Below are positions 1-64,000 of a stretch of 64,000 bases of DNA, one piece after another. The notes beneath the pieces were generated by a model. It saw only the letters and a program-made list of their open reading frames with translations, was not told the DNA's origin and searched no databases. The DNA lies in the IMG/VR virus record IMGVR_UViG_3300023278_002893, positions 186,001-250,000 of that record; one strand, written 5' to 3'. How positions within the stretch are numbered: position 1 is the first letter of the stretch; each line of letters opens with the position of its first letter. Position numbers and translations under genes: made by a program.

Positions 1-670
1 CAGAAGCTGACGGGACTCGCCGCTCTCGGGTGACTTGCGCCATCTTCTGAGCAACATCGCGTACCATAGATACACACTTTTCGTCTTTCGGATCACAACC
101 AAGGCTTTCTGCGATAGAAGCAACTTCCTTCTCATCGAGTTCTGCCTCGGTATCTTCTCCTGCTTCTTCGGAAGAGGATGCGTACTTAGTCTTAAGAGCC
201 ACAAGTTCACTCTTGTACGCTTCAAAAGATTCGTCATCAAAACTTCGAACCTTAGCATACTGACGCTCGGCCTCGTCACCCTCAAGGGCAACACCTGCGT
301 CTTCCAGGTCGGACATACGTCCGGCGGCAGTTTCCTCACGAGCGAGCGTCTCCAAAGCGGCCTCGGCCACCTCGGCTCGGCGAGATAGTGTTTCAATCTG
401 CGCCTCAAGTTCAACGGTTCTCTCATTAGCTGCAACCTCTGCCTCAGATGGGGCAGTGGTGTCCAGCTGCGCAAGAGCTTCCTCGTACTCGGCAATCTTA
501 GCGTCCTTCGCCTCAAGGGCCGCTCGTAGCTTCGCAAAAGTATCTCGTGCTTCAGTGAGAGCTTCCTCGGCTGCGGTTCGTGCGTGTGCCTCTTCGCGAG
601 AAGATAGCACCTCATCGACCTTAGCCTGGACAGCATTGTTGAACTCTTCAGGAGTCATTTCCTTTGTCAT
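1..670 (-). CDS. Acidic coiled-coil protein, probable capsid scaffold (runs off window edge; not in ORF track)
   Basis: Manual translation from ATG at 670 (RBS AAGGAGG): MTKEMTPEEFNNAVQAKVDEVLSSREEAHARTAAEEAL..., open to base 1; A/E-rich; downstream of portal and protease. Confidence 0.65.
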   Translation of the reverse strand, partial: MTKEMTPEEFNNAVQAKVDEVLSSREEAHARTAAEEALTEARDTFAKLRAALEAKDAKIAEYEEALAQLDTTAPSEAEVAANERTVELEAQIETLSRRAEVAEAALETLAREETAAGRMSDLEDAGVALEGDEAERQYAKVRSFDDESFEAYKSELVALKTKYASSSEEAGEDTEAELDEKEVASIAESLGCDPKDEKCVSMVRDVAQKMAQVTRERRVPSAS

Positions 671-926
671 GGTCGCTCTTCCTCCTTTAATAGAGTTTAT
701 ATTGGCTTTGAAGTTTCGTCCCCCAACGTAACTTGTTATCTGCCGTGGCGTGCGCTTTGTGTCACGCTTCCTCTCATCTACTCCGTATCCTATTCCTTGG
801 TTTTAATCCAGTAAACCAATTACTTAATACCTAATACCTAGTGTCTTCGAAGACAATCTAGAAACCGTGTCAAACACGGCCTTGTGGTAACAGAGGCGCA
901 CCCCTGTTACCGAATACTTGTGGTAA

Positions 927-1451
927 TTAACTAGGTAAATCCATTCCCAATAACTTAATAGAAATACTATCAGCGCTGGTTCCTGAAGAGAGAACTGTAG
1001 TAGTACTTCCAAACTTGAAACTGATCGATACAATATTGTTTGTTGCGTCAGTATAAGCCTGGTTAAGAATCAAAGTAGAATCTGCCACATTATTACCATC
1101 GGTTCCACAGGCCACAAACTGTCCCCTGTAGGTCTTTTTAGCACCCGCAGAGCCGACCGACTCAAGGCCACCCGAAAAGTCCACCGCACTACCATCAACA
1201 GGCAACTCCACACAATTAATACCATCAAAATCAGAGGTGCTGTCCATAAGTCTGTAATTAGATTTAGTGTCGTCTAGATTATACTGAGCGATGATAGAAC
1301 CTCTACCGGAACCCTCGGTTGCAATCTTCACTTCCTTACCCTTGACAACAAGTTTAAGCATGTCGTGGGCAGTGTATCCCGAAACCGTAACTTCGTTCGT
1401 CGAGGTCAAAGATCCCTCTGTACTAGCTAGAACTTCCCATTCTCCTACCAT
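927..1451 (-). CDS. Probable virion structural protein (beta-rich, S/T/G-rich)
   Basis: 174 aa, RBS AAGGAGG, in head module. Confidence 0.5.
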   Translation of the reverse strand: MVGEWEVLASTEGSLTSTNEVTVSGYTAHDMLKLVVKGKEVKIATEGSGRGSIIAQYNLDDTKSNYRLMDSTSDFDGINCVELPVDGSAVDFSGGLESVGSAGAKKTYRGQFVACGTDGNNVADSTLILNQAYTDATNNIVSISFKFGSTTTVLSSGTSADSISIKLLGMDLPS

Positions 1452-1596
1452 ACGTAATACCTCCTTTTAGTTTATTTTTTATTAAATAAACAAAGAAAGT
1501 AAAACGGCCCCTATAGGGTGGGGCCCGGCCCTAATAAATATTACGACGCTCATAACTTCAAAGTGTGGTTATTTGAACTATTTAATAACTAAATGG

Positions 1597-1797
1597 TTAA
1601 GGTAACAGAACCGCTATACCACTAGTAACCACATCTACATACACACCACCAACAGGTACACCACTCGCAGTAGCATCGAGAGGACCATTAGCAGTTAAAA
1701 GACCGTTAAATGCAAGTGCTAATCCAAGTTTACCATCATCTCGGTACAGCTGTCCCACAGGGGTTACTGTAACGTTCTGCTGATCTGGCTTTGCCAT
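1597..1797 (-). CDS. Small probable virion protein
   Basis: 66 aa, strong RBS, GVPVGGVY motif. Confidence 0.5.
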   Translation of the reverse strand: MAKPDQQNVTVTPVGQLYRDDGKLGLALAFNGLLTANGPLDATASGVPVGGVYVDVVTSGIAVLLP

Positions 1798-1809
1798 AAC
1801 CTTCCTCCT

Positions 1810-2145
1810 TTATTCAGACTTTCTTGTAAAAATCAGCTGATCTTTTGTTATTTTAAATTCACCAATACTCGCTACAGCCTTCGATAAGAAGACAATAGTA
1901 TCTTGCCTATTAAGAAGCTCAACGGCTTGCTCAACGGCACGTTCCCGATCATCGCCGGCATCCACTATAGTAGGGCCAGATCCGACGAGTAAAAGAAAAC
2001 CAGAAGCTTTCTTGCGGTCAGCCATAGGATTTAACTCGTGAGCTTTCCTAAATGCGTCTATTTTGTGTCTGAATCTTTCGACAGAGTTGTCGGAAATTAC
2101 GGAAGAAGCGTCAATTGACTGGCTGCTAATTACGAATTTTTTTTT
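1810..2145 (-). CDS. ORF probably expressed as a -1 frameshift extension of the prohead protease (track ORF 1810..2025)
   Basis: Frame is open from the A10 run (2137-2146) to 1810; ATG at 2025 lacks a clear RBS. Confidence 0.55.
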   Translation of the reverse strand, partial: KKKFVISSQSIDASSVISDNSVERFRHKIDAFRKAHELNPMADRKKASGFLLLVGSGPTIVDAGDDRERAVEQAVELLNRQDTIVFLSKAVASIGEFKITKDQLIFTRKSE

Positions 2146-3545
2146 TCAGTCTCAATCACAAAATCCCTAAGAGAGTTTCGGAGAGACTGCGCCTCGTCAT
2201 GAAGTCGAACAATTTGATCTTGTCGTTCCGTTAGGGGCTCTACCGATGCGTCTACTTTATTAGTAACTGCGGGCAGAACAAGATCAGTGGTAAAACTATT
2301 ACCCGGTGTATTAGACAAGAATTCACGTACGGTCTTAGTAAATGCACCAGTGTCATCGGGGTTATTGGTCATAGAGTTTTTCTGATTTCGAAGACACTCG
2401 GGAGCTTTGGCGGTAGCACCAATAACAGGGCAGTGCTCCTCGAACAGAGCACAATAATGCTCCTGAATGACAGCACCTTCGGATTGATCTAGTGCGTTGT
2501 ACTTGGTCAGTCTCTTCTTGAAACTTACACAGGTACCGTCAATATTGCTCCCCACATAACCTGGACCAGGAAGACCACCCCCACTCCAACGAGCGGCTAC
2601 TTCCTTATTAGGGCTAACCGTAAGTACTCTGCTGATTCCTCCGGTCTCCTCATCAAGCTCGAGATAAAGTTTAGGGGCATCTTCGTCCGTCTGAACTGTA
2701 GAAACCTCTACTAAATTATCTGCCATTTCGACCTCCTTGTCAACCTGGGTTTCCCCTGCGGTTTCAGAAAGTACTACTTTGTGTCCTCGGAGATTATCAA
2801 TCATTTCTAGATCCACAACCTGCTCTCCCTTCTCCATCTGCTCACGTCGAGCTGCTGTCTCCATGATGATAGAGTGGGGGTTTGCAGGATTCTTAACAAT
2901 ACCCATCCCACTAAAGGTAATATGTCGAAGAACCCGCGCGACCTGTCGGACACCCATCTCCCTATGACCCGCCATTACCTTTACAAAACCACCTACCAGC
3001 TCATCAGGATCATACCCCAACGCCTGGGCCTCGTCACGTGTGATGATAGTATTGCCGATCTTAATGTCGAAGTCTTTAAAGAAACACTCCATGCTAACCT
3101 TCCACGCGCCTGCAGAAATTTCCTCTGCATACTCGGGGAAGCGCATCTTGTGGATAACACCTGCTACTGCAATGTCCATATCCACACCATCCAGATCCTG
3201 GGAAGCTTTTTCATAATCTGCCATAACTACCAGAGGATCAAACTGGCTACCATCCTTATACATATAAGCACATTCATAGATATGGCCGATGACCTTATCT
3301 TCCTCATGCTCGATATCAATGGCTTTATGCACTACAGTGTTGTGTGCCTTCATCATCTCTGATGGCAAGAAATGTGCACCATTCTTGTTAGTCCCTGCCG
3401 AGACCAGACAAGAGCGCATATATTGAAGATCCTGCTGCTTTTCATCAGGAAAAGCGAGCACGGCAGCTTTCTCCATCGCAGCCTTCTCTACCTCCTGCTC
3501 CACCTCAATGGGTGCATATACTCTAATCTTATTCTCTTCGACCAT
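2130..3545 (-). CDS. Prohead (head maturation) protease-like protein
   Basis: NKNGAHF, IDIEH, WKVSMEC and FSGMGIVKNPA motifs typical of large-phage prohead proteases; between portal and scaffold. Confidence 0.7.
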   Translation of the reverse strand: MVEENKIRVYAPIEVEQEVEKAAMEKAAVLAFPDEKQQDLQYMRSCLVSAGTNKNGAHFLPSEMMKAHNTVVHKAIDIEHEEDKVIGHIYECAYMYKDGSQFDPLVVMADYEKASQDLDGVDMDIAVAGVIHKMRFPEYAEEISAGAWKVSMECFFKDFDIKIGNTIITRDEAQALGYDPDELVGGFVKVMAGHREMGVRQVARVLRHITFSGMGIVKNPANPHSIIMETAARREQMEKGEQVVDLEMIDNLRGHKVVLSETAGETQVDKEVEMADNLVEVSTVQTDEDAPKLYLELDEETGGISRVLTVSPNKEVAARWSGGGLPGPGYVGSNIDGTCVSFKKRLTKYNALDQSEGAVIQEHYCALFEEHCPVIGATAKAPECLRNQKNSMTNNPDDTGAFTKTVREFLSNTPGNSFTTDLVLPAVTNKVDASVEPLTERQDQIVRLHDEAQSLRNSLRDFVIETEKKNS

Positions 3546-3743
3546 TTATTGTCCTCCCAACTCGGCTTCAGCTATTGCCGTGGCGGTATTCTCTTCTGAG
3601 TTTTCTTCGTCCTCTTTGAGAACCTTGTAAAGCTCATCTAACTTTTCTAAAGTCTGCTCACTTCTACGCTTAGTCTTTTGCTTAATCTCTGCTACTGTGG
3701 CTTCCATTGATTCTAGGTTTTGCATCGGATTTCTATCCTCCAC
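3546..3743 (-). CDS. Small coiled-coil hypothetical protein
   Basis: 65 aa, abuts both neighbours. Confidence 0.5.
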   Translation of the reverse strand: MEDRNPMQNLESMEATVAEIKQKTKRRSEQTLEKLDELYKVLKEDEENSEENTATAIAEAELGGQ

Positions 3744-3986
3744 TTAGTCTGAATTCCGTTTAAAGACCTTTATCAAAAGATCTATTGAATCGTCCAGTTT
3801 GTGAGCGAGCTCTTCATAGCGTTCTTTGCTCTCGGTCACATCACTGATTCTCTCACGGTAGAGAGTTAGCAACTGATCTTGTAACTTATTTTTTTCTTGA
3901 TAAAGATAATAAATAACACTACATAGTCCGACTCCTATTAGAGCAAAAAGACCATGCGCCTTAAATATTTCATTTAAGAGATCCAT
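3744..3986 (-). CDS. Small membrane protein (N-terminal TM helix + coiled coil; holin-like)
   Basis: HGLFALIGVGLCSVIYYLY hydrophobic segment; RBS AGGAGG. Confidence 0.5.
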   Translation of the reverse strand: MDLLNEIFKAHGLFALIGVGLCSVIYYLYQEKNKLQDQLLTLYRERISDVTESKERYEELAHKLDDSIDLLIKVFKRNSD

Positions 3987-4004
3987 AAGACTTCTGCCCT
4001 CCTA

Positions 4005-4262
4005 TTATGCTTGTGATATTGGGGATTCCGGCGCGCAAAGGCCTAAGTTATTTAAAATAAATCCCTCAGGGCACTCAAGAGTGCCTACCGGTTCAGCCCC
4101 CTCCACATTAGTAATAGGGATACAAGAACCCGATTTCGGATCAAAGACTTCCTCAGGTCTACACTGCGGATGGAACTCCTGAGGATCAGTTATCTGACTT
4201 TTGTCAGACCATCCTCTTAGGATTTTCCCAAGTTGGCCGCGATGATCTGGCGAGCATGCCAC
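4005..4262 (-). CDS. Cys-repeat ORF, probable -1 frameshift extension of 4217..6559
   Basis: Two further repeats (CRPEEVFDPKSGSC, CPEGFILNNLGLC); lies in the -1 frame after G GGA AAA. Confidence 0.6.
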   Translation of the reverse strand: MACSPDHRGQLGKILRGWSDKSQITDPQEFHPQCRPEEVFDPKSGSCIPITNVEGAEPVGTLECPEGFILNNLGLCAPESPISQA

Positions 4263-6559
4263 AAAAGATGTTCCTGAGCATCAGCGACTGCCTGGTCTGC
4301 ATACCCATCTATCTTAGACGACCTGGCCAATGCATTTCGCAATCTTGCAACATCCACAGATGCGGTATCGTAAGAATCCTCTACATCTGGGGTATGGTGC
4401 ATTAGATTACGTCGAGTATGTCCGACTAGGGAAGGAGGAAAAGCCTCGTTGGGTAGGTCCTTAGCGGCTACCTTGGACTTCTCCTTGTTTCCTTCCTCTG
4501 TCTCGTTTAGAATAACATCAAGAGCAGAGATTATCTTAGCAAGAGACATGTTACCCACAGTGTCTCCTACCGAGGCAGTGTTTCCTGGATTTTGAGGGCT
4601 GGAACCAGCAGGGCGACTTTTGTCCATGCTGTCCAGTGGGCGACAAATTTTATTCTTAGCATCCCAAATAGTGTCCTTAGGACAATCACTGGGGAGATTA
4701 AGTTTGCCAGCTGGAGCATCAACCAGTCCTTCTCTGTTTCCTGGGTTGGCATCAGCACTCTCATCTTCCGACTTACCCTTAAACGCACCCTTACGAGGCA
4801 TGCACTTTTTGGTAACAGGGTTCACGAACTGTCCCTCAGGACAACCAGGACCTCCCTTGTTACCCGGACCAGACGTGGTAGTCTGAGCCTCGTCCTCGGC
4901 GGACTTGGCTTTCTTCTTTTTCTTATTGTCTTTCTTGTCGTCTTTCTTATCTCCGTCTTTGCCCTTTTTCTTATCCAACATCTTCTGGATGAAGGGAGGT
5001 ATGAATGCATCTTCCTCACTGGACTTCGTATTCTTACTGGAGTCTAGAGGATCACAATCTTGCTTATCCGCATTCCAGATAGTACCCTTAGGGCAATCCT
5101 GAGGCAGTCTAGCAGGTCTTCCCTCAGGCAAGGGAGTGATGTCTCTCTTAGCTGCTTTGCTAGTATCCATTTCGATGCACTTACGTGCACCGAAGTTGTA
5201 CATCTGGCCGGGAGGACACTGGAAATTAACAGGGTCTCTTCGACCCTCAGGCTGAACAGCCTGCTCTGTCTTGACAGCATCGTAAAATCCCTGCACCTTA
5301 GAGCAATTCTTAGACTCGGAACTCCATTCCATTCCAGGAGGGCAGGGTCCTTGATTTACCTCAGAAGACTGCTCCTTCTCATAGGAAGACATCCTCGCCG
5401 CAACAATCTCCTCACGAATAGGACGCATTAGGTCATTGATTACTTCAGCAAAATCTAAAGAAGTTTCAGCCTTAGCAAAATTATTGACCTCAATCTCACA
5501 TGCCTTGGCACGTGCTAGAATCTTTCGTCTAAGTGATGCCTTCTCTGAGGAGGAGAGACCCTTCGCCTGGTTGAATCTGGACATCGCGTTTCTAACACGA
5601 GCGCAGGTGTCTAACGGAAACTTCCTCTTTCCAGGAACACCGAACGCACTGTCAGGCAGAGCATTACGCTGAGCGGATTTAATGGGCGCTGCAGACTCAT
5701 TACCTACCAAACTAGGAGAATCAACTGCGGTCGGGTCGTCGCCATACTCATAAACTTCCTGAGGAAGTGCGTGTCCAAAGTGCTGGGACTTATATCCCTT
5801 ACCAGAAAACTCCTCAACTATATAACCAGCTACATCGTGAGAATGTACCTCGTCCCCATAACCCTCGACGGAAGTCTTACCATTACCAGACGCATCTAGT
5901 GTTACTAGATGGGTGTGGCCGTGAAGGGGATCGGGGGAAGTCATAGCAACCTTACCACTCAGATAACGTGCCAGCTCCTGCTTCTCATCCTCAGTAAGTG
6001 CTGCGGATGACATCAGGGTGTCCTTGTTTAGAGGGATACACTGCCTAAGCTTAAAATCAAAAAGCTGCTTAGGGGGGCACTGGAAATTAACAGTGTCTCG
6101 GCGGCCCTCAGGATCCATATTAACAATCTCCTGATGTCCCCCAGTTCCTGGAGCAGCTGCTTCTTCTACTACATACTCGTTAGCCTCAGTCATTGCAAAC
6201 TCATCGCTAGTCTCAGACTCTGCTTCTTCCAGAGTAACACATCGTCTCTGGATAAAAGAAAAAGTCGTGCCCGCTGAGCACGACTCCGGTTCATCCATAT
6301 CATCTGCGTCAATTGCGACCTCGGTCTGGGACAGAACCTCCACAGACGCGGTACCTCGCCACTCAGGGCCGTGATCAACATTCACACTTCGGCTCTCCAA
6401 CGTGTGATCAATGCTGCCCATGGGAAGACATCGACCACTTGCAGGATCCTTACGATGTCCTTCGGGACAGTCTTCGTTCAACTCAATAGCGAACTCTCTC
6501 ATCTCTGTAAGAAAATCTAAAGGATTATTTCCCTCGTTTGATTTATTATTGTCGGTCAT
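4217..6559 (-). CDS. Head-module protein with eight C-x12-C repeats, a His-rich motif and two DUF6582-like segments
   Basis: Repeats such as CPEGHRKDPASGRC and CPKGTIWNADKQDC; HGHTH...HSHDV; LPDSAF..RKFPL..VRNAMSRF and LPNEAF..LRNALAR. Confidence 0.75.
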   Translation of the reverse strand: MTDNNKSNEGNNPLDFLTEMREFAIELNEDCPEGHRKDPASGRCLPMGSIDHTLESRSVNVDHGPEWRGTASVEVLSQTEVAIDADDMDEPESCSAGTTFSFIQRRCVTLEEAESETSDEFAMTEANEYVVEEAAAPGTGGHQEIVNMDPEGRRDTVNFQCPPKQLFDFKLRQCIPLNKDTLMSSAALTEDEKQELARYLSGKVAMTSPDPLHGHTHLVTLDASGNGKTSVEGYGDEVHSHDVAGYIVEEFSGKGYKSQHFGHALPQEVYEYGDDPTAVDSPSLVGNESAAPIKSAQRNALPDSAFGVPGKRKFPLDTCARVRNAMSRFNQAKGLSSSEKASLRRKILARAKACEIEVNNFAKAETSLDFAEVINDLMRPIREEIVAARMSSYEKEQSSEVNQGPCPPGMEWSSESKNCSKVQGFYDAVKTEQAVQPEGRRDPVNFQCPPGQMYNFGARKCIEMDTSKAAKRDITPLPEGRPARLPQDCPKGTIWNADKQDCDPLDSSKNTKSSEEDAFIPPFIQKMLDKKKGKDGDKKDDKKDNKKKKKAKSAEDEAQTTTSGPGNKGGPGCPEGQFVNPVTKKCMPRKGAFKGKSEDESADANPGNREGLVDAPAGKLNLPSDCPKDTIWDAKNKICRPLDSMDKSRPAGSSPQNPGNTASVGDTVGNMSLAKIISALDVILNETEEGNKEKSKVAAKDLPNEAFPPSLVGHTRRNLMHHTPDVEDSYDTASVDVARLRNALARSSKIDGYADQAVADAQEHLLWHARQIIAANLGKS

Positions 6560-6576
6560 TTTCTAATGTCCTCCGT

Positions 6577-8454
6577 TTAACTAGATTTACTTGGCTTTGT
6601 TGGTTTTGTGTTTGGTTTTGTAGATTTAGCTCGGGGCTTACCCCGTCCCTTTCGAGGCCGACCCTCGCTCGGAGTTCCCGTAGGGGTTCTCTGAATGTTC
6701 TGAATATTCTTCTGCAGGGATTGGATCTGATCTTGCATGTTTTTCTGGAAATCTTTAAGATCATCTTCTGTAACTGTAGTAGGCTTACCCCCCGGAGTAC
6801 CATCGCTCGTAGGTGCAACAGCCCCGGGTGCAACCTTGGGGTTGTACGGAGATCCAATAATGCCCAGAACTCCTGCTTGAACTGCGGGCGACTCCTGGAG
6901 CATGTTAGCATACTCGTTAGAGAAGTCGAAACCAAGCTTCTCAATACCGGTTTCATAAGAAATGATTCTTCGATCAATCATACCCTGGATGACGCTCATT
7001 AACATAATCTCATCCTTCAGAGTGTTCTCATCGAACCTAACCTTGGGATAACGATCGAAGCCCATTGCAAGTGCAACCTCTTCGTATTCGTGATCTATCC
7101 AACGTGTAACCACACGCCGGGCGTAATTAATCTCCTCAGCAAATGCCTTAGTGGCTGCCTCTATTGCCTTTGCGTTACCTGAAACCTCACCATCAATAAG
7201 GGCCCTAGTGACTCCCATGGACTGGCTTAGATCATCATTGACTTGTTCGAATTTACTCTGTCCTAGAATATTGTCAATCTCGGGAAAGGTGATCTTCTCT
7301 ACCTCCAGGGTGTGGTTCCACACGACATCAAAACTCTTACTAGAAGTATCGAACAACTGAGCGATTGCTTCTAACTGGGACTGATCAGTAACCGGATGCT
7401 CATCATTACCAATAGTTATCTTAAGAATATAGTTTGTAATTCCATCCAAGGTGGAGAAATCTGCCTTCTTTAATTCTTCCTTGTAGCGAATATCATCCAA
7501 AGCCCTAGAAAGCTTAGGCTTGGGGTACCGCTCATAATCCTGACGTCGATAATCACACTTTCCTACCAACTCCGGTGGAAGCAGCACAGGTTTGTCCTTC
7601 TTTACCTGATCTTTAAGTTCTTTAGGTAGGCTGTTAAGAAAAGCCTTCTGCTCTTTAGTCAGCTTAGAAGTATTCTTAAGCATTTTTTTCAACTCTTTGA
7701 AAGCTTGAGGCTTAAGTAGAGTTTCTGTCTGGTTAAATAACAAAGGACCTTGGATAACTACTAATCTAGGATCTAGAATTGTGTATTGTAAGGGTATAAA
7801 AGCCTTAGACCATATTTTCTTAGCAGCGCCCCATTCCGTATGTGCTTGTAATTTCTGTAGATCAGAGGTAGTTGAGAACATATTAGCTTTGGCTACGCGC
7901 TTGATCGTCTTATCAAAATCTTCTGGCTTCAACTTAGGCGCAAACTTACCCGCAATCTTGAAGGTCCTTACAAGTCCTACTCTAAAGAAGTCAAAGAATA
8001 TCTTCTCAACAGTTTCATGGAATCCAATCTCCCTAGTCCATGTATCATAAAAAAGTTTAATGGCGGGATCATCTATATCATTCTTAAAGCCCTTCGCGGC
8101 AAAGTTGGTTAGTGTGTCAATGACGGTGCCGATGTGTCCTTGAGAATGATAGGTATTAATTGCTGTATCGTAAAGCTGCTCGGGTCGTGCCTGTGTTACT
8201 TGCGGCTTACCAATAAGTAGATCAACATCTACACGTCGAAGCCAATCTCGAGAAATATTACGACCGCCCGTCCAAAACTTCATAGGATGTGGGTCTCCGT
8301 CTTTTCCTGTAAGAAACGCTAACTCCTTAACACCCCTACCCTCGGGACCAACATCAATCTCCATGGAATGAGAACCATCACCATTATCCTCATAGGAGAG
8401 AACTTCAGCATTTTCTAGACCCGCATTAAGCTTCTCTTTAACATCGTCGGACAT
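6577..8454 (-). CDS. Portal protein
   Basis: 625 aa immediately downstream of TerL; low-complexity C-terminus with GRP; size and position typical. Confidence 0.75.
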   Translation of the reverse strand: MSDDVKEKLNAGLENAEVLSYEDNGDGSHSMEIDVGPEGRGVKELAFLTGKDGDPHPMKFWTGGRNISRDWLRRVDVDLLIGKPQVTQARPEQLYDTAINTYHSQGHIGTVIDTLTNFAAKGFKNDIDDPAIKLFYDTWTREIGFHETVEKIFFDFFRVGLVRTFKIAGKFAPKLKPEDFDKTIKRVAKANMFSTTSDLQKLQAHTEWGAAKKIWSKAFIPLQYTILDPRLVVIQGPLLFNQTETLLKPQAFKELKKMLKNTSKLTKEQKAFLNSLPKELKDQVKKDKPVLLPPELVGKCDYRRQDYERYPKPKLSRALDDIRYKEELKKADFSTLDGITNYILKITIGNDEHPVTDQSQLEAIAQLFDTSSKSFDVVWNHTLEVEKITFPEIDNILGQSKFEQVNDDLSQSMGVTRALIDGEVSGNAKAIEAATKAFAEEINYARRVVTRWIDHEYEEVALAMGFDRYPKVRFDENTLKDEIMLMSVIQGMIDRRIISYETGIEKLGFDFSNEYANMLQESPAVQAGVLGIIGSPYNPKVAPGAVAPTSDGTPGGKPTTVTEDDLKDFQKNMQDQIQSLQKNIQNIQRTPTGTPSEGRPRKGRGKPRAKSTKPNTKPTKPSKSS

Positions 8455-10299
8455 TTATCTCCCCTTCTTCTTCTTCGGCTTAGGTTTCAAAACTGCGGCT
8501 CCGCTTAGACGTACCTTCTTATCGTTCCCCGCCTCTGACATAACTCTTCTCTTGAAGGCATCGGGATCACGGGCTATTTCCATCTTATCCATTATAGCCT
8601 GAGGAATAACTCCTCCAAAAGCATCTTCCATCTCTAAGGATTCTTTATCGCGGCTTCGACCACGTACCACCCCTCCGTGGTGCATGATGTCCTCTGGCAT
8701 ATCCTCTGTCCAGATCAAATCATAAATACAACGAGCTGCTAGAAAAAAAGCGGTGTAAAGATCCTTCTTCTGCTTCCCGTGACCTCCACCTTTAGGAACA
8801 TCGAAATGCTGTTTTCCAGTAGGAGTCTCAGTAAGCTCGATAGATTGCATCTGGTTCTTCATATCCCTAATCGTGTGCCAAGAGTCCTCTTCAGGAATGG
8901 TACCGTCCGTTAATGCTTTCAGTTTTTCACTCTGGGGAACCGATGGGAATAGAATGTCTCGATGCTCTAGTAACCGTAAAGCGTCGTAATTAGATTCCGC
9001 AATGAACTCAGCAGAAAAATTGCACATCGTTAGCATATCACGACCTGCTTTTAACTGGTGAACCTCATCCTCGGGATCAAGTATGGGACCTGCTGTATGG
9101 TTGGTGGGATTCTCTGCAAGAATGTCTTTGATGGCGAGGCCGCCACCCTGGGAATCCATATAGATATGGGTAACATTGAATGCTGAGCAAAGGTCTTCGA
9201 TGGTTTGGGCCATCTTGGGAAAGGGTTGATTATGAATTTCTAATGCGTGAACGACTTTAGCGGGCTGTCCAATCTCTACAACCGCAATGGCAAAAGAGTC
9301 TTCACTTCTAGCAGGATCTATACCTAAACAATAAGACTTACCGGGAGATCCCGCAACCTGAGTTGAGAAAGATTTACTACTACATGCTTCCAACAGCGAC
9401 GCTCTGTAAAAAGCATCTGTGTCGGGAATAAAAGCAGCCTCGTATTCCATCCGGAACTCAAGGCTAGACATTTCTTTTCTTGCGGACTCAACGTTATCTT
9501 TATCGAGGAATCCGGTCTCTAGTAATTTATACGGAACTCTAAAAGCTGCGTACTTAGGATTACCTGCACGCATCTCATCACGGTAGATCTTGTACAGATC
9601 ATACATGTGATTAAAAGTGAAATAACCAGATGATGTAATTATAATTTGGTTGGCGCTGCTGTCAGCGTCCAGCTCCTCTTGGGTGATCAACCCACGCTTA
9701 AGAAGCTCCTTCTGCCTTTTGATCCTCTCTACATTCTCCATAGGATTGGCTACGGTAGCTGCCATAGGACGAATGACCATGTTAAAAATCTCGGGTGGAA
9801 TGTGGGGAAACTCATCACAAACAATAGTAAAGAAACGTGAACCACGAATCTTAGTACCGTCGCCTAGAGGTATCGCTTGTATTAACGACCCCGGCTTACC
9901 CGCCACTGACTTAAATCTAATATAACAATTGTCTGATTGCTGGGTAGGTTTCTTCTCACACGCAGCTCGTAGGATCGGAGACCCTTGATACAAGCGCGTG
10001 CACTCATCAAAAATAAACTTAGATTGACGAAAAGTGGGTGCAATTAATCCTATCTTGTGTCCTGGATACAACATCCCTTTCAGTACAGCAAGCACAGCTT
10101 GGAGAAATGTTTTACCTGAACCACGACACATAATGGCGATGACGTTGCTCTTAGACCACATAGAGCGCAAGACTACTTTTTGGATTTTTGAAAGCTTGAG
10201 TCCCAATAGGTCTTCTGCTGCCATCTCGGGATATTCTCTATAGAACTCAATCAGCTCTGCTGCAGCTGATCTTAATTCCGGATCATCTTCGTTTAGCAT
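8455..10299 (-). CDS. terL: Terminase large subunit
   Basis: Walker A CRGSGKT, IRGSR, Walker B IVCDE, coupling ITSSG, nuclease LGIDPA and KKDLY. Confidence 0.93.
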   Translation of the reverse strand: MLNEDDPELRSAAAELIEFYREYPEMAAEDLLGLKLSKIQKVVLRSMWSKSNVIAIMCRGSGKTFLQAVLAVLKGMLYPGHKIGLIAPTFRQSKFIFDECTRLYQGSPILRAACEKKPTQQSDNCYIRFKSVAGKPGSLIQAIPLGDGTKIRGSRFFTIVCDEFPHIPPEIFNMVIRPMAATVANPMENVERIKRQKELLKRGLITQEELDADSSANQIIITSSGYFTFNHMYDLYKIYRDEMRAGNPKYAAFRVPYKLLETGFLDKDNVESARKEMSSLEFRMEYEAAFIPDTDAFYRASLLEACSSKSFSTQVAGSPGKSYCLGIDPARSEDSFAIAVVEIGQPAKVVHALEIHNQPFPKMAQTIEDLCSAFNVTHIYMDSQGGGLAIKDILAENPTNHTAGPILDPEDEVHQLKAGRDMLTMCNFSAEFIAESNYDALRLLEHRDILFPSVPQSEKLKALTDGTIPEEDSWHTIRDMKNQMQSIELTETPTGKQHFDVPKGGGHGKQKKDLYTAFFLAARCIYDLIWTEDMPEDIMHHGGVVRGRSRDKESLEMEDAFGGVIPQAIMDKMEIARDPDAFKRRVMSEAGNDKKVRLSGAAVLKPKPKKKKGR

Positions 10300-10973
10300 T
10301 AGTACCCGTCATCTTCCAGAACTTTATTTAGTTGCGCGGCGGTGTCATCCACCTCAGAAAGTAGTGACTGAACCCTGGCTTGCTGCTCACTCTTCTGCTG
10401 ACGGTCGAACTGAACTACCAAATCAACGATGTTAACGTCTGAGTTGATTTTAGAATCTTTACGATCTACTCTCCGGCTGGACAGATTCTCTTTAGATATT
10501 TGCTTACGTTTCCAAATCTTCTCTAGCGATTGCGATACTGCAATATGTGCCTGAGGGTCATTCTTTGTAGCCTGAAGCAATCTCATTTCCATTACGTCGC
10601 TTTTGGCTATTTCGAAGATATCATCCACATCGGCTGCGGTGGGCTCCTCGTTCTTGAAATCTGTCAGATAACTTACGACTATTCCTGTGAATCTCTTCTT
10701 CTCGGCAGGAGTGAAGACACCCCTCTGTGGAACAAGTCTCTTGATTAGATCGGGACTTAATTTGCGGCCCGCCGTAATTTCCTGCGCCTGGGCCTGATCC
10801 TCACCTTCCTCACCTAGGAGTTCGGGAACTAGAGGACCATCCTTTTGATACTGCTTTAGATTACTCCGGCTGTTAGCATTATTATAATTCTTACTGCCAG
10901 GATCTTTTTCTGCCTTTTTATCTAAATCTTTTTCGTCAATTTTAGGTTTCTTTGTCATAGGTTTGTCCGGCAC
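10299..10973 (-). CDS. Probable terminase small subunit
   Basis: Helical 224 aa whose stop overlaps the TerL start; NSRSNL motif. Confidence 0.55.
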   Translation of the reverse strand: MPDKPMTKKPKIDEKDLDKKAEKDPGSKNYNNANSRSNLKQYQKDGPLVPELLGEEGEDQAQAQEITAGRKLSPDLIKRLVPQRGVFTPAEKKRFTGIVVSYLTDFKNEEPTAADVDDIFEIAKSDVMEMRLLQATKNDPQAHIAVSQSLEKIWKRKQISKENLSSRRVDRKDSKINSDVNIVDLVVQFDRQQKSEQQARVQSLLSEVDDTAAQLNKVLEDDGY

Positions 10974-11042
10974 AAACAGGTGTGAGAGGGAACTGTAGAC
11001 AGCTCGCCTCTCATCTAACTTACAATTTTTTTAATAGTTATT

Positions 11043-11540
11043 TCAACAAGGAGAGTGTCGGATTCGCTCTGTATGTCCTCTTTTCTCCAATTCCTTAATC
11101 AACTTATCCTTCTCTTCGGGAGAACGCTGAATTAATTTAGTTGTCTTTGCCTTGTAACGTAAAAGCGGAGAATTAAAATCTAAAACCTTAACATATTCTA
11201 TCACCGACTGTATACGTTTTATAACACCCTCAATGTCACTAAAGACAGCACCTGCGGAGACCCTTAGAACTAAAATACCCGCATCTTCCCACAAACGTCG
11301 ATCTCTATCCGAATCCCTACGCCTATTCACGGAAGATTTGTGCCAATTACCGTCTACCTCAACCGCTAGGTTTAGTTCTGGGGAATAAAAATCTAAAATC
11401 CAATTAAGTACAGGTTCCTGAGATCTAAACGAATAACCCTCTAAACCCCGGGATAAGATATTCCAAAGTTTAGCCTCGGGGGGAGTTAGATTTTCACGAT
11501 ATTTCGCTGCCATCTTTTCATTCCTACTAAAATATTTCAC
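11043..11540 (-). CDS. DUF559/Vsr-like PD-(D/E)XK endonuclease
   Basis: TPPEAKLW, FRSQEP, LDFY, VEVDG.WH, D..RD motifs. Confidence 0.85.
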   Translation of the reverse strand: MKYFSRNEKMAAKYRENLTPPEAKLWNILSRGLEGYSFRSQEPVLNWILDFYSPELNLAVEVDGNWHKSSVNRRRDSDRDRRLWEDAGILVLRVSAGAVFSDIEGVIKRIQSVIEYVKVLDFNSPLLRYKAKTTKLIQRSPEEKDKLIKELEKRGHTERIRHSPC

Positions 11541-11600
11541 TTATTCCCCCCTCCACGTCCTAGAGGTAAGTTAATTAAAACCATGTATTTTTCAATGTTA

Positions 11601-12089
11601 TCAATGGGATACAGCATTTTCAGCGGAGACGAATTTTTTCAAAAGGTGGACGCTGTCCAATAATTCTATTACTAGATCCTCCTGTGCGAAGATGGAGCTG
11701 CTGCTGTATTGGTATTTTATACACTCCTCGGGAACCGCTTCGATGGGTGTCGTCTCTATATATTTTCTAATATCCCGTAATTCCTTTTCGGACCTAACGT
11801 CCCGCATTGCTTGAAGTAATTTGACTTTATTCTTATCAAAAAATTCTTCAAAACCCGGATACTCCGATCTAATGGAAATAAAACGATCTAGACACTTCTG
11901 TTCCAATCCAAGAAGGCTTTCGGACAGTGCTGCGCGGTGTGCCACAGATTTGGATTTACCAGACATTGATTCACTAATTTTCTTTTTGGTACTGGGATCT
12001 TGTACCTGCCCCGTATGGGACACACTAATTTTATTTTTAGTTTCTTTAGAATGCTTGTAGCCGGGCTTACGCCCTTTAGCTCTAGTCAT
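11601..12089 (-). CDS. NUMOD3-motif DNA-binding protein (homing-endonuclease related)
   Basis: GYKHSKETKNKIS and TKKKISESMSGK repeats; start reassigned to ATG 12089. Confidence 0.65.
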   Translation of the reverse strand: MTRAKGRKPGYKHSKETKNKISVSHTGQVQDPSTKKKISESMSGKSKSVAHRAALSESLLGLEQKCLDRFISIRSEYPGFEEFFDKNKVKLLQAMRDVRSEKELRDIRKYIETTPIEAVPEECIKYQYSSSSIFAQEDLVIELLDSVHLLKKFVSAENAVSH

Positions 12090-12090
12090 T

Positions 12091-12624
12091 TTAGATATCC
12101 TGTACGACGGTATTTTGCAATTCACTCTTCCGCTCCACAAGGTCCTCCTTAAGGTCCTGATCCACCCCTTTACCCAAAAGCTGGGCACCTACTCGAACCT
12201 TGACCATTCCACCGCCGACGGATTTTACCTTCGCCTCAAAACCAGCGAAAGGCCCCTCGAGCAGAACTACAGTATCACCTTTCCTATACCTACTGGTCTT
12301 AATGTCCACAAGAAGTTTACCTTGGTTCTCTTCCATAATACGAATTTCATCCTCGGCAACGATACCGGGGTGATGGGTTGTTATCCAAGGACACTGACTC
12401 ATTTTATGAAAAACTTGATCAGGATTATCATATCTGACAAAGAGATACCCCTCATATAGGGGGCTATCCTTAACTCTAACCCCCCGCTTGGTCACGATCT
12501 CCTGCTTTATCTGGGGGTAAAAATACTTATCTATTTCGGGGACATTCTTCCGTATGTGCGCGATAACGTTCTCGTATCTGTTCCTCTTGATTGACCAGGA
12601 ATGCCATCGTTTTGCAGTATCCAT
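12091..12624 (-). CDS. nusG: NusG/RfaH-family transcription factor
   Basis: NGN motif PLYEGYLFV; KOW motif GDTVVLLEGPFAGFEAKV. Confidence 0.88.
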   Translation of the reverse strand: MDTAKRWHSWSIKRNRYENVIAHIRKNVPEIDKYFYPQIKQEIVTKRGVRVKDSPLYEGYLFVRYDNPDQVFHKMSQCPWITTHHPGIVAEDEIRIMEENQGKLLVDIKTSRYRKGDTVVLLEGPFAGFEAKVKSVGGGMVKVRVGAQLLGKGVDQDLKEDLVERKSELQNTVVQDI

Positions 12625-12686
12625 ATCTATCTCCCCGTCTCTAAAAACAATTATAATAGGTATTTACGAAATACGCAAGCCAATTA

Positions 12687-13193
12687 TTACTTTTTCTTGT
12701 TTTCTTCTGCGGATTTACGATTCTCACGCATGTTTAGTATGTCCGTCGCGGATGCTAAAAAGCCCGGAATGAAGTCCCTATCCTCCCCGCGGGCCTCAGC
12801 TTCGGGGTTAGCTACCTTAGTGGATTTACCACAGTCTTCACAATATTTCATGTAAGTATGCTCTGATCCATAACTCTCATGTCCACATTCCGCACACGCT
12901 ACTAGAACATTGGTTCTGTGAGAACGAACTACCCTCTTCTTGGGAAACGTGAAAGGTAGTCTATCCAGGATATGCTTATTCTTATCATTATGCTCATGTA
13001 TCATATTCTTGTACTTGGAAGAACCCATCTCCTGCTCAAGGGCGGATTCTCTGCGAGAGATTCCCGGATCCAGCTCTTTACCCATAAGTTCCGGATTCGA
13101 CTTAGCGATCTGCTCGCCAACCTTTTTAGAATCTCTCTTTATAGCATCTACGTTAATCGTAGTCTTGGGTTTATTACTCTTCTTCTTGGGCAC
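12687..13193 (-). CDS. Hypothetical zinc-ribbon protein
   Basis: CAECG...CEDCG. Confidence 0.55.
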   Translation of the reverse strand: MPKKKSNKPKTTINVDAIKRDSKKVGEQIAKSNPELMGKELDPGISRRESALEQEMGSSKYKNMIHEHNDKNKHILDRLPFTFPKKRVVRSHRTNVLVACAECGHESYGSEHTYMKYCEDCGKSTKVANPEAEARGEDRDFIPGFLASATDILNMRENRKSAEENKKK

Positions 13194-13203
13194 GAAATAC
13201 TCC

Positions 13204-14052
13204 TTAAGTAACGTTCACAGAAATGGTTGAAATACCTTCCGGTGTCCTAAGATACTGAGAAGGGTCTATCTCCAGCTGGGGGTTGGTAGCAGACGTGGAT
13301 CCTAGACGTCCTATCCGTCCGTCCTGGGAACTAACACCCCCTCGAAACTGACCTTCGAAATCATTGATAGCATCATCAAGAATGACTCCTTGGGCGGAGG
13401 TTTCTAAATTGAAAACTCTCGCCTCTATAGACATGGATCCCAGAGCCTGATCGCTAGGAATATTATAAAGGAAAGTAAAGACAGTAGCCTTAGTAATCCC
13501 CTGCTCGCCTCGTGGGAGATTTCGGCGATCGACCGCGGTACCGCTCACGTACAAAGTACAGGACATAATCGACTGGAGGGCGGTAGCCTCCACTCTAATA
13601 GTTATTTGACTTCCACGAGAAACTGAAACCCCAGGAGCAGGTTCTAAAATTCTAGAAGTAGGAAATAGAGCTTGGAAATCAGAAGCAACCAGTTGTTCTC
13701 TTTCTAGAATCTGCGCCGCTTCAATTGCGGCGGCGTCAATAGATCGGGGCGGCGCTTCTGGTCTTAGATCTTTAATACTACCCACCCGAATAACTCGAAC
13801 AGGATTCAGAGGGTCTTGACCTTCAATGGGTACCAGACCCTTATATGATCTGAAGATATCACCTTTCTGGTCTGGACGCTCTTGCTCATTCCAATCTATT
13901 TCTCGTCCTCGAGGATTATCTCCAAGAGGGTAAGTAGGGCGTCTCTTAGTAAATTGATTACCTTCAGCCGTACCACGCTCTACATTATCTGCTGCGAAGC
14001 TGTGACCAAGCCCACGCCCGTCAGTATCGGTTTTATCTCTTCTCTCTACCAT
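13204..14052 (-). CDS. Ig-like (Big) domain protein, probably virion-associated
   Basis: ILEPAPGVSVSRGSQITIRVEA...LYVSG...MSIEARVF pattern. Confidence 0.55.
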   Translation of the reverse strand: MVERRDKTDTDGRGLGHSFAADNVERGTAEGNQFTKRRPTYPLGDNPRGREIDWNEQERPDQKGDIFRSYKGLVPIEGQDPLNPVRVIRVGSIKDLRPEAPPRSIDAAAIEAAQILEREQLVASDFQALFPTSRILEPAPGVSVSRGSQITIRVEATALQSIMSCTLYVSGTAVDRRNLPRGEQGITKATVFTFLYNIPSDQALGSMSIEARVFNLETSAQGVILDDAINDFEGQFRGGVSSQDGRIGRLGSTSATNPQLEIDPSQYLRTPEGISTISVNVT

Positions 14053-14761
14053 TAGACAACTCCTTAAGAACTTTTATAAATTCCGCATCAGTTTTTGTAT
14101 GTTTCTTTAAATTACAATTAGGACACGTTAAAACAATATTCTTAATAAAGTTATTCCCACCCCTACTCAGGGGTATTTTATGGTCTCTATGAAATCCTTG
14201 CGAAATATCAACTCTACAATAATAACACTCACCCTGCTGCTCAGAATAAATATTTACTATCTCTTGCTGGGTATACCTACCTTTCGCGTTTTTAATAAGT
14301 GCACGTCTGTTGGCGCAGTAGGTGGCTTGATATTCTTTAGTGTGCGATAACCCGTGTGTACGAGAACGTATTCCTGTCAGTTCAGCACCGTAGCAGCCGC
14401 AGCTCACAGAACTTCCATTTCTAAGTTTAGTACCCCGCACCACTCCCATATTACCACATTCACAAACACAGCGGTATGTTAGTTCATTACCTCTACCATC
14501 CCGACGCCTATTAACTATTTGTTCCTTAACTACCCATCGACCAAACTTAGTACCAAGTTTAATTTCTTTCCTGGCGGTTTCCACAACTAAGCAACCGCAA
14601 CTTGCAACGTTTCCTACCTTGAGATGGGAACTTTTGGCAGAGTGTAAATTACCGCAGTCACAAATACATTCCCATCTAATATGCTTACCGCCCCCTCCCG
14701 AAGTCAAAATCCTACTCAGCACAACGAGTCTCCCAAATCTTTTACCTTTCAGGTCATCCAC
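14033..14761 (-). CDS. HNH homing endonuclease with two N-terminal G.RFGRL.V/C.CDCG repeats
   Basis: CYYC...HRDHKIPLSRGG.N...N....CPNCN; start reassigned to GTG 14761. Confidence 0.85.
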   Translation of the reverse strand: MDDLKGKRFGRLVVLSRILTSGGGGKHIRWECICDCGNLHSAKSSHLKVGNVASCGCLVVETARKEIKLGTKFGRWVVKEQIVNRRRDGRGNELTYRCVCECGNMGVVRGTKLRNGSSVSCGCYGAELTGIRSRTHGLSHTKEYQATYCANRRALIKNAKGRYTQQEIVNIYSEQQGECYYCRVDISQGFHRDHKIPLSRGGNNFIKNIVLTCPNCNLKKHTKTDAEFIKVLKELSNGREKR

Positions 14762-15344
14762 TAATTTCAGACCCCCTCTCATCCAATCTTTGCCATCCAA
14801 TTTCCTCCGCAAGATCGCAAACGCTGAGAAAAAACTCATCCAAAGTACCGTTGTTCTCGATGATCTTGTAGTAGTCTGTGTAGTCCTGCATCGATGTCTC
14901 ACTAGAATGATTGACGCCGACAGTAACCCCACTTCCTTCCCGGGTCACCTTGACTACAACACCACCTACTTTTTTTATTTTTTCTGCTTCGTTCGGATAA
15001 CGCACATCTGAAATAACAAACCTACTAAAACCCTGCGCTCTAAGTCGAGGGATAGTAATATTAAGAACCGTATCAATCCAAATGTCAGGATAAATCTCCC
15101 GCATCTTCTCACCCAATCCCTGCATAATCTCTCGAGGTGTAAGATTGTATCTGGGATCCACTTTCTCTTTGACGGAAACAGGACCGTAACACTGCTCGTA
15201 CGAAAGTCCAAAAAGACTACTTGCTGTACTTTTTAGAGCATCGGCAAACGCTACCCTTTTAACCCCAGGACGTTCTTCCAGGTACTCTGCCGCCGTATCT
15301 TTACCCACCTGGGCAGTAACTCCTAATCCTAAAATATCAATCAT
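14754..15344 (-). CDS. Deoxynucleoside monophosphate kinase (T4 gp1-like)
   Basis: GKDTAA P-loop, FADALK, PREIMQ.LG, ISDVRYPNE, HSSE. Confidence 0.88.
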   Translation of the reverse strand: MIDILGLGVTAQVGKDTAAEYLEERPGVKRVAFADALKSTASSLFGLSYEQCYGPVSVKEKVDPRYNLTPREIMQGLGEKMREIYPDIWIDTVLNITIPRLRAQGFSRFVISDVRYPNEAEKIKKVGGVVVKVTREGSGVTVGVNHSSETSMQDYTDYYKIIENNGTLDEFFLSVCDLAEEIGWQRLDERGSEISG

Positions 15345-15345
15345 T

Positions 15346-15711
15346 TTAAATCCTCCAACGATTTATCTTAGTCGCTTTTTCTAGTCGGCTTAAACCTTGT
15401 TTAATTCTATCTGACGATTTTTTTATATCAGCGTTACCCTTCTCTACCTTCTTAGTAATACGCTTGATCTCACCCTTCGCTTGATCTGAAGGACGAGAGT
15501 TAGGCATAATCGTAATATCTATCATAGCCTCTGGACAATCTATTCCTGATTTTCTACACTCACAATAACCCTTGAGGTAGTTCTCATAAGGACAAAAGCA
15601 GGCTACGTCTCCCTCCTCATCCAAATTTACTATAGCTCTAAAATAGGACATTACTAGAGGGTACCTGTGAGGGGATGGGTACCAGTGTATCTGAATCTCT
15701 GATGGATACAA
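15346..15711 (-). CDS. Cys-containing hypothetical protein
   Basis: ORF track; true start probably ~15652. Confidence 0.45.
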   Translation of the reverse strand: MYPSEIQIHWYPSPHRYPLVMSYFRAIVNLDEEGDVACFCPYENYLKGYCECRKSGIDCPEAMIDITIMPNSRPSDQAKGEIKRITKKVEKGNADIKKSSDRIKQGLSRLEKATKINRWRI

Positions 15712-16190
15712 TAACTAACATCCCCATGCTTTTCGTCCAACGCAACGTCTCTCTGGATAACCTTGAAATCAAATTCAGACCATTTAGGGAAAAAAGTGTC
15801 TCCCACATATCCCTGGTTATTGGGGATATTGGTAATATAAAGGCGATCTACTCTCTCCAAACACTGCTCGTACAATGACTGCCCTCCTATTATAAATACC
15901 TCATGGTTGCGCATTCCTGCAAACTGTAAAGCGCCATCTATGTTATTAAATACGGTTGCGCCTTTTACTTTGTAGTCAGGATTAGATGAAAGTATGATAT
16001 TATCTCTCTTGGGAAGGGAACATCCAATAGATTCGTAGGTCTTACGCCCCATTACAACTGCATGACCTTTGGTGGATTCTTTGAACCAAACCATATCAGA
16101 AGGTATATGCCAGGGCAGCGTACCGTCCTTACCAATAACCATACGACCTTCCTTGTCCTTGGTGTATGCTACAATCATAGACAAGATCAT
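15654..16190 (-). CDS. folA: Dihydrofolate reductase
   Basis: [33 protein letters not shown]. Confidence 0.96.
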
Positions 16191-16984
16191 ACTGCAACCT
16201 CCGCCTTAATGGGCGGGTAATGTCTGTAGTTGAGGAGAGAGATATCCTCATATCTGAAATCATCTATATTCTTGATGTCAGGATTAAGTAAAATCCTAGG
16301 GTGCTCGTGGGGACGACGTGTTAGTTGGGTAGTAACCTGCTTCATGTGGTTGTTATAAATATGAACATCACCGAAGGTATGGATAAACTCCCCCACCGCT
16401 AAATCACAAACCTGGGCGATCATCATCGTGAGTAATGAATAACTCGCAATGTTAAACGGCACTCCCAGAAACACATCGGCGCTACGTTGGTACATTTGGC
16501 AACTCAACTTCCCATCATTGACGTAGAACTGAAATAGTAAATGGCAGGGCGGGAGCTTCATGTTTGGAACTTCACTGACGTTCCACGCATTGACGATCAG
16601 TCGTCTTGAATTTGGATTACTCTTGATCTCCGCAATGACGTCCGATAGTTGATCCACCGGCTCTGTTCCCGGACGTCCTTGCCAATTACGCCACTGAGAT
16701 CCATACACGGGACCGAGGTCTCCATTCTCATCCGCCCACTCGTCCCAAATCCTAACTCCGTTGTCGTTGAGATACTTGATGTTTGTATCACCGCTAATAA
16801 ACCAAAGGAGTTCATGGGCAATAGATTTGAAGTGGATCTTCTTAGTGGTGACTAACGGGAATCCTTTGGCTAGGTCGAACGCCATTTGGTATCCGAATCT
16901 ACTGATAGTTCCCGTGCCTGTCCTATCTCCCTTACTTGTACCACCATCTTTTACAAAGGAAAGTAGATCTAGGTATTCCTGCAT
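16187..16984 (-). CDS. thyA: Thymidylate synthase
   Basis: [34 protein letters not shown]. Confidence 0.98.
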
Positions 16985-17085
16985 TTTAAAGCTCTCCCAG
17001 TTTTGCTGTGCATTACCTTATCTATTATAAAGTACCTTACCTATCTTATACTATAACTATTAAACCTTTCGCTTTCGTCCCTGTT

Positions 17086-17114
17086 ACTATAAGATAATTA
17101 TTACCAAATGTCAA
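17086..17114 (-). promoter_or_regulatory. sigma70-type promoter upstream of thyA
   Basis: TTGACA-17-TATAGT. Confidence 0.75.
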
Positions 17115-17122
17115 GAAAAAAA

Positions 17123-17686
17123 TTAAATATTGTCTTTTTTTATTAGATTGTCTTTTGCCCAAAGAGGCTGAAGGTTAGTATAATGTACCGCCTTCAAAAA
17201 ATCACCCCTATCAGACAGGTCAAAAGATGCCAAAGGTTTAACATGGTCTATATGCCACTCACCGTGGTTATTCCATGACATCCCCGGTTGGAACTTGGAT
17301 TCTAAATGATGTCTTAGAGTTTGTAAAGAACATCCCAAATCTTTCATGGCCGAACCGTTACGTCCAAAACGTAAGGAATTGACTACTCTACTTCTTAAAA
17401 GGCAGCGTATTTTAAAATCTAAATCCTTATGGTATCTGTTCTTTTTATATTCACGGTAATATCTACGCTGTTGGTCTTTGTGAGATTGCCGATATTGTTT
17501 TCTATAAACACTCAACTTCTCCCTATTCCCAGTAGCGTATAATTTGGCGTATTCTAATCTATCTACTTTATTTTTATTGTAGTACTCCTTAAAACAAGAC
17601 TTGCATCTAGGTGTGGGTTTATCTTTTGTCTGGTAAAAATCAGAAATATTTTTGGTTTTACCGCACCCGTTACAAAACTTGGTCAT
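17123..17686 (-). CDS. HNH homing endonuclease (WHIDH...HYTNLQPLW type)
   Basis: CxxC N-terminus; NHGEWHIDHVKPLASFDL...HYTNLQPLWAKDN. Confidence 0.85.
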   Translation of the reverse strand: MTKFCNGCGKTKNISDFYQTKDKPTPRCKSCFKEYYNKNKVDRLEYAKLYATGNREKLSVYRKQYRQSHKDQQRRYYREYKKNRYHKDLDFKIRCLLRSRVVNSLRFGRNGSAMKDLGCSLQTLRHHLESKFQPGMSWNNHGEWHIDHVKPLASFDLSDRGDFLKAVHYTNLQPLWAKDNLIKKDNI

Positions 17687-17949
17687 TTAGATTTATCTTC
17701 CTTTTCTAAGAAATCAGGCATCTGTGCGACAGCCTCTTCGTAGGTAATGTCGCCGGATAAATATTTGTTATAGGGGTGTTTGAAGTTAGGAAGAGTGCCA
17801 CATCCTGGACACGCCTGGGTTCCTCTACTGCCAAATTGATGCTTACCGGTTCCCGAAGCTTTCCAAAGAAATCTCTTACGACATCGCTTGTCTTGTTTAT
17901 GTGGCCTCTTCTTAACTCCGAAACATTGAACAATTCTATAGTCTGACAT
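17683..17949 (-). CDS. Small zinc-binding hypothetical protein
   Basis: C...C...CPGCG; RBS AGGAG. Confidence 0.5.
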   Translation of the reverse strand: MSDYRIVQCFGVKKRPHKQDKRCRKRFLWKASGTGKHQFGSRGTQACPGCGTLPNFKHPYNKYLSGDITYEEAVAQMPDFLEKEDKSK

Positions 17950-18174
17950 AAATCACTCCTACTTAAGATCCCTTAACGGGTCCTAGATTACCAGGGCCCG
18001 GACGCGCCGGACCTCTGCGATGAATCGCACCTGAGTTGACATTCTCAGGGGTGTGTCCTGTGGTTTCCATGTATTCGTTTTCATAAGCCGCGACGACGCC
18101 TATAGCCTCCACATGATTTCTTCCACCCTCCAGATCTCGGGTTTCTGCTCTGGGTCGAATGAAGAATCCTCCCA

Positions 18175-18582
18175 TTAGTTTTCCTCCTCGGGGTCTATTA
18201 CCGGAATATCTGGTATTTGTAGATCGAACCCCCAATAAACTGTTTGGATTATAATTTCAGTTGCTTTTTTGGCAATGAAAATACTATCCACCTTCTCTCG
18301 CAACTCAGGAGAGGAGGTGTTTTCTAGTAAAGCGGCCACACGTTCCATGTGATCCACCTTGTTTAGGTAAGCTCCCAGAGGCTCACCTCTCACGGACAAA
18401 TGCTGCATAGTCCAATCAAGGGCATCTTGCAGGTCAAGCATCCTGGAGGACGCCTGCTCGATTTGTTCCATAATATGCGTCGTAGGTCGCCCCTGATCCA
18501 GATCGTTCGTTAGACGTGATTCTAGGACGTTTAGTTGGTTATCTAGAGAGTCTCTCTCCAGTACAGCTTCTCCGATTTTCAA
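18175..18582 (-). CDS. DIP1984-like coiled-coil protein
   Basis: N-terminus MKIGEAVLERDSL...LESRL. Confidence 0.45.
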   Translation of the reverse strand: MKIGEAVLERDSLDNQLNVLESRLTNDLDQGRPTTHIMEQIEQASSRMLDLQDALDWTMQHLSVRGEPLGAYLNKVDHMERVAALLENTSSPELREKVDSIFIAKKATEIIIQTVYWGFDLQIPDIPVIDPEEEN

Positions 18583-18592
18583 AACGGTTTTC

Positions 18593-18832
18593 CTAGTCTG
18601 TCTTTTCTTGGAAGTTTAGTTCTGGAGTAGCGTCTGGGTAATAGAATCTTTTATTCTCGACTAGGATTAGACCCTCGACCACAATCATAGCCGCCTCTGG
18701 ATCTGGGCAAGAACAAACCCATTCTTTGTGTCCGCCTGTGTCCTCTACTTTATAAACCACGCTGGGGCCATTAGAAACCTCTACCACATAATTTCCTGTT
18801 TTTAAAGTCTGTACCTCTTCCTGTTCACCCAT
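18593..18832 (-). CDS. Hypothetical protein
   Basis: ORF track, coupled to neighbours. Confidence 0.5.
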   Translation of the reverse strand: MGEQEEVQTLKTGNYVVEVSNGPSVVYKVEDTGGHKEWVCSCPDPEAAMIVVEGLILVENKRFYYPDATPELNFQEKTD

Positions 18833-19184
18833 TTGGCTTCTCCTTAATATTTACTTCTGTTATACCGTCCCACACCTTACCACCTAGATCAGGCTTGAAC
18901 CCATCCAACTCAACGCCAATTTCGCCCGCGGTGTGGAGTCCTTTTGGCGTAATAGTACTTTCGTCTAGTTTGTGACCGTCGGGTAGTTGGTACTCTTCCT
19001 TCTCGGATTGTTTAATGACGCCGTGATGCTTCCCACACTGAAAATGATTCACATCACTCATACCTGCATCGGGATCTACAAACATGGCCCGGTCGCCCTC
19101 AAAGCCTAGATTGCAAGGGGTACCGTCCTTATCTTCCCAATCACAAACGATTACCCAAATACCGCCTTCCCTCTTCTTAGACAT
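18825..19184 (-). CDS. Hypothetical protein (Cys/His)
   Basis: ORF track, coupled to neighbours. Confidence 0.5.
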   Translation of the reverse strand: MSKKREGGIWVIVCDWEDKDGTPCNLGFEGDRAMFVDPDAGMSDVNHFQCGKHHGVIKQSEKEEYQLPDGHKLDESTITPKGLHTAGEIGVELDGFKPDLGGKVWDGITEVNIKEKPNG

Positions 19185-19800
19185 GTCCTAACTCCTTGTG
19201 TGTGGTAAGATCTAAAAGCATTTCGGATCCGGAGCACTGACACTCTGCCCCGCACTTAATACATGGTTTATCTTCGTTGTGATAATTAACCCAATAATCT
19301 TCATAGGTTCTTATCAATTTTCCACCGGCCCGCCTAAAATATTTGAAAGCACTATTACCCGGACTGTTCATCCGGATATGACATACCCCCGCCACCGCCC
19401 CCATTCGTCTAAGCTCACCGACAGATTTATCTAAAAGCATTCTACCAAAAGCCTTACCTCTAAACTCCTCCTCTAGAGCATTACATTTGAAATAAGCTAC
19501 GTTGGAAGGTTCTGGTCCCCACTCTTCGGGGTGCAGTTCTAGAGGGTAATCTTCTATCCAGGTTCCAGGTGCGTACGTTAGTCTAAAACCTATTAATCTT
19601 TCCAGCGTACCGTCTCCCTCGTTGAAATATAAGGTAAAGCTGCAATTACGACCATCTTTCAAACTTCTCTTTAAGATAACTTCCATTTCCTCTTCAGTTA
19701 TATAATCTTTTCCAAAGATCTTATCACCCAAAGATGTAATAGATTTGAAGTCTTTTTCCCTCAAGAACCTAATGGAGTAGGTGTGATCCATTATTCCCAT
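19177..19800 (-). CDS. GNAT-family acetyltransferase with C-terminal Cys cluster
   Basis: EEFRGKAFGRMLL acetyl-CoA motif; N..A..YF; CIKCG.EC.C. Confidence 0.8.
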   Translation of the reverse strand: MGIMDHTYSIRFLREKDFKSITSLGDKIFGKDYITEEEMEVILKRSLKDGRNCSFTLYFNEGDGTLERLIGFRLTYAPGTWIEDYPLELHPEEWGPEPSNVAYFKCNALEEEFRGKAFGRMLLDKSVGELRRMGAVAGVCHIRMNSPGNSAFKYFRRAGGKLIRTYEDYWVNYHNEDKPCIKCGAECQCSGSEMLLDLTTHKELGHV

Positions 19801-19802
19801 AA

Positions 19803-20093
19803 TTAATTACCTTTATCCTTAAGATTATTTAATATTTTGATACATTCAATAATCTCTTCACCCTCCTCGTTAATACTTAGAACTATCTTTTCCGACTCTT
19901 CTTCCGAGATGTAACCCTCTTTGGCATTCTTAAGGGTTCTAATCACCAATGTGCGGAGAGAGTCCAGCCTTCTTTTGTACATATCTCGCCAAGCCGCATA
20001 CTCGGCGGCACTCATTCGTTTCACCATAGGTTCTCCCAAGTGGATATGAATCTCATCGTGTACACGATCCAGCTCTCTATGAATTTTATTCAC
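19803..20093 (-). CDS. Hypothetical helical protein
   Basis: ORF track. Confidence 0.45.
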   Translation of the reverse strand: MNKIHRELDRVHDEIHIHLGEPMVKRMSAAEYAAWRDMYKRRLDSLRTLVIRTLKNAKEGYISEEESEKIVLSINEEGEEIIECIKILNNLKDKGN

Positions 20094-20110
20094 CAGGATA
20101 TCGAAGTGCT

Positions 20111-20353
20111 TTATTTATATCTTTCGTACAGTAATTGCATAACATTCTTTTGACTAACTCCCCAAGTAGTAATTTTACCGCACCTGGGACAGGTAAATTG
20201 TGTGAAAACATCATTATCTATGTCGGGTTTTATCTTGTATAGTCCTAGAGCTTTATCATTCAAACTATTATCGCTAGCCTTCATGTTTTCCGGCACGAAC
20301 ATTTCGTTCATGCATTGATCTGAATCGCAGATTATAGATTTCCATTCTTCCAT
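20111..20353 (-). CDS. Zinc-ribbon hypothetical protein
   Basis: CDSDQC...CPRCG; RBS AGGAG. Confidence 0.55.
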   Translation of the reverse strand: MEEWKSIICDSDQCMNEMFVPENMKASDNSLNDKALGLYKIKPDIDNDVFTQFTCPRCGKITTWGVSQKNVMQLLYERYK

Positions 20354-20402
20354 AACTACTCCTGGTGACTCCCCGGACTACAAGACCGGAGAGTCTTGTA
20401 CC

Positions 20403-21206
20403 CTATCGTTTACGCCGCTTAGGTGGGAATTTAGTACCGCATGCTCCGCAGAATTTGTCGGATCTTCTTACCCTACTGATACCACAACCTGTACAGTATA
20501 CAGGCAAGAACCTGGGGTTAAGACCGTGATCGGGTGTTCGTCGTTTCCGGGGCCCTTGTATCTTTAAAGTCAGGGTTGTTGGAAATGTAGAAGTTTCGAA
20601 GTCGGCACCCTCTACAAACCTTTGGTTAGAGTTACTTCCCTCTACTGTGGCACCTGCTTGTCCGGGGCTAGCTATGTAGTTGCTTTGAGCTACGCTTTCA
20701 GTACTGGACAAGGTAGAGTTGGAAGTAAAGGTCGTAGTAGTGGTGGCCCTATAACCCCCACCCGCACCAGTATTATCCACTATTGGGTAGGTTGGGTAAG
20801 TGGGACCTTTCGAAGGATAAACCGGGTAAATTGGAATATTCCAATTTAAGTTAATGGGATTTATCTGCTCCAGGTAGAATTCTACCTTTATGATACCATT
20901 CTCAGTATCTGTGGGATCATTGACCCTGCTGTCCGATAGAGATACGAACTTGAAGCGATTTCCCTCCGACATACTTTCGTCCAGGAATCTTTCAAGATCT
21001 AGGGTTTCTCCTGCGTGTAGAATAAAGTCTCCGAGTCCGGACACCTGTCTTCCGTCAATCCACACACGCGCTTTTGCTCTTACATTGTTTTTGTTCTTAA
21101 GTCTAATCTTGTATTCCGAACCAAAAGGTAAAGTAATTTTACCATCGATTTCCCTAACTGGGGAATTATTCTTCAGAACAGCCAATACAAATTGCTGATT
21201 GTACAT
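20403..21206 (-). CDS. Phage hypothetical protein with C-terminal zinc ribbon
   Basis: PFGSEYKIRLKN...IDG...LERF; CTGCG...CGACG. Confidence 0.65.
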   Translation of the reverse strand: MYNQQFVLAVLKNNSPVREIDGKITLPFGSEYKIRLKNKNNVRAKARVWIDGRQVSGLGDFILHAGETLDLERFLDESMSEGNRFKFVSLSDSRVNDPTDTENGIIKVEFYLEQINPINLNWNIPIYPVYPSKGPTYPTYPIVDNTGAGGGYRATTTTTFTSNSTLSSTESVAQSNYIASPGQAGATVEGSNSNQRFVEGADFETSTFPTTLTLKIQGPRKRRTPDHGLNPRFLPVYCTGCGISRVRRSDKFCGACGTKFPPKRRKR

Positions 21207-21288
21207 TATGTCTTCCTCCCTTACATACGGGACGCCTACAGAACCCGCTTCATATTTTAGTAGGCATTTTGTTATCGGGGAATTAAAT

Positions 21289-22455
21289 TTAGGCCTCGAA
21301 CCTTCTACCTGAGAAGATCCCAGGATCCTTTCCCGCGAGTATCAAGTCTGCTGTTAATTCACCGGTCGCAAAAGTGAAACCCAATCCGTGTGCTGTAAAT
21401 CCTACGTTATAGAAAATCCTCGGGTCTTCGGACAATGATCCTACCAATGGATATCCATCAGCAGAAAAGCCCATAACCCCAGACCAGCGATAGTCAATTC
21501 GTTTCCCACGCAGAGTGGGGAAATGCTCATTAAGAAAACCTTCCAACTTCTCATGTATAGCGGGATTAACTTCATCTGAGAATCCGACCTCCCTTTCTAA
21601 ATCGACGTTTCGGAAACCGCCAATGAGAACTCTTCCATCAACAAGCTGACGGAAGTAGTCAAGAACGAAGCTACAATATGATGGTTGTAAGAATGGTTCA
21701 ACAGGCTCCGTTACAATAATCTGACCACGCATAGGTGAGACCTTGTCTTTGAACCACGGGAATAGCTGCTCAGACCAAGCGTTAGTACAAACCACTACAG
21801 CATCTGTCTTGATTCGTTTCTTGTTGGTTCTGACAACCAGGTTGTCTTCTTCTACATCGACCCCAAAGACTTCCGCGTCCTCCATTATTTGGACACGTTT
21901 TCCAGTTCTCAAGGCCAGGTGCCACAAGTATTTCATGGGATGAATCTCACCATCATCTGCGTAAAACGCCCCGCCATGGAAACCTTCGGTTCCAGAATAC
22001 GGCTCATCTCGCCATTCCACATTAACGCCTCGTGTTCGCAACGCGGCTACAGTTTCCTTAGTAACCGAGACCTCATGATCTGTTGCCGCTAGCGTCCAGC
22101 TCCCCAACTTGCGATATTCACAGAGTTCTTCTAACTTCTCACGTCCAAACTCCTCAAGCATGAGATTGTGATTATGCTCAGTGAATTTCCAAATACCCTC
22201 TGCCTTGCCTTCTCCATATGCAGTTGTCATACGAGAGAAGTGTTCGGTAGATCCGCAGGTAATAAACCCTGCATTTCTACCAGAGGCACCGTGTCCTATC
22301 TTTCCCTTCTCAACCACAATGATATTGAGGGTGGGATCTTTCTTACTCAGCCAGTAAGCTGTGGATAGTCCTGCCAGTCCCGCACCGATAATCGTGACAT
22401 CGGCATTTAATTCCACACCCAATCCCACAGTGTCCTGCCAATAGGAAACAGACAT
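21289..22455 (-). CDS. FAD-dependent oxidoreductase, DAO/PuuB family
   Basis: IIGAGLAG, GASGRNAG, RWSG.MGFS.DG.P, GFTAHG. Confidence 0.92.
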   Translation of the reverse strand: MSVSYWQDTVGLGVELNADVTIIGAGLAGLSTAYWLSKKDPTLNIIVVEKGKIGHGASGRNAGFITCGSTEHFSRMTTAYGEGKAEGIWKFTEHNHNLMLEEFGREKLEELCEYRKLGSWTLAATDHEVSVTKETVAALRTRGVNVEWRDEPYSGTEGFHGGAFYADDGEIHPMKYLWHLALRTGKRVQIMEDAEVFGVDVEEDNLVVRTNKKRIKTDAVVVCTNAWSEQLFPWFKDKVSPMRGQIIVTEPVEPFLQPSYCSFVLDYFRQLVDGRVLIGGFRNVDLEREVGFSDEVNPAIHEKLEGFLNEHFPTLRGKRIDYRWSGVMGFSADGYPLVGSLSEDPRIFYNVGFTAHGLGFTFATGELTADLILAGKDPGIFSGRRFEA

Positions 22456-22470
22456 ATCTATATAATTCCT

Positions 22471-22827
22471 TTATGCGTACTTTATCTTTATTCCGGTTAT
22501 TAGACTTAACCAGCGCCTAACTCCCTCCATACCTGCTTCCCACACAGCGGCAGCTACGTCCCTACGTCCCGTCTGCTCATATACCTCATACATTAGGTTA
22601 TCCACCCGAGACAGCTCTATCAGGAGGATCTTTTGAATCTCTTCTAGTTTTTCCTTATCGAAATTACAAAGGAATGCTATCTCTAGAACTCCTTGGATAA
22701 ATTCCAATCTCATCTCTAACTGATGGACGGGATCTAGTAAGTTTGACACAAGTACTCCCCCCACCTCCCCGCTCCTATAAGTAAAATTCGTGTATTCCTT
22801 GATTATACGGATCGTCACTAATATCAC
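22471..22827 (-). CDS. Hypothetical helical protein
   Basis: ORF track; start uncertain. Confidence 0.45.
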   Translation of the reverse strand: MILVTIRIIKEYTNFTYRSGEVGGVLVSNLLDPVHQLEMRLEFIQGVLEIAFLCNFDKEKLEEIQKILLIELSRVDNLMYEVYEQTGRRDVAAAVWEAGMEGVRRWLSLITGIKIKYA

Positions 22828-23155
22828 AAATCTTAAAATCCTTAGACTTGGAATTAGACTCTACAATTACATATCCGTCAATTAAATGAATTAGAATATC
22901 TATACCATCTTCTGTTTCTTCTAGAAAACCAACAGAGCTGCAAATTTGATGGGCTTTGTCGTACTTCATAATACCTTTATCCCAAAAGAGAAGTTCGACA
23001 TCGTCTAAACAAAGCATAGTGAGAAGTTCTTGTCCTAGATTTTCCATGCCTACTAATAGAATCTTCTTGCCCCTGAAATCCTCTTTACCGTATGCACTAC
23101 GCACAGCTCCTCGAAGAAAGTTAAATATCTTAGTCGCATTTATTGTCATTGTCAA
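22775..23155 (-). CDS. Truncated, degenerate Leu/Phe/Val-dehydrogenase-like Rossmann domain
   Basis: GAVRSAYGKEDFRGKKILLVGMENLGQEL resembles the NAD-binding segment, with an altered glycine motif. Confidence 0.45.
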   Translation of the reverse strand: MTMTINATKIFNFLRGAVRSAYGKEDFRGKKILLVGMENLGQELLTMLCLDDVELLFWDKGIMKYDKAHQICSSVGFLEETEDGIDILIHLIDGYVIVESNSKSKDFKICDISDDPYNQGIHEFYL

Positions 23156-23816
23156 GTTCCACGGATTTACCTTTACGCAGGTTGTCTTCTGCCCAAAGAG
23201 GTTGAAGATTAGTATAATGACATACTATGTGGAGTTGCTTTTCATCTGCTAAATCAAAAGATGATAAGGGTCTAATATGATCGATATGCCATTCGCCATA
23301 ATTTTCCCAGGACATTCCCGGTTGAAATTTAGACTCCAGATAGGATTTTAGGTTTTCTATACTGCAGCCTAGGTACTCATTTAAATTTTTGTCTTTTCGG
23401 ATATCTTTTAAAGCAGATCTTAGCCTAGATCTCATTGTAACTGCGATACGAAAATTGATATCGTTTTTGAACTTATACCTACGATACTCGTTAGATCGTT
23501 TTCGTACATGTTCTTTATTTTCTTTTAGCCACGCACGGTTGTATTCTTTAACGTGATTAGAATTTTTTGCTCTCCATCTTTTCAAACGTTCCTTATTTTC
23601 TATCTTGTGTTTAGTAAGGGAAGTTTGTGTGTATTGTTTTACTTTTTCGGGATTTTTCTTTCGCCATTCTGCTTGGTATTTTGAATTTATTCCTCTCCAT
23701 TTCTTATTACGAGATAATTCTGTTTGTTTTGTTCTTTTCATAATATTCTTTGCGGTGGATTTTATAACACTCCCTACACCAACTCGATAAACTATCTTTA
23801 GCGGTTTTAGCCACAT
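23130..23816 (-). CDS. HNH homing endonuclease, paralog of 17123..17686
   Basis: LESKFQPGMSW.N.GEWHIDH...HYTNLQPLWA shared. Confidence 0.85.
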   Translation of the reverse strand: MWLKPLKIVYRVGVGSVIKSTAKNIMKRTKQTELSRNKKWRGINSKYQAEWRKKNPEKVKQYTQTSLTKHKIENKERLKRWRAKNSNHVKEYNRAWLKENKEHVRKRSNEYRRYKFKNDINFRIAVTMRSRLRSALKDIRKDKNLNEYLGCSIENLKSYLESKFQPGMSWENYGEWHIDHIRPLSSFDLADEKQLHIVCHYTNLQPLWAEDNLRKGKSVELDNDNKCD

Positions 23817-23851
23817 AAAAATAATCTACAGATTTAGAAATTTTACATCTT

Positions 23852-24490
23852 CTACAGGTTTTCGTCATCAAACTTTGGATTATCATTTAAAAGTTCAGTA
23901 TTCCAGTACGCTACATCCAAGAAATTCACCCACTCCTTGTGAGGAACCATTCCCAAAGGGATACTAATTGTTGGGTGCCACTTAGGCATGGATGGAGCGC
24001 TTAGCAATTTCCAGCCCATCTGACGAAGAGTTCTATCTCCCTTCTTACCATTACATTTGAAGCACGATGCTACGATATTGTCCCAGGTAGTTTTACCGCC
24101 CTTAGATCTAGGAATAACATGATCCAAATTAAGGTCGGCCCTAGTTGGGGAAATACCACAGTACTGGCATTGCCAATTGTCCCGTTCAAAGATGTTCTTT
24201 CTGCTAAACCTGACGTGTCTTTTGGGCAGTTTGTCATAAAGTGTTAGCACGATGACTCTCGGGATCTTGATGTTTATAGAGGGGGAGGAAATGAGTTCGG
24301 CAGAACTAACCTCAACCATCTGCTGAGAAACATCTTGCCAATCATTGAAATTATATGCCTGATAACTATCGGGGTCAATGGCTTTGGCGTGTCCTTGGTA
24401 GAGCAAGTTTATAGCTCTCTTTACAGAACATACCTGTATAGCCAACCAGCTCCGATTCAAAACCAAGGTATTGCCATTAAGTTTGCCCAT
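23852..24490 (-). CDS. HNH endonuclease (McrA-like)
   Basis: TLVLN, IFERD..QCQYC, LDHVIPRSKGG..W.N...C..CN. Confidence 0.9.
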   Translation of the reverse strand: MGKLNGNTLVLNRSWLAIQVCSVKRAINLLYQGHAKAIDPDSYQAYNFNDWQDVSQQMVEVSSAELISSPSINIKIPRVIVLTLYDKLPKRHVRFSRKNIFERDNWQCQYCGISPTRADLNLDHVIPRSKGGKTTWDNIVASCFKCNGKKGDRTLRQMGWKLLSAPSMPKWHPTISIPLGMVPHKEWVNFLDVAYWNTELLNDNPKFDDENL

Positions 24491-24536
24491 AACAAATTGC
24501 CCCTTTGTCTTACAACTATATGATATTATTTCTATA

Positions 24537-24896
24537 TTAGCAAGCGTTAGATCCTTTCCACCCTAACAAACCCTCTATGGCAGCGGTCGATCCCTCTGTA
24601 ATAAATGATAATTGCGACACTGCGTCATAATCCATTGTGAAGGTACAACCCGCTCCTAGTTTGATATCATCTCCCGGAACAAAGCTCACCGCCGTTGTGG
24701 CATCCCCATCATTTACTCTGAAATAAATAGCTACCGAGCTGCTCTTATTTATAAGATGTAGCCTACGGGCAGGTGGGGTTATGGTAAAACCACTTGCCGT
24801 TCCTGTGATATCGCCTTCGAAGTATTTTACTTCATCGAACCCAAGTTCAAGGACAGCATCTACTAATCCTCCGCTATGGGCTATTTGAGTAGTCAT
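24537..24896 (-). CDS. Small beta-rich probable virion protein
   Basis: 119 aa after the adhesin genes. Confidence 0.45.
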   Translation of the reverse strand: MTTQIAHSGGLVDAVLELGFDEVKYFEGDITGTASGFTITPPARRLHLINKSSSVAIYFRVNDGDATTAVSFVPGDDIKLGAGCTFTMDYDAVSQLSFITEGSTAAIEGLLGWKGSNAC

Positions 24897-24920
24897 TAAT
24901 TTTTACCTCTCTTGTACCCG

Positions 24921-26177
24921 TTATGCTCTAGTTATTCTTCTGCGCCGCCAATCGATTTCAATCTTGATCCGGGTGTCTAGAGTTGCATCCTCTCCGTCCA
25001 TGGAAGCATTCAATCTCTGGTCTCCACTATCTGCATCCCCTGGTCCCATGCATAAACCTATCGGAACACTTGCGTCATAATCAGGACGATTGAAATACTC
25101 CTGCATGACCTCAGTTATACCGCTACTGGAATGAGTAACGATACCGGAGATAGTTAGGAAAGAGGGCATACTGTCCCGCGAAACAGATCCAAAAGGAGCA
25201 ACATTCTCAGTGACTCCGTCCTCATGAATTTGGGTGGGTAGATCAACGTCGATGGGGTAATTAACGTTATTGAACGCCTCCGGTATTCCGTAGGTGGAGG
25301 GAGAACCGTTAGGATATAAAGACGCCCCCGTGGTGTTTGCCTTGAACCCCCAAAGCACGTGAGTGCCTGCGGAGGTATTACCAGTCCAGTTCTTTGCAAG
25401 AACAACTGCGTATCTGGTGCCCGAGACAACATCTGCTGTAATACCTGAACCAGTAGTATGATCAAAACTGATTACAGACTCGCTGGTAGCGATAGTAGAC
25501 ATAGCTTGGTAGTCTCCCAAACCAATCGATCCACCATCAATATCTGGTCTATCATCTGTTCCATCTTGTGAGAGAGTGTTGTAGTATTCAGGTCTCATTG
25601 CGTCTCCCGGATCAAACGCACTTCCCCCTTCTACCTTCCAAACAACCAAATTAGTAGTCGCTACAGTCCCCGTAGCGTCTGCTGTGAATGTCTGACACAA
25701 ACTATCGGAAGTTAGCCAGAGATCATCATTTTCTGAATGAGTTACTGACCCATCTACAGCGATACCCGTCGCGGTGATTCCTAATGTAGCAGCCCCGGCG
25801 GTCTCACACTGAAACTGAAAATCCAGATGAGAGTTAGGGTGTCCGATCCACTGGGCTGTTCCAGAACCGGGTTGAGTCCATTTTCCATCATCAGCAAGAA
25901 GACTGGTATCTGCGGAAAATGCGGTGGAATCTACACGACTAGCAACGAACTTTATTCGAGCACCGGTCACCACCGCAGTTCTAGGAACAGGAGTACCAGA
26001 TACAGCTTCCAAAACAATTAGGATGGAGTGTCTCGCGAAAGGAGTTTTAGTAGCCCTCCCCCAGGCTACATTATCGGTATATAAGAATTCCGAATTTGCG
26101 AAATCTCCATTACTACGCGTGTCTGCATTTCCAGCTATATGGTTCATTTGGTTTGTCTGATATATGGTTGTTCTCAT
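24921..26177 (-). CDS. Probable virion adhesin/decoration protein (DNRLRE/CBM96-like segments)
   Basis: P..AVVTGARIKF and LLADDGKWT; T/G/S/D-rich. Confidence 0.5.
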   Translation of the reverse strand: MRTTIYQTNQMNHIAGNADTRSNGDFANSEFLYTDNVAWGRATKTPFARHSILIVLEAVSGTPVPRTAVVTGARIKFVASRVDSTAFSADTSLLADDGKWTQPGSGTAQWIGHPNSHLDFQFQCETAGAATLGITATGIAVDGSVTHSENDDLWLTSDSLCQTFTADATGTVATTNLVVWKVEGGSAFDPGDAMRPEYYNTLSQDGTDDRPDIDGGSIGLGDYQAMSTIATSESVISFDHTTGSGITADVVSGTRYAVVLAKNWTGNTSAGTHVLWGFKANTTGASLYPNGSPSTYGIPEAFNNVNYPIDVDLPTQIHEDGVTENVAPFGSVSRDSMPSFLTISGIVTHSSSGITEVMQEYFNRPDYDASVPIGLCMGPGDADSGDQRLNASMDGEDATLDTRIKIEIDWRRRRITRA

Positions 26178-26815
26178 TAGGGAGTCTTCTCGATGTATAA
26201 TACTTTTCGACCATCGGGCAGAAGATCAGGAGCATCGATGAGACGAAGACCACGGGCAGCAAAATCCAGATTCTTTACAGCGAGTTCTGAAGCCTGCATC
26301 TTCTTGAATGCGTCATTGGCGCCCTCGGGCATTTCGAATCGTCTAAAATGCATTGTGACCATCTTCTTTTCAGTGGGGATCTTGGTCTCTAATAGGTATT
26401 GAAATATTTCAAAAGTCCGATTCATCCAAGCATCAGAACCAGGATTACGTAAGAAAGGAGTTACAAGTGCGGATACTTGAATATCATTACCATTTCTTGA
26501 GATGAGTTTGATGCGTATAATGCTCAACCCGCCGATCAACTTACTATCCTCGAAAACACCAAAAAACAGAGAAGGGAAATCCCCTTCACCAATCTGAACT
26601 CTTGAGAATCCTCGACTTCCTTTTTTGTTGGGATGGGAATCACATCTTATATCCCGATGCACCCCTCGATTTTTTATCATGCCTGACAACCTCGCAACCG
26701 CTCTGGATTCCATCTCATCTTTATTCACAAACACAAGATTGCCTACATTGAAGGTTCTGATTTTCACTTCTTCCCTGGGAAGCCTGGGCACACTATTATC
26801 AATCAGTCGCGTCAT
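26177..26815 (-). CDS. Unknown protein, paralog of 56137..56733
   Basis: Shared FGV..., GN...VSA..TP..RN, LET and F.P motifs. Confidence 0.6.
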   Translation of the reverse strand: MTRLIDNSVPRLPREEVKIRTFNVGNLVFVNKDEMESRAVARLSGMIKNRGVHRDIRCDSHPNKKGSRGFSRVQIGEGDFPSLFFGVFEDSKLIGGLSIIRIKLISRNGNDIQVSALVTPFLRNPGSDAWMNRTFEIFQYLLETKIPTEKKMVTMHFRRFEMPEGANDAFKKMQASELAVKNLDFAARGLRLIDAPDLLPDGRKVLYIEKTP

Positions 26816-26824
26816 GGTATCTCC

Positions 26825-29800
26825 CTATATCAACGTCAGACTAAACTCGTCTGCTGTTCCGCTCTGTGTTGTGGTCTCCATCCAGACAAAGGAGTCAACT
26901 GGAATATTTGGATTGTCGAAACTCGTGATGACCTCTCCAGTATTTCCGCTGTGAGTTGTAGTTCCTCCGGTGATGACTTCTGTTCCTACTCCCGATCTGG
27001 TAGGATCGTGTCTGACCGTCCAGGTAGCTCCGAGTGCTCCCGTTCCTCTGATGGAACCGATCAGCTTCTGAACTGTTCTGGCTGCTGTAGTGTAGAAGAA
27101 GAAAACATCCTCTCCGTTGAAGAGGTTCTCTACTCCAAGATTGTAAGGACCACCTACTGTATCCACATAGTTCTTCGTAGCGAGATCGTCTGAAGCGACG
27201 GGATCGGCTCCACTTACTGTCGCACTGAATCCCCGAGTTCCATCGGCAAGAGCATACTGAGTATGATCATCATCGGGAAGACCGGTGAGTAATCCATGAT
27301 CTGTAATTCCTGCTCCACCTATTACTACTCCCCCTGGGAAGGAAGAGGGAGAAACTCCTCTCAGATCTGTATTGGCTATAATAGTCCAATTATTACTAGA
27401 CTGACGTCTAACGGTCAGACGTGATAGTAACCAACCCACTCCTGCATAGTCTCTGGGGATAGTATATAGAGCGGTGTTCTCAACATCATTGATAGCATTG
27501 GTGTTGTTGTTATAGCCGTCACCGGGGAGATTCAAAAACAGCTTGGTATCCGAATCATTCTCTGCTACTGCTCCCCACAAGACTACATTGAATCTGTCAT
27601 TTGCTCCGATGGACGAACCATCGCTATATGCTGTAATCTCTGACAGAGACTGGATAGTAGTATAGGGAGTAGTAAAGTCATTGAATACATAGATTAAATC
27701 AGCTCCAGAGGTATCGATGGTAGGTGTAGAATGAGTATGGAGCTGATAGATACTACCCGCTGCGACCTGAATAGTAATATCATCTGGAGTTGGTCCGGTA
27801 TCTACCGTAGTAGTCAGGGCTGTTCCAGTTTGCCACTCTGCGTATTGTGATCTGATTCTCTCACTGATAGCGTGGATATGACCAATACCTCCTCGTGAGA
27901 GAGGTTCGTGATTATGATCTGTATATGCGTGGAGTTTCAATGGTCCATCGGTTTGAACCGTGGGTTCTGTTTGAACTATTACTCTTGCTACTCTCGCATG
28001 TTCAGCTGCTGGGAATCCGCTGGTATTAGCAGTTAGAACAAGAGACCCTGCGCTTTCCAGTAGATATACCCAGTTTTCTTGTGGATTAATATCCGTTCCC
28101 GCAGCAGTTAGAATAACCGAATCCGGGACTGAGTGGGTGATATTTACCCCACTGATTTGAACAGTGTTGGTGCTCCCTCCGATTCTATCCAGAGTGAAAG
28201 TGATGTCTGCTCCATCGGAAGATACTGTGTATGTATTATCAGTCTCAGCGATGGTTCCATCATAAGCAAACTCTAAGTTTTCAAGGAAGGTGGTGTTACC
28301 ACTTAGTTCATTTAGGAAGGGAGTATTGATGGGGCTGACTAATATACTACCATTACTTACCCCAGAGGCAACAGCGAGCCCCATGAAGATTACTCTTTCA
28401 GTTCCTGTTGGTAGAACCTTTGTAAGTTCTCCTGGGGTATTGGAAACATAAAGTCTATCGCCTGGTGAAAATGCAGAAGTATCCACATCACGCACCAAAC
28501 CAAAGGTGGTTACATATCCATTACTATTGTTACTGATATCTTCAGTAGCAAGTCCGAAAGCTCCTGATGTGGGATCGGTTGCATCTGCTAATCCGACAAG
28601 GGGTCTGCCTGCCTGAATCCCTAGAATATTCACTGCGGTTCCGTCAGTTATAGTAGAACCGGTTGTATTCCGAGTCCTAACTAATTGCTCTTGACCTACC
28701 TGGAGATTTACACTACCTCCAGGCATACCAAGATTCAGAGTTCCATCATCATCGTTCCAGGATAGTCTACCCTCTGTCGGGGTAATACCATTAACCAGAT
28801 TGAAGTCTATCCATCCGACATCACCAATCCGATTATCCGACATATCTAGCTCACCTTGTAGGGTGCCGGATACACCCTGAATGTGGGTTCCTGCTATATC
28901 TCCTGCTACCGTCAGATTCTGAGCAATCCCCATTCCCGGAGTAGATCCTACAATTCCTGAGATTGTTACTCTTTCCACCCCTCCCCCAGTAAAACCGAGC
29001 ACTGCGTTACCCTTACGATACATCCCCGTGTTGTGCTGCTGCTTGAATGAAAAAGGAGCATCACTCGCATTCCCATCCCCCGCATGAACTCGCTGAACGT
29101 CTTCGATCTTGAAGGAGTTACATTCCAAATGTGAACCAAGGACGGGAGATAGATCTTGAACTATCTCGGTTAGAAATGTTCCAGATGCGGCGAGGAACTC
29201 ATCTCTGAATCCAGAAACTGTAATGTTTTGTCCCAATTCAGAGACACTTATTCCATCAGATCCTGAAATAATAACGTCACCCGTAATCGCATTTACTGAA
29301 TCAACATCAGAACTTTCGACAGCGTCTATCTGAGATTGAAGGGAACCAGAGGTGGCTACAAATTCATCTCTAAAACCGCTTATAGTTACAGTATCACTTC
29401 CTGAAATAACGGTATTGCCATCCAGTCCAAGTATCGCATCATTCTCATTTTTGGCGTATCGAGAGTGGTGGGCGTCTTCGGCTTCAGCGTGTGTTGTTAT
29501 ATCTGTGTCTATTTCAGAAGATAGGGAACCAGATGCCGCAACGAACTCTGCATAGAATCCACTAATAGTATCTACATTGGATCCAGAGACAACGGTTATT
29601 CCATCATCTCCTACAAGAGCGTTGGGAGTACTACCTGACCCTCCCCCGCCACCAGTGGAGGAAATAGTAATAGAGTTAGCCCCAGAAACTACTACAATGT
29701 TACTACCTGCAATAATAGCATCATTCTCATCCTTAGTATATCGGATGTGGTGCGCAGAAGTATCTGATGCGTGAGTGTTGATATCAGAATCAATCTCAGC

Positions 29801-31540
29801 AGCCAGAGTTCCGCTTGCGCTAACGAACTCGGTATAGAATCCAGACACGGTAATGGTTGAGGAACCAGAAATAACTGTAATCCCATCTGCACCTACAATA
29901 GCAGTCGAAGCGGCGTCTATTGAACTCTGTAAAGCACCTGATGCACTAACAAACTCATCTCTAAACCCGCCTATTGCTATAGCACTGGCACCACTAATAA
30001 CGGTTATTCCATTTGAACCTACAAGTGGAAGGCCAAAACTAGAACTAATGGCAATAGCGGGGGATTCTCCAACATAGTTTTCGGTTGGGTTCCCCGCTCC
30101 GGCGCTGTAGAGAGCGTCGATTTCATCTAAGGTCAGCGCTTTGTCCCAGAATAGAATTTGGTCCAGAAGACCACTAAACGGACGGTCGCCTCCACCACCG
30201 TTGGGTTGATTTCCAATACATGTGTTGATTGAAGCCGAAGTGGGAACAAACCCTGTCTTTGAGTCAGTCGCCACTTCGACACCGTCGAGATAAATTTTGT
30301 AAGTACTTCCGTTGTACCACGTGATTAAGTGGTACCATGTTCCAGTACTTAAAGCGGAAACAGATGCCTGCACCTGTGTTCCAGTACCTAACGTACCTGT
30401 TGTTAGTCTAAAATTAATGGTCGTTGAGTTAGGTATCCCAGCCATAAACACATGGTCCGCGGTACTAGTACCGTCCGCTTTGGACCAAATACGAGTATCA
30501 CCGGCAAATGAGTCAGAATTAAACCAACCACTGATTGAGAATTCCGATACATTTGGAACATCTAATGTTCCTATATTAAATCTAGTACCACCTGCCCCGT
30601 CAAAGTCGGCGGCCTGCCCGAAACCTGATTTCCCTGCAGTGTATGTAACCCCTCCCGCGATAGTACCGTCTTGGGAGCCGAAGGAATCGTCTGTATTATC
30701 TTCGAAATCGTAACCATTTGTTATATTCTGGTCGCCGGTAGTTGTTGTAACCGAGATCGACGCGTCTAATGCCTTGATCTTTTTAAACTCAAAAACGGGA
30801 CCTGTTTTTTGAAAAAATACGTCCTCGCCTAGGATTCCTATATTAGTACCAGATACAGCCAGGGATCCTGAAGCCGCTAGGAACTCCGCCCGGAAACCCG
30901 AAACCGTAGTTTCGCCCGCGGTGGGAGTTCCTGAGATAACAGTAATTCCATCTACACCCACCATCGCGTCCGAGACCGTACCGCCCCCACCTCCACCACC
31001 GCCCGCAGTGGAAGATATGGTAATAATGTTAGTTCCTGACACGACTGTAACATTACTGCCTGCCACGATAGCGTCGTTTTCGTCCTTAGTGTATCTGACG
31101 TGGTGCGCACTTGCGTCCGCGGCGTGTGTAATGATATCACCATCTATTTCCGAAGACAGGGTTCCAGAAGCGGCAACAAACTCTGTTCTAAAACCAGAAA
31201 CTGTGATTGTCTGGGATGCTGTCGAAACGACATTTCCATCAGTACCGTCTATTACAACCGCACCTACTACACTGTTTACGCTATCTACAGCACCTCCGCC
31301 CCCACCAACACCGCTAGTACTAATTTCTACAAAATTAGTTCCCGTAGTAACTACAATACCAGAGCCTGCGGTAATTAGTCCCTCTCCCGGAAAATAACTA
31401 TTGAAAGTTGTAACCAATTCGGTATCGTCACGCCCACCAGTTCCTGTAATAACTACCTCACCGAAAAATTCATTGAACTCTAGCTCACTGAGAAAATCCT
31501 CGTCCACTGATTGATGTTCTCTTATTCTAGTCTTTACCAT
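26825..31540 (-). CDS. Large tail-fibre/adhesin with internal repeats and a LamG (ConA-like) domain
   Basis: Repeats GFR.EF.AASG and H.....AHH.RY.K.ENDAI; LamG motifs FSISGWF, GTWYHLITWYNG...YLDG, FSGLLDQI; DHGLLTGL.DDDHTQY. Confidence 0.8.
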   Translation of the reverse strand: MVKTRIREHQSVDEDFLSELEFNEFFGEVVITGTGGRDDTELVTTFNSYFPGEGLITAGSGIVVTTGTNFVEISTSGVGGGGGAVDSVNSVVGAVVIDGTDGNVVSTASQTITVSGFRTEFVAASGTLSSEIDGDIITHAADASAHHVRYTKDENDAIVAGSNVTVVSGTNIITISSTAGGGGGGGGTVSDAMVGVDGITVISGTPTAGETTVSGFRAEFLAASGSLAVSGTNIGILGEDVFFQKTGPVFEFKKIKALDASISVTTTTGDQNITNGYDFEDNTDDSFGSQDGTIAGGVTYTAGKSGFGQAADFDGAGGTRFNIGTLDVPNVSEFSISGWFNSDSFAGDTRIWSKADGTSTADHVFMAGIPNSTTINFRLTTGTLGTGTQVQASVSALSTGTWYHLITWYNGSTYKIYLDGVEVATDSKTGFVPTSASINTCIGNQPNGGGGDRPFSGLLDQILFWDKALTLDEIDALYSAGAGNPTENYVGESPAIAISSSFGLPLVGSNGITVISGASAIAIGGFRDEFVSASGALQSSIDAASTAIVGADGITVISGSSTITVSGFYTEFVSASGTLAAEIDSDINTHASDTSAHHIRYTKDENDAIIAGSNIVVVSGANSITISSTGGGGGSGSTPNALVGDDGITVVSGSNVDTISGFYAEFVAASGSLSSEIDTDITTHAEAEDAHHSRYAKNENDAILGLDGNTVISGSDTVTISGFRDEFVATSGSLQSQIDAVESSDVDSVNAITGDVIISGSDGISVSELGQNITVSGFRDEFLAASGTFLTEIVQDLSPVLGSHLECNSFKIEDVQRVHAGDGNASDAPFSFKQQHNTGMYRKGNAVLGFTGGGVERVTISGIVGSTPGMGIAQNLTVAGDIAGTHIQGVSGTLQGELDMSDNRIGDVGWIDFNLVNGITPTEGRLSWNDDDGTLNLGMPGGSVNLQVGQEQLVRTRNTTGSTITDGTAVNILGIQAGRPLVGLADATDPTSGAFGLATEDISNNSNGYVTTFGLVRDVDTSAFSPGDRLYVSNTPGELTKVLPTGTERVIFMGLAVASGVSNGSILVSPINTPFLNELSGNTTFLENLEFAYDGTIAETDNTYTVSSDGADITFTLDRIGGSTNTVQISGVNITHSVPDSVILTAAGTDINPQENWVYLLESAGSLVLTANTSGFPAAEHARVARVIVQTEPTVQTDGPLKLHAYTDHNHEPLSRGGIGHIHAISERIRSQYAEWQTGTALTTTVDTGPTPDDITIQVAAGSIYQLHTHSTPTIDTSGADLIYVFNDFTTPYTTIQSLSEITAYSDGSSIGANDRFNVVLWGAVAENDSDTKLFLNLPGDGYNNNTNAINDVENTALYTIPRDYAGVGWLLSRLTVRRQSSNNWTIIANTDLRGVSPSSFPGGVVIGGAGITDHGLLTGLPDDDHTQYALADGTRGFSATVSGADPVASDDLATKNYVDTVGGPYNLGVENLFNGEDVFFFYTTAARTVQKLIGSIRGTGALGATWTVRHDPTRSGVGTEVITGGTTTHSGNTGEVITSFDNPNIPVDSFVWMETTTQSGTADEFSLTLI

Positions 31541-31552
31541 TGTTATCCCGTA

Positions 31553-31897
31553 TTACCCGACCTTCAGAAATTGTAGAATATCGCTATTCCTGATATCATA
31601 TACAAAGGATAGATTGCTGACGGCGGAAACGAAGAAAACATCTTTATCCACAGTCCCGCTGCTACCTGGAAGTTGGAGTATCCCATTTGTAAATGTTTGA
31701 GTATCGTCAATGAACTCTTGTACGCCAGAAACAGAAACTGGGCCTCCTACGGAAGTCCAGCCTACTCCTGGGGCATTAATGTCTATGGTAGTGCCTGCCG
31801 GGACAACGTCTCCTGTTCTAATCAAGAACAGTTTCTCGGTGGTTATACTACCACCGCTGCTGCTACTAACAGGGCAGGTGATTCCCAGCTCTGCCAT
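31553..31897 (-). CDS. Probable virion/fibre-associated protein
   Basis: FTNGILQ..G motif; upstream of the fibre gene. Confidence 0.5.
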   Translation of the reverse strand: MAELGITCPVSSSSGGSITTEKLFLIRTGDVVPAGTTIDINAPGVGWTSVGGPVSVSGVQEFIDDTQTFTNGILQLPGSSGTVDKDVFFVSAVSNLSFVYDIRNSDILQFLKVG

Positions 31898-32403
31898 ATT
31901 ATCTTATGTCCGTCTTGGTGTCCTGGTTATTGCTACCAACACTAGTTACCGTCGCTGTGCTCCCGGTGATTACCTGGAAGTTTCTGAGAATGAACATTAT
32001 GTAGTCTCCTTTTTTTCGTATTTACAATACTCCAAGGAAGTGCTGCAGACCTTAGACATGTTCTGCAGCTTCGGTACTGCAGTATCTAGGGGCGCCCCAC
32101 ATCCTCCCGACTTAACGGCTCTTCTCCCACAACAACCTCGAGTGAAGTTCCACTTAAAATACTTACAATCTTCTTTATCGTAGTTCTTGATAACTGTAAC
32201 CATTACATAGCCTCATAGTCTGTTATAGATAAGAAATCATCCTCATCCATAATTAAAGTCATGCCGTTAAATAAATGAACCATTACTTGACGTACCGGAG
32301 TACCACCACAATTCCAAGTGTAGTATCCCCAATCCGCTATTACCTGATCCAATAATCTAATCAAAGGGCGTTCCCCCCTCTCCGCGCAGGGCCCAAGTAC
32401 GCG

Positions 32404-33039
32404 CTATTGTATTGAGTTGGTAATCATTGTTAGAGTGCCAATATAACCACCACCGACGCTGCTATTAAGCATAATCTCTCGCGGCGGAGTTAACCACCCC
32501 GTATTGTCAGTAAGCGCAATCTTGGCTTCCATAAGACATAATAAAAGATCTGTTTTTCTATCAGGACCTAACGCCAGTCTATCATAACGCCATTGCCACG
32601 AAGAATGACCAGCCGACATTGCTGCCCAGTAAAACCTTGCGGGAGTCAGAGACTTCCCAGAACTAGCCTTTTGGATCTCGAAGAACTGACGTGCTATCAT
32701 CTCAGCTCTGGAATAACTATCCTCGTTTCCTTGGCTTATACGGAAGAGTATCATCGCAGTCGCCAGATAGACGTCATATCCCTGAGGTTGTTTGATGTCC
32801 CCGCTGATAAAAATTACAGCGAAGTCCATGGTGCTATCTACCTTCTCTTTGAGAAGATCGGGATCACAGCCTTCCTTGGATACCACATAACTGTCACCTT
32901 CCGAACAAGCCGCATAAAGAGCAACCACCTCATTGTCTTGATCCGCCAAAGATCCCATAAGCATGGGAGTGGGGGCGGTAGTCTTACACGCAGAAAGCAA
33001 CAGCACACAGGCTGTTAGTAAAGAAACTATCCATTTCAT
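32404..33039 (-). CDS. Lipoprotein
   Basis: Signal MKWIVSLLTACVLLLSAC with lipobox LSAC. Confidence 0.75.
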   Translation of the reverse strand: MKWIVSLLTACVLLLSACKTTAPTPMLMGSLADQDNEVVALYAACSEGDSYVVSKEGCDPDLLKEKVDSTMDFAVIFISGDIKQPQGYDVYLATAMILFRISQGNEDSYSRAEMIARQFFEIQKASSGKSLTPARFYWAAMSAGHSSWQWRYDRLALGPDRKTDLLLCLMEAKIALTDNTGWLTPPREIMLNSSVGGGYIGTLTMITNSIQ

Positions 33040-33047
33040 AACGGCTC

Positions 33048-33782
33048 CTAAATTATGGTGTCAATTATTTCTAGTAATTCTTCGAAGCCCTCAGAGTTAA
33101 ATAAAGACCAATCCCGCATGGCGGGGAAAAGATCCTTCAATGCCTCCAAAGCCTCGGCAAGATTGGTATCTACCTGAGGGTTATGGGATACCTTCTGTAT
33201 CTCCTGCGTTATTAGGGTTAGATTGGCTTGTAGTACTTCCTTGTTCCGCACGCAGCGGGTTTTAAGATACTCTCCATCTACGTGAGGATACTTCTCTTGC
33301 ATAAACTCAAAGCTAGTAATAAAGGAAAAATCATTAAAGATTATTTCTAACTCCGCAATGGATTCAGCATTCCAATTGTTCTCAGCGCAAAGATACCCAT
33401 AGTGCTTATCTAGCTCTTCATCCATCTCAAACTGCAATCGCATAATGTTAGGGTCGATGGGTGGGTATTTAATCTGATCATATTCCTGTGAGAGCGCAAT
33501 GCGTTTCCAAATATTAAATCCCACCTCACCGAGACTGAGAATAGGTACAGCAATCGCCGCTGGGGGTATAAATGTAAGAACAGCTCTTAGTGCAGAAACA
33601 CTCCTTAGTATATTGTCATCTGACAACATTCGAGGTTTGATCACTATATATTTAGGATCAACTTTCTGATCTTCTTTTTTAGTAGCCTTAAGTATCGCTA
33701 AGGCGGCTCCTAACCAATCTATCATTACAAGTCGCCTCCAAAAGCGTTTTGCAAATTCAAAGGATTTACTCTTCGGTTCCAA
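33048..33782 (-). CDS. Hypothetical protein
   Basis: ORF track, 244 aa. Confidence 0.55.
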   Translation of the reverse strand: MEPKSKSFEFAKRFWRRLVMIDWLGAALAILKATKKEDQKVDPKYIVIKPRMLSDDNILRSVSALRAVLTFIPPAAIAVPILSLGEVGFNIWKRIALSQEYDQIKYPPIDPNIMRLQFEMDEELDKHYGYLCAENNWNAESIAELEIIFNDFSFITSFEFMQEKYPHVDGEYLKTRCVRNKEVLQANLTLITQEIQKVSHNPQVDTNLAEALEALKDLFPAMRDWSLFNSEGFEELLEIIDTII

Positions 33783-34176
33783 GGCCTGCGTCCTCGGCTT
33801 CGGTTCCTGTAAGATTTAACTTCTTATCCGCAAAATCCCGCGCCGCTTTCTGAGCTGCTGCCAGAGACGCATCCATGTTTTCAATTGTAGTCTTACCGAT
33901 TTGAATATTGTACTTATTGGCTGCAATCTCAATGGCCTCACCAATGATCCCTGAAGAGATCTCACTCGCCTCCGCCTCTGCGTTGTCGATGATGGCATCT
34001 AGAATAACGTCCCTCTTATCCTTACTGGACAGGTCGTGTCTAAAAGCAACACTAATAACCATAGGTAGGATAGCCTTTACCATCTCTTCTAGATGGTCGT
34101 CGTGTCTCTTCCAAAGTGCCTGAATCCAATCCCATGCCTTACTAAAAAAATCTCGCATTTTCTTTCTTATGCTCAT
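33766..34176 (-). CDS. Hypothetical helical protein
   Basis: ORF track; overlaps both neighbours. Confidence 0.5.
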   Translation of the reverse strand: MSIRKKMRDFFSKAWDWIQALWKRHDDHLEEMVKAILPMVISVAFRHDLSSKDKRDVILDAIIDNAEAEASEISSGIIGEAIEIAANKYNIQIGKTTIENMDASLAAAQKAARDFADKKLNLTGTEAEDAGLGTEE

Positions 34177-34949
34177 TTTTCCTCCATTATCACCCCAGAC
34201 TCTAGATGCAAGTACGCTGGTGATATTTTTTCTATGCGGATTCCGTCAGGATCCTTAGAGACAAGAAGTTTTCCGTCAGGAAGCTCGAACCAATTCACCG
34301 AGTCCCCAACCGAAACCTCCTCCTCCATAACAATCTTACTCCGCTCTAGTGCTAGAATCCCCTCCACTTTCTGCATCCCGTGTACGTTGGCGGGGTTTTC
34401 GTAATCGTTGTTTAACCTCATTCTCCGCTTCCTTCCTCTTTTCTACAAACTTGTCGAACTGTCTCTGCCTTGTGGTTATGAAATCTAGAACATCTAGGAG
34501 TTTAGGCCCCGAATGTCCTGTGAGCCCTACATGAAGTACGTCGTCATCTGGTTGTTCTACGCACCAGACTCTATTAGTATAATCTGTCAAAACTACGGGC
34601 ATGTCAATCTCCAATCGTTAATCAAACTCAAAACGAGCGTATAGGCAGGAACCGCCCCTGCGCTTTAAAAAAAACGGGAAGTCCTACCTATTCATTCAAT
34701 AATGTAAGTTGGGTTTATTCTATCTTCTCAGATTCATTGACTACTACGTTGGTCAGGCTCTGTAGGTCTCTCTGTTGGTCCTCGGAGATCGACCACTTCT
34801 GAAGCTTAAGTCCCTGTGCAGTTACTGACTGGTGAAGAACTGAAGCCACTCTCTCCGTAATCCTTAACTCTGCAGGGCATTTAAGAGTAGCAATTCCATC
34901 TTCTTCGTCTATTTCAACTTCTAGTTTTAGAATGATATTCTCTGCCATG

Positions 34950-35393
34950 TTAATGCCTTCCGGTGGAACCAAAGCCACCATCGCCTCGCGTTGAGGTCGT
35001 GAGGTCGTCCTCTTCTTTATACGTAGTATAGAGAGGCCCTGCAAGAACCGCTTGTGCGATTCTATCACCTACCTCAACGCGAAACCTCTTTCTACCGTGG
35101 TTGATCAGGAGAACCCCAATTTCACCACGATAGTCCGAGTCTATTGTTCCTGGCGCATTCAGAACGGTAACTCCGTGCTTGAATGCCAGGCCGCTTCTTG
35201 GTCTAATTTGCATCTCCCACCCCTCAGGAAGCTCTACAGCAAGACCTGTCTTTACCAGTGCGTACTGTCCCGGCTTTATGACAACGTCCTCTACGGACGA
35301 AAGATCAGCGCCTGCAGACCCTTTAGTTTTATATACGGGAATAGTTGCGTCGGGGTGGAGTTTCTTAATCTTAATTCCACTTTTTCTCAACAC
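34950..35393 (-). CDS. dut: Trimeric dUTPase
   Basis: All five motifs: AGADL, RSGLA, GTIDSDYRGE, RIAQ, RGDGGFGSTG. Confidence 0.97.
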   Translation of the reverse strand: MLRKSGIKIKKLHPDATIPVYKTKGSAGADLSSVEDVVIKPGQYALVKTGLAVELPEGWEMQIRPRSGLAFKHGVTVLNAPGTIDSDYRGEIGVLLINHGRKRFRVEVGDRIAQAVLAGPLYTTYKEEDDLTTSTRGDGGFGSTGRH

Positions 35394-35854
35394 TAAGTCA
35401 CCTCAAATTTGATTTTACTCCCCTTCCTAATGGGGGTAGTACGCACAGGTTTCTTATCACTCACAGGTTCGATCTCTTCGATCTCGACCTTCGCCACTTG
35501 CGTAAGATAACCACGAGCTATGACCGCACCTTCCATTAAATGAAGGGGATTTCCTGCGTGATTTTTCACCGGAATCTCTAAGATCTGCCTTGGGACGGTG
35601 CCGTCTATTACCAGGGTGCCTGGAAACACCTCAGCAGCCTTCTCATAGATTGAGGGGGTACTGAAAATGGTTAGAACGTATCCAGGTTCTATTTCAAGAG
35701 TGATGTCCGTAGGGATCTTCTTTATTTCTGAAGATTGAATTATTACAGGTTTAGCACATACGAAAGTAAAAATGTTATCTTCGATCGGCGCCTCGACACC
35801 CTTTTTATTGTGAAAGCCTACATTCATAATACGCCTTGAAACCGCCTGGGGCAA
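35393..35854 (-). CDS. Degenerate dUTPase-fold paralog
   Basis: IPTDITLEIEPGY, LVID, IPVKN, GAVIARG align to the Dut scaffold; catalytic motifs lost. Confidence 0.6.
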   Translation of the reverse strand: MPQAVSRRIMNVGFHNKKGVEAPIEDNIFTFVCAKPVIIQSSEIKKIPTDITLEIEPGYVLTIFSTPSIYEKAAEVFPGTLVIDGTVPRQILEIPVKNHAGNPLHLMEGAVIARGYLTQVAKVEIEEIEPVSDKKPVRTTPIRKGSKIKFEVT

Positions 35855-35884
35855 GGCCCCAGGTCGGTTGTAAAAAAAACTGGA

Positions 35885-36181
35885 TTACGAATTTCGTCCA
35901 GGGTTATTGCTAGTAGTAACTCCCGGAAGAGTTGCATTACCAACAGGCAGCTTACCTGATCGACCAGTACTGACGGTAGCATTGCCGGTGGAGCTACCTC
36001 GGATCTCCTGATTCTGGAAGTATCCTCGGTTCCACGCCATGCCGTGCTGTGCGCCTGTTACGGGGCCAGCCATGTCGGGGTTACGAGTTGACTCGGGCCC
36101 GAATCCATTAGCATTAGTGTCAAAAATTGCTGCAAGTGCGTCTAGGTTGACGACAGTGCCGTCGTGTTGTAGTACACCCAT
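35885..36181 (-). CDS. G/N/T-rich small hypothetical protein
   Basis: RBS GGAGG; ORF track. Confidence 0.5.
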   Translation of the reverse strand: MGVLQHDGTVVNLDALAAIFDTNANGFGPESTRNPDMAGPVTGAQHGMAWNRGYFQNQEIRGSSTGNATVSTGRSGKLPVGNATLPGVTTSNNPGRNS

Positions 36182-36634
36182 GTTGTTTCCCTCCGTTACA
36201 TTTTTTTTTATGTTATCTTGGGCTGTAGTAGTCGCCGGTGAGAAGGACCGGTTAAGTTAGGCACAGAAGGCCTGGATTAGTCTTGAAAAGACAATCACTC
36301 ACTTATGGAGGGGAACCCAAGATATACTATCTAGGAAGCTCAGCTTCGTCTATCCTAGATAAATTTGATAGGTTATTTCCCTCAGTTGCGTCCGCCTCCG
36401 TTCTAACAGCGTTATTACCATAAGCACGGAGTCGAACTGGTTTAAAACCATCCCAATGTCTAACTACTAGATTCTCGTCAAACGCGACGAGGGCGTTTAA
36501 ATCCTTTTTACTTATAGTAAGCACATAATCTTCATCCGGTTCCACCTCTGCCAATACCTCTAAATCCACATATACTGTTTCGTCCATTTCAAAACTCCTT
36601 TTCCTTGTGAGACGAAGTTTCCTCTCAGTTACCA

Positions 36635-36663
36635 ATCATAAGTTCTTTGGCCAAAGTTGTCAA
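36635..36663 (-). promoter_or_regulatory. sigma70-type promoter
   Basis: TTGACA-17-TATGAT. Confidence 0.75.
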
Positions 36664-36681
36664 CCCTACCCAGCCATTTAG

Positions 36682-36912
36682 TTACTCCTGCCCGCCTCGA
36701 ACTACGTTCTCTGCTTGGGGCTTACCGTCGTCTGCATGGACAAGATCGAATATAATAACCTCTCCCTGCTCCAGCTTCTTAAAGCCGTCCATGGTAATCT
36801 TAGTCCAATGAACGAATATATCCTGCTCTTTATCTTCGGCGTCGATCACCTCAGGGCTGTTAATAAAACCATATCCTTTCTTAGCATCAAACCATTTACA
36901 AATACCTTGCAT
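36682..36912 (-). CDS. Cold-shock domain protein
   Basis: KWFDAKKGYGFI, DIFVHW, GFKKL..G, PQAENV; start reassigned to 36912. Confidence 0.93.
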   Translation of the reverse strand: MQGICKWFDAKKGYGFINSPEVIDAEDKEQDIFVHWTKITMDGFKKLEQGEVIIFDLVHADDGKPQAENVVRGGQE

Positions 36913-36984
36913 GATTGTACTCCTAAATTCCACGAATGGATTGCGGGAATTTCCCGTTATTTTAATTATATGTTTTTTATCTGA

Positions 36985-37746
36985 CTATAGGGATAATATC
37001 TCAGGTTCATCCTCAGAAACACACACCATGTGTTCGATGTGGGTGGCTCTGGAGTAGTCCTTAGTTATAATCGTCCATTTGTCAGGTAGTACTCCTAGTT
37101 CCGCTCGCTGGTACAAAAGCATGGGTTCGAGGCAAAATACCATTCCGGGCTCCAAATCTATACCTTTATTGGATGCTCCAAAATTGGGTACTTGGGGCTC
37201 TTCGTGTACCTTCTGCCCGATAGCGTGTCCGCAGAACTGAAGTACATTCTCATATCCGCTGTGGTAAATAGAGGACTGTATAGCGTTACTGATGTCTCCT
37301 AGTTTGTTTCCGGGACGGCATTTATCAATACCCGCATCTAGTGCCGCACGGGTTGCGTCCATAATCTTCTGATCTTTCTCAGAAGCATCTCCTACGGTAA
37401 ACAATCTTGCAAAATCCGCACACCACCCGTTCAGTACTACTCCGCAATCAATAGAAAGCATATCTCCCTCTTCGAGAGGTTCATCATCGGGTATCCCATG
37501 AACGAGCACGTGGTTTTTGGAAAAACAAATACTAGCAGGGAAATCTGGAACTCCGGGAGGTCCAGGGTACCCTTTGAAAGCAGGCACCGCTCCGTGGTCT
37601 CTAATGTAGGAATCTGCCATCTCGTCTAGAAATGTTCCAGTTACTCCGGGGGCAGCGTTCTCCACTAGTAATGCTAAACAGCCGGAAAGAACTTTCGCAC
37701 TCTCCCGCATCTTCACGACCTGCTCGGGTGTTTTAATTACGGACAC
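36985..37746 (-). CDS. map: Methionine aminopeptidase type I
   Basis: HGIP, SIDCG...D, GHAIG..VHEEP, LEPM, EH. Confidence 0.95.
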   Translation of the reverse strand: MSVIKTPEQVVKMRESAKVLSGCLALLVENAAPGVTGTFLDEMADSYIRDHGAVPAFKGYPGPPGVPDFPASICFSKNHVLVHGIPDDEPLEEGDMLSIDCGVVLNGWCADFARLFTVGDASEKDQKIMDATRAALDAGIDKCRPGNKLGDISNAIQSSIYHSGYENVLQFCGHAIGQKVHEEPQVPNFGASNKGIDLEPGMVFCLEPMLLYQRAELGVLPDKWTIITKDYSRATHIEHMVCVSEDEPEILSL

Positions 37747-38476
37747 GGTTGGGGAATTCTCCAGGAAGAATGAGAGTTACCTCAGTTAGACCTTCGCGTA
37801 CATCAACAATTACATCTACGTCGTCCTCTAGTCCTAGCAAACGAAGGACTTCTACGAGGGCTGCGTATTTACCCTCTGCCTTCTCAGAAGTATCAAAGGG
37901 ATCGAGAGAACCTCGGTGCTTCTCTGACCCGAGAAGTTCATGCCAGGCTATATACCACTGGGTTACCTCAGGTGCGTAATGTGCTGCTTGGGATCTGTAT
38001 CTAGAAGGCAGTGCTTCAATTGCTGCAAGTGCGTTAGCGTGTCCTCCATGAGTAATCACAAGGTACGCAGCTTTACCCCCAGAATTGTAGAAAGTAAGTA
38101 CAGCCTCTAGTTGGACCTTCTTGTCAGTTACCTTACGATACTTCTTGTGGAACAACCACCAGAGAGTCGCACAAACTGCTTTCACTCCCAGATCAGGATC
38201 TGACGCATCTCTCTTAGTAAAGTTTTCCAGTTCCAACGGATCAGGGCAATCAGGCATAGCAGCAATTTGAGCCACTTGCCTAGAACCGATCCCTGTCATC
38301 TGCCCCAAACCGTAAGCCCCTGTGGGACTAACTGCTTCGGGTTTGAATCTAGATTCTTGGGTGATGAGGGCGCGAACGAGATTAGGATCCAGATCAAAAG
38401 ATTTGGAGTGCTCTTCTATGTATATTCTGATTTCTCTTTCGCGACTCTTCGCACCCTGGGAAATAGTTACTGACAT
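37733..38476 (-). CDS. Lytic transglycosylase (SLT domain)
   Basis: ALITQESRF...AVSPTGAYGLGQM; FYNSG. Confidence 0.88.
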   Translation of the reverse strand: MSVTISQGAKSREREIRIYIEEHSKSFDLDPNLVRALITQESRFKPEAVSPTGAYGLGQMTGIGSRQVAQIAAMPDCPDPLELENFTKRDASDPDLGVKAVCATLWWLFHKKYRKVTDKKVQLEAVLTFYNSGGKAAYLVITHGGHANALAAIEALPSRYRSQAAHYAPEVTQWYIAWHELLGSEKHRGSLDPFDTSEKAEGKYAALVEVLRLLGLEDDVDVIVDVREGLTEVTLILPGEFPNRVRN

Positions 38477-39546
38477 TAGTCCCTCCGTGGGTTGCTTTCG
38501 TATCCGTAGTTGGCGGACACCTGCATAAATTCAGCTTTGCGTTGTAGTTCTTTGATATCTTCAGCACCTGCATAAGTTAGTCCGCTTCTTAGACCTCCGA
38601 GGAGATCGTTAATGGTATCCTGTGCAGAGCCCGTCACCGGGGCCCAGAAGTCAGTTCCCTCAGCAACTGTCTTCTCCTTCAAACCCCCGTAGAAATCGTT
38701 CTGGAAATCCGCACTTGCCTGTCCTCTGTACTTAGCTTGTCTTACAGGAACTCCCTCAGAAATGAAAGAGCAGTCTTCTATTTTATCCCCTGTGGTATAT
38801 ACTGCATTACGTGGGTCTCTTTTTTCAGCAGCACTCTCCTCAGTCAGTGCAAATATTTTACCTATCATTACCGTACAAGCCCCTACCGCAAGAGCCTTTA
38901 CAATGTCCGAAGAGTTTCGAATCCCTCCGTCTGCAATAATTGGTACTCCAAGGTGTACAGCTTCATCCGCGCAGTTCTTAATCGCTGTAAATTGCGGGAC
39001 TCCGAACCCTGTGACGTTACGCGTAGTGCATGCAGCTCCTGGGCCGATACCAACTTTAACTGCATCCGCACCTGCATTAACAAGATCATGATAAGCACGC
39101 GCTGTGCATACATTTCCCGCGATGACTTCCAGGCTTGGACAAGTATTTTTAAGATAACTTATGGTATTAATCATTAACTCAGAGTGTCCATGGGCTACGT
39201 CCAATACTACGCCTTTTAAGTGATGCGCCTCGACAAATCTTTCTAATTCTTTAATACTCTCTTTACCTAAACCAGAACTTAAGAAACAGTTCGGAAAGTC
39301 TGACAACCACTTTATCTTCTGAGCAGAATCTGAAAATCTGTGAAATAAAGGAATTCCTCCATTCCCCACAACGACATGTGCAAGCTCCGTACCTATAACA
39401 GTATCCATGTTTGCAGGAATTAAAGGCAGTTCTATTTTTGTATTCTTTGTAAGCCACGTAGTTAATTGGGGCTCGGCCCTGCTACCGACATTACTATAAC
39501 GAGGTACTAAGCATACATCATCAAAAGTTAAACCTCTGCTTATCAT
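38476..39546 (-). CDS. guaB: IMP dehydrogenase/GMP reductase family enzyme (no CBS domain)
   Basis: LTFDDV.LVP, ANMDTV, DVAHG, GIGPGAACTTR, IIADGGI, LRSGLTYAG; start 39546. IMPDH versus GMPR not resolved. Confidence 0.85.
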   Translation of the reverse strand: MISRGLTFDDVCLVPRYSNVGSRAEPQLTTWLTKNTKIELPLIPANMDTVIGTELAHVVVGNGGIPLFHRFSDSAQKIKWLSDFPNCFLSSGLGKESIKELERFVEAHHLKGVVLDVAHGHSELMINTISYLKNTCPSLEVIAGNVCTARAYHDLVNAGADAVKVGIGPGAACTTRNVTGFGVPQFTAIKNCADEAVHLGVPIIADGGIRNSSDIVKALAVGACTVMIGKIFALTEESAAEKRDPRNAVYTTGDKIEDCSFISEGVPVRQAKYRGQASADFQNDFYGGLKEKTVAEGTDFWAPVTGSAQDTINDLLGGLRSGLTYAGAEDIKELQRKAEFMQVSANYGYESNPRRD

Positions 39547-40019
39547 GATGTACCTCCGTGATTTAATTCGCTCATTTCCAAATAACAACTATCCCTCTTC
39601 TCGGTGATTTCTTTAGGTAAAGTACTACCCTTTCCCCTCCCACCTTGAAACCGGGGAATCTTCATAAATCTATATGCTAGTTTTATCTGTTCTTTTTTAG
39701 TTACACAATAAGGGAATAGCAACTCTAAAATCTCTAATGTTTTATGGCTACAAACTGACCAGCCATATACTATCTTTCCTTTGACTGTTCGTCTTTTTAT
39801 TTCTAAACATTGCCCATCAAAAATCTCAGCAAGTTTTTCTATTGTGGGTTTGTGTGTCATTCTCACAGAAAGACGCAGTGTATAAGAAGGACTTCTTTCC
39901 CGTCTAGTTTTTGTCTTAGCTCCAGGATAAACTTTACCAACACAATTTACCTTTTGAATGAAAATACTACCTTCTCCATCCACTATTCCCGCAGCCCATG
40001 CTAAATCTGTTTTCTTCAT
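39543..40019 (-). CDS. LAGLIDADG homing endonuclease, free-standing
   Basis: LAWAAGIVDGEGSI; P....KKEQ; stop overlaps the guaB start (ATGA). Confidence 0.88.
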   Translation of the reverse strand: MKKTDLAWAAGIVDGEGSIFIQKVNCVGKVYPGAKTKTRRERSPSYTLRLSVRMTHKPTIEKLAEIFDGQCLEIKRRTVKGKIVYGWSVCSHKTLEILELLFPYCVTKKEQIKLAYRFMKIPRFQGGRGKGSTLPKEITEKRDSCYLEMSELNHGGTS

Positions 40020-40086
40020 AATAATTCCTTTTCTTGTGTCCCATGTTTTTATAGAGTCTGGGACTGAACCCTATCTCTGGAGGAGA

Positions 40087-40245
40087 TTACTCAGGTCTCT
40101 GCGATGACTCCTCAACACAAAGAACCAAGACCGCCTTAATTTCAATAACCTCTTTGCTTTTAAAGGGCAGCGGTGCTTCCTCAAAAAGCGCAGCGCTGGA
40201 AATGGTTCCTGCGCACGTAAGGGCGTGTTCGGTTTTTTCAACCAT
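40087..40245 (-). CDS. 52-aa hypothetical protein (not in track)
   Basis: RBS GGAGGT, then MVEKTEHALTCAGTISS... Confidence 0.45.
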   Translation of the reverse strand: MVEKTEHALTCAGTISSAALFEEAPLPFKSKEVIEIKAVLVLCVEESSQRPE

Positions 40246-40568
40246 AAACACCTCCATAGGTCTTAATTAGATACCCATCCTTCTGGATGTCTACGTCTGA
40301 CCTAAAGGACGTAGCCAAATCTAACTCCTTGTCTGATGGGAGCATTCGCCCTCACCAGTTAAATAATAAGACTAATCTCCCGTAACTTCAATGTTGATTC
40401 CACCGGAACCGTAAGGACCCTTCTTTTTTCTCTTCTTTTTCTTGTCCTCGATTGCGGTAAATCGTCTAGTCTTCTCAGACTCCTTAAAGTCCCGGTCTGC
40501 TTTCCAATCCTTAGCAAACTTCTCGCGATCTTTTTGATCGGCGGGAATATGTTGTCTATGCTCTACCA

Positions 40569-40931
40569 TTAAATCCTCCCATAGTTATCACGGATTCTTT
40601 CCATGTCCGACTCGTCGAAGTCACCAAAAGAAATCTCCATAAATCTAACGTCAAAGCCCTCATTAACATTCTTGACAGAATGCAAAGTGCCTCTTGGTAT
40701 CCAGATAGGGTATTCCCCTACAGCAACGTCTCGCATGAAGATAGTCTCATCACCTACTAGAGCTATAAGTCCCTGATCTAGTGCTATCCACATCTCATCT
40801 CTGTTAGTGTGTTTCTTATAGGACAATGAATGTCCTGCTTTCACTTTAATGATTTTTACAGTAGTTTTTTCGTTCTCACAAAACTTTACGAACTCACCCC
40901 AAGGTCTAGTGGAGACAGTGGGCTCTTCCAT
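40569..40931 (-). CDS. Cupin, mannose-6-phosphate isomerase type II C-terminal-like
   Basis: RPWG, SLSYKKH..RDE.W, H...N, EISFG.FDE.D..R..D.YGR. Confidence 0.85.
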   Translation of the reverse strand: MEEPTVSTRPWGEFVKFCENEKTTVKIIKVKAGHSLSYKKHTNRDEMWIALDQGLIALVGDETIFMRDVAVGEYPIWIPRGTLHSVKNVNEGFDVRFMEISFGDFDESDMERIRDNYGRI

Positions 40932-40993
40932 ATTTAAACCCCCTATAAATATTATGAAACTTATTTTAGTAAAACTATATGGTATCTACTGTA

Positions 40994-42310
40994 TTACTCC
41001 ATAGACGCAGCGAGAGTAAGTCCATTACTCACCGCGTGCAGTGGATCCGCTGCGTGCCTAACCTCTGAAATCTCGATAGGCATGTTCACCGCGCCCAGGG
41101 CCTGTTCGAACTTCTGAATGAAGCCTCGCGGTAGAGATGTACCTCCTGCCACTATAAGTGGGACAGGATCCCTGAACTTGGGTAGAGATGGAGAACTTGC
41201 TAGATCGTGTGCTATGTTCTCTAGGGTATATACTAGGAGGTTACCGTAATACACAGAGATCGCAGCTTGGATCTGATTTCCCGGCTCCGGATTCATAAGA
41301 TCTAGATCTGGGTGTTCCTTCTCCTGCTGGATAATGCTAGGAGTAAGGTTAGTTGCCGTGGCTGCCTGTTGATCTACCCAGTCCCCCGATCTAGAGGTAC
41401 TAAAGGTAACCACAGGATCACCTGCGGAAAGAACAGCCACGTTCATCATTCCCGCACCGCAAGATATTGCGATGCCTGTAAGTCCTTCGTCAAGCAACTC
41501 CGAATAAGCAAGAGCTTCCGCTTCATTCATCGGTTGGGCATCAAATCCTAAACTATCAATAAAAGACTTGATCATGTCCTGGTGAAAGAGTTGATCGAAT
41601 TCAGCATCAATGGGTTTGGCAGGGACAGAGAATACCAAAACCTCATTCTCGGTCTTAGGCTCGCCTACAATCCTCTTAATGAGTTCTTGTAGGATAGGAA
41701 ATGCTTCACTTTCCTGGGGAGCTAAAACTCCACGATGCATGGGTCTCCGAGTGGTGATGTGTCTTTCGTTAGCCATTAGGAATGCATCTTCACCGATGAC
41801 ATAAAAACCGTCGTCCTTTTCTATGTAGGGGGCTTTTCGATCATCTAACCCCTTCTTGAGAATGCTTCGATTGATCTTAGATTTCGGCTCTATTTTGATA
41901 AAGCAATCTCGCATCTTCTTGAAACCAATCTTACCATCATTACCAAAGCGTCCGGCAACGAGGAAAGAGGTTCCGACATCAAGACCTACTCCGTTTGGAA
42001 CATCTTCATCAGGCATAATGAACTCCTTCTTCTTGAGAATTTCTCTCTTCTGAATATCTACAGGCGGTTGAAAGGTAGGTACTACTACCTCTTCTTCCTG
42101 TTCTTCCCCCTCCTGCATTGGAGGTGGAGCAGGTTTTTTCTTTGTATCTTTTTTGCGCCGTTTCTTTCCCACTTGCCGACGTACATCTTCCTTGTGACGT
42201 GTCCTTACGTTCCCGGAAGGAAGTTTAGACGCATCAATGGTTCGGATACCGTCTTTACCTGTCTTAACTACTCCCTTCGCCTCCAAATCCCGAACGCGTG
42301 GATCCGCCAT
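40994..42310 (-). CDS. Actin-like ATPase (MreB/MamK/ParM superfamily) with a charged N-terminal extension
   Basis: Phosphate-1 GLDVGTS, connect-1 MNEAEA, phosphate-2 SCGAG, GDWVD, adenosine IVAGGTS. Confidence 0.88.
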   Translation of the reverse strand: MADPRVRDLEAKGVVKTGKDGIRTIDASKLPSGNVRTRHKEDVRRQVGKKRRKKDTKKKPAPPPMQEGEEQEEEVVVPTFQPPVDIQKREILKKKEFIMPDEDVPNGVGLDVGTSFLVAGRFGNDGKIGFKKMRDCFIKIEPKSKINRSILKKGLDDRKAPYIEKDDGFYVIGEDAFLMANERHITTRRPMHRGVLAPQESEAFPILQELIKRIVGEPKTENEVLVFSVPAKPIDAEFDQLFHQDMIKSFIDSLGFDAQPMNEAEALAYSELLDEGLTGIAISCGAGMMNVAVLSAGDPVVTFSTSRSGDWVDQQAATATNLTPSIIQQEKEHPDLDLMNPEPGNQIQAAISVYYGNLLVYTLENIAHDLASSPSLPKFRDPVPLIVAGGTSLPRGFIQKFEQALGAVNMPIEISEVRHAADPLHAVSNGLTLAASME

Positions 42311-42840
42311 TACTTAGATCCCTTTATCTCCCGCAGGCGCCTCAACTTAGCGGCAGCATCTTCCTCCCCCTCAGACTCCTCCGCAAGTGTGTCTCCGTGA
42401 CTAATACTAACCTCAGAATCTTTATGAGCAATAGAGGTTAGGCTGGTGTGCTTCATACCAGGTCGAGACGTGGGTTTTACAAGACCTGTTCCCACCCCAC
42501 CACCTGAGGAATTGGATATAGAGGACACCACTTCTGTCAGCGCCTCCTTAAGCGCGATAGCAAGTGTATCTGCATCAATGCCATTAGACTCAGCGGGTCT
42601 CCCAAGCAATTCGTTCAACTCCAATGCGAGCTTAATTTGCTCGACCTGCTCGGCATCCGCTTCGTGAAGCCTACCCTCCTTAATAAGCTTGAGTAGATTC
42701 TCTCTGTTATACTTACGCCCTCTTTGTTCTTGGGCGGCTCTAGTTCGCCTTTCGGCATCTGCAACACCCGGCACTGTTTTATCTCCCTTCCAAAATGTCA
42801 AGAAGTTTATCACTCCCCGCGCTCTCGACCTCAGACTCAT
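42310..42840 (-). CDS. Hypothetical protein coupled to the actin gene (candidate adaptor)
   Basis: TAATG overlap; helical N-half, flexible linker, C-terminal AAAKLRRLREIK helix. Confidence 0.55.
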   Translation of the reverse strand: MSLRSRARGVINFLTFWKGDKTVPGVADAERRTRAAQEQRGRKYNRENLLKLIKEGRLHEADAEQVEQIKLALELNELLGRPAESNGIDADTLAIALKEALTEVVSSISNSSGGGVGTGLVKPTSRPGMKHTSLTSIAHKDSEVSISHGDTLAEESEGEEDAAAKLRRLREIKGSK

Positions 42841-43222
42841 GATTACCTCCGCTACCCGAACCGTTTTCCAGCTTTACAATATGTGATTTCATTTCTGCTA
42901 TTTCTCCAGCATGCTTGTTCACTCTCTTCTTATTACCAGAAAATAAATCATAAGACTTGGAAGCCGTCATATAAGTAGCGACCGCAATGAGTAATTGACT
43001 CATCCCAAACTTCCCCACCTCCACAACATTCCCATCTAAAACTTCGAGGATCTCCAGTTCCGGGGTATGCCAAAACCACCACAGAGGGCAAACGACTAAC
43101 GCAACGACAAAAGACACAACATCAGCCTTATACCTGAAGGAGAAGTTCTTCTTCAAGAGCTGAGTTATGAATATGATTATCGGAACCGCTGCTGCGTTGC
43201 CTAAGAGGGCAAACTCCTCCAA
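42779..43222 (-). CDS. Membrane protein with ~3 TM segments (holin-like)
   Basis: Three hydrophobic stretches and a charged C-terminal tail. Confidence 0.55.
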   Translation of the reverse strand: MEEFALLGNAAAVPIIIFITQLLKKNFSFRYKADVVSFVVALVVCPLWWFWHTPELEILEVLDGNVVEVGKFGMSQLLIAVATYMTASKSYDLFSGNKKRVNKHAGEIAEMKSHIVKLENGSGSGGNHESEVESAGSDKLLDILEGR

Positions 43223-43232
43223 AGGCTACCTC

Positions 43233-43766
43233 CTAATATAATCCTCCAAGCACGTCATGTGCTACTTGCTGAGAATTCATCTTATCTCTCAGAACATGGC
43301 TGTGGTCATCTACGTATTCCAACAGAGCTTCGAAATCCGCGAATATCTGAGTAGTTTCACCGATCAACCACGTCGGTATATCCTTTAGGGTAAAATCGGT
43401 TACCAGATACACTGGGCGACCTTCGCGGAAAGATTCCCACGCTTCAGAGATGGTACCCGCACCCCGCTGGACGGACTCATCGTAATATACGATAATGGCG
43501 TCGGACATCTGGATCGCATACATGTCCTTTCGGAACAGTACTTTCCGCACCAGACTTCTTACCTCATCCAACTTTCCATCACACTTCAGTTGGGTTAGGC
43601 GTGTTTGGATTGGGACGTCGTGGTCGAGTTCCTCTTCGACAATCTCAAGCTTAACAGGGTTAATCGCCTCGTGCCGTCTATTTTCGAGTTCCTGTGTAAC
43701 CCACTCTCTCCAACCCATTCCCAAATTCTTCTTGTACTCCATGCCTCCTGATAAATAAAATATCAT
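43233..43766 (-). CDS. Nucleoside 2-deoxyribosyltransferase-like protein
   Basis: YLSGGM...WR, D...I..SD, GAGTISE. Confidence 0.75.
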   Translation of the reverse strand: MIFYLSGGMEYKKNLGMGWREWVTQELENRRHEAINPVKLEIVEEELDHDVPIQTRLTQLKCDGKLDEVRSLVRKVLFRKDMYAIQMSDAIIVYYDESVQRGAGTISEAWESFREGRPVYLVTDFTLKDIPTWLIGETTQIFADFEALLEYVDDHSHVLRDKMNSQQVAHDVLGGLY

Positions 43767-44371
43767 GCGTAATACTCCTTAGCAACCTCCACCATCTCTC
43801 TCCAGTTATAGACACGGGTGAGTCTGCCTTTGTTGTCCTCAAGTTCGTGAGGATCTGTGGACAGGTGTTGATTCCAAGGTTGATCCCTCATAATAACATC
43901 AATACCTGCATTTACTAAATTTGTTATTTGCCAAACCTCGTCTTCGATCATGACTTGGATTCCAGATAACTTACAGAATTCAGCCTTATCCGAAACGTGG
44001 AATATGTCGTCATAATAAGCGGTGTTTTTATTTAACCACTTGCGGGTATCTTCCATAATAACAGGATGATTTTCACGAGCGGTGACAAAGTAAATCTTTA
44101 TATCCGGCCCAAGTTGTTTTTTAAGATCCCGAGTGAGAAGACTATTATCTTCTTCAAGTGGGGGAATCTTGGCAAACAACCGGTTTTCAATATAAAGAGT
44201 CTTGCGCATATCCTTTGGACGGGTTTCTCTAGTTAATCCGAAGACCTCTTCAATATGATATGCTTCTATTTCATAATCTGGTTCTAACCCGTAGTGTTCT
44301 TTGAGTGCGGGAATTGCACCTGCCATATAGTCCGCCACACAACCATCGCAATCGATTCCAATTTTTTTCAA
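43763..44371 (-). CDS. HAD 5'(3')-deoxyribonucleotidase-like protein
   Basis: IGIDCDGCVAD, FVTAR, K, IED, PWN. Confidence 0.82.
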   Translation of the reverse strand: MKKIGIDCDGCVADYMAGAIPALKEHYGLEPDYEIEAYHIEEVFGLTRETRPKDMRKTLYIENRLFAKIPPLEEDNSLLTRDLKKQLGPDIKIYFVTARENHPVIMEDTRKWLNKNTAYYDDIFHVSDKAEFCKLSGIQVMIEDEVWQITNLVNAGIDVIMRDQPWNQHLSTDPHELEDNKGRLTRVYNWREMVEVAKEYYA

Positions 44372-44385
44372 TTATCCATCCTTAT

Positions 44386-44631
44386 CTAGTAGAAATCTGC
44401 GTCTTCTGGTTCATTCCCATAACCTAGCTCATATGCCTCGTCAATATCCAGATACATATGGGTGGGCCAGAAAGAAATACGTCTTCGGGTTTTGGGATAC
44501 CAGTCCTTACTATACTTACACTTGGGAAACTGATCACACCCCACGAAGAGCGCACCGCTTGCTTTATTTGTTCTTTTTACGGTGGCTCCCTCGTTGCAGT
44601 GGGGACAGCTTTGTCCTGTCTTCTTCATCAC
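44386..44631 (-). CDS. Topoisomerase-type C4 zinc-ribbon protein
   Basis: CPHC...G.LFVGCDQFPKCKY. Confidence 0.8.
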   Translation of the reverse strand: MMKKTGQSCPHCNEGATVKRTNKASGALFVGCDQFPKCKYSKDWYPKTRRRISFWPTHMYLDIDEAYELGYGNEPEDADFY

Positions 44632-44848
44632 TCGGCTCCTCTTCTAATGAACCAAAATAACTTGTAAGCCATTCATTTACGCCGTGAATCTTATCGGGAA
44701 CCACGTCAGTGATTATACGCCATTGCTTATACTCTTTATTGACGTAGGCTATTACCAACTCTTCGTCCCAGATGAAGGAGAGTTTATTCTCGTCTCTCCA
44801 CTCCAGGCTCCTTTCAGCAATAATACGATTTAATTCCCGGGAAGTCAA
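44564..44848 (-). CDS. Hypothetical protein
   Basis: ORF track. Confidence 0.45.
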   Translation of the reverse strand: MTSRELNRIIAERSLEWRDENKLSFIWDEELVIAYVNKEYKQWRIITDVVPDKIHGVNEWLTSYFGSLEEEPSDEEDRTKLSPLQRGSHRKKNK

Positions 44849-45159
44849 TTAATTTGTGCCCACCGAAGAGCAATTTCCCTCTTTTCCACCAAAGAGGTTG
44901 ATGCCTTTATAACATCTCCTACATTGTCGGGAAGCTGGTTATTGATCTTCAGGTACTTTAGTAATGCGTAATCTATTAGAGCATCTATCTCAAGGGCGTC
45001 CGGAGCATCTGGATCACCAGCAATACCACTCATAAGTCGAAGTTTTATGTCCCGGTACTTACTAGATGCGGTAGCCAGCATAAGACCGAAAGAATCCAGA
45101 TCCTTCAATTTGGAACCCTTCGCTTGTAGAAAATATCGAGCCTTAGTAATATCATTCAT
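44845..45159 (-). CDS. Hypothetical protein
   Basis: ORF track; RBS GAGGT. Confidence 0.5.
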   Translation of the reverse strand: MNDITKARYFLQAKGSKLKDLDSFGLMLATASSKYRDIKLRLMSGIAGDPDAPDALEIDALIDYALLKYLKINNQLPDNVGDVIKASTSLVEKREIALRWAQIN

Positions 45160-45188
45160 TTCAATTATACCTCATATATGTATTTTTA

Positions 45189-45926
45189 TCAAGGCGTGCA
45201 AATTTTTATTAGCGACATCTGCAATAACATCTTCTCATCATACTGCCAAGTCCTAATGAGACGGTCTAGCTTCTGCATCTCTTGCAGGGCGTTGTCTATA
45301 TCCTCACCCGACCACTCTCTGAGGGCAGGCATGGTCTTCTTGACACGATAGACGTGCTGCTTGATTTCCCTAGCGATAACTTCCGCTGAGCTTCCCTGGT
45401 GCTGCTTGATCTTCTTCAATAGAAGGATATGACCCGAGAGCAGCGAGAATAAAGCCAAAGGATTATAATCATTGGCAAACAGAAGATTACTCTGTTGGAT
45501 GACCCGCGCCGCATTCTTAAAGTTCAAAGAATCCAGCAGGTCAAATGGTTTTATCTCTGGCTTATTTAGTTCCTTAACGATGAAGTTCTTCTTTACTAAC
45601 TTACCCAGTCTCGTAGTCTTGTTCCAGGACTTGGATATTAGGATAAGAGCGTTGGTAGGTATCGGGTTCTCTAATAGAGAAGATGCCAGTTCTTCTATCT
45701 GTCCAAACTTAGTATCTGCATTTCTGATCACGATAACTTTTGAATCGGCGAAAAGATCATTTGCATTATATTCAGTAGTTAGATTACCAATACGTATATC
45801 ATCTATAGCGGCATCGTAACGCAGCCAAGACGCGGACGCATACTGCTTCTCTAGATCAGGAAGATACTTCTTCTCAATCATATCTGCATCGTCTCCATAG
45901 ACGAAGTAGAATCCTTTTACTGGCAT
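45189..45926 (-). CDS. holA: DNA polymerase III delta-like clamp-loader subunit
   Basis: YFVYGDD, DLFADSKVIVIRN, PFDLLDSL, HVYRVKK, LD..I C-terminal collar pattern; shorter than typical HolA. Confidence 0.7.
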   Translation of the reverse strand: MPVKGFYFVYGDDADMIEKKYLPDLEKQYASASWLRYDAAIDDIRIGNLTTEYNANDLFADSKVIVIRNADTKFGQIEELASSLLENPIPTNALILISKSWNKTTRLGKLVKKNFIVKELNKPEIKPFDLLDSLNFKNAARVIQQSNLLFANDYNPLALFSLLSGHILLLKKIKQHQGSSAEVIAREIKQHVYRVKKTMPALREWSGEDIDNALQEMQKLDRLIRTWQYDEKMLLQMSLIKICTP

Positions 45927-46267
45927 ATATGTCCTTGTTCTACAATATAACGCACAGAGACCAAACTTTCTGCAACATCGTGAAGTGCCCGTACTTTATC
46001 CCCAATGTACTGCTCGCATTCATTTATATCAAATCTGATAGGAGCTGCTGTGGAGATAAAGGGCGGATCATACAACCCATCCGCGGTTGTAACATATATT
46101 TTTTCGAAGAATTTATTGAGTTCAAAAATATCTTTGTTTAGCTTCCGTATATAAGCATACGCTGCCGTCTTATCTCTCATAGAAAACTCTTCATATTTTC
46201 TCAACACCCCTGCAATCTTCTGATGGATTCTATGAATGTCCTGTACGTCATGTACTGCTTGTAACAT
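45917..46267 (-). CDS. Hypothetical protein
   Basis: ORF track. Confidence 0.45.
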   Translation of the reverse strand: MLQAVHDVQDIHRIHQKIAGVLRKYEEFSMRDKTAAYAYIRKLNKDIFELNKFFEKIYVTTADGLYDPPFISTAAPIRFDINECEQYIGDKVRALHDVAESLVSVRYIVEQGHICQ

Positions 46268-46318
46268 AATAAACTCCTCATTCTCCCCTAAAAGACAGAC
46301 GTGTGTGAAAAAAAATTA

Positions 46319-46696
46319 CTATAAGCTTTCTTTAAACTGGAAAGTTCCTAGTACCTCAAGTCGATCACTGAATATTTTGACAGCCTTACGAAATAACCTC
46401 TCAACAGCATCTGCATTTTCAAAAGTAAGATTCGCGTATTCCACTATTTGAGACTCTCTATTACGACTAAAGTCTGAAAATTTCAAAGCTCTCTTTTTGA
46501 TTACACCAGGACGCTCGATTTTTTCTCTTATCTGGAAAATTTCCAGATAGAACTCGTATCCAAACTGTATGTGCTCTTCAATGATTTTATGTTCTTCATC
46601 TGTGACGTCCAAACTTAAGTTTATGGAATACAATCGTCGCAGATCCGACTCCAGATCTCTATTACGTGTATAACTCTTTTTAATGTTAATTTTCAT
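46319..46696 (-). CDS. Hypothetical protein
   Basis: ORF track. Confidence 0.45.
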   Translation of the reverse strand: MKINIKKSYTRNRDLESDLRRLYSINLSLDVTDEEHKIIEEHIQFGYEFYLEIFQIREKIERPGVIKKRALKFSDFSRNRESQIVEYANLTFENADAVERLFRKAVKIFSDRLEVLGTFQFKESL

Positions 46697-47400
46697 TTTT
46701 CTTTCCCCTTTGCCTGAAATTCTTTTTCAGTCATTGTGCCCTTCCTTAAATTACAACTTGGGCAGGTTAGTGCTATATTTTCTTTAGTGTTACTTCCATT
46801 ACGACTGAGTGGTGTTTTGTGATCTGCGTGATAATCTGTAGGTAGTTTGGTTCCACAATAATAACACCTATTGTTCTGTATTTTCAATAAATCTTCTAAA
46901 TCTCCAATTGTAAACCAATTACTTCTTCTACCCTTCCTACGACGCCTCAACAAACTATGAACTTTATAATATCCCAAAGTTCTAGATTTACCATGGGTAG
47001 TTACTGCTTCTAATTGTCCGCAGCCGCAACTTCTTGTTTTCCCAGATCTTAATGTTGCGCCTTTAGTGACGTGAATGTTTCCACAATCACAAAGGCATTT
47101 GAACCTCATGTTTCCCCACTTGTCTTGATGAGAAAATTCTAACACTTTCAACTTTCCAAAACGACCACCCTTACGTACAGGTTTAAGTTGTCTTTTGTGG
47201 GTAGACTCTGCGATGAAGCACCCACAACTTCTAGTGTGTCCTCCACGAAGAGATTGACCTAGGACCTTCTTTTCTTTTCCACAATCACAAATACAATCCC
47301 AGGTAGTTCTATTTGAAAGTTTAGAACTGGATAACCCCACAACCAGAAGTTTGCCAAAACGTTTTCCAGTATGATCGTATTTTAACGGTCTCTTACTCAT
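46693..47400 (-). CDS. HNH homing endonuclease, paralog of 14033..14761
   Basis: GKRFGKL.V/C.CDCG/SCGC twice; CYYC...HADHKTPLSRNG.N...CPSCN. Confidence 0.85.
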   Translation of the reverse strand: MSKRPLKYDHTGKRFGKLLVVGLSSSKLSNRTTWDCICDCGKEKKVLGQSLRGGHTRSCGCFIAESTHKRQLKPVRKGGRFGKLKVLEFSHQDKWGNMRFKCLCDCGNIHVTKGATLRSGKTRSCGCGQLEAVTTHGKSRTLGYYKVHSLLRRRRKGRRSNWFTIGDLEDLLKIQNNRCYYCGTKLPTDYHADHKTPLSRNGSNTKENIALTCPSCNLRKGTMTEKEFQAKGKEK

Positions 47401-48368
47401 GTTATCAAAGACATTCTAATGATGCCCATTTCAAGCACCGACTTACTGTTAGGTGTGGCGGTGAAATTCCTCTCCACATCCAAACAAATGTTGAACAGGT
47501 TCTGCAGATGGTTCAAATCAAACACAGGGGCATGTTCTGGCAAATGCTGACGTGCGGGAGTCTTCATTCCAAAATTCTCGAGCGAAAAATAATACCACCA
47601 TTTACCCAAAGTCTGAATGATTACACGTGCGTCTTCTTTTTTCCTAAGGTTTCCCACCAGTTCCAAAGAGGTTGCGAGATCTGCAGCGTAAAGAGAACTG
47701 ACCAAATCAAAGTAAACAGAAGCATTACTTTCAACATCTTCGCCTGAAAGATACTTTTGTAGAAGGGTGAGTCCGTCTCGAACACTTCCCTCAGCACGGA
47801 TTGCAACATCATGAATCACCTCACTCGATAGGCTAAGACCTTCCTTTTCAGATACCTGCTTGTAATACTCATTCAGGGTATCTGTATCTACATCCGTGAA
47901 TTCATACAAAGCACATCGAGACCTTACGGTCGGGATAAGCTTGTGCGGTTCCGTGGTGGACAGAATGAAGGTTGTATTGGGCGGTGGTTCTTCCAGGGTC
48001 TTGAGTAGGGCATTGAACGCGTTCTTAGAAAGCATGTGCGCTTCGTCAAGGATAATAACCTTGTGACCCTTACTGGAGTACCTAATTCCTTCAATCATCT
48101 CTCTCACGCTATCTACGCCTGTGTTAGACGCAGCGTCGACCTCACTTACCACCATTGACATCTCAGCTTCAGATAGTTCTGGATTGAGAAGTCTGGCTAC
48201 AATCCTGGCGGAGGTGGTCTTTCCACATCCTCTTGTACCGGCAAAGATAAGGGCGTGGCCAAGGGTACCCTTCGTCAGTGCGCTTTCTAATTGCTTTACT
48301 GTCCCATCCTGGCCAATGACCTCAGAGAAATCCTGGGGTCTGTACTTAAGCGCTAATACATCGCTCAT
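47397..48368 (-). CDS. dnaX: DNA polymerase III gamma/tau-like clamp-loader ATPase
   Basis: LALKYRP..F.EVIGQ, GTRGCGKTT, DAASNTGVD, ILDEAHML...FNALLKTLEEPP, SRC, GSVRD. Confidence 0.93.
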   Translation of the reverse strand: MSDVLALKYRPQDFSEVIGQDGTVKQLESALTKGTLGHALIFAGTRGCGKTTSARIVARLLNPELSEAEMSMVVSEVDAASNTGVDSVREMIEGIRYSSKGHKVIILDEAHMLSKNAFNALLKTLEEPPPNTTFILSTTEPHKLIPTVRSRCALYEFTDVDTDTLNEYYKQVSEKEGLSLSSEVIHDVAIRAEGSVRDGLTLLQKYLSGEDVESNASVYFDLVSSLYAADLATSLELVGNLRKKEDARVIIQTLGKWWYYFSLENFGMKTPARQHLPEHAPVFDLNHLQNLFNICLDVERNFTATPNSKSVLEMGIIRMSLIT

Positions 48369-48390
48369 AGTTAAATCCTTTCCTTATGTT

Positions 48391-48624
48391 TTACTCCAAC
48401 AGACCTAAAGCTGCCTTTACCTTGTCGTTATGTGTGTAGTCCTCGGGATCAACCTTCCAGTTACCCTTCATCCGATGACGTCCCCAATGGGCGCCGCAAT
48501 CATCACAGATGAACCAACGGGTGTCGGGCATCATTCTTAAGAACCGATAATCTGAGGGCGCGTCCGTCATTGAGGCGTCGCAGCACTTTGAACGGATGTC
48601 CTCGTAACTTCTTTCCTCTGCCAT
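48391..48624 (-). CDS. Small zinc-binding hypothetical protein
   Basis: SKCC...CDDCG; RBS AAGGAG. Confidence 0.5.
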   Translation of the reverse strand: MAEERSYEDIRSKCCDASMTDAPSDYRFLRMMPDTRWFICDDCGAHWGRHRMKGNWKVDPEDYTHNDKVKAALGLLE

Positions 48625-48979
48625 GTTGTTCTCCTTAAAACGTAATTTTAGCTAGGTTTATTTGTAGCACACTTTGATGTAGGTACACCAATAGAGAAGA
48701 GTGTTATAGGTAACTCTGTAATGTAAACAGTGAGGGCCTCTAACGAGACCTTTATACTATCACTGTCGATTGTGTCGCCCATTTATAATATTCCTCAATC
48801 TGCGAAGCTTGAAAGGCCATCTGTCTTTTAGTATCCGGGTACATTGTTCTCGACTAACGGCAGAATACACATCTCCGCCTAAGAGTCTAATAATTATCTT
48901 CAGTCGCTCTCGTACTATATAAACACCAACTTCAGAAAGGTGCTTTTTATTTACGAGATTGATTACAACACTGATGGAC

Positions 48980-49699
48980 TTATGCAGTCGCTTCTTCTCT
49001 ACCGGTGTGAGAGTTTTGTAGAGCATTAAACTCCTCCATTATCTTCACACCTGCACTAGTTCCTAGCCTGTCTGCTCCCGCTTCAATCATCGCCAGTGCG
49101 GTATCCAAATCACTTATACCCGCCGAGGCTTTGATCAGGGGGCGAGAAGCATTGCCCCTTAGTTCTGACCAACGCGCAACATCTTCTACCTGGGCTCCGG
49201 CACTGCCGAACCCGGTGGAAGTTTTAATGTAGTCTATGTGCGGCGCGTAGTCCTTGATATAATGGAAAATGGTATCCTTTTCTTTCTCGGTCAGATAGCA
49301 AGTCTCCACGATACATTTTAACGTTCCTCCAGCATTGGAAGCAGTTTTGCCCATCAACTGGAGTTCTTTAATTATAAGATCAAACTTCTTGTTTTTCAAT
49401 TCACCATAGTTCAGAACAAAGTCAATCTCGTCAATCCCACGCCCAAAGAAATAACGTGCCTCTTCCACCTTAAGTTGGAGAGGGATGTTGCCGTGGGGAA
49501 ATCCTACAACTGTACATACTTTGATGTGTGAATAACCTGTTGTATTTAACACCTGTCTAGCAGGCACTGCCATATATGGAGATAAACAGATTGCTGCGAA
49601 TTCATATTCAATTGCTTCGTCCAGCAATTTCTCGAACTGTTCTTCAGTGGCATTCGGCTTGAGAAGCGAATGATCTATGTAAGTATTAAGAGGTCTCAT
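48980..49699 (-). CDS. deoC: Deoxyribose-phosphate aldolase
   Basis: IDHSLLKP, TVVGFPHG, EIDFV, KCIVET, IKTSTGF, KASAGI, RLGTS; start 49699. Confidence 0.95.
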   Translation of the reverse strand: MRPLNTYIDHSLLKPNATEEQFEKLLDEAIEYEFAAICLSPYMAVPARQVLNTTGYSHIKVCTVVGFPHGNIPLQLKVEEARYFFGRGIDEIDFVLNYGELKNKKFDLIIKELQLMGKTASNAGGTLKCIVETCYLTEKEKDTIFHYIKDYAPHIDYIKTSTGFGSAGAQVEDVARWSELRGNASRPLIKASAGISDLDTALAMIEAGADRLGTSAGVKIMEEFNALQNSHTGREEATA

Positions 49700-49967
49700 T
49701 ACGTCTCTCTTTTTCTTTTTCAATGGCTTGATTGAATACCGTAGATGCTCTATCTAAATGTTCATCGGTCCAATACTGGAGAAAGAATACCTGGTTCCCA
49801 AATAAGAGAGCAGTGCCTGCCCCCTCGACGTCGTAAAAATCAAAACCAAGTTCCTCTCCCCGTTCCTGGGTAAAAGTAAAACCTTTCTCCGTAGTAGTAA
49901 CCTTATTACCATCAGAATCAACATCACCTACTACATAAGTGCCCTTGCTTTCTATAATGTGCGTCAT
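49686..49967 (-). CDS. Hypothetical protein
   Basis: ORF track. Confidence 0.45.
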   Translation of the reverse strand: MTHIIESKGTYVVGDVDSDGNKVTTTEKGFTFTQERGEELGFDFYDVEGAGTALLFGNQVFFLQYWTDEHLDRASTVFNQAIEKEKERRNETS

Positions 49968-49982
49968 TTTTAATCCCTTTCA

Positions 49983-50354
49983 TTAAAATACTTCATGTCC
50001 CATTTCTCTTATGAAGTGTATGATATCATCCTCTAAATCATCAAAGGCGGGTCCGTGATCCCATTCTTTCAAATGGGCCAGTTCGTGCGACAACGTTGAT
50101 AATATAGTCTTACTCGATAGCGCTATGCGCGGTTTGTTTAACTGGTGTAATCGAATATATAAAATCTTTTCGTTACAATTCCTTTCGTCAATATGTTTAG
50201 CACCAATACATTTTTTACAGGGCCAGCAAATACCGTAATACTGGGCTAATTTCTTAGTTTCTGGCACGATCTTTCCATAGGTCATTCCGAAATGTGCACA
50301 TACCTTATCCGCAATTTCGTGCATGTCTTTCCATAGAATGATACTATTTGTCAT
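49983..50354 (-). CDS. WLM/SprT-like zinc metalloprotease domain protein
   Basis: TLSHELAH....HGPAF. Confidence 0.75.
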   Translation of the reverse strand: MTNSIILWKDMHEIADKVCAHFGMTYGKIVPETKKLAQYYGICWPCKKCIGAKHIDERNCNEKILYIRLHQLNKPRIALSSKTILSTLSHELAHLKEWDHGPAFDDLEDDIIHFIREMGHEVF

Positions 50355-50403
50355 TTAGGTAGATCACCTCCAGCGTATTTGTTTATCTCCTATAGGTAAA
50401 TTC

Positions 50404-50880
50404 TCAGACTGCGAATTTTTCGTCATTGGCTTGTTCCACGCGGCGGGCCATAGTAATCTCTCTATCAAAGAAGAATCTAATCTCTCTATCAACATCTACA
50501 TCGTTAGCGCTGCCGTGTATTGCGTTTAGAGTAATGTTATTGTGATCCCCGAAGTCGTGTCGTATAGTCCCAGCCGTTGCCTCTGCGGGATGTGTCGCAC
50601 CAATTAATTCCCGAAACTCACTAATACCGTCGTGTTTCATTATTACCATTGGCCATACCGGACCCGCACATATAGTGGTGATCAGGTTAGGAAAGAAATC
50701 CTTATCCTTGTGCTCTTCATAGAAGAACTCCGCGCCCTCCTTGTGAATCTGAACTGATTTGACAATCAATATTGCAAATCCAGCATCTTCGATTCTGGAA
50801 ATAATCTCACCCACTTTTCTGGCTCTAACGGCGTGGGGCTTAATCATCCCCAATGTTATGTGATCTACGGTCTCATTCAT
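50404..50880 (-). CDS. ndk: Nucleoside diphosphate kinase
   Basis: IKPHAV, RELIGAT.P..A..GTIR, NAIHGS. Confidence 0.95.
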   Translation of the reverse strand: MNETVDHITLGMIKPHAVRARKVGEIISRIEDAGFAILIVKSVQIHKEGAEFFYEEHKDKDFFPNLITTICAGPVWPMVIMKHDGISEFRELIGATHPAEATAGTIRHDFGDHNNITLNAIHGSANDVDVDREIRFFFDREITMARRVEQANDEKFAV

Positions 50881-51134
50881 TTTGTACGCACCCTAACTCT
50901 GACTTTCCACCCTTCATCCGAGGAGCCCCTCTCCCAGGTACTATCAGGATAGAATATTTTCATTACGTGGATAATATAGTTCCAGTTGTTCTCAGTGTTG
51001 GGCATACCACCATTGAGAAGTAATTCTTTCGCGCTCCAAGTCCCAGCACGCCATTGACCTGCGTTCTCTCCCTCCGTTGATAGGAGAGTATCAATTCCTC
51101 TTACTAAACTTTCATGTTCTTGGACGGTAGGCAT
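50877..51134 (-). CDS. Hypothetical protein
   Basis: ORF track, coupled. Confidence 0.45.
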   Translation of the reverse strand: MPTVQEHESLVRGIDTLLSTEGENAGQWRAGTWSAKELLLNGGMPNTENNWNYIIHVMKIFYPDSTWERGSSDEGWKVRVRVRTK

Positions 51135-51646
51135 TAGTCCCAGGCCTCGTATATTAGTTTCTCGATCTTATCTCTGTAATTTCTCATTAAATACATCTCA
51201 AATAGCATTCTCTCCCAGAGATCGGGATTACTGATTCCCAGATACTTATCCCTTTCCAGGGCAAGTTTTATCTTGATCACGTTGGTTAGTTGATGTCGCC
51301 AGACAAAGAATTCTAGATATGCGGTATCTAAAGTTGAGATTTGTGCCGCATTTCCTTCGTCCAGCGAAGAGCCTGCGGTCAATTCCCATAAGCGCTCACA
51401 GCGCGCGTTTCGATCTCTAAGCTCTTTTATATTGGATGCGTCACCCCCTTCCACTATGAAACGCATAAAAGCACTGTCCATCGCAATTACACAGCTTCTG
51501 GCGGACATTAGAGACGTGTGATAGGTAAATCTTTGTTCGTTCCGCGCCATTTCCTCAGTAAGGGTATCCACACCACTCCTGTACTCTAATCCCAAAGCTC
51601 CCAGTAAAACTACAAGCACGAGTAATACAGAAAGCACTATTCGCAT
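51134..51646 (-). CDS. Membrane-anchored helical protein
   Basis: N-terminal hydrophobic IVLSVLLVLVVLLGALGL. Confidence 0.55.
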   Translation of the reverse strand: MRIVLSVLLVLVVLLGALGLEYRSGVDTLTEEMARNEQRFTYHTSLMSARSCVIAMDSAFMRFIVEGGDASNIKELRDRNARCERLWELTAGSSLDEGNAAQISTLDTAYLEFFVWRHQLTNVIKIKLALERDKYLGISNPDLWERMLFEMYLMRNYRDKIEKLIYEAWD

Positions 51647-51954
51647 CAGAACCTCCCAATATTAAGCAGTTGTGGTTTCTCTTCCTCCATATCTTTTAAT
51701 GTTCGATTAAGTCCCTCTACTAGTGTCTTGACTTCTTCCAAAGGTACAGAAACTATGGTAGTAAGTCTTGCGATTTCACTACCAAAATGATCTTTGATTC
51801 TCTTCTTATCGGCGGTCATGGTGTCAGGATCTTCCTTTTGAAATGACACATAGACCTCGCCCTCACCACTAATACCAATGAAATTACAACCAGGACATTC
51901 TACCTCTATGAAATCCCCCAAACGCTTCTGAACAGGATCATTTTTTGAGTTCAT
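51646..51954 (-). CDS. Hypothetical protein
   Basis: ORF track; RBS GGAGGGAG. Confidence 0.5.
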   Translation of the reverse strand: MNSKNDPVQKRLGDFIEVECPGCNFIGISGEGEVYVSFQKEDPDTMTADKKRIKDHFGSEIARLTTIVSVPLEEVKTLVEGLNRTLKDMEEEKPQLLNIGRF

Positions 51955-52200
51955 CTAGCTCCCTCCATCTGAAATAGAAATCAGACATTGATGTGTGGAT
52001 CCAAAGAGCCGCGCCCGGATTCTTCTCTACCGTAGATTTAACTAGTTCCAGCAGCATCATCTTTGTTATATAGTCGAGCATTGGGGGTTTATCTTTAGGA
52101 GCCATTATTATTATAAACTTCTTCTGTTTTATTTACCATGTGGATTAACCAAACAGCCTCTATCATGCAGGCGTTCATATCCTCAAGGGGAATTGAATGG

Positions 52201-52809
52201 TCATCTAGTACCTCTCGCATATATTTTAGCATTGGTAGTTGGGCCATAAGCTATCCTCCTCGCCTCTTCCAGATCGTATAGAAAATCCTCTTCGATCTTC
52301 GTATTTCGGTTACGTAATACGTAGGACGGATGGTATATAATGGAAACTAAGATATCCTCATCAAACGGTAGGGGTTCTACCCTCCCGCGCTCCTTGGTGA
52401 TCTTGATCTTGCGCCCAAGGAGATGGCTTGCTGATATTCTACCTAATGTTACTATAAGTTTAGGTTTCAGCACAGATACCTGGTCTTTCAACCAAGGCAT
52501 ACATGCCTCTACTTCTACTGGTAAGGGATCACGATTATCAGGAGGACGGCACTTGACGATATTAGTAATGAATACATCACTCCTATCTAATCCAACCTTC
52601 CTCAGAGATTCGGTCAGTATTTGACCGGATCTCCCCACGAAAGGTTCCCCTTGGTTATCTTCATTTTCTCCAGGTGCTTCCCCCACTATCATTATTCCCC
52701 TCGAAAGGAGGTTGGTACCGGGAATGGGACTCCTGCACGTTTTGTGCAGATCACATTTGGTACATAGTAGGATCTCAGAACTACAAATACTGACCATGTC
52801 CTTCACCAT
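52201..52809 (-). CDS. Uracil-DNA glycosylase family 4 (Fe-S)
   Basis: CTKCDL, VGEAPG..ED..G.PFVG, NIVKCRPP.NR, YHPSY. Confidence 0.93.
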   Translation of the reverse strand: MVKDMVSICSSEILLCTKCDLHKTCRSPIPGTNLLSRGIMIVGEAPGENEDNQGEPFVGRSGQILTESLRKVGLDRSDVFITNIVKCRPPDNRDPLPVEVEACMPWLKDQVSVLKPKLIVTLGRISASHLLGRKIKITKERGRVEPLPFDEDILVSIIYHPSYVLRNRNTKIEEDFLYDLEEARRIAYGPTTNAKIYARGTR

Positions 52810-53095
52810 TTACTTCCTCTCCACTCACCGTAGTGGGTGTTCTCTTTCCTCCCATCATGGAAGGATCCATTTGCATCCCCATGGGCATCCCCTCCATTCC
52901 AGGCATTCTGTCGAACATCGAAGGATCAACTTCTCCGCTGTCCATCATGTTCTTTAGATTTTCTTCATATTTTTTCTGGATTCGCCGGACATACCACGTG
53001 CCAAAAGTTACGCTTATCAATTGAAGCAAAATGTTGCCTAATACGAACGCAGCCAAAACCGACCAGAATATTTCCCAACTAAAACCAAAGAGCAT
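52781..53095 (-). CDS. Single-TM membrane protein
   Basis: Hydrophobic N-terminus, M/P/G-rich tail. Confidence 0.55.
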   Translation of the reverse strand: MLFGFSWEIFWSVLAAFVLGNILLQLISVTFGTWYVRRIQKKYEENLKNMMDSGEVDPSMFDRMPGMEGMPMGMQMDPSMMGGKRTPTTVSGEEVNGEGHGQYL

Positions 53096-53116
53096 TTATG
53101 GTCTCCTTTATATTCA

Positions 53117-53145
53117 ATTATATTTATTTTGGGGGGTGATGTCAA
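53117..53145 (-). promoter_or_regulatory. Consensus sigma70 promoter
   Basis: TTGACA-17-TATAAT. Confidence 0.85.
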
Positions 53146-53536
53146 GTCGTTGGTCCTTCCTGACTTAAGTATTGAATTTTTTTTTTAGCGTTTCGAAATC
53201 CGACTTCCCCTTTGTGTTATCTTATCCGTCTGTATTCCCTCTTAAATACATTCAGTTTCAATAAGGTTTTCCGTGATACGCCTGCTCGCTGTCGATCGGA
53301 AAATTCTTCCCATAGTTTATCTTCCGATCTCGTCACCCCCGCATCCCCCACACCCAATTCCTCTCTCAGAGCTGCTCACTCTCTTGGTTTCTAAAGACTG
53401 GACTCTCTAACCCATATGGTATTCCCTCTTATGGAGAAGGTATAGATCAGTGGGTGATCCTCTCTCTAAAGGATCTACACTTGCCCCATCAGATTATTTG
53501 ATACCCGCGCGATAATATTAGGTTTTTACACCCTTT

Positions 53537-53785
53537 TTACCGCCCACCTTGTCCGCAACCGAGATGCTTGTTTCTCCGGTTCCTAGCATGCGATGTTGTC
53601 CGGGGCGCTCCCGCATCATAGGGACTCGCTACGCTTCGTCCCGGGGAGCCATTGGGAGGAGGATACACCTTCTCCCATTTCGCCTGATCTTCTCTGTCTC
53701 TCTTCTCCATCCTGAAAATTATATCCTCAAGAACCTCTACCCGTTGCTCCAGAATTTCCATTCTCGACTTCGATGATGCTGGCAT
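53537..53785 (-). CDS. Hypothetical protein
   Basis: ORF track; RBS GGAGG. Confidence 0.45.
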   Translation of the reverse strand: MPASSKSRMEILEQRVEVLEDIIFRMEKRDREDQAKWEKVYPPPNGSPGRSVASPYDAGAPRTTSHARNRRNKHLGCGQGGR

Positions 53786-53788
53786 ATT

Positions 53789-54088
53789 TTAATCCTCCGC
53801 CATTTTGTTCATGACTTCGTAGGCCACTTCGGTACAAACCTCAGCTACGGTTTCCATCTCCTCATCAGTTAGGGGATGAAGCTCTTTCATGTTCTTCATC
53901 AAAACTCTCCTGACAACACCTGCGATCTCGCCTGGGGTTAATTCAGAAACTGGCAAGTAGCCAATTTCTTCTCGGGCCAGGAGAATTTTCTCTTCTATTG
54001 TAATCTGCTCGAGGTCTTCCATTGAATACTCATCTGGATTGTTTAATTCCGGTCTCATGCTCTTTGGTTCCTCTTCGTTGTTTAACAT
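53789..54088 (-). CDS. Acidic hypothetical protein
   Basis: ORF track. Confidence 0.45.
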   Translation of the reverse strand: MLNNEEEPKSMRPELNNPDEYSMEDLEQITIEEKILLAREEIGYLPVSELTPGEIAGVVRRVLMKNMKELHPLTDEEMETVAEVCTEVAYEVMNKMAED

Positions 54089-54365
54089 TTCTTTTCCTTT
54101 TCTCGTAAGCGGATAATTTTATTTGCCGCCTCCAAAAATTCTGCTAAGTGCGGGTAATTACTAACTATCTCTACTTAGAAATTCCTCAATTGCCTTATGT
54201 ACCCTCTCTTCTGCTTCTAAGATAATACGATGGCGTTCTTCCTCAGCCTTCTTCAGTTTTTCTACAATTTCGAAACAAATGCTTCCATTGATTGGAGTAT
54301 CATCCGTATTTATTCCGATGGACATAGTATCTCCCTCTAACTGTTTATTTGTGCTGCGGGAATCA

Positions 54366-56132
54366 TCAAGGCTGATCTGTGACAACACTGTTAATACCCG
54401 TAGCTGTGGCCCCTGTACCCGCGGCAATATCTATAATACCGGCGTAGTCAGTTCCCACATTTGGAAAATCATCTCCGGGCTTCCAATAGTGTATCAAGCT
54501 CGCACTACTTGTATAAGTCCCAGAATCTGTCGTGAGGTCGTAATCAAAACCTCCCGAAACTAGAGTCGGATACTGCCCCGGCTCTAGCGCTATATCCCAT
54601 ACCCCTATATGTCCTAAACTACCAGACCAAGCCGCTAGCGATGGTGCTGTGTCCTCTAAGAGGTCTCCTACGCGGAGTTGACGTCCACCCGTTGGCTCGT
54701 TCATGTTGCCAGTTCCGGAAAATAATAAGGTTTGGTCCGTGACAAGTAAGCCCTGATCGTATGCGATCAGGTTGGTCCCGTCCCAGACGCATGAGAAATT
54801 CCTCCACTGATTATGCTTCTGGATCTTATTGAAACGCGTTATACGTAATCTACGACCTAGAGAGTTTCCCAATTCTATGACAAGCTCTTCTTCATATTTG
54901 GAGTTTTCTAGTTTGGCCGCCCATATCAATATCTCACTTCTAGGGGTGCTCCCCTTTAGGTGTAATAACGTTCTATGACTATCAATTGCTGCTTGTGGGA
55001 CAAACAGGGTGGGTTTCAACCAAAAACCAAACGTCCATGCATTCCCGATACCTATTTCTTGATTGGGGGAACTTTCTAATCTATCACTAGATCCCCCAAA
55101 TTCTGTGGCTACTGAATTAGTTACCCCTACTCCCCCAGTAGTTAAACTAACCGCCCATTCTTGTGTCGCTGTCCCCGAAAGAGTAGAAGTTACAACAACT
55201 TTGAAATCCTGGCTCGGTTGTTGGCTTACATGTGGTATCCAAGCAACTGACCCTGTTGTGGGGGATATAGTCGCCCCCTCCGGATTAGTTTCGAATGTAT
55301 AAGTCAAAGTCAGGTCTTCGTCGCTTCGTGCATCCACTTCATAGGTGTAAGACTGAGACGTTAGACCTGAAGTAGTTGGTATCCCTGAAATTGTTGGATC
55401 GTGGTCATTGTATTGTACTATTAGGCGGAAACCACCCCCCGCGCGATCTTCTGCATCAAAGAAAACCCGTTCTTCGTCCGACCCGTCCCCGCTACTGCTA
55501 TTATACCAATCCAGGGCAAATGCGATTCCTGAGATTGTCGGGTTTGTACCCCGCCACGCTTCTAAGTTCTCAGCAATGGCATTTGTAGGGGCGGCTGAAA
55601 GTTCAAAGTCTGGTGAATAGTCCGGATCACCGATTGATCCTGAAGTACCCGTCAAGAAGTCACCACTGTCGTAAGTTATTGTACCTAATTCCGCCCCGCC
55701 GAAAACGCGTGATCCGCTAATAGTGTCTGATAACTCACCCGTAGGGAAAGGAAAATCAGTCGAACTTGTATAAGCCCCCCATCCTCCGGAAGTTCCTGAA
55801 AGGGGGACAGTCCAAACACCATCATCTTCGAGCATAAACACACGGAAACTATTATCAGTATCTGTTATAACTGGATTCAGGAAGAACGTGGTCTTCCAAT
55901 TAAGCTTTGCTTTAACATATGACGACCTGTTGGGGATGATTGATAAATCATAATAAAGAAATACCGCATCCGTTGGCTCAAATCCCTTACCTCCAACAGC
56001 CCCTACCCAGAGCTGCTCGGGGGATTCCGGGAGAGGCCAATGCGTCTCTTCATCGACATTGACGCGTACATCCCCCAAAAATCCATGACTATCACTTTCG
56101 GATACTGCGAAACTAGATTCCCGTAATACCAT
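54366..56132 (-). CDS. Probable virion adhesin: DNRLRE-like N-domain, Ig-like domain, LamG domain
   Basis: IP....VKAKLNW, MLEDDGVWT; PTISG.P...YTYEV.A...PEGATI...TG.V.W.P; WTFGFWLKP, WRNFSCVWDG. Confidence 0.7.
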   Translation of the reverse strand: MVLRESSFAVSESDSHGFLGDVRVNVDEETHWPLPESPEQLWVGAVGGKGFEPTDAVFLYYDLSIIPNRSSYVKAKLNWKTTFFLNPVITDTDNSFRVFMLEDDGVWTVPLSGTSGGWGAYTSSTDFPFPTGELSDTISGSRVFGGAELGTITYDSGDFLTGTSGSIGDPDYSPDFELSAAPTNAIAENLEAWRGTNPTISGIAFALDWYNSSSGDGSDEERVFFDAEDRAGGGFRLIVQYNDHDPTISGIPTTSGLTSQSYTYEVDARSDEDLTLTYTFETNPEGATISPTTGSVAWIPHVSQQPSQDFKVVVTSTLSGTATQEWAVSLTTGGVGVTNSVATEFGGSSDRLESSPNQEIGIGNAWTFGFWLKPTLFVPQAAIDSHRTLLHLKGSTPRSEILIWAAKLENSKYEEELVIELGNSLGRRLRITRFNKIQKHNQWRNFSCVWDGTNLIAYDQGLLVTDQTLLFSGTGNMNEPTGGRQLRVGDLLEDTAPSLAAWSGSLGHIGVWDIALEPGQYPTLVSGGFDYDLTTDSGTYTSSASLIHYWKPGDDFPNVGTDYAGIIDIAAGTGATATGINSVVTDQP

Positions 56133-56136
56133 TTAG

Positions 56137-56733
56137 TTAAGGGTTGCGGCGGATAGATACGTGCGTGCCATCTCCTAATTTAGTATGTTGGAAATTTCCA
56201 ACTAGTGGCGTAAGAATGTCAGATACTCTGTCTGAACGCCATTGATGTCCAAACTCCGTAGGAAAATCCCACTGCATAAGTCTGAATATTTTATTTCCGC
56301 CCTTAAATTCTAGATCCGTCTCAAGAAATGCCTTCATTAGGAAAGCAAAGGATCTATTAGCGGTATGTCCTGGTATATTGCGAATACCCGGAGTTATCAT
56401 AGCAGATACTTCCATTAAATTCCCATCATCGGATTCTGTACGTACATTATAAAGATTACATGTACCCAGAAGCACATCTCGTTTATTGTTCTGATCTAAG
56501 GTATAGACTCCAAAATTGACTACACCCAAGTCATCGTCATAAGTAGGGGAATCTCTTCTACAGAGGAAGACGTCAGGTTTATCTGCGAGTTCAATTGCTC
56601 GGAATATAACCCTTCTGAGAATTTTTATCGCCTGATGACGCCGATCTCTAGTCATATCCCTAAAATGAACGAGTCTTATATCCGCGCCGCGGGGATTAGT
56701 AATTGTAAAAGGCTTTATGGCAGGTAATTTCAT
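56137..56733 (-). CDS. Unknown protein, paralog of 26177..26815
   Basis: DGNLMEVSAMITPGIRN versus NGNDIQVSALVTPFLRN. Confidence 0.6.
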   Translation of the reverse strand: MKLPAIKPFTITNPRGADIRLVHFRDMTRDRRHQAIKILRRVIFRAIELADKPDVFLCRRDSPTYDDDLGVVNFGVYTLDQNNKRDVLLGTCNLYNVRTESDDGNLMEVSAMITPGIRNIPGHTANRSFAFLMKAFLETDLEFKGGNKIFRLMQWDFPTEFGHQWRSDRVSDILTPLVGNFQHTKLGDGTHVSIRRNP

Positions 56734-56737
56734 TTTA

Positions 56738-57052
56738 CTAACCTCTAGGGTTCCTCAGTTGATTGAGGTGGTGGATTGCCAATACGTCATCCGCCGCATC
56801 TGCTAAATTCTTTTCATCTAGGGGATCAAGTACTAAACCCAAAAGAGACTCAACCTGACGAGGACCATATTCCTCATTCAGTAGAGCCTCTTCATTTGTT
56901 TCGTCAATGGAGATAGAAGTGTGGTGATGCATTTTATCTCGCCAATCTGCTTCTAGTAAATCCGCATCGTCACACTTTTCAGTTGGCGCAAAAATACTCT
57001 GTTTGCGACGCGTCTTCAGTTCCTCCTGAAATATATCATTGACCTTTGTCAT
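56738..57052 (-). CDS. Hypothetical protein
   Basis: ORF track. Confidence 0.45.
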   Translation of the reverse strand: MTKVNDIFQEELKTRRKQSIFAPTEKCDDADLLEADWRDKMHHHTSISIDETNEEALLNEEYGPRQVESLLGLVLDPLDEKNLADAADDVLAIHHLNQLRNPRG

Positions 57053-57056
57053 TGTT

Positions 57057-57458
57057 TTATGTCCTATTTACCGTTATTCCTAGTGGTATTCTAAGCTCCA
57101 TAACGTTTTCTTGGCTGTACTCCCGCATATTTGGCGAACTAGACTTACTTGACGCTCGCCTCTCAACCGACCGCTGCAATAGCTGTTCCTCTATTTCTTC
57201 AATGGTGAAAGGAAGATCAACAGTCTTGGCTTCTTTAATCAGACCCCACTTAGGTGTGAGTTTCTTTACGACCCAAGCAGTAAATCGTTCTTTTATGGAA
57301 ACCGGTTCTGGCGTAAAGGTCACGTACCACAATTCGTCTTGGATCGCATCCCGCATAATTTTCTTTTCTTCGGCGGGGAGATTTTCTTCTTCACGTTCCC
57401 CCACCTTAGCTACTAGTTGTCTTGGCATTACCTTCTCCTTCCTTAAATATCTGCCCAT
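57057..57458 (-). CDS. Hypothetical protein
   Basis: ORF track; start probably ~57428. Confidence 0.45.
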   Translation of the reverse strand: MGRYLRKEKVMPRQLVAKVGEREEENLPAEEKKIMRDAIQDELWYVTFTPEPVSIKERFTAWVVKKLTPKWGLIKEAKTVDLPFTIEEIEEQLLQRSVERRASSKSSSPNMREYSQENVMELRIPLGITVNRT

Positions 57459-57786
57459 CCGCCATCATCTGACGCAGGGAAGAATAATATCCTACGAATC
57501 TCTGGAAGATCTCATTGTAAGTCTGAGTGAGTTCTTCTTTACTTCCCGTGACGGACAATACTCCTTCATTGGCCTCCTCGGCGGTGATGAGGCCCTTCTC
57601 GGTGAGAAGGTCTAGTGTCTTAAGGCTGACTGACATGTTCTCGGTCAGCAAATATAGGAGAGCATTGAAGTTTGCCTTCAGCTCGTCCTTGTCCATGTCC
57701 CCTCCTAGCAGGGGCACTACTACATCGTCGGGTCTATCCTCTGGTGGGGTTTGGGTCAGATTAAGAGACCCCGTTACGTCAATCAT
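57406..57786 (-). CDS. Hypothetical protein
   Basis: ORF track; downstream of a consensus promoter. Confidence 0.5.
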   Translation of the reverse strand: MIDVTGSLNLTQTPPEDRPDDVVVPLLGGDMDKDELKANFNALLYLLTENMSVSLKTLDLLTEKGLITAEEANEGVLSVTGSKEELTQTYNEIFQRFVGYYSSLRQMMADGQIFKEGEGNAKTTSS

Positions 57787-57891
57787 GGTAATCCTCGTGT
57801 GTTAGCAAAGTGGCAGCTAAATGGTTGATATCGAAAGGTTTAGTGCGATATCCTTAGCAACATACTAACTATATCGCAGTATCCGCAAACA

Positions 57892-57920
57892 ATTATAAGT
57901 TCTGCCGCGCGTAATGTCAA
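57892..57920 (-). promoter_or_regulatory. Consensus sigma70 promoter
   Basis: TTGACA-17-TATAAT. Confidence 0.85.
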
Positions 57921-58107
57921 TGTAACCCCTATAATAGTAGGGTGTGGTAAAACCACTTATATAAGGCTAATAGTGAGGTAATACAGATACTTATACCTCC
58001 AAGCCAATAACCTAGGTTCCAGGATTTCTCACATATATAACACTCCTCTCCGAGCCAATGGATAAGGATCAGCCAGAGCAGAGACACCGCTATGAGCGCC
58101 AGATAAA

Positions 58108-58326
58108 TCAATCTTCTATGTCCTCGTCCAGTTCGTCCGAGGTCACACCGACCAGGAGACGAATGGCCTCGAATAGATTTTTCAAATCGGTGGAAGAAAC
58201 ATATCCCTCCCAGATTTTATACTTGTTCCAGTAAAGACTGGATCTTCCCCTTCTGTCAGTATGTAGTTCGTACATTAACTGCTCCTTAATGGTCCAAGAA
58301 CTTTCATGTTCTGTGCGATCAGCCAC
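58108..58326 (-). CDS. Hypothetical protein
   Basis: ORF track. Confidence 0.4.
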   Translation of the reverse strand: MADRTEHESSWTIKEQLMYELHTDRRGRSSLYWNKYKIWEGYVSSTDLKNLFEAIRLLVGVTSDELDEDIED

Positions 58327-58583
58327 TCCCCGCCTTGGCTGTTCGGTCTCTTGAAACTAACGAAGTCGCGGATCTCAACTTTGTACCACACCCTACCTTT
58401 CGTCGAGAGGTGAGGGGCGCTCGGTTCGCGACCAGCGTGCCAACCGGGACGGTGCGCAAAGCCTTTTGTTGGAATGTCCTCAGCGGGGAGCCACACCCCG
58501 ATCGGGATCCGTTGTCGTGTTCCGATGAACAGAGGCCCGATGGTACCGTCCTTGCGTTGTTTAAACAATTTGTAAGCTTTCAT
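58275..58583 (-). CDS. Phage hypothetical protein (AYKLF...PLFI...GFA.RPGWH)
   Basis: RBS GAGGAG before ATG 58583. Confidence 0.65.
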   Translation of the reverse strand: MKAYKLFKQRKDGTIGPLFIGTRQRIPIGVWLPAEDIPTKGFAHRPGWHAGREPSAPHLSTKGRVWYKVEIRDFVSFKRPNSQGGEWLIAQNMKVLGPLRSS

Positions 58584-58599
58584 CTTTCTCCTCAAACCA

Positions 58600-58628
58600 A
58601 TAATACGAGAAGTGTTCCCCCGTGTCAA
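58600..58628 (-). promoter_or_regulatory. sigma70-type promoter
   Basis: TTGACA-17-TATTAT. Confidence 0.8.
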
Positions 58629-58700
58629 GCACTATCTTCCCCTTTTCACTCGGGGTGGTTTATGATCTATATAGTGGCAAAGAAAGTGATTCCAACGAGA

Positions 58701-58729
58701 ATAATAAGAGAGAATAGAGAGGATGTCAA
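58701..58729 (-). promoter_or_regulatory. sigma70-type promoter
   Basis: TTGACA-17-TATTAT. Confidence 0.8.
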
Positions 58730-58987
58730 ATAAATGACTAGGAGGTCAATATACATCTTCCCCCTTGAGATATAATGGGAGATAATATTGCCTTAGGGAC
58801 CCTAGCATAGTTACCTCACCTTGTGAGGTAATCATTGTTTATACCCCCCTCCTCCGTCGAGGGATATACACATTGATTAACTATGCTACACGCGCTACCA
58901 CTTGTTACCTCACTGCGTGAGCTAATAATTCTCGCTTCGCTCGAATTAGACATGTCGTCTACTTCCAGCAAGCTGAAAGGAGACACC

Positions 58988-59026
58988 ATGTCACGACACG
59001 GAGGTCGCAAGCTCCCTCGTCACTGA
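58988..59026 (+). CDS. 12-aa micropeptide MSRHGGRKLPRH
   Basis: RBS GAAAGGAG 5 nt before ATG. Confidence 0.4.
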   Translation: MSRHGGRKLPRH

Positions 59027-59089
59027 GCTTGTCTAACGCAGCACTCATGCTGCACCGCACGGAGAGCTACGCTCTACCGTGCAGGAGGT

Positions 59090-59284
59090 ATGACTATGTC
59101 ATCCCCCACGCTCGTGCTCCGTGTTCCGACCTGCGACGCTGTCGATTGCATCGACCCCAGCGCAGGGTGCTACCCCGCACTCGATGTCTTCGAAGATATC
59201 GAGCTGTGCGTACATCACGAGAGTGAGTACGCCACTGCGGGTCGCATCAATGAGAGCGATCGACTCGTCGATCACTCTTCCTGA
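59090..59284 (+). CDS. Small Cys/His acidic protein
   Basis: RBS AGGAGGT; followed by a G/C hairpin. Confidence 0.6.
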   Translation: MTMSSPTLVLRVPTCDAVDCIDPSAGCYPALDVFEDIELCVHHESEYATAGRINESDRLVDHSS

Positions 59285-59454
59285 TGCTTGGGGACCCCCC
59301 TCTGGGGGGTCCCTGTGGTTACCTCTCCGAGGTACCCTTCTATCCCTCGCTTCGCTCGGGTACCCCATCACCACGTGGATCTCGCTGCGCGAGCCCTAGT
59401 TGCATCACTTCGTGATACAATCATTTCTCGCTTATCACTCGAAAGGAGTATGAC

Positions 59455-59628
59455 ATGCCCAGTCTCGTCTTCGACTTTGACTGTTCCTGTGAGGTCCTCC
59501 CTTCGGGGGACCTCTGGTGCTGCGATGTGTGCAGCACCGAAGCTGACCCTTGGGGTCAGCTTGCTACCGAAGAATCCGATCGGATTCTCGGACACAACAC
59601 CTTCCTCGATATCTCTCGAAAGGAGTAG
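59455..59628 (+). CDS. 57-aa Cys-rich protein MPSLVFDFDCSCEVLPSGDLWCCDVC... (not in track)
   Basis: RBS GAAAGGAG 6 nt upstream; its 3' end supplies the RBS of the next gene. Confidence 0.6.
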   Translation: MPSLVFDFDCSCEVLPSGDLWCCDVCSTEADPWGQLATEESDRILGHNTFLDISRKE

Positions 59629-59631
59629 ATC

Positions 59632-59754
59632 ATGCTCGAACAATTCGCTATCGCTCTTGTCCCCACCATCGCGTTGCTCTTGGTGGGTCGCTTGATCTGG
59701 ATCACCGATCCAGAGGTCAAGCGACTGCGCAAAGCTGAGCAGAAGCTCAGCTAG
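59632..59754 (+). CDS. 40-aa single-TM protein MLEQFAIALVPTIALLLVGRLIWIT... (not in track)
   Basis: RBS GAAAGGAG; hydrophobic helix and basic tail. Confidence 0.6.
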   Translation: MLEQFAIALVPTIALLLVGRLIWITDPEVKRLRKAEQKLS

Positions 59755-59760
59755 CGCATC

Positions 59761-59789
59761 GGACCCCCCTAACGGGGGGTCCTCTTTTT
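59761..59789 (+). terminator. Intrinsic terminator-like hairpin
   Basis: GGACCCCCC-TAAC-GGGGGGTCC followed by TCTTTTT. Confidence 0.7.
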
Positions 59790-59954
59790 ACAGCACCGAC
59801 CCGCTTCGCTAAGTCGGTCTTGTTCATTTACTCGTGAGTACCCCCTTCGGGGGTACCAACGAGCACCGCTCGTTCCTCGCTCTCGTCGTTCCTCCTCACT
59901 AGTTGCATCACTTTGTGATACAATCATTTCTCGCTATCGCTCGAAAGGAGATCC

Positions 59955-60185
59955 ATGTTTATCATTCTTCTCGATTCCTCGAAGAACGAACTCCGCGTCG
60001 TCCGTGCTGACTCTGTCAGCGACTCCGGGACGCGGGTCGTTGTGGTTCCTCACCACAACGGTCACTCGTACGACTTCGAACTCCCTCCGGGAGTCGAAGC
60101 CTTCGCAGACCTCGCTACCTTCGACGATGTCGAAGCTGCGTGGTCGTCGGTTCGCACCGACTTCTGCCCCTCGCTCCACCCCTAG
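59955..60185 (+). CDS. Small hypothetical protein
   Basis: RBS GAAAGGAG after a repeat module. Confidence 0.65.
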   Translation: MFIILLDSSKNELRVVRADSVSDSGTRVVVVPHHNGHSYDFELPPGVEAFADLATFDDVEAAWSSVRTDFCPSLHP

Positions 60186-60304
60186 CGGGGTGGGGTGTCC
60201 CCCTTCGGGGGTAGTTACCTCACTCTGTGAGGTAATACTTCTCTGGGTACTAGCGTACCCTTTGAAGTATTATCTTTCTCGTTAATCTCTCGAAAGGAGA
60301 CTCT

Positions 60305-60784
60305 ATGCGTTGCTCGTTCTGTAACGATCCCCGTGGGATCATCATGGTTGATGGTATCCCCGAGCCCTGCTGTGATGAGATCATCACGCAGCAAGTCCGC
60401 GAAGTACGCGGCATCTGTGTCAATTGTGGGGAATCCCACACTCGCATGAACGAGGGTGTAGACACCCTCTCCGCCATGTGCTCCGATGAGTGCCTCACCG
60501 AAGCCATGGATCGCATCGAAGCAATCGCGCTGCGCGACGATTGTGGCGGTGAGATGCCCGACCAGGAGGTCATGGACCTCCATGACTCCGTCGATCGTAT
60601 CGACGCAGCCAACCTCGCGTGGTACCGCCACGCGGGTCAGTACATCGACAACGGTGTCGATGACTGTCTCGGTACTCCTCCCTTCTGGTTGGAGTACTCG
60701 ATAGAGCGCGACGCTCTGGAGAGCGATGCACGCATCGCTAAGCTCCAGAACGACGAGCACAAGTACGGGTGTATCCCGTTCTAG
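60305..60784 (+). CDS. Acidic Cys-rich (zinc-binding) hypothetical protein
   Basis: CSFC..CC..CVNC..CSDEC; RBS GAAAGGAG. Confidence 0.7.
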   Translation: MRCSFCNDPRGIIMVDGIPEPCCDEIITQQVREVRGICVNCGESHTRMNEGVDTLSAMCSDECLTEAMDRIEAIALRDDCGGEMPDQEVMDLHDSVDRIDAANLAWYRHAGQYIDNGVDDCLGTPPFWLEYSIERDALESDARIAKLQNDEHKYGCIPF

Positions 60785-60869
60785 TGCTCTGGTCCCCCTA
60801 GCGGGGGACCTACCGCTCCGCTCTCGCTTCGCTCACTAGTTCCTCCACTTCGTGAAGGAGGTCACTCAC

Positions 60870-60944
60870 ATGACCAAGTTGATCCTGTGCACCTACGCTC
60901 CGCTGCTCTACTTGCTTGCGGAATTCGCTTCACTCATCCCTTAA
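60870..60944 (+). CDS. 24-aa hydrophobic peptide MTKLILCTYAPLLYLLAEFASLIP
   Basis: RBS AAGGAGGT. Confidence 0.5.
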   Translation: MTKLILCTYAPLLYLLAEFASLIP

Positions 60945-60962
60945 CCAAGAAGGAGCTACGCT

Positions 60963-61016
60963 ATGGATGATCTCGACCGCGACATCCAGGACGTCATTGA
61001 CGACCTGTGCGAATAG
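60963..61016 (+). CDS. 17-aa acidic peptide MDDLDRDIQDVIDDLCE
   Basis: RBS AAGGAG 7 nt upstream. Confidence 0.45.
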   Translation: MDDLDRDIQDVIDDLCE

Positions 61017-61524
61017 ACCCATGTGGGTAGGAGTGCGTTACCGCGCACTCCTGCCCACCCGCTTCGCTCGCTACGCTCGCTCGCTCCTCTAAGAGCAAGG
61101 GAGGACTCTGTTGAGTCCTACTCCAGTACCGCTCGTCCCTCGCTCTCGCTTCGCTCACTCCCCTTCGGGGATAGTCCCATCACTTCGTGATCGGTAGTAC
61201 ATTTTTTTCGCTCATCGCTCAAAAAGGAGTCCTCCATTGGATGGATGACACCCCACAGCTACCTGCCCGAGCACGGCTTGGTAGCACCACGGGGGCCGTA
61301 GTGCTCCCTCCGCTGCGAGACGCAGTACAAGCAGTGACCTGCTTGTGGCGGAGGTTGATCAGCTCGCTTCGCTCGCTAACGGATGCTCCGCATCCTTAGA
61401 GACCCGGAGCGTCCCCCCTACGGGGGGTAGTTTCACCGCTGCGCGATGAAGTATCGGTTCTTGCGAACCTCGTTGTTAGACCACAGTGGTCTGATGCAGG
61501 GTTCGCTTGATAGGAGGACATGAC

Positions 61525-61881
61525 ATGTCCAATGCAGTAAAGACCACGATCAAGAAGTTTTCGTTCACGAAGTGGATCAGTGAGATCGAAGGTTCGGGTG
61601 CTCGCGTACTCGGATTCTGTGAGATGACGGTCTGCGTCGATGGTCTGGAGTTCACGTTCAGTGACCTGAAGGTTCGCGTGAATCAGAAGGGTGAGCATCA
61701 CCTGTGCGCACCGAGTCGTCGCTACAAGAACTCCGAAGGTGCCTGGAGGACGTCGAGCGCGTACAAGTTCGACAATTCGACGTATGCTGCTCTGCGCAGT
61801 TTCGTCTACGGTCGCGACGAAGTGAAGGTCGCGATCGACGAAGCCGCGGATCTCGAAAAGGAGATTCCGCTGAGCGCGTAG
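61525..61881 (+). CDS. SpoVG-like nucleic-acid-binding protein
   Basis: GFCEMTV...FTFSDLKV....GEHHLCAPSRRYK..EG.W matches the SpoVG pattern; RBS AGGAGG. Confidence 0.7.
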   Translation: MSNAVKTTIKKFSFTKWISEIEGSGARVLGFCEMTVCVDGLEFTFSDLKVRVNQKGEHHLCAPSRRYKNSEGAWRTSSAYKFDNSTYAALRSFVYGRDEVKVAIDEAADLEKEIPLSA

Positions 61882-62104
61882 TACATAGCAGTACCTCTAA
61901 GTAGGGGTACTGCTAGTCCCACCCCACCGCTTCCCGGGGGGTGGGACCTCGCTCTCTTTCTGCTATCACGCGTGCTCATTGAGAAATGAAGGACTCTGAT
62001 GAGTCCTCCTTTATTGACGTTCGCTTCGCTCTCTCTCAGTTCCTCCGCTTCGCTCCCCCCTTCGCTATAGTCTCCGCATTCTCTGGATGCGGTTACTATT
62101 ATAA

Positions 62105-62134
62105 GAGACCCTCTAACGAGGAGTCTCTTTTTTT
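62105..62134 (+). terminator. Intrinsic terminator-like hairpin
   Basis: GAGACCCTC-TAAC-GAGGAGTCTC followed by a T7 run. Confidence 0.65.
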
Positions 62135-62497
62135 ATTGACGCGCGCTGTTGCTCGGTGGATTCGTTCGGTACTGTTCATTCGGTGGTTGATTCGTTTACT
62201 CTCATTTGTTAGGGCACCACCCCAGTAGACGAAACTAATTACGGAGATATCAATTCCTTACGGAAACGCTGATTTACTCGTCGTCGCTGTGCTCCTCGTT
62301 GTTCCTTCTTTTTTTGATCTTTCATCTCGGTGCACCATTCGTAGAGATATCTATGGATGCACGCCCGTCGGATACGTAAGTACTTGCAATACTCCGACAG
62401 TGCTTTATCGATACGTCTAGGTAGTTCCTAGCGGACGAGATGGGAGATCTTTTTTCGCGGCCGCTCAAAAAAGCCTATTACAAGGAGATTAGAAACA

Positions 62498-62628
62498 TGG
62501 AACACATCCTCAAGAAGATGGCTGTACCCAACATCTTGCACTGCGCAGAACTAGTGGTTCTGACCATCGTCGTGCATTTGGCCTCAGGATTGGTATTCTT
62601 ACCATTATTCATCCCGAGGCAAGAATAA
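62498..62628 (+). CDS. Small membrane peptide MEHILKKMAV... (start approximate)
   Basis: RBS AAGGAG; hydrophobic C-half. Confidence 0.45.
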
Positions 62629-63516
62629 ACCCAACCCCGAAGAAGATAGGAGATCAAACCCATGTTCTACACAATACTACTAATGGTACTGAAAGAATAC
62701 AAGGACAGCAACAATCCATTCACCTGAGAGACCCCTCAGTTGAGTTAGACCACCCAGGAGGGATGGGACACTGGTAGGTGGTGGTCAGCTTTTACCAGGC
62801 GGTGACATCATTTTGCTCGGCGGACAAATCAATAGTAATTTCAAATAGATAGAGTAAATATGTAGGGCTCTGACGTTACTACAGTAGGGGGTTTCGCGCG
62901 TCCCTGTCCAGGTGACTCATTCATTAGGAGATCGATCTCTGGGTGAAACCCTTCTGTATTGCTTCTTACGAATTATTCACTATACTCAGAATTTTCACCC
63001 GCCGGATAAAACACCCAATATCACCCTGTACTCAAACTGAATAAGGCTAGAACCCCCCTAGACAAGAAGAACTCCAGTAGTGCCCTCTGTTAGAGCCAAT
63101 TGTATTACTGCTTTAGCAGATTCATTGCAAGCATGGTGATGATTTACCTGTTGTACTCCCAGTATGCCTCTGTATCGATCCATGCTCATCGATCGATGTA
63201 GTTGATTTCATTGAGGAATTTAGTGTAGTGAAATGGTAAATGCCAATAGGTCGATCAAGTGGGTGTGATCGAGTACCCCGTATTAGTTGAATAGGTCGGT
63301 CTGTGTTGGTGCTTTGGCACCCCATGAGGGGTCTAGGTTGTTCCTTCATTTTGATGTTCTGTGCTCCCATGTGCTTGGTTTCGTTGATGATTGGAGCCGG
63401 GGGTGGAGTGTGAGGGGAACGTGTAGGAGAAGCGAAGTGTGAGCGTCTCAGGTACCACCTGTGAGAGCTAGTGAGTACAGAGGAGAGTTAATCCATTACC
63501 GGTTTCTACCGGGAAC

Positions 63517-63834
63517 ATGCCTATTAGAGGCGGGAGAACTATTATGTTGGAGAAGAGACAGCCGAGAGGAAAGACAATAAGATGCTGGAGCAGGAACGGT
63601 GAGCCCCTCGATCCCGGTGCAGAACTCCACATGGAGCTGTTAAAACTAGAACACGTGTACTGGCGCAATGAGCTGACAGCGTGCGACGATTGCGGCACAG
63701 CTATACCCAATCGCGATCTTCGACTTACTCCATATGGATTGGTATGTGAGGATTGCAGAGAGACCGTCAAGAAGACAAGAATCAACTTGGGTAGGTTTCT
63801 ACGTAAATGGGAACCTAGCGGAGAGGCATGCTAG
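63517..63834 (+). CDS. Zinc-ribbon hypothetical protein
   Basis: CDDCG...CEDC. Confidence 0.55.
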   Translation: MPIRGGRTIMLEKRQPRGKTIRCWSRNGEPLDPGAELHMELLKLEHVYWRNELTACDDCGTAIPNRDLRLTPYGLVCEDCRETVKKTRINLGRFLRKWEPSGEAC

Positions 63835-64000
63835 ACTGTTTTATCCGCCGCTGAAAAATGCCAATAACCCTGGGAGGGGAAAGGAGAGAATCATGGACAG
63901 AACACTACTGGAAGCATCTGGACTGGCCTGTCATCGTAGTACCTGTGAGGAGCAGGCTCAATGGGAAGGCTACGCTGACACCTACAGGCCTATTACAGGA

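What the first reader, a model, noticed from the sequence alone, without database searches (positions are those of the whole stretch)
1810..2148. Candidate -1 frameshift or transcriptional slippage at an A10 run extending the prohead protease
Seen: the protease ends GAA AAA AAA AAT TCG TAA. The -1 frame has TGA immediately 5' of the A-run (2146-2148) and is then open for 40 codons (KKKFVISSQSIDASSVISDNSVERFRHKIDAFRKAHELNP), in frame into ORF 1810..2025, whose ATG has no good RBS. A CGACA/TGTCG hairpin lies ~45 nt downstream. Established: A AAA AAN heptamers promote -1 frameshifting and runs of 9 or more A promote RNAP slippage. Inference: two protease isoforms, the longer with ~110 extra residues.
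Basis: partly seen in the sequence, partly recalled or inferred. Interest (0 to 1): 0.7.

Follow-up and report, generated by a model that had tools for sequence, protein, structure and literature searches.

The report
Conserved slippery A-run extends phage protease
A run of ten A's at the end of a giant phage's head-maturation protease gene is a conserved recoding site: a minority of transcripts or ribosomes slip by one base, skip the stop codon and add a 109-residue domain, which has not to my knowledge been reported for this class of phage gene.

Summary
On the minus strand, ORF 2130..3545 (471 aa) ends GAA AAA AAA AAT TCG TAA. The -1 frame is open from the A10 run (2137..2146) to the stop at 1810.

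It is neither an assembly error nor two separate genes. All 18 distinct viral contigs and all 24 metagenome loci examined (some loci are the same contig in both collections), 58-85% identical at protein level, keep:
- an A8-A10 run at this exact spot (A9 or longer in all but one);
- a 0-frame stop 4-9 nt after the run;
- a 109-116-codon -1 frame (one locus carries an internal TAG; two run off their contig).

The extension is conserved from the first codon after the run (pN/pS 0.36, no stops). It has no conserved start codon.

Of 120 protein-cluster representatives, 116 end in the (E/K/Q/G)KK + 1-4 residue signature. Two are contig fragments. Two are natural in-frame fusions with no A-run, and they nest inside the slip-site clade.

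The N-terminal domain has the T4 gp21 / herpesvirus assemblin fold (Z 10.8). The gene lies between the portal-like gene and the major head protein gene.

I therefore favour RNA-polymerase slippage (+1 A), possibly aided by -1 ribosomal slippage on A_AAA_AAA. No RNA or protein data were available. The role of the extension is unknown.

The parts
2130..3545 (-). 0-frame ORF, 471 aa. It contains a protease domain, an acidic variable linker, a Cys-rich beta domain (about residues 290-395) and a long C-terminal helix. The stop TAA is at 2130..2132.
2862..3476 (-). Prohead-protease fold domain (residues about 24-228). H80, H88, S151 and E153 are invariant in 146 sequences from two families.
   Evidence: AF2 model with pLDDT about 90 here. 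VIA-align gives T4 gp21 5jbl Z 10.8, rmsd 2.3 A over 124 residues, and herpesvirus proteases Z 7-9.4. Foldseek BFVD hits named prohead protease. Invariant columns.
2136..2234 (-). Predicted long C-terminal helix (residues 438-470) that runs directly into the slip site.
2137..2146 (-). A10 slip site. The 0-frame phasing is GA_A AAA AAA AAT, so A_AAA_AAA is in phase. A9 is invariant in 18 distinct viral contigs.
2146..2148 (-). TGA in the -1 frame overlapping the first A of the run. The shift must therefore occur within the run.
   Evidence: Present in the relatives whose run is preceded by CTG, not in all of them.
1810..2139 (-). -1-frame extension of 109 codons plus a TAA stop (1810..1812). 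It is conserved from its first codon.
   Evidence: ESMFold2 pLDDT of this chain was 77.
2023..2025 (-). ATG that a gene caller would take as the start of a 71-aa ORF. It has no SD core. It is replaced by CAA/CAG (Gln) or other non-start codons in all 17 other viral contigs; no relative has a start codon at this position.
2079..2092 (-). It is real in this sequence and in the close relative L002. It is broken in the other close relatives (L003, L004) and absent in distant ones, and it lies 44 nt from the run.
1597..1797 (-). Next gene (66 aa, MAKPD...), with a strong SD (AAAGGAGGAAGG) directly after the stop of the extension. It is conserved in relatives and marks the true end of the recoded gene.

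Best explanation
This is a programmed -1 recoding site at the 3' end of the capsid (prohead) maturation protease gene of an uncultivated 298-kb marine-sediment phage.

Standard decoding stops two codons after the A10 run and gives a 471-aa protein. In a fraction of expression events the frame moves by -1 inside the run. The stop is then bypassed and a conserved 109-residue domain is appended (...ETEKK-KFVISSQSID...), giving a 578-aa isoform.

I think the main route is RNA-polymerase slippage that adds one non-templated A to the mRNA. -1 ribosomal slippage of the two tRNA-Lys on A_AAA_AAA is a possible second contributor. Both routes give the same protein.

Shown: the site, the frames, their conservation, purifying selection on the extension, the lack of a start codon, the natural fused versions and the protease fold.

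Inferred:
- Which machine slips, and how often.
- That the long form is the indispensable one, because a derived lineage makes only the long form.
- That the extension is a docking or oligomerisation module needed in low copy number during procapsid assembly. I hold this last point with low confidence.
For: Conservation of the site:
- 18 distinct IMG/VR contigs from at least 16 metagenomes keep an A9/A10 run in the same 10-nt block. They also keep a 0-frame stop 4-8 nt after the run and a -1 frame open for 109-115 codons.
- 24 further metagenome loci do the same: A9 in 17, A10 in 6, A8 in 1. Some of these overlap the IMG/VR contigs.
- 116 of 118 full-length cluster representatives end in the (E/K/Q/G)KK + 1-4 residue signature.

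The extension is coding and has no start of its own:
- The extension alignment has 70% mean column identity, as high as the protease (71%).
- In the 37 codons between the run and the window's ATG, pN/pS is 0.36 in the -1 frame with 0 stops. The other two frames give pN/pS of 1.09 and 1.63, with 64 and 74 stops.
- The first ATG/GTG/TTG in the -1 frame lies anywhere from codon 16 to 74, so there is no conserved start.

Natural fusions:
- P0060 (569 aa) and P0074 (567 aa) are in-frame fusions. P0074 occurs on two contigs from two samples. Its DNA reads ACA CAG ACT TTT GAA where the run would be.
- With the extension-less 380-aa sister family as outgroup, the fused pair nests inside the slip-site clade (supports 97*, 95*, 100*).
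- A profile of the extension searched against 1.84 billion proteins finds only 52-91-aa fragments miscalled from internal starts. The domain therefore exists only behind this site or fused to it.

Mechanism:
- No conserved RNA structure was found within 110 nt downstream or 80 nt upstream.
- A run of nine is the length at which slippage-prone runs come under selection in many bacteria. It is also the length used by T. thermophilus dnaX; S. flexneri mxiE uses a run of Us (PMC1088944).

Assembly check:
- Logan contigs of relatives from four runs cross the run without an indel.
Against: - There is no direct evidence of expression. No RNA run was listed and only contigs, not raw reads, could be laid. 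Neither mRNA heterogeneity nor the 578-aa protein has been seen.
- The A_AAA_AAA heptamer is always in the right phase for ribosomal -1 shifting. About 4 of 118 relatives appear to have only A8 (EKKA... tails; L034), which is short for efficient polymerase slippage.
- The phage encodes an RNA-polymerase-like protein of its own, and its slippage behaviour is unknown.
- The role of the extension is untested. The complex prediction with the major head protein gave no answer.
Confidence: 0.9

Rival explanations
1. The shift is purely ribosomal: a -1 programmed frameshift of the two tRNA-Lys on A_AAA_AAA, on mRNA that faithfully copies the DNA.
For: - The heptamer is in the correct 0-frame phase in every locus.
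- Low-efficiency shifts without a stimulator are known in tailed-phage genes (Atkins et al. 2016, PMC5009743).
- A few relatives seem to have only A8.
Against: - There is no conserved downstream hairpin or pseudoknot at any spacing, and no upstream SD-like element.
- The run is kept at 9 or more in 41 of 42 loci read at DNA level, although only 7 bases are needed. The 9th A stays fixed while the residues it encodes vary in both frames (T/S/N and N/K).
- Runs of this length are themselves polymerase-slippage-prone (PMC1088944).
Confidence: 0.25
2. It is an assembly or sequencing error in a homopolymer. The true sequence has one more A and there is a single 578-aa gene.
For: Homopolymers are error-prone. 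Raw reads of the source sample could not be inspected.
Against: - The same frame break is seen in dozens of independent assemblies from JGI, NCBI, ENA and Logan, in three sequence forms (A10, A9C, A9G).
- The real fused relatives have no A-run at all.
Confidence: 0.02
3. These are two independent genes. The 71-aa ORF 1810..2025 is translated from its own ATG, or by termination-reinitiation, and the open frame upstream of it is chance.
For: An ATG exists in this genome. Forty open codons would occur by chance about 15% of the time.
Against: - The ATG has no SD core and is not a start codon in any of the 17 other viral contigs. The first possible start moves between codons 16 and 74.
- The 37 codons upstream of the ATG are under purifying selection in the -1 frame, starting at the run.
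- Natural fusions exist.
- There is no start-like codon near the 0-frame stop for reinitiation.
Confidence: 0.02

Closest known systems
Transcriptional slippage at A/U runs that yields two products (Thermus thermophilus dnaX A9; Shigella flexneri mxiE run of Us; IS-element transposases)
   Same: A homopolymer run of nine or more in the sense strand, without flanking signals. As in mxiE and the IS elements, the slipped product is the longer one (PMC1088944).
   Different: Here the gene is a virion-assembly protease of a jumbo phage, and the polymerase may be the phage's own. Slippage itself has not been demonstrated.
Tail assembly chaperone G/GT -1 frameshift of long-tailed phages (lambda gpG/gpGT)
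   Same: A low-level shift near the 3' end of an assembly gene gives a fixed ratio of a short protein and a C-terminally extended one. It is often without stimulators and is conserved across very divergent phages. Some lineages use a fusion instead (PMC5009743; PMC10885494).
   Different: That case is in the tail module, and its extension binds the major tail protein. This one is in the head module and extends a protease-fold protein. There is no sequence relationship.
Frameshift-extended major capsid proteins (T7 10A/10B, T3, Lactobacillus phage A2, Listeria phages A118/A500/PSA)
   Same: A phage head gene yields a minority C-terminally extended isoform by a frameshift near its end (PMC5009743).
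   Different: Those extend the capsid protein itself, often with an Ig-like decoration domain. Here the extended protein is the maturation protease, and its extension matches no known family.
Nested protease/scaffold genes (lambda C/Nu3, P2 gpO, Mu I/Z). Recalled from memory, not tested here.
   Same: One head-assembly locus yields two related polypeptides that share part of their sequence, in a set ratio.
   Different: Those use internal in-frame initiation or proteolysis and share C-termini. Here the isoforms share the N-terminus and differ by recoding at the 3' end.
T4 gp21 / herpesvirus assemblin / HK97 gp4 prohead proteases
   Same: The fold of residues about 24-228 (Z 10.8 to 5jbl; Z 7-9.4 to herpesvirus proteases). 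The position between the portal-like and major head genes. Invariant His and Ser residues.
   Different: No sequence-level match to Pfam S78/S77 models or to HK97 gp4. About 250 further residues follow the protease domain, plus the recoded extension.

Membership tests
Programmed transcriptional slippage | Homopolymer A or T run of about 9 or more in the coding strand, conserved among relatives | tested here: met
   A9 is invariant in 18 distinct contigs. In 24 more loci the run is A9 in 17, A10 in 6 and A8 in 1. The genome has only six such runs.
Programmed transcriptional slippage | Adding one nucleotide gives a longer, conserved ORF | tested here: met
   A 109-116-codon -1 frame under purifying selection.
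Programmed transcriptional slippage | mRNA population is heterogeneous in run length while the DNA is not | not testable with these tools
   No RNA run was listed. Only assembled contigs of relatives could be laid.
-1 programmed ribosomal frameshifting | X_XXY_YYZ heptamer in the 0-frame phase | tested here: met
   A_AAA_AAA is in phase in all loci.
-1 programmed ribosomal frameshifting | Stimulatory element: a downstream structure 5-9 nt away and/or an upstream SD-like sequence | tested here: not met
   RNAalifold finds 0 conserved pairs downstream (120 nt) and upstream (80 nt). The window's hairpin is 44 nt away and not conserved. Stimulator-free cases do exist, so this lowers the possibility but does not exclude it.
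-1 programmed ribosomal frameshifting | A trans-frame protein is detected | not testable with these tools
   Uncultivated phage. No proteomics data.
Assemblin-fold prohead (capsid maturation) serine protease | gp21/assemblin fold | tested here: met
   AF2 model from 146 sequences, pLDDT about 90 in residues 30-220. 5jbl_A scores Z 10.8; herpesvirus proteases fill the next ranks. BFVD prohead proteases score E down to 1e-10.
Assemblin-fold prohead (capsid maturation) serine protease | Catalytic Ser/His residues at the active site | tested here: inconclusive
   H80, H88, S151 and E153 are invariant across two families down to 33% identity. I had no residue-level superposition on gp21 to confirm that they are the catalytic pair.
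Assemblin-fold prohead (capsid maturation) serine protease | Match to curated sequence models (Pfam Peptidase_S78 / S77 / S21) | tested here: not met
   No Pfam hit even at E up to 5. hhalign against HK97 gp4 gives probability 0.1. This is a fold-level relative only.
Assemblin-fold prohead (capsid maturation) serine protease | Gene located in the head module between the portal and major capsid genes | tested here: met
   A 625-aa portal-position gene lies upstream. It has no family hit, and a homologue sits in the same position in L020. The major head protein (phrog_2522, E 1e-12) lies about 2.9 kb downstream.
Tail assembly chaperone G/GT frameshift | [quoted passage not shown] | tested here: not met
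   The gene is in the head module and has a protease fold. It is an analogue in logic only.

The most novel reading that the evidence does not exclude
A whole family of uncultivated marine-sediment jumbo phages sets the ratio of two capsid-maturation-protease isoforms by slippage at an A-run. This would be the first recoding event described in a prohead protease gene. The phage's own fused beta/beta'-like RNA polymerase may be the slipping enzyme. The recoded 109-residue domain may be a new procapsid-docking module that limits how many protease molecules enter each shell.
Probability: 0.35. Interest if true: 0.7.

Novelty: new member of a known kind. Interest (0 to 1): 0.6.

Why it matters
- Annotation. 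Gene callers split this gene into a 471-aa ORF and a spurious 52-91-aa ORF. More than a hundred database entries for this family are therefore mis-annotated, and the real long protein is absent from protein databases except in the two fused lineages.
- Biology. Phage recoding is known for tail chaperones and capsid proteins. The main recoding review I searched does not contain the words prohead or scaffold in the 300,000 of its 449,034 characters that are held (PMC5009743). Three full-text searches for frameshifting in protease or scaffold genes returned only tail-chaperone cases in the papers I read.
- A natural experiment. The family contains slip-site lineages, a derived in-frame fusion and a sister family without the domain. 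This makes the function of the two isoforms directly testable.
- Mechanism. It offers a clean A9/A10 site without stimulators for separating polymerase slippage from ribosomal slippage, possibly on a non-canonical phage RNA polymerase.

Tried and rejected
- Pfam and PHROGs scans of the 471-aa protein, the 71-aa ORF and the 111-aa -1 frame gave nothing useful.
- tblastn and megablast against the GenBank phage collection gave no match.
- A PDB sequence-profile search gave nothing.
- The first AF2 run, with only 18 close sequences, failed (pLDDT 33). Adding the 380-aa sister family fixed it.
- ESM Atlas look-ups of the protease gave only a weak Peptidase_S78 lead, and gave nothing for the extension.
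- hhalign against HK97 gp4 was uninformative.
- The first search for sequencing runs, on 3 kb, listed none. The second, on 891 bases, listed only DNA metagenomes held as contigs, with 5-10% of words. These are relatives, not the source sample. Laying them showed no indel at the run but cannot show homopolymer heterogeneity.
- The complex prediction of the extension with the major head protein returned 'no answer'. It is not used as evidence either way.
- The other long homopolymers in the genome, including the T10 at window 53177..53186, show no comparable arrangement. The T10 is intergenic, and the others were judged only from frame openness.
- I considered that the C-terminus of the sister family (KKNFFKKSID...) might be homologous to the junction. 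I judged it chance, because the alignment places it on the preceding helix.

Full report
**What is in the sequence.** The minus strand reads ...GAG ACT GAA AAA AAA AAT TCG TAA. This closes a 471-aa ORF at 2130..3545. The run is exactly ten A's, at 2137..2146. The -1 frame has TGA at 2148..2146, which overlaps the first A. From inside the run it is open for 109 codons, to TAA at 1810..1812. It passes through the ATG at 2025 that a gene caller would use for a 71-aa ORF. A -1 shift after codon AAA 2141..2139 would give 469 + 109 = 578 residues, with the junction ...IETEKK-KFVISSQSID.... The ATG at 2025 has no Shine-Dalgarno core, whereas most neighbouring head genes carry 4-6-nt cores.

**Where it sits.** The window is bases 186001-250000 of a 297,725-base virus record with 47% G+C. 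On the minus strand the gene order is:
- a 625-aa gene in the portal position;
- a 780-aa protein with chitin-binding-type repeats;
- three small ORFs;
- the 471-aa gene;
- a 66-aa gene with a strong SD directly after the stop of the extension;
- genes of 174, 293 and 168 aa;
- a 355-aa major head protein (phrog_2522, E 1e-12), lying just outside the window.

**Is it a protease?** No Pfam, PHROG-with-function or PDB sequence match exists. An AlphaFold2 run on 18 close homologues failed (pLDDT 33). I then added a 380-aa sister family (666 proteins, 33-40% identical) to make a 146-sequence alignment. The model reached pLDDT 75.6, and about 90 over residues 30-220.
- Foldseek against the PDB returned almost only herpesvirus proteases and T4 gp21.
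- VIA-align ranked T4 gp21 (5jbl) first at Z 10.8, rmsd 2.3 A over 124 residues. Herpesvirus proteases followed at Z 9.4-7.
- BFVD hits named prohead protease reached E 1e-10 to 1e-5.
- H80, H88, S151 and E153 are invariant across both families.

The label therefore holds at fold level, and the gene position fits. Membership of the curated S78/S77 sequence families is not met. After the protease domain come an acidic variable linker, a conserved four-cysteine beta domain and a long helix (438-470) that ends at the slip site.

**Conservation of the site.** The search for related loci gave 17 distinct relatives in IMG/VR, from at least 16 metagenomes, at 58-83% protein identity. It also gave one identical contig.
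- Every one has A9 or A10 in the same 10-nt block (A10, A9C or A9G).
- Every one has a 0-frame stop 4-8 nt after the run.
- Every one has a -1 frame open for 109-115 codons.
- A metagenome scan added 24 junctions, some the same contigs as in IMG/VR. These showed A9 in 17, A10 in 6 and A8 in 1, with the same set-up. Two of them run off their contig.
- Among 120 cluster representatives (90% identity) from JGI, NCBI, ENA and Logan assemblies, 112 end in [EK]KK plus 1-3 residues. Four more end in (G/Q)KK plus 2-4 residues, two are contig-end fragments and two are longer.
- Logan contigs of relatives from four runs cross the run without an indel.

**The extension is coding from the run onwards and has no start of its own.**
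- The 18 extension peptides align without gaps from the first residue (KK[NK]F..S..I[ED]A.SV...R[FY]K.K..AF..A...). Mean column identity is 70%, the same as the protease itself at 71%.
- Over the 37 codons that precede the window's ATG, the -1 frame has pN/pS 0.36 and no stop in 18 sequences. The other two frames have pN/pS of 1.09 and 1.63, with 64 and 74 stops.
- The window's ATG is Gln or another non-start codon in every one of the 17 other viral contigs. The first ATG/GTG/TTG in the -1 frame wanders between codons 16 and 74.
- A profile of the extension searched against 1.84 billion representative proteins found only six fragments of 52-91 aa, which are miscalled pieces of this same frame. 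It found no other credible family (three weak hits at E 5e-6 to 1e-5 in long, multi-stretch proteins, taken as spurious).

**Natural fusions.** P0060 (569 aa) and P0074 (567 aa) carry the protease and the extension in one frame. P0074 is encoded on two contigs from two different samples. Its DNA has ACA CAG ACT TTT GAA at the junction, and no A-run longer than 5 anywhere in the gene. I built a maximum-likelihood tree rooted with the extension-less sister family. In it the two fused proteins form one clade (100*) nested within the slip-site family (97*, 95*). The slip site is therefore ancestral to the family, and the fusion is a later single event. A lineage can live with the long form alone, which argues that the long form is the indispensable product.

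**Which machine slips?** RNAalifold found no conserved pair in the 120 nt from the run onwards or in the 80 nt before it. No SD-like element is conserved upstream.

The A_AAA_AAA heptamer is always in phase, so ribosomal -1 slippage is possible. Low-efficiency shifts without stimulators are known in tailed phages (PMC5009743).

Against that, the run is held at 9 or more in 41 of 42 loci read at DNA level, although seven bases would suffice. The ninth A is fixed while the residues it helps encode vary in both frames. Nine is the length at which slippage-prone runs come under selection in many bacteria, and it is the length used by T. thermophilus dnaX; S. flexneri mxiE uses a run of Us (PMC1088944).

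I put polymerase slippage as the main route at roughly 60%, ribosomal shifting as the main route at 25%, and comparable contributions at 15%. Both give the same protein. The phage encodes a 1057-aa ORF with both beta-type and beta'-type polymerase motifs. The enzyme that transcribes this late gene may therefore not be the host's.

**What could not be done.** No RNA run was listed, and no raw reads of the source sample were available. Run-length heterogeneity in DNA or RNA is therefore untested. The function of the extension is unknown: there are no family or fold leads, and the complex prediction with the major head protein returned no answer. My guess that it is a docking or oligomerisation module needed in low copy number is inference from position and from the fused lineage only.

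**Rivals.**
- A homopolymer miscall is very unlikely, given dozens of independent assemblies in three sequence forms, and given that the real fusions lack the run.
- Two independent genes is excluded by the missing start codon, by selection on the codons upstream of the ATG, and by the fusions.
- Decay or a pseudogene is excluded by purifying selection on both parts.

**Novelty.** The mechanism class is known, and so is the logic of a short and a long assembly protein in a fixed ratio (tail chaperone G/GT, capsid 10A/10B). I found no report of recoding in a prohead protease or scaffold gene. The recoding review has no occurrence of prohead or scaffold in the portion of its text that is held. 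Three literature searches returned only tail-chaperone cases in the papers I opened. I therefore file it as a new member of a known kind. It is well supported by comparative evidence and of moderate-to-good interest, and it has a practical annotation consequence for more than a hundred database entries.

Noticed in passing
own genome G000:C1:27802-29211 (outside the window; loci L025, L026): A single 1057-aa open frame matches both Pfam RNA_pol_Rpb2_6 (beta-type) and RNA_pol_Rpb1_2 (beta'-type) above their cut-offs. It is a compact fused two-barrel RNA-polymerase-like protein encoded by the phage.
   Followed up: no
window 4217..6559 (-): A 780-aa protein between the portal-like gene and the protease carries repeated Cys motifs that match the chitin-binding Peritrophin-A domain (CBM_14, E 1e-15). 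It also matches DUF6582 / phrog_16160. This is unusual content for a head module.
   Followed up: no
locus L034, about 2581-2700: The only relative with an A8 run (AAAAAAAAG) also has an in-frame TAG at codon 36 of the extension, at the conserved Gln. The rest of the frame is intact. It could be a variant, an error or early decay.
   Followed up: partly
window 53177..53186: This is the only other 10-base homopolymer in the genome (T10). It lies in an intergenic stretch and joins no reading frames.
   Followed up: yes
proteins P0081, P0238, P0355 (relatives of the protease and of the major head protein): NCBI names place some contigs of this phage group in metagenome-assembled genomes. These are labelled Deltaproteobacteria bacterium, Candidatus Baldrarchaeia archaeon and Candidatus Hodarchaeales archaeon. 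This may reflect binning artefacts or may hint at the host. Runs holding relatives are marine sediment, subsurface and hydrothermal-vent metagenomes.
   Followed up: no
window 2360..2676 (-), residues about 290-395 of the 471-aa protein: A second conserved domain has four invariant cysteines (C339, C365, C372, C384). It is shared with the 380-aa sister family and matches no known family.
   Followed up: no
own genome 183442-183954 (-), locus L024:3442-3954: An HNH / endonuclease VII-like gene sits directly downstream of the major head protein gene.
   Followed up: no

Follow-up and report, generated by a model that had tools for sequence, protein, structure and literature searches.

Frameshifting at the 3′ end of a phage structural gene is already a familiar kind of event, and the mechanism itself is not new. 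Lambda G/GT uses the heptamer G_GGA_AAG near the end of the upstream open-reading frame, an arrangement conserved across many phages, T7 uses G_GUU_UUC together with a distant 3′ element, and Lactobacillus phage A2 has two sites in one phage, in its major head protein and its major tail protein, with a stem-loop after the site. In T7 and T3 the −1 slippage near the end of the head gene (10A/10B) gives a minor, longer component of the capsid (PMC5009743), and −1/+1 frameshifts at the 3′ end of structural genes are described for A2 (gp5A/5B, tail) and for the Listeria phages A118, A500 and PSA (PMC5009743; PMC5221750). Ig-like domains are added to phage structural proteins in frame or by frameshift, according to the passage of PMC5009743 that cites Fraser et al. 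2006, and in pea enation mosaic virus (PEMV) a stop 3 nt past the shift site is needed for efficient shifting (PMC5009743).

The locus described here lies in the window, the 64,000-nucleotide stretch of DNA that was analysed, which comprises bases 186001-250000 of a 297,725-bp record rated complete by CheckV. What is new is the gene family, the phage group (uncultured marine-sediment jumbo phages), the modules added and the breadth of the conservation. The gene order is TerL, portal, a 780-aa gene, two small ORFs and a protease-like gene, all on the minus strand, with the following coordinates for the neighbours of the 780-aa gene:

10299..8455, minus strand: terminase large subunit (phrog_2, E 1.7e-28; Terminase_6C)
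8454..6577, minus strand: portal protein, Mu-like (feature score 0.97; TM 0.68 to portal clusters)
3545..2130, minus strand: 471-aa probable prohead protease, at residues about 37-226, with a long C-terminal part

The 780-aa gene itself ends GCC AAC TTG GGA AAA TCC TAA on the minus strand, and comprises:

6559..4217, minus strand: 0-frame gene of 780 aa
4229..4223, minus strand: slippery heptamer G_GGA_AAA in the X_XXY_YYZ register, with GGA as P-site and AAA as A-site codon
4219..4217, minus strand: 0-frame stop TAA, exactly one codon past the heptamer
4229..4005, minus strand: −1 extension, consisting of the site Gly and Lys, 72 new residues and a stop, with two Cys loops

The in-frame heptamer ahead of TCC TAA had been noticed in the original prediction, made from the sequence alone, and was recovered at 4223-4229 on the minus strand. 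Translation in the −1 frame from 4229 starts GKILRGWSDK and meets no stop until 4007..4005, a length of 74 codons with the site's Gly and Lys included; the +1 frame closes 13 nt after the site. The predicted transframe product has 851 aa, with its junction between ANLGK and ILRGW. Readthrough of the stop codon was considered and rejected, as the next 0-frame stop follows nine codons on and the conserved peptide lies in the −1 frame. Judged by sequence comparison, we give a probability of roughly 0.88 to the reading that this gene closes with a genuine cassette for programmed −1 ribosomal frameshifting. The recoding originally proposed, a −1 slip at G_GGA_AAA that would add two Cys loops, is strongly supported because the heptamer is conserved at synonymous sites, the −1 ORF is under purifying selection and a start codon for that ORF is absent in most relatives.

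Compared with the described systems, the locus combines features of several. As in T7 and T3 10A/10B, a −1 slip near the end of a head gene would give a longer product, here predicted from the sequence; those phages differ in the heptamer (G_GUU_UUC), in the distant 3′ element and in an extension that is unrelated to Cys loops. The A2 and Listeria systems have what is predicted here, a short and a C-terminally extended form, two sites in one morphogenesis module and a stem-loop after the site, but the genes in those small siphoviruses encode the major capsid and the tail proteins, with products shown biochemically, whereas here a portal-adjacent modular protein and a protease-like gene of a 298-kb uncultured phage are involved and the evidence is all comparative. 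The likeness to the Ig-like domains lies in a small, mobile, beta-rich module that is added in either way: eight Cys loops are encoded in frame and two in the extension, and a ferritin-like domain is also found both ways in the family. Instead of Ig folds, however, the modules are two-Cys hairpins, a small helical module with two Cys and a ferritin/Dps-like domain. The heptamer of lambda G/GT is nearly identical (G_GGA_AAA here), likewise stands close to the end of its upstream ORF and is shared by many phages, but it lies in the tail module before the tape-measure gene, whereas the present site lies in the head module by the portal gene, and the two share no homology. dnaX likewise has an A-rich Lys heptamer, with a 3′ stem-loop of the kind predicted here, but its upstream Shine-Dalgarno-like element is not conserved in the present loci (25 of 66). 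The stop one codon past the heptamer recalls PEMV and, by analogy, may matter here too.

Conservation of the heptamer in homologues, which the original prediction had put forward as a check on its claim, was found in nearly every related locus. A protein search returned 105 homologues, 35-80% identical, which bar a few fragments and distant DUF6582-only matches end at the same place (...LGK-x or ...KK-x), and the reading frame of none of the ~100 full-length homologues runs on into the Cys loops. DNA was collected for 88 loci from IMG/VR and metagenome contigs, the window's own contig included, and 67 of these are distinct around the stop (about 50-80% amino-acid identity, from independent metagenomes). 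The in-register heptamer is present in 66 of the 67 distinct loci, as A_AAA_AAA in 49 and as G_GGA_AAA in 17, and a recurrence of this extent shows that the arrangement is not due to chance; the one exception (L051) reads G_GTA_AAA_A and keeps A_AAA_A. On a tree of the C-terminal domain the type of heptamer changed 1-4 times, always as a tandem-slippery X_XXY_YYZ. An independent contig from an unrelated marine metagenome run of 2023 is ~87% identical over 3913-4294, has no indel and shows no listed change within 4217-4229; two marine runs hold 5% of the sampled words, and this contig serves as an indel check only.

Codon choice at the site departs from that in the rest of these genes. Lysine is encoded by AAA in 21% of cases and by AAG in 79%, and Lys-Lys is written AAA-AAA in 7 of 650 pairs elsewhere versus 49 of 49 at the site. 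In the A_AAA_AAA type the preceding codon always ends in A (background 21%), and in the Leu-Gly-Lys type the Leu codon always ends in G (background 26%) and Gly is always GGA (background 29%). With disfavoured codons fixed at the site in this way, the slippery nucleotides are under selection beyond the amino-acid sequence that they encode. The distance to the stop is just as regular, with one codon between heptamer and stop in 64 of 66 loci and none in the other two (the XXY codon lying 3 or 2 codons before the stop), although the codon that fills this gap varies freely. This fixed spacing may be a functional part of the cassette, on the analogy of PEMV, or may reflect the mere avoidance of a junk tail.

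Downstream of the heptamer, two pairings are predicted:

4216..4181, minus strand: predicted 3′ stimulatory stem-loop, GAGGAU (4216..4211) paired with AUCCUC (4186..4181) and enclosing UCUGAC-AAAA-GUCAGA (4208..4193)
4214..4209 with 4173..4168, minus strand: alternative long-range pairing GGAUGG:CCAUCC, common to the 'SGW' subfamily of relatives

The most likely stimulator is the predicted composite, in which the GAGGAU:AUCCUC stem begins 6 nt past the heptamer and is stacked on the UCUGAC hairpin. Both of the small hairpins that had been pointed out originally are present, the TCTGAC one at 4208..4193, but the ATCCT/AGGAT hairpin is a less likely stimulator, since it lies directly against the heptamer, where a ribosome on the site would melt it. 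The 82 nt from the heptamer onwards fold with an MFE of −29.7 kcal/mol (z −3.85), which makes them more stable than any of 200 dinucleotide shuffles, and in the 2023 contig (run X2) C4203 is changed to U with a G-U pair kept. Pairings of the GGAUGG:CCAUCC type have 6-9 bp, with 93% of cells paired and little covariation. A subfamily stem AGCGGRUGG:YCAUCCGCU follows a spacer of 5-6 nt, another subfamily has the stem GCACUGAGGG:CCCUCAGUGC after a spacer of 6 nt, with a covariation score that is reached in 1 of 500 shuffles, and a third has a GGGGAUC hairpin after 13 nt. Covariation within subfamilies is weak because most of the pairs are invariant coding positions. As a synonymous control the protein was kept and the codons were re-drawn; against this control the native sequence had the greater stability in 86% of loci, with a mean z of −1.07 over loci that are not phylogenetically independent. 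All 16 G_GGA_AAA loci, themselves phylogenetically related, have z <= −1.6 against the synonymous recodings (window −2.27), whereas the A_AAA_AAA loci are barely better than theirs, with z near −0.6 on average. Stronger structure may compensate for the less slippery heptamer G_GGA_AAA, a possible trade-off between slipperiness and structure.

The alternative that survives best is slippage of the RNA polymerase, which would add one A to some mRNAs at the A run, so that normal translation would give the long form. Runs of 7-8 A stand at the site in 49 of 66 relatives, the neighbouring protease gene has 9-10 A, and runs this long are known to cause transcriptional slippage (PMC5009743). However, the window and 16 other loci read GGGAAAA(T/G/A), with only 4-6 A, too short for efficiency, yet they obey the tandem-tRNA rule; the register of the motif to the 0 frame, which is relevant to ribosomes and not to the polymerase, is fixed in all loci, and the structure 3′ of the site stands at a ribosomal spacing. 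Because it is the tandem-tRNA rule in a fixed register that is conserved, and not the length of the run, the window site is best read as ribosomal slippage, and we regard polymerase slippage as an improbable explanation of it. Polymerase slippage may nevertheless contribute in the relatives with A runs, and more likely still at the neighbouring 9-10 A site.

This neighbouring site lies at the 3′ end of the 471-aa gene, which reads GAA AAA AAA AAT TCG TAA on the minus strand, with A_AAA_AAA 12 nt before the stop:

2145..1810, minus strand: second cassette, with A_AAA_AAA (2145..2139) in a run of ten A, then a 111-codon −1 extension

The A_AAA_AAA and a ~105-aa extension (KNFRIIS..IEAASVI..RFKHK..AFK) are conserved in about 45 loci, which at the level of sequence bears out the suggestion that two nearby head genes would both be recoded at their ends. 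The extension spans the 'ORF' 2025..1810, and no Shine-Dalgarno sequence precedes the ATG at 2025. As the A run is long enough, transcriptional slippage is a serious alternative at this second site. A well-supported recoding site with a second one two genes away is present in a large group of uncultured marine-sediment jumbo phages.

Returning to the 780-aa gene, a −1 ORF follows the heptamer in every locus with sequence available and the similarity begins at the slip site, with the conserved peptide ...GQITNPxEFHPxCRPEEVFDPKSGSCIP...GTLECPxG...C.PE. In the window's clade the extension has a pN/pS of 0.13-0.18 at a pS of about 0.55, as against >1 in the other frames of the same alignment, and by this measure the −1 ORF is under purifying selection. 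Such an ORF could also be a separate gene, with a start of its own at GTG 4262 or at some other codon and with the heptamer incidental, a caveat already attached to the original prediction. The codon concerned is:

4262..4260, minus strand: GTG in the −1 frame, a product of 0-frame TTG TGG (Leu-Trp) and not a conserved start

The window and its seven closest relatives have this GTG with an AGGA 9-13 nt upstream, but both lie inside conserved 0-frame codons for Gln-Glu-His-Leu-Leu-Trp, the AGGA being part of CAG GAA, and they are gone where Trp is replaced by Phe or Tyr. The GTG, at −43, is confined to the window's clade, other clades having Leu-Phe or Leu-Tyr, and the proposed independent start is therefore not conserved. 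Of the 65 complete loci, 45 have no ATG, GTG or TTG in the stretch from the preceding −1 stop to the first loop. In 15 loci a stop closes the −1 frame shortly ahead of the heptamer, no more than 16 nt from the 0-frame stop and in several cases immediately next to the A run. Furthermore, 35 of the 49 window genes start at ATG behind a clear Shine-Dalgarno sequence, and initiation of its own would leave the fixed, rare heptamer codons unexplained. A separate gene is accordingly a very unlikely account of the extension.

A homopolymer error of assembly or sequencing, or a recent inactivating frameshift mutation, in one continuous gene would look similar, in that a single additional A would join the two frames and encode an identical protein; however, the same two-frame layout is found in 65 independently assembled, very different loci and, without indels, in the unrelated 2023 run, the 0-frame stop one codon past the site is kept (64/66 loci), and as none of the ~100 full-length homologues is fused in frame there is no sign of assembly error in the window, so that we give this explanation almost no weight. 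Just as negligible is an untranslated −1 ORF, conserved as an RNA or DNA element only, given that only in the −1 frame are the great majority of substitutions synonymous, that the Cys spacing and the Pro/Gly positions are kept across ~50% divergence and that the same frame in relatives enters a bona fide ferritin-like domain (PF00210, E 1e-21).

Programmed −1 frameshifting, as the favoured reading, would append different modules in different phages. The extension consists of the two loops only in the window and three other loci among the 65 complete ones, whilst in 50 it runs on into a conserved ~45-residue module, KMERCIxxVK...KSxAIAICRSRLK, with two invariant Cys (e.g. L080:3861-4013), and in 9 it carries a Lys-rich or other tail. 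In L067 (3663-4547) and L052 (3933-4685) the extension ends in the ferritin/Dps-like domain (PF00210 E 1e-21; phrog_3636 'DNA binding protein'), and in the homologue P0069 a ferritin-like domain lies in frame inside the main protein (residues 504-643), which indicates that the modules move about. Frameshift mix-and-match of small modules, known for Ig-like domains, thereby extends to Cys-loop and ferritin-like modules. The KMERC...AIAICRSRL module had no match in Pfam, PHROG or PDB, and a search of the window's genome found neither this module nor a ferritin-like domain. The window's lineage appears to have lost the distal part of the extension, with the heptamer, the structure and the loops kept under selection; as the C-terminal module of 50/65 relatives is missing, the contribution of the extension in the window phage may be reduced.

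The loops of the extension resemble those of the main protein. The 780-aa protein has 18 cysteines, 16 of which form eight loops of the form C-P-x-G-x8-9-C-x-P, and the extension has HPQC-x12-C-IP and LEC-PEG-x8-C-AP. When a profile of the eight loops was searched against 5196 six-frame pieces (at least 30 aa) of the 297.7-kb genome, the extension was the best non-self match (E 0.0015, next best 0.29), in agreement with the two further Cys repeats that had been read in the −1 frame; the profile score comes mostly from the first loop, and the second fits with one residue less between its cysteines. Matches to the chitin-binding peritrophin-A family, CBM_14, were weak in the extension (E 0.016), and the 57.7 bits of the 780-aa protein are summed from partial matches at profile positions about 24-49. 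Membership of this family was rejected, since no single stretch passes and the units have two Cys each versus the six of the ~53-residue domain; by their sequence the Cys loops resemble part of CBM_14 and are not a member of it.

Elsewhere in the 780-aa protein, Pfam DUF6582 matches residues 302-359 (32.5 bits vs a cut-off of 27.3), a family without known function for which we found no paper that mentions it; the protein atlas returned DUF6582 clusters only, and the protein had no sequence match to solved PDB structures. An AlphaFold2 model (pLDDT 61, pTM 0.28) has a beads-on-a-string form with low-confidence linkers, in which each Cys loop is a beta hairpin. Residues about 200-265 form a His-rich beta domain, about 315-398 the helical DUF6582 domain and 714-779 a conserved, well predicted helical domain at the C terminus; the model had no fold match in PDB or BFVD. 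The small beta domain (window about 5765-5960), which is modelled with confidence, has nearly invariant H215, H217, H239, H241 and H260, which suggests a metal site.

Behind its Mu-like portal, the 780-aa gene occupies the position that MuF has in Mu and that the genes for the prohead core have in T4; neither domain is present in the 780-aa protein. A MuF-like minor head protein (PF04233) was rejected on a search that gave no Phage_Mu_F match in Pfam or PHROG. The name 'head protein' given in the original prediction agrees with a position in the head module, between a confirmed portal and a probable protease, and is a purely positional name, though a reasonable one. The low-confidence model of the 471-aa protein has as its best match the T4 gp21 prohead protease (5jbl, Z 7.3), followed by ~15 herpesvirus assemblins of the same fold (Z 3.5-4.5), and the sequence gives weak S78 hints; on the strength of the model, the protein probably combines a prohead protease with a long C-terminal part. 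This C-terminal part is largely disordered and has four invariant cysteines. Among GenBank phages megablast found no relatives of the phage, and tblastn returned only a ~60-aa DUF6582 match in a Streptomyces phage.

The signals, their conservation and the selection on the −1 ORF are observed, and from them we infer the slippage itself, its efficiency and the roles of the two forms. Most ribosomes would read ...Leu-Gly-Lys-Ser and terminate at TAA, which would yield the 780-aa protein. Some would slip while the P-site codon GGA is paired with tRNA-Gly and the A-site codon AAA with tRNA-Lys(UUU). The two tRNAs would then re-pair one base back, on GGG and AAA, and the slip would be aided by the stem-loop 6 nt downstream and possibly by the stop one codon ahead. 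The slipped ribosomes would read on through Ile-Leu-Arg-Gly-Trp... to give the 851-aa form, the same up to Lys779 and with 72 further residues that would form two Cys-loop hairpins. In E. coli data G_GGA_AAA shifts less than G_GGA_AAG, and E. coli may not resemble the host here. The phage has 29 tRNA genes, clustered at both genome ends and including Lys-UUU and Lys-CUU. As tRNA-Lys(CUU) is cognate for AAG, AAA is expected to be the shifty codon, which fits its exclusive use at the A-site; this reasoning on the shiftiness of AAA versus AAG comes from work on E. coli dnaX.

Our reading of the 780-aa product is that of a flexible, modular, prohead-associated protein, from the core or a minor head protein, with the frameshift setting the ratio of its short and extended forms. 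We also entertain, as a speculation that is more probably wrong than right by a wide measure, that the whole family acts as a flexible carrier in the prohead core, whose C-terminal modules (loops, two-Cys helical module, ferritin/Dps-like domain) would be dosed by frameshift, co-tuned with that in the adjacent protease/scaffold gene; if so, the ferritin/Dps-like extensions would put iron- or DNA-binding cargo in or on the capsid of a jumbo phage at a fixed ratio, in the manner of an encapsulin. Gene callers split the predicted product into the 780-aa protein and an orphan ORF, and all ~100 homologues in the databases are annotated without the extension. With two types of heptamer, several stems and a stop fixed one codon on, the loci also form a natural series for the study of shiftiness in non-model hosts.

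Two minor observations concern other parts of the genome. Outside the window, ARAGORN reported a tRNA at G000:C1:1116-1192 whose anticodon loop has eight bases and whose anticodon, 'ttca', has four (typed Glu|SeC); it could be an opal suppressor or frameshift-suppressor-like. Within it, a 187-aa gene (17123-17686, minus strand) carries A_AAA_AAA in register, 15 nt ahead of the stop, followed by only a 25-codon, low-complexity −1 continuation, and this heptamer is probably incidental.

What the first reader, a model, noticed from the sequence alone, without database searches (positions are those of the whole stretch)
4217..6559. Unusual Cys-repeat protein between portal and prohead protease
Seen: eight C-x12-C units (mostly CP-x-G), spaced by acidic or disordered linkers, two with PEGRRD.VNFQCPP; also a His cluster and two DUF6582-like segments. 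The unit resembles the C-terminal half of chitin-binding type-2 (peritrophin) modules. Inference: a disulfide- or metal-stapled, protease-processed head protein, possibly a glycan-binding decoration or internal core protein.
Basis: partly seen in the sequence, partly recalled or inferred. Interest (0 to 1): 0.6.

Follow-up and report, generated by a model that had tools for sequence, protein, structure and literature searches.

The report
Frameshifted Cys-hairpin head protein of huge phages

Summary
The gene lies on the minus strand (window 4217-6559, 780 aa). It has eight exact C-x12-C units; about 0.4 are expected by chance. All 16 unit cysteines are invariant in 70 homologues. Each unit matches only the C-terminal hairpin of the chitin-binding CBM14 domain, so this is not a CBM14 domain, and the tryptophan CBM14 needs for chitin binding is replaced by proline.

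New here: a slippery heptamer (G_GGA_AAA, or A_AAA_AAA in relatives) sits 2-3 codons before the stop in 23 of 23 loci. The -1 frame then stays open for 71-292 codons, usually without any start codon. It encodes two more hairpins. In relatives it also encodes a Dps/ferritin domain or a small Cys-containing module.

The neighbouring 471-aa gene carries a second conserved -1 recoding site.

The non-hairpin modules (a five-His domain, DUF6582, a C-terminal helical module) recur in other phages. There they occur in genes between portal and capsid, fused to prohead proteases, a DNA methyltransferase or a DNA ligase.

Best reading: a prohead-internal scaffold/cargo-carrier protein made in two frameshift-set isoforms. 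What the hairpins do chemically is unresolved. The "prohead protease" neighbour is unverified.

The parts
4217..6559 (-). Zero-frame ORF (P0001, 780 aa): Cys-hairpin repeat head-module protein
   Evidence: About 100 homologues, all metagenomic, on contigs up to 320 kb.
6428..6469 (-). Hairpin unit 1 (C31-C44)
   Evidence: Predicted beta-hairpin. Cys invariant.
6239..6280 (-). Hairpin unit 2 (C94-C107)
6038..6079 (-). Hairpin unit 3 (C161-C174), preceded by PEGRRDTVNF
   Evidence: CBM_14 partial hit.
5765..5962 (-). Five-His beta module (residues about 200-265; DGHxH...GNGxT...HxHxV...Y.S.H)
   Evidence: pLDDT 84-89. The same module occurs in unrelated phage proteins.
5444..5695 (-). DUF6582 module (residues 289-372)
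   Evidence: Pfam 35 bits. hhalign 99.4% to DUF6582 proteins of other phages.
5303..5344 (-). Hairpin unit 4 (C406-C419)
5177..5218 (-). Hairpin unit 5 (C448-C461), preceded by PEGRRDPVNF
5054..5095 (-). Hairpin unit 6 (C489-C502); best single CBM_14 match
4901..4972 (-). Lys/Asp-rich disordered linker (residues 530-553)
   Evidence: pLDDT below 50.
4802..4843 (-). Hairpin unit 7 (C573-C586)
4643..4684 (-). Hairpin unit 8 (C626-C639)
4220..4612 (-). C-terminal helical module (residues 650-780), weakly DUF6582-like
   Evidence: Found as a separate module in other phage head-module proteins.
4223..4229 (-). Slippery heptamer G_GGA_AAA, three codons before the zero-frame stop
4008..4229 (-). -1 frame extension. 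The trans-frame product is residues 1-779 plus 72 aa, 851 aa in all.
4122..4163 (-). Hairpin unit 9 (C-x12-C) in the -1 extension
4035..4073 (-). Hairpin unit 10 (C-x11-C here; x11-x13 in relatives) in the -1 extension
4143..4222 (-). Possible stimulatory RNA stem starting 5-6 nt after the heptamer (not established)
6577..8454 (-). Portal protein (context)
8455..10299 (-). Terminase large subunit (context)
2130..3545 (-). 471-aa conserved neighbour (P0106).
1813..2145 (-). Second recoding site: an A10 run (A_AAA_AAA at 2139-2145) and a conserved 107-aa -1 extension of P0106

Best explanation
Shown:
- The gene encodes a conserved protein of the head-morphogenesis module of a clade of uncultivated 200-320 kb phages.
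- The protein is beads on a string. Small two-stranded beta-hairpins, each pinned by a Cys pair 12 residues apart, are separated by acidic or Lys-rich disordered linkers. The hairpins are homologous in pattern to the C-terminal hairpin of CBM14.
- Three other modules are present: a five-His beta module, a DUF6582 helical module and a C-terminal helical module.
- Translation has two outcomes. Most ribosomes would stop at 4217 and give 780 aa. A fraction would slip -1 on G_GGA_AAA (A_AAA_AAA in relatives), three codons before the stop, and continue.
- The slipped product gains two more hairpins. In relatives it also gains a variable end: a Dps/ferritin domain in 2 of 22 loci, a small two-Cys 'KMERC...AICRS' module in 17 of 22, or nothing.

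Inferred:
- The His, DUF6582 and C-terminal modules are prohead-targeting or scaffold-type modules.
- The protein is therefore built into the prohead interior, next to the portal or shell.
- It serves as a core protein and cargo carrier, and the frameshift sets a fixed ratio of plain to cargo-bearing chains.
- The hairpins are most likely unfolded or reduced in the cytoplasm and stapled by intra-hairpin disulfides once oxidised.
- What the hairpins bind, if anything, is unknown.
For: Repeat: the repeat is real and conserved, and each unit is predicted as a hairpin.

Frameshift:
- An in-frame X_XXY_YYZ heptamer lies 2-3 codons before the stop in 23 of 23 loci at 35-100% identity. The -1 frame is open for 71-292 codons there, while the +1 frame is open for only 1-49.
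- In six loci the -1 frame opens only 3-4 codons before the stop. Fifteen of 22 loci have no ATG, GTG or TTG before the first extension hairpin.
- All 39 Lys codons inside the heptamers are AAA, although these genes use AAG for 81% of Lys.
- The extension is conserved as protein (tblastn 1e-28 to 1e-41). It carries CBM_14-like hairpins and, in L014 and L034, a Pfam Ferritin domain (E 1e-21 and 1.4e-18) that also matches the Dps-like phrog_3636 (3.5e-28).

Head context: TerL, portal and MCP flank the gene, and the gene order is conserved in relatives.

Module sharing:
- DUF6582 co-occurs with Peptidase_S78, XkdF, DUF2213 and ChaB in other phages.
- The His module is fused to a D12 adenine methyltransferase encoded directly after a Portal_Mu gene.
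- The His module also occurs in a gene directly after Phage_Mu_F.
- The C-terminal module is fused to an ATP-dependent DNA ligase encoded between a portal-sized gene and the MCP.
- The C-terminal module also occurs in a gene between a portal-sized gene and a lambda-E-type MCP.
- One homologue carries a ferritin domain inserted in the zero frame.

Precedent: head-packaged carrier proteins are described in PMC5512222.
Against: - There are no protein-level data. No trans-frame peptide, virion proteome or cultivated member exists.
- No sequencing run holding this DNA was listed.
- No conserved stimulatory RNA structure was found. RNAalifold gave nothing. Single-sequence z-scores range from +1.2 to -4.4, and a hand-drawn stem shows weak covariation only.
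- The interior location is inferred only from gene order and shared modules.
- Fold searches of the whole model found nothing.
- Disulfides do not normally form in bacterial cytoplasm, and no Erv-type oxidase is encoded.
- Many relatives come from marine sediment metagenomes. If those sediments are reducing, as I assume from general knowledge, stable disulfides are less likely there.
Confidence: 0.55

Rival explanations
1. The protein is an external capsid decoration or adhesin. The disulfide-stapled hairpins are displayed on the virion surface and bind glycans such as chitin, peptidoglycan or exopolysaccharide.
For: - The units match the CBM14 hairpin, including the G-x-x-aromatic-D/N pattern.
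- Disulfide-pinned mini-domains are typical of extracellular proteins (my own knowledge).
- Long flexible linkers would suit display.
Against: - Only a third of the CBM14 domain is present.
- The Trp two residues after the second Cys, required for chitin binding in CHIT1 (PMC4844120), is Pro in the units.
- The other modules are shared with prohead proteases and with enzymes encoded in the slot after the portal.
- The gene sits next to the portal, five or more genes away from the MCP.
Confidence: 0.15
2. The protein is a transient scaffolding or core protein. It organises assembly of the very large prohead and is then degraded and expelled, so neither hairpins nor cargo reach the next host.
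For: - The gene lies between portal and MCP, and the MCP seems to lack a delta domain (its family match starts at residue 12).
- The protein is acidic (pI 5.25).
- Four invariant x-E-G motifs lie 8-16 residues before hairpins 3, 5, 6 and 8. They could be maturation cleavage sites, because T4-type and phiKZ-type proteases cut after Glu (my own knowledge).
Against: - Fusions of the shared modules to Dps, a methyltransferase and a ligase make more sense if the protein stays with the DNA.
- The protein is mostly non-helical, unlike classical scaffolds.
Confidence: 0.2
3. There is no frameshift. The downstream reading frame (window 4005-4262) is an independent small gene that starts at GTG 4262 or at a non-canonical codon, or it is expressed by termination-reinitiation.
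For: - In the window a GTG lies 14 codons before the stop in the -1 frame.
- In this genome 7 of 509 ORFs have a terminal heptamer plus a long -1 ORF. That count includes this gene and P0106, and ordinary overlapping genes are expected to contribute.
Against: - Fifteen of 22 loci have no start codon before the first hairpin, and six open the -1 frame only at the heptamer.
- The GTG has no Shine-Dalgarno-like sequence upstream.
- The heptamer position and its AAA codons are conserved against strong AAG usage.
- The extension continues the same repeat as the zero frame.
Confidence: 0.07
4. The Cys pairs are metal ligands rather than disulfides. Two hairpins, from the same or different chains, together form Cys4 Zn or Fe-S sites. 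With the five-His module and the ferritin fusions, this would make the protein a metal-binding head component.
For: - The five-His module is conserved.
- Ferritin/Dps fusions recur.
- The number of units is even (10).
- Relatives occur in marine sediment metagenomes.
- The cytoplasm is reducing (my own knowledge).
Against: - In solved CBM14 domains the homologous C-x12-C pair is a disulfide.
- The model predicts isolated hairpins with no pairing between units.
- Cys 12 residues apart at the base of one hairpin is disulfide geometry (inference).
Confidence: 0.25

Closest known systems
CBM14 / peritrophin-A chitin-binding domain (PF01607)
   Same: The unit reproduces the C-terminal C-x12-C hairpin: CPxG, then an aromatic residue, then D/N, then the second Cys. 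It matches profile positions about 24-51 of 53. In CHIT1 that pair is the Cys450-Cys463 disulfide, which is also conserved in tachycitin and Der p 23.
   Different: - The N-terminal four Cys and the rest of the beta-sandwich are missing.
- The chitin-critical Trp after the second Cys is Pro.
- There is no signal peptide.
- The hairpin is repeated ten times on disordered linkers in a phage head-module protein.
MuF / SPP1 gp7-type head proteins and phage 'polyvalent' packaged proteins (PMC5512222, PMC5576092)
   Same: The gene is encoded right after the portal. The architecture is modular, with swappable enzymatic or cargo domains. Module-sharing proteins in other phages carry a Dam methyltransferase or a DNA ligase.
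   Different: There is no Phage_Mu_F domain. The targeting modules are different ones (five-His module, DUF6582, C-terminal helical module). The cargo is attached through a frameshift extension.
T7 gene 10A/10B and lambda G/GT -1 programmed frameshifts
   Same: An X_XXY_YYZ heptamer (G_GGA_AAA resembles lambda's G_GGA_AAG) lies close to the zero-frame stop. It yields a C-terminally extended minor isoform of a structural-module protein.
   Different: - The gene family is different.
- The extension carries repeat units and exchangeable cargo domains.
- A second recoding site sits in the next large gene.
- No stimulatory element has been established.
Prohead protease-scaffold fusions (Peptidase_S78, XkdF or DUF2213 with DUF6582)
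   Same: They share DUF6582 (hhalign 99.4%) and the genomic slot between portal and MCP.
   Different: No protease domain is detectable in this protein.
Encapsulin ferritin-like cargo loading
   Same: An HK97-fold shell system in which a ferritin-family domain is tethered to a shell-associated targeting segment. This applies to the relatives L014, L034 and P0069.
   Different: This is a phage capsid filled with DNA. The ferritin is Dps-like and is absent from the window's own phage. Interior loading is inferred, not shown.

Membership tests
CBM14 (PF01607) | Complete domain of about 53 positions with six conserved Cys (three disulfides) | tested here: not met
   Only profile positions about 24-51 match. 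No single stretch passes, and the 57.7-bit total is the sum of partial hits. Each unit has two Cys.
CBM14 (PF01607) | C-terminal C-x12-C disulfide hairpin with CPxG, an aromatic residue and D/N | tested here: met
   Eight exact x12 units plus one in the extension. CHIT1 Cys450-Cys463 has the same spacing.
CBM14 (PF01607) | Exposed Trp two residues after the last Cys (Trp465 in CHIT1), needed for chitin binding | tested here: not met
   That position is Pro in most units and in the family consensus (C-x-P-L-D).
CBM14 (PF01607) | Binds chitin | not testable with these tools
   Needs a binding assay.
DUF6582 (PF20223) | Score above Pfam's gathering cut-off | tested here: met
   32.5-35 bits against 27.3 for residues 302-359. 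hhalign 99.4%.
DUF6582 (PF20223) | A second copy at the C-terminus | tested here: inconclusive
   No Pfam hit. Pairwise E 2e-4 over 34 residues. hhalign probability 12%.
Programmed -1 ribosomal frameshift | In-frame X_XXY_YYZ heptamer at a conserved position | tested here: met
   23 of 23 loci, 2-3 codons before the stop. AAA is used in 39 of 39 heptamer Lys codons, against a 19% background.
Programmed -1 ribosomal frameshift | -1 ORF that overlaps the site, lacks its own start and is coding | tested here: met
   Fifteen of 22 loci have no start. Ferritin Pfam domain and conserved hairpins in the extension.
Programmed -1 ribosomal frameshift | Downstream stimulatory RNA structure | tested here: inconclusive
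   Stems are predicted 5-6 nt downstream in most loci, but z-scores are mixed, no RNAalifold consensus emerged and covariation is weak.
Programmed -1 ribosomal frameshift | Trans-frame protein observed | not testable with these tools
   No runs were listed and no proteome exists.
MuF / SPP1 gp7 head proteins | Phage_Mu_F domain (PF04233) | tested here: not met
   No Pfam hit.
MuF / SPP1 gp7 head proteins | Encoded directly after the portal, with variable cargo domains | tested here: met
   Cargo.
Prohead scaffold or core proteins | Present in proheads and acts in assembly | not testable with these tools
   Only gene order and shared modules are available.
Prohead protease (for the 471-aa neighbour) | Match to S77, S78 or a related family, or to the protease fold | tested here: inconclusive
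   - No Pfam, NCBIfam or PDB hit.
- PF03420 and PF04586 are absent from the genome.
- The fold prediction failed at pLDDT 36.
- Only a 21-residue '...SGMGIVKNPANP' resemblance to S78-type proteins was seen.

The most novel reading that the evidence does not exclude
This clade of huge phages uses programmed -1 frameshifting at the 3' ends of at least two adjacent head genes as a general device to load a fixed minority of chains with exchangeable cargo. One such cargo is a Dps/ferritin domain that would form an iron-storing, DNA-protecting cage inside the capsid, as in an encapsulin. The redox-switchable Cys hairpins would keep the carrier unfolded for packaging or ejection and rigid once oxidised.
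Probability: 0.2. Interest if true: 0.8.

Novelty: new variant of a known kind. Interest (0 to 1): 0.66.

Why it matters
Three things would follow if this holds.

1. It adds a well-supported new case of programmed frameshifting in phage head genes. There are two adjacent sites, conserved across a whole clade of huge phages. Automatic annotation currently misses them: it calls orphan small ORFs or leaves gaps.

2. It defines three unnamed or uncharacterised modules: the five-His module, DUF6582 and the C-terminal helical module. They mark genes between portal and capsid, and in other phages they carry proteases, a methyltransferase, a ligase or Dps. That gives DUF6582 a testable role as a prohead-targeting or scaffold module.

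3. The isolated CBM14-type hairpin repeated ten times is a new minimal repeat architecture. Its chemistry (disulfide or metal) in a cytoplasmically assembled particle is an open and testable question.

Tried and rejected
**Searches on the P0001 model and sequence**
- Fold searches of the whole model found nothing above noise: Foldseek PDB, BFVD, VIA wide (only generic helical hairpins, Z below 6) and ESM Atlas (TM below 0.2).
- The PDB profile search with the family alignment A1 gave no hit.
- Atlas feature searches gave nothing usable.
- megablast against known phages gave no match.
- A paper search for DUF6582 and PF20223 returned zero papers.

**The 471-aa neighbour (P0106)**
- Its fold prediction failed (pLDDT 35.8, Neff about 1.8).
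- The word search returned only close relatives.
- tblastn against known phages gave no match.

**Interaction and sequencing-run tests**
- Complex prediction of the MCP with P0001 residues 650-780 returned 'no answer', which is no evidence either way.
- The look-up of sequencing runs listed no run.

**RNA**
- Rfam found no family in window 1-12000.
- No tRNAs were found in the window.

**Genome-wide family searches**
- No Erv1/ALR sulfhydryl oxidase.
- No S77 or S78 protease.
- No ferritin in the window's own genome.
- One thioredoxin is present, but that is common in large phages and was not used as evidence.

**Ideas considered and dropped**
- The frame break is a homopolymer sequencing error. 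This was rejected because 23 independent assemblies share it, and seven of them have GGGAAAA, which contains only four A.
- An alternative genetic code. Nothing in the genome calls for one.
Full report
**Where it is**

The window is bases 186001-250000 of a 297,725-bp IMG/VR virus record that CheckV rates complete. The finding's coordinates match one ORF on the minus strand, 4217-6559, of 780 aa (P0001). Read in the direction of transcription, the neighbourhood runs as follows:
- terminase large subunit, 8455-10299 (phrog_2 at 1.7e-28, Terminase_6C)
- a 625-aa portal, 6577-8454 (tblastn to annotated portals of Basilisk/PBC4-type Bacillus phages, 3e-11)
- P0001
- three small ORFs of 85, 80 and 65 codons
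- a conserved 471-aa protein, P0106
- further small ORFs, then 293-aa and 168-aa proteins
- the HK97-fold major capsid protein, just outside the window (phrog_2522 at 1e-12; NF042927 at 8.6e-11)

This order is kept in relatives. No known phage matches at the DNA level.

**The observation**

There are eight exact C-x12-C units, which account for 16 of the 18 Cys. Random placement of 18 Cys gives a mean of 0.39 such pairs and never more than 5 in 200,000 trials.

The word search found about 100 homologues at 35-80% identity. All are metagenomic and lie on contigs of up to 320 kb, and some come from marine sediment metagenomes. They keep 7-9 units with exactly 12 intervening residues. In a 70-sequence alignment all 16 unit Cys are invariant.

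Units 3 and 5 share the PEGRRD.VNF lead-in. Units 6 and 8 share (L)P.DCP..TIW...K.C.PLDS. AlphaFold2 (mean pLDDT 61.6) models every unit as a two-stranded hairpin and the linkers as disordered. It models a confident beta module at residues 200-265 (pLDDT 84-89) and helical DUF6582 and C-terminal modules.

**Relation to CBM14**

Pfam gives CBM_14 57.7 bits for the whole protein. That score comes only from repeated partial matches to profile positions about 24-51 of 53. In the solved CBM14 domain of CHIT1, the C-terminal pair Cys450-Cys463 has the same x12 spacing. [quoted passage not shown]

The same paper shows that Trp465, two residues after the second Cys, is required for chitin binding. In the phage units that position is Pro. 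So the unit works like, and probably derives from, the CBM14 terminal hairpin, but the protein is not a member of CBM14.

**The frameshift (new)**

The 85-codon ORF after the stop (4005-4262) is in the -1 frame. It contains two further units, one C-x12-C and one C-x11-C, and has no ATG or TTG. The zero frame ends ...TTG GGA AAA TCC TAA, which contains the classical heptamer G_GGA_AAA.

I fetched 22 further loci that include the 3' end of the gene. The results were:
- Every locus has G_GGA_AAA (7 loci) or A_AAA_AAA (16 loci) in frame, 2-3 codons before the stop.
- The -1 frame is open for 71-292 codons, against 1-49 for the +1 frame.
- In six loci the -1 frame opens only 3-4 codons before the stop.
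- Fifteen of 22 loci have no ATG, GTG or TTG before the first extension hairpin.
- The heptamer Lys codons are AAA in 39 of 39 cases, although these genes encode Lys as AAG 81% of the time. The naive probability is 3e-29, overstated by shared ancestry but still decisive.

The extension is conserved as protein (tblastn 1e-28 to 1e-41). After the two hairpins it ends in an exchangeable part, tallied:
- nothing or a short tail (the window, L024)
- a basic tail (L013)
- a roughly 45-aa module with two invariant Cys, KMERC...AICRS (17 loci)
- a Ferritin-family domain (L014 at E 1e-21; L034 at 1.4e-18) that also matches the Dps-like phrog_3636 at 3.5e-28

A folded Pfam domain in a frame with no start codon is strong evidence that the frame is translated. 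In the window the trans-frame product would be residues 1-779 plus 72 residues, 851 aa with ten hairpins.

A stimulatory RNA is not established. Most loci fold into a stem starting 5-6 nt after the heptamer, but z-scores run from +1.2 to -4.4. RNAalifold finds no common structure. A hand-specified stem pairs in 74% of cells, against 30-54% for slid controls, with weak covariation. Rfam has nothing here.

**A second site**

P0106 ends with an A9-A10 run, with in-frame A_AAA_AAA four codons before the stop, in 20 of 20 loci. The -1 frame continues for 104-116 codons that are conserved from the very first codon. The first possible start codon lies 11-69 codons further on, at no fixed position. 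The window's 71-codon ORF 1810-2025 is the tail of this extension. With a run this long, transcriptional slippage is an alternative to ribosomal slippage.

**What the other modules say**

The exhaustive profile search of 1.84 billion representatives found only 15 proteins at E of 1e-30 or better, all belonging to the family itself. Everything else matches single modules, and nothing outside the family in the top 150 matches the hairpin regions.
- DUF6582: in 27 ORFs of unrelated IMG/VR phages it co-occurs with Peptidase_S78 (3), XkdF-type S78_2 (2), DUF2213 (3) and ChaB (3). It aligns to P0001 residues 289-372 at 99.4% probability.
- Five-His module: the pattern (PDP.DGHxH...GNGxT...HxHxV...Y.S.HPG) is conserved in unrelated proteins. 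One carries it ahead of a D12 adenine methyltransferase and is encoded directly after a Portal_Mu gene. Another is encoded directly after Phage_Mu_F, at the slot of Mu's protease-scaffold gene. A third lies in a module of TerL, a portal-sized gene and further genes.
- C-terminal module: it occurs behind an ATP-dependent DNA ligase domain in a gene between a portal-sized gene and the MCP. It also occurs in a 666-aa protein between a portal-sized gene and a lambda-E-type MCP.
- Ferritin: one close homologue has a ferritin domain inserted in the zero frame.

Together these place the modules in prohead-internal proteins, meaning protease-scaffold fusions and packaged enzymes. This is the logic described for MuF, gp7, DarB and the polyvalent proteins (PMC5512222).

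**Mechanism and its limits**

- Shown: the repeat, its conservation, the recoding signal, the coding nature of the extension, the head-module context and the module sharing.
- Inferred: interior location, a cargo-carrier role, ratio-setting by the frameshift and disulfide stapling.
- Unknown: the function of the hairpins, whether the protein is cleaved, and whether P0106 is the protease.

Four invariant x-E-G motifs precede hairpins 3, 5, 6 and 8 and are candidate cleavage sites. P0106 has invariant His and Ser residues and a '...SGMGIVKNPANP' strand that resembles S78 proteases by eye. However, it has no family hit, and its fold prediction failed.

The genome encodes no Erv-type thiol oxidase and no ferritin of its own.

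**Verdict**

This is a real, conserved and unusual protein. The most important feature, a conserved -1 frameshift that extends the repeat and attaches exchangeable cargo, with a second recoding site next door, was not in the finding.

Noticed in passing
window 1813-2145 (minus strand); loci L002-L037: There is a second conserved -1 recoding site at the 3' end of the 471-aa gene P0106. An A9-A10 run with in-frame A_AAA_AAA lies four codons before the stop in 20 of 20 loci. The 104-116-aa -1 extension is conserved from its first codon and has no conserved start. The annotated 71-codon ORF 1810-2025 is only its tail. Transcriptional slippage is not excluded.
   Followed up: partly
outside the window: G000:C1 178447-179939 (minus strand), followed by 176431-178311: A 217-aa ORF has G_GGA_AAG four codons before its stop. 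A 279-aa ORF follows in the -1 frame, then a 626-aa ORF. This looks like a lambda G/GT-type tail-chaperone frameshift upstream of a tape measure gene. No family hits were found for these proteins.
   Followed up: no
L014:6400-7281, L034:6583-7335, P0069 residues 504-643 (L003): A Dps/ferritin-family domain has been joined to this head protein in three homologues (at least two distinct arrangements): twice in the frameshift extension and once as an insertion in the zero frame. The window's own genome has no ferritin gene.
   Followed up: partly
window 5765-5962 (minus strand); P0240, P0252, P0254, P0300, P0324, P0338, P0362: An unnamed five-His module of about 80 aa (PDP.DGHxH...GNGxT...HxHxV...Y.S.HPG) is shared with head-module proteins of unrelated phages, one of them fused to a Dam-type methyltransferase. 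It is probably a metal site. No Pfam family covers it.
   Followed up: partly
window 2130-3545 (minus strand), P0106 residues 339-384: The C-terminal half of the 471-aa neighbour has four invariant Cys (C339, C365, C372, C384), so a second Cys-rich protein sits in the same head module.
   Followed up: no
window 11043-11540, 11601-12188, 14033-14932; G000:C1 183442-183954: There is a cluster of homing-endonuclease-like genes (DUF559/Vsr-like, NUMOD3, HNH, and EndoVII/HNH) around the terminase gene and just past the MCP gene.
   Followed up: no
window 927-1451 (minus strand): A 174-codon ORF sits between the P0106 extension and the 293-aa gene. It has no counterpart at this position in relatives L002 and L003, so it is a likely insertion.
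   Followed up: no
L012 (IMGVR_UViG_3300023278_003531, 196,567 bp): A 100% identical copy of the gene lies in a second IMG/VR record of a different length from the window's 297,725-bp record.
   Followed up: no
window 3744-3986 (minus strand), P0108: A conserved 80-aa protein with one predicted transmembrane helix is encoded inside the head module, between the frameshift extension and P0106.
   Followed up: no

What the first reader, a model, noticed from the sequence alone, without database searches (positions are those of the whole stretch)
24921..26815. Duplicated two-gene cassette: unknown ~200-aa protein + adhesin (second copy at 54366-56733)
Seen: 26177..26815 and 56137..56733 share FGV(F/Y)...L(I/L)G...GN...VSA..TP..RN...LET...F.P. 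Each lies directly upstream of a T/G/S-rich protein, and those partners share N-terminal motifs (PRTAVVTGARIKF/PNRSSYVKAKLNW; LLADDGKWT/MLEDDGVWT) but differ downstream (the second has Ig + LamG). The copies are 30 kb apart. Inference: a modular receptor-binding or decoration unit with a dedicated chaperone, adaptor or modifying enzyme (the strand pattern is loosely GNAT-like).
Basis: partly seen in the sequence, partly recalled or inferred. Interest (0 to 1): 0.6.

Follow-up and report, generated by a model that had tools for sequence, protein, structure and literature searches.

The report
Paired GNAT-fold protein and phage adhesin
An uncultivated 298-kb jumbo phage carries two old, diverged copies of a tightly coupled gene pair, a small protein with a predicted acyltransferase (GNAT) fold followed by a lectin-like tail-fibre or adhesin protein, and the same pair recurs next to tail-fibre genes in other uncultivated phages.

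Summary
Both cassettes are intact minus-strand ORF pairs: A1 (212 aa) with A2 (418 aa), and B1 (198 aa) with B2 (588 aa), 30 kb apart. A1 and B1 are clearly homologous (hhalign 97.8%, E 7.6e-13). Leave-one-out profiles find only the other copy among 1145 genome ORFs. A2 and B2 share only an N-terminal stretch of about 120-160 aa. That similarity is significant pairwise (z 14.7 against shuffles) but weak profile-to-profile.

The two copies belong to separate subfamilies, each with orthologues in other viral contigs. This is an ancient paralogy, not a recent duplication. In all 10 distinct loci with readable DNA, the small gene abuts or overlaps a partner gene, usually beside tail-fibre genes. 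One partner locus lacks the small gene.

No Pfam, PHROG, NCBIfam or PADLOC model matches the small protein. Its AlphaFold model has GNAT topology, and an exhaustive PDB comparison returns almost only GNAT-superfamily chains (Z up to 8.3-8.5). An invariant Cys and conserved Asp, Ser and Arg suggest catalysis. Against a syntenic relative the pair is 30-33% identical while flanking genes are 57-76%.

Best reading: an acyltransferase-type factor acting on its adhesin partner. Enzyme activity, binding and virion location remain untested.

The parts
26177..26815 (-). A1: 212-aa basic protein with a predicted GNAT fold (A-type). It has an invariant Cys58 and a VSALVTPFLRNPGS segment at the b4-a3 junction.
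   Evidence: ORF. AF2 model pLDDT 75, pTM 0.76. Foldseek returns 61 PDB hits at E<=1e-3, and every hit in the printed list is a GNAT acetyltransferase. VIA Z 8.5 and 8.3 to PA3270 and PseH. ESM Atlas model matches GNAT clusters at TM 0.56/0.64. Conservation.
24921..26177 (-). A2: 418-aa acidic, T/G/S-rich partner. It overlaps the A1 stop codon by one base.
   Evidence: Orthologues 22-56% identical sit downstream of A1 orthologues. The model is poor (pLDDT 56.6).
25524..26000 (-). A2 residues about 60-218: the N-terminal region shared with B2. It includes the conserved L-x-DDG-x-W-T loop, which is modelled with low confidence.
   Evidence: pLDDT is below 50 for residues 79-119.
25320..25799 (-). 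A2 residues 127-286: a beta-sandwich resembling lectin/CBM modules of phage baseplate and tail-tip proteins.
   Evidence: VIA wide search: Z 9.0 to a PBCV-1 capsid protein, 8.9 to the phi812 baseplate and 7.6 to the Bxb1 tail tip, plus many CBMs. CBM96 hints from the ESM Atlas. The evidence is weak.
56137..56733 (-). B1: 198-aa basic paralogue of A1 (B-type). Its closest relatives are P0013, P0014 and P0012.
54366..56132 (-). B2: 588-aa acidic, T/G/S-rich partner. Its start codon lies 4 nt after the B1 stop, with no evident ribosome-binding site.
   Evidence: The orthologue L015 4128-5960 aligns over the full length (E 1e-10).
55428..55988 (-). B2 residues about 49-235: the N-terminal domain shared with A2 and with B-type orthologues.
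55158..55397 (-). B2 residues 246-325: a probable Ig-like (He_PIG) domain.
   Evidence: Pfam E 1.8e-4, 22.4 bits against a 24-bit cut-off.
54579..55088 (-). B2 residues about 349-518: a probable LamG / concanavalin-A-like lectin domain.
   Evidence: Laminin_G_3 E 5.5e-5, 23.8 bits against a 27.6-bit cut-off, over profile positions 4-147 of 151. The orthologue scores 42 bits.
26825..31540 (-). Context: a 1571-aa repeat-rich tail-fibre-like protein with a LamG domain, directly upstream of A1. Its last 150 aa or so form a domain found just upstream of the small gene in every A-type locus.
   Evidence: Laminin_G_3 E 1.7e-24. Matches to the L007, L010, L012 and L013 upstream proteins.
24537..24896 (-). 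Context: a 119-aa T/G/S-rich protein downstream of A2. It is 71% identical to its L010 counterpart and is not duplicated at cassette B.
57892..57920 (-). A perfect sigma-70 consensus promoter upstream of the gene run 126 aa, 133 aa, 104 aa, B1, B2.
   Evidence: It is one of only two such sites in the 297.7-kb genome.
53117..53145 (-). The second perfect sigma-70 consensus promoter, which marks the downstream end of the unit holding cassette B.

Best explanation
The two cassettes are anciently diverged paralogues (A-type and B-type) of one two-gene module found in the tail-fibre loci of uncultivated tailed phages. The first gene encodes a basic protein of about 200 aa with no detectable sequence family and a GNAT (acyl-CoA N-acyltransferase superfamily) fold. 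The second gene is translationally coupled to it. It encodes an acidic, T/G/S-rich beta-sandwich protein with a conserved N-terminal domain and exchangeable distal lectin-type domains: a CBM-like sandwich in A2, and Ig plus LamG in B2.

Shown:
- homology of both gene pairs;
- the GNAT-like predicted fold;
- strict gene adjacency across 10 loci;
- tail-fibre neighbourhood in relatives;
- joint fast divergence of the pair relative to its flanking genes.

Inferred:
- The small protein works in the infected cell as a dedicated acyl-transfer enzyme that covalently modifies or matures the N-terminal domain of its partner before assembly. It would use the invariant Cys58 together with the conserved Asp79, Ser115 and Arg/Lys210. 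This would follow the logic of HlyC/CdiC, GNAT-fold acyltransferases encoded beside the toxin or adhesin they acylate.
- The partner is a virion-surface glycan-binding fibre or decoration protein.
- Carrying two modules gives the phage two adhesins with different distal binding domains.
For: Homology.

Fold:
- The AF2 model (pLDDT 75, pTM 0.76) has the canonical GNAT element order.
- Foldseek returns 61 PDB hits at E<=1e-3, and every listed hit is a GNAT.
- The exhaustive VIA search of 48,161 chains gives a top 50 made up almost entirely of GNAT-superfamily chains, including FemA and LasI (Z up to 8.3, about 150 aa aligned at 3.7-3.9 A).
- The independent ESMFold model also matches GNAT clusters.

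Enzyme-like conservation: Cys58 is present in 17/17 members, an acidic residue at position 79 in 15/17, Ser115 in 13/17, Pro120 in 16/17 and Arg/Lys210 in 17/17. A V-x-P-x-x-R-x-x-G-like segment sits at the b4-a3 junction, where GNATs bind the CoA pyrophosphate.

Composition: the small proteins are basic and not T/G/S-rich, unlike the fibre, the partners and the 119-aa protein. That fits a cytoplasmic factor rather than a fibre part.

Linkage: the partner follows the small gene, with overlap or a gap of at most 4 nt, in window A, window B, L007, L008, L010, L011, L012, L013, L014 and L015/L016.

Co-divergence:
- Between the window and L010, flanking genes are 57-76% identical but A1 is 30% and A2 is 33%.
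- The similarity matrices of the two proteins correlate across 10 loci (Mantel r 0.97, p 4e-4).

Tail-fibre context: Mu gp48 baseplate and fibre genes in L007. A tail-fibre PHROG hit (8e-24) sits directly upstream of the B-type pair in L015. A fibre C-terminal domain lies upstream of all A-type pairs.

Precedent: RtxC/ApxIC has a GNAT-like fold without detectable sequence homology (PMC8339906). CdiC lipidates the receptor-binding domain of the adjacent CdiA to improve target recognition (PMC8510554).
Against: - No member of the family matches any Pfam GNAT model, even at E 10, or any PDB sequence.
- Structural Z scores are moderate (at most 8.5) and rest on predicted models built from shallow alignments.
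- The canonical Q/R-x-x-G-x-G/A motif is degenerate. R-x-x-G occurs in 3 of 17 members and the Gly in about 10 of 17.
- No acceptor residue is conserved in the partner. The Lys of DDGKWT is Val, Ile or Arg in other members.
- One relative (L019/L021, 56% identical to A2) has the partner directly after the fibre C-terminal protein with no small gene between them.
- Cassette B lies among replication and nucleotide-metabolism genes and behind a perfect sigma-70 promoter, which is unusual for a late structural gene.
- The A2 model is poor, so the lectin/adhesin assignment is weak.
- The complex prediction could not be run.
- The Mantel correlation is expected for any two linked genes that share a history.
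Confidence: 0.45

Rival explanations
1. The GNAT-fold protein is no longer an enzyme. It is a dedicated assembly chaperone or adaptor that binds the conserved N-terminal domain of its partner. It either folds or oligomerises the partner, or it docks the partner onto the virion as a small structural subunit.
For: - Start/stop coupling suggests equimolar production.
- The pair co-diverges like the fibre/chaperone cassettes of other phages.
- The CoA-loop motif is degenerate and no sequence-level GNAT signal exists.
- It is established knowledge that the acyl-CoA N-acyltransferase superfamily includes non-catalytic binders such as ornithine decarboxylase antizyme.
- A P0012 relative sits right after head-tail connector genes in a small phage's morphogenesis block.
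Against: - An invariant lone Cys plus conserved Asp, Ser and Arg points to catalysis more than to a scaffold.
- The basic, non-T/G/S composition differs from all neighbouring structural proteins.
- Known tail-fibre chaperones lie downstream of the fibre gene and bind its C-terminal tip, not upstream with an N-terminal target.
- No PHROG or Pfam chaperone family matches.
Confidence: 0.3
2. The small protein is an active GNAT whose substrate is not the partner. Candidates include a host surface glycan or nucleotide sugar, a polyamine, or a host protein. On this view it merely travels with the adhesin as a host-range cassette.
For: - The best structural matches include sugar-nucleotide and small-molecule GNATs such as PseH, FdhC and SpeG.
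- Phage GNATs that act on host proteins are known, for example Rac (reviewed in PMC7824862).
- Cassette B sits behind a sigma-70 consensus promoter among non-structural genes.
- One partner exists without an adjacent small gene.
Against: - Adjacency is strict, with overlapping or abutting coding regions in all 10 loci and in both subfamilies.
- The small protein diverges in step with the partner while the flanking genes stay conserved.
- The part of the partner that stays conserved between the A and B types is the N-terminal domain, the region most likely to be recognised by the conserved core of the small protein.
Confidence: 0.15
3. The small protein serves the upstream long fibre, as a chaperone or modifier of its conserved C-terminal domain of about 150 aa. 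The downstream gene would then be only a neighbour.
For: Every A-type locus has a protein ending in that fibre C-terminal domain just upstream of the small gene. Phage fibre chaperones usually follow the fibre gene.
Against: - Cassette B in the window has no fibre upstream but keeps the downstream partner.
- In L007 a DUF433 gene separates the fibre C-terminal protein from the small gene.
- Between the window and L010 the fibre C-terminus is 62% identical while the small protein is only 30%, tracking the partner at 33%.
Confidence: 0.05
4. The similarity is a composition artefact, or the pair is a GNAT toxin-antitoxin or defence-related module unrelated to the virion.
For: The partners are compositionally biased. 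Partner profile-profile scores are weak. GNAT toxins do exist.
Against: - Small-protein homology is robust (E 7.6e-13).
- The partner similarity survives shuffling of the same composition (z 14.7).
- No PADLOC hit was found.
- The partner is a 400-600-aa beta-rich lectin-type protein, not a small RHH antitoxin.
- The neighbourhood in relatives consists of tail fibres.
Confidence: 0.02

Closest known systems
Toxin-activating acyltransferases (RtxC/HlyC/ApxIC) and CdiC with their substrates HlyA and CdiA
   Same: Both are small proteins of about 170-210 aa with a GNAT-like fold and no detectable sequence similarity to canonical GNATs (PMC8339906). Both are encoded beside the large surface-acting protein they serve. 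CdiC lipidates the receptor-binding domain of an adhesin-like effector to improve target recognition (PMC8510554). That is the logic proposed here.
   Different: No HlyC-family Pfam hit was found. There is no conserved His/Ser pair; the invariant residue here is a Cys. ApxIC is not among the top 50 structural matches. No conserved acceptor Lys exists in the partner. The setting is a phage, the acyl donor is unknown, and no modification has been shown.
Canonical GNAT N-acetyltransferases of the RimL/RimJ, PA3270 and PseH type (Acetyltransf_3-like)
   Same: The predicted fold and element order agree, with about 150 residues superposing at 3.7-3.9 A (Z 7.5-8.5). A V-x-P-x-x-R-x-x-G-like segment sits at the b4-a3 junction.
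   Different: No sequence-level match to any GNAT Pfam model or PDB chain was found. The pyrophosphate-loop motif is degenerate. The a1-a2 loop is long and carries an invariant Cys. The family is tied to an adhesin gene.
Tail-fibre and chaperone cassettes (lambda Stf-Tfa, Mu S-U, T4 gp37-gp38)
   Same: Each is a two-gene, co-diverging and exchangeable module at tail-fibre loci, with a small accessory protein dedicated to one fibre protein. The pair evolves faster than its flanking genes.
   Different: Here the accessory gene is upstream, not downstream. The conserved part of the fibre protein is N-terminal, not the receptor-binding tip. The accessory protein has a GNAT fold. No PHROG or Pfam Tfa or gp38 match was found.
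Phage-encoded enzymes that modify their own virion proteins (for example glycosyltransferases beside mycobacteriophage capsid and tail genes; recalled from my own knowledge, not checked here)
   Same: The modifying enzyme is encoded next to the structural gene it decorates.
   Different: The chemistry and the fold differ. No modification has been shown here.

Membership tests
GNAT / acyl-CoA N-acyltransferase superfamily (fold level) | Mixed alpha/beta fold with the order b1-a1-a2-b2-b3-b4-a3-b5-a4-b6-b7 | tested here: met
   DSSP on the AF2 model gives E21-31, H37-48, H72-77, E83-89, E92-108, E111-121, H128-143, E154-163, H166-172, E190-198 and E204-210. The top 50 of 48,161 PDB representatives are almost entirely GNAT-superfamily chains. 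The ESM model agrees. This rests on a predicted structure only.
GNAT / acyl-CoA N-acyltransferase superfamily (fold level) | Sequence match to a GNAT profile (Pfam Acetyltransf_1, _3 and related models) | tested here: not met
   None of the 17 family members hit any acetyltransferase model, even at E 10. The profile search against PDB sequences gave 0 hits.
GNAT / acyl-CoA N-acyltransferase superfamily (fold level) | Q/R-x-x-G-x-G/A pyrophosphate-binding loop between b4 and a3 | tested here: inconclusive
   A1 has R-N-P-G-S-D after V-T-P-F-L. R-x-x-G occurs in 3 of 17 members, the Gly in about 10 of 17, and most A-type members have P-N-P-G-S.
GNAT / acyl-CoA N-acyltransferase superfamily (fold level) | Binds acyl-CoA and transfers the acyl group | not testable with these tools
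   This needs biochemistry or a liganded structure.
Toxin-activating acyltransferases (HlyC/RtxC/CdiC) | Match to the HlyC family profile, and conserved catalytic His and Ser | tested here: not met
   No Pfam hit was found. No conserved His exists in the family; the invariant residues are Cys58 and Gly95. ApxIC is absent from the top structural matches.
Toxin-activating acyltransferases (HlyC/RtxC/CdiC) | Encoded beside the protein it acylates | tested here: met
   The gene adjacency part is met in 10 of 10 loci. Acylation itself was not tested.
Phage tail-fibre assembly chaperones (Tfa, gp38, gp57A) | Profile match, and a position downstream of the fibre gene it serves | tested here: not met
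   No PHROG or Pfam match was found. The small gene is upstream of its constant partner.
Laminin_G_3 / concanavalin-A-like lectin domain (B2 C-terminal half) | Pfam PF13385 at or above the gathering score | tested here: inconclusive
   B2 residues 335-588 score 23.8 bits against a 27.6-bit cut-off, over profile positions 4-147 of 151. The orthologue L015 4128-5960 scores 42 bits and aligns with B2 across this region.
He_PIG Ig-like domain (B2 residues 246-325) | Pfam PF05345 at or above the gathering score | tested here: inconclusive
   22.4 bits against a 24-bit cut-off, E 1.8e-4.
GNAT toxin-antitoxin or known defence systems | Match to PADLOC or TA models, and a small RHH-type antitoxin partner | tested here: not met
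   No PADLOC or NCBIfam hits were found. The partner is a 400-600-aa beta-rich protein.

The most novel reading that the evidence does not exclude
A previously unrecognised, sequence-orphan branch of the GNAT superfamily uses an invariant cysteine to acylate, possibly lipidate, the N-terminal domain of the phage's own receptor-binding or decoration protein. On this reading the phage tunes adsorption by post-translational modification. The enzyme and substrate are exchanged together as a host-range cassette, and this jumbo phage runs two such systems in parallel.
Probability: 0.2. Interest if true: 0.8.

Novelty: new variant of a known kind. Interest (0 to 1): 0.55.

Why it matters
If the small protein really modifies its partner, it would be a phage example of an enzyme that covalently tunes a receptor-binding protein. 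So far this is described for bacterial RTX toxins and CdiA, not for phage adhesins. It would also add a new lever on host range.

Even on the cautious reading, the work defines a new protein family. About 16 representatives were found among 1.84 billion proteins, and none is annotated. The family has a predicted GNAT fold and is genetically locked to a modular lectin-type fibre protein. The pair behaves as a fast-evolving cassette inside a conserved frame, which is the signature of host-specificity determinants. That gives annotators a handle on two 'hypothetical' genes in uncultivated jumbo-phage tail-fibre loci. It also gives experimenters a small, well-defined pair to co-express.

Tried and rejected
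There is therefore no computational test of binding.
- IMG/VR scans with single proteins and with subfamily alignments returned only a near-identical 196-kb contig of the same phage.
- tblastn of A2 and of the 119-aa protein against 50,697 GenBank phage records gave no match.
- The genome-contig scan with the partner alignment found no prophage relative. The host therefore remains unknown.
- The metagenome scan added two short contigs of one phage.
- The sequencing-run search listed no run. Read laying was therefore not used, and there is no expression evidence.
- Searching the L010 source record for a second pair was not possible because the record is not held.
- PHROGs, NCBIfam, PADLOC and Pfam gave nothing for the small proteins or for A2.
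- Profile-profile comparison of A-type against B-type partners was weak (E 0.041). An HMM of two B-type partners found nothing. I therefore rest the partner homology on pairwise statistics and say so.
- A toxin-antitoxin or defence reading, and a composition artefact, were considered and rejected.
- A conserved acceptor Lys in the DDGKWT loop was considered and rejected, because the Lys is not conserved.
Full report
**Setting.** The window is bases 186001-250000 of a 297,725-bp IMG/VR virus record that CheckV rates as complete, so this is an uncultivated jumbo phage. Almost all genes in the window lie on the minus strand. Two perfect sigma-70 consensus promoters and a Mu gp48 baseplate gene in a related contig point to a tailed phage of a bacterium. 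No host could be identified.

**The observation.** Both cassettes are intact ORF pairs at the stated coordinates.
- A1 is 26177-26815 (212 aa). A2 is 24921-26177 (418 aa). They share one base in a TAATG stop/start overlap.
- B1 is 56137-56733 (198 aa). B2 is 54366-56132 (588 aa). B2 starts 4 nt after the B1 stop, with no visible ribosome-binding site.

**Homology of the small proteins is secure.**
- BLASTP gives E 2e-7.
- A profile of seven A-type sequences against a profile of four B-type sequences gives hhalign probability 97.8% and E 7.6e-13 over 148 columns, nearly the whole protein.
- HMMs built without the window's own copy find only the other copy among 1145 ORFs of the genome (E 1.8e-5 and 3.5e-8).

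**Homology of the partners is real but limited.**
- BLASTP gives E 1e-8 and 32% identity over 122 aa.
- The two are reciprocal best non-self hits genome-wide (E about 3e-6).
- The Smith-Waterman score is 14.7 sd above 1000 composition-preserving shuffles.
- Profile-based scores are weak (E 6e-4; E 0.041).
- The shared part is the N-terminal region of roughly 60-220 residues. It includes a conserved I/V-P-x-x-S/A segment and the L-x-DDG-x-W-T loop.
- Downstream the proteins differ. A2 continues as a single block of about 400 aa. B2 adds a probable Ig domain (He_PIG, 22.4 bits against a 24-bit cut-off) and a probable LamG domain (23.8 bits against 27.6). The B2 orthologue passes for LamG at 42 bits.
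- The genome holds exactly two copies of each gene.

**This is not a recent duplication.** A profile search of 1.84 billion representative proteins found only 16 relatives of the small protein at E<=1e-3. They split into two groups:
- an A-type group with A1: P0002, P0003 and P0005-P0010, at 20-57% identity;
- a B-type group with B1: P0013, P0014 and P0012, at 25-35% identity.

Each of the window's copies therefore has closer relatives in other viruses than in its own genome.

**Linkage.** In every locus where DNA could be read, the small gene is followed at once by a homologue of the partner, with overlap or a gap of at most 4 nt.
- A-type loci: L007, L008, L010, L011, L012 and L013.
- B-type loci: L014 and L015/L016. 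The L015 partner is a 610-aa LamG protein that aligns with B2 over its full length.

Counting the two window cassettes, that makes 10 of 10 loci. The reverse is not absolute. In L019/L021 a partner 56% identical to A2 follows the fibre C-terminal protein directly, with no small gene between them. Whether that phage encodes the small protein elsewhere is unknown.

**Neighbourhood.**
- Cassette A follows a 1571-aa repeat-rich protein with a LamG domain. It is the fused equivalent of separate fibre genes in L007 (764, 399 and 186 aa) and L010 (179 and 1414 aa).
- Every A-type locus has, just upstream of the small gene, a protein ending in the same fibre C-terminal domain of about 150 aa (37-62% identical).
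- In L015 a protein matching a tail-fibre PHROG (8e-24) lies directly upstream of the B-type pair.
- A more distant member, P0012, sits just after head-tail connector genes in a small phage's morphogenesis block.
- Cassette B in the window is different. It lies among small unknown genes and near UDG, NDK and clamp-loader genes. The 4.7-kb unit holding it is bracketed by the only two perfect TTGACA-17-TATAAT promoters in the whole genome, where shuffles predict 0.25.

**The pair behaves as a cassette.** L010 is syntenic with the window across about 11 kb. Flanking genes are 57-76% identical:

| Gene (window coordinates) | Identity to L010 |
|---|---|
| 33048-33782 | 73% |
| 32404-33039 | 70% |
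| 31553-31897 | 59% |
| fibre N-terminus | 78% |
| fibre C-terminus | 62% |
| A1 (small protein) | 30% |
| A2 (partner) | 33% |
| 119-aa protein | 71% |
| HNH endonuclease | 76% |
| 22775-23155 | 57% |

The two genes have therefore diverged, or been swapped, together inside a conserved frame, as host-specificity determinants do. The small protein tracks the downstream partner, not the upstream fibre C-terminus. Across 10 loci the similarity matrices of the small protein and of the partner N-terminus correlate (Mantel r 0.97, p 4e-4). Shared ancestry of linked genes would give much of that correlation by itself.

**What the small protein is.**
- No Pfam, PHROG, NCBIfam or PADLOC model matches any member, and no PDB sequence does either.
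- The AlphaFold2 model of A1 (four-sequence alignment, pLDDT 75, pTM 0.76) has the element order b1-a1-a2-b2-b3-b4-a3-b5-a4-b6-b7.
- Foldseek finds 61 PDB chains at E<=1e-3, and every listed hit is a GNAT acetyltransferase.
- An exhaustive VIA-align pass over 48,161 representative chains gives a top 50 made up almost entirely of acyl-CoA N-acyltransferase-superfamily members. These include PseH, PA3270, RimL, AAC(6'), FemA and LasI, with Z up to 8.3 and about 150 residues aligned at 3.7-3.9 A. The second look at Foldseek's own hits reaches Z 8.5.
- The ESM Atlas's independent model of the same protein also matches GNAT clusters (TM 0.56/0.64). BFVD matches are viral acetyltransferases.
- The Z scores are only moderate and both models are predictions. 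I therefore call the fold 'GNAT-like, well supported'. Membership at the sequence level is not met.

**Enzyme or not.**
- Family-wide conservation is not only hydrophobic. Cys58, in the long a1-a2 loop that shapes the acceptor site in GNATs, is present in 17 of 17 members. An acidic residue at position 79 occurs in 15 of 17, Ser115 (b4) in 13 of 17, Pro120 (end of b4) in 16 of 17, and Arg/Lys210 (b7) in 17 of 17.
- The segment V-T-P-F-L-R-N-P-G-S lies exactly where GNATs carry V-x-P-x-x-R-x-x-G-x-G. The motif is degenerate across the family, however.
- The small proteins are basic (K+R 15-16%) with ordinary T/G/S content (17%). The fibre, both partners and the 119-aa protein are acidic and 30-35% T/G/S. 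That fits a cytoplasmic factor rather than a fibre subunit.
- I lean towards a catalytic role, and I mark this as an inference.

**What the partner is.**
- The A2 model is poor (pLDDT 56.6).
- Its better-modelled centre (residues 127-286) is a beta-sandwich. Its nearest solved neighbours are a PBCV-1 capsid protein, the phi812 baseplate, the Bxb1, T1 and Sf11 tail tips, and many carbohydrate-binding modules (Z up to 9.0). The ESM Atlas gives CBM96 hints.
- Together with the Ig and LamG domains of B2, the composition and the fibre context, a glycan-binding virion-surface protein is the most reasonable reading. It has not been shown.
- The most conserved stretch shared by A2 and B2, the DDG-x-W loop, is modelled with very low confidence. 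That is compatible with a segment that becomes ordered only on binding something.

**Mechanism and comparison.** The best-fitting known logic is that of the RtxC/HlyC/CdiC acyltransferases. ApxIC has a GNAT-like fold 'despite unidentifiable sequence homology' and lacks the CoA-binding elements (PMC8339906). These enzymes are encoded beside their protein substrate. CdiC lipidates the receptor-binding domain of CdiA to strengthen target recognition (PMC8510554).

The family here is not a member of that group. It has no HlyC profile hit and no conserved His/Ser, and ApxIC is not among its structural neighbours. It also differs from Tfa/gp38-type fibre chaperones in gene order, target region and fold. 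I therefore file it as a new, sequence-orphan variant within the GNAT superfamily that works with an adjacent phage adhesin.

My estimated odds are:
- about 0.45 for the enzyme-on-partner model;
- about 0.30 for a non-catalytic chaperone or adaptor;
- about 0.15 for an enzyme with another substrate;
- about 0.05 for a role serving the upstream fibre;
- about 0.02 for an artefact or a toxin-antitoxin/defence module.

**Limits.** There are no expression data, because no sequencing run was listed. There is no complex prediction, no cultivated relative and no host. All structural statements rest on predicted models built from shallow alignments. Most related loci are short metagenomic contigs.

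Noticed in passing
window 57892-57920 (-) and 53117-53145 (-): These are the only two perfect sigma-70 consensus promoters (TTGACA-17-TATAAT) in the whole 297.7-kb genome, where shuffles predict 0.25. They bracket the 4.7-kb run of genes that contains cassette B. The unit may be early-expressed or moron-like.
   Followed up: partly
window 22775-33782 compared with L010 1-16033: Synteny with a 150-kb metagenomic contig holds across about 11 kb. Flanking genes are 57-76% identical, but the small protein and its partner are only 30-33% identical. L010 also carries three extra genes (188, 977 and 404 aa, the last matching a virion structural PHROG) that are absent at this place in the window.
   Followed up: partly
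window 26825-31540 (-): The 1571-aa fibre-like protein is a fusion of what are separate genes in relatives: 764, 399 and 186 aa in L007, and 179 and 1414 aa in L010. It is full of internal repeats of the type G-I-T-V-I-S-G...S-G-F-R-x-E-F-V-A-A-S-G-x-L.
   Followed up: partly
window 24537-24896 (-): The 119-aa T/G/S-rich protein just after A2 is unusually conserved (71% identical to its L010 counterpart) and matches no family. It may be a structural partner of the fibre module.
   Followed up: partly
window 40994-42310 (-): This actin-like protein matches Pfam Volactin strongly (E 2e-65) and MreB weakly. A cytoskeletal gene in a jumbo phage is worth a separate look.
   Followed up: no
window 36985-37746 (-): The phage encodes an M24 methionine-aminopeptidase-like protein (E 1.5e-49). 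It sits next to an SLT transglycosylase (37733-38476) and an IMPDH/GMP-reductase (38476-39588). N-terminal Met removal could bear on N-terminal acylation, but no link was tested.
   Followed up: no
window 23130-23816, 23852-24490, 46693-47400, 14033-14932 (-): Several HNH-type endonuclease genes are scattered through the window. Two of them lie in tandem right after cassette A and its 119-aa neighbour.
   Followed up: no
L019 61-1475 and L021 61-1859: This relative has the partner gene (56% identical to A2) directly after the fibre C-terminal protein, with no GNAT-fold gene between them. It is the one exception to the linkage.
   Followed up: partly
L007 6706-7041: A DUF433-family gene is inserted between the fibre C-terminal protein and the small GNAT-fold gene in this relative only.
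   Followed up: no
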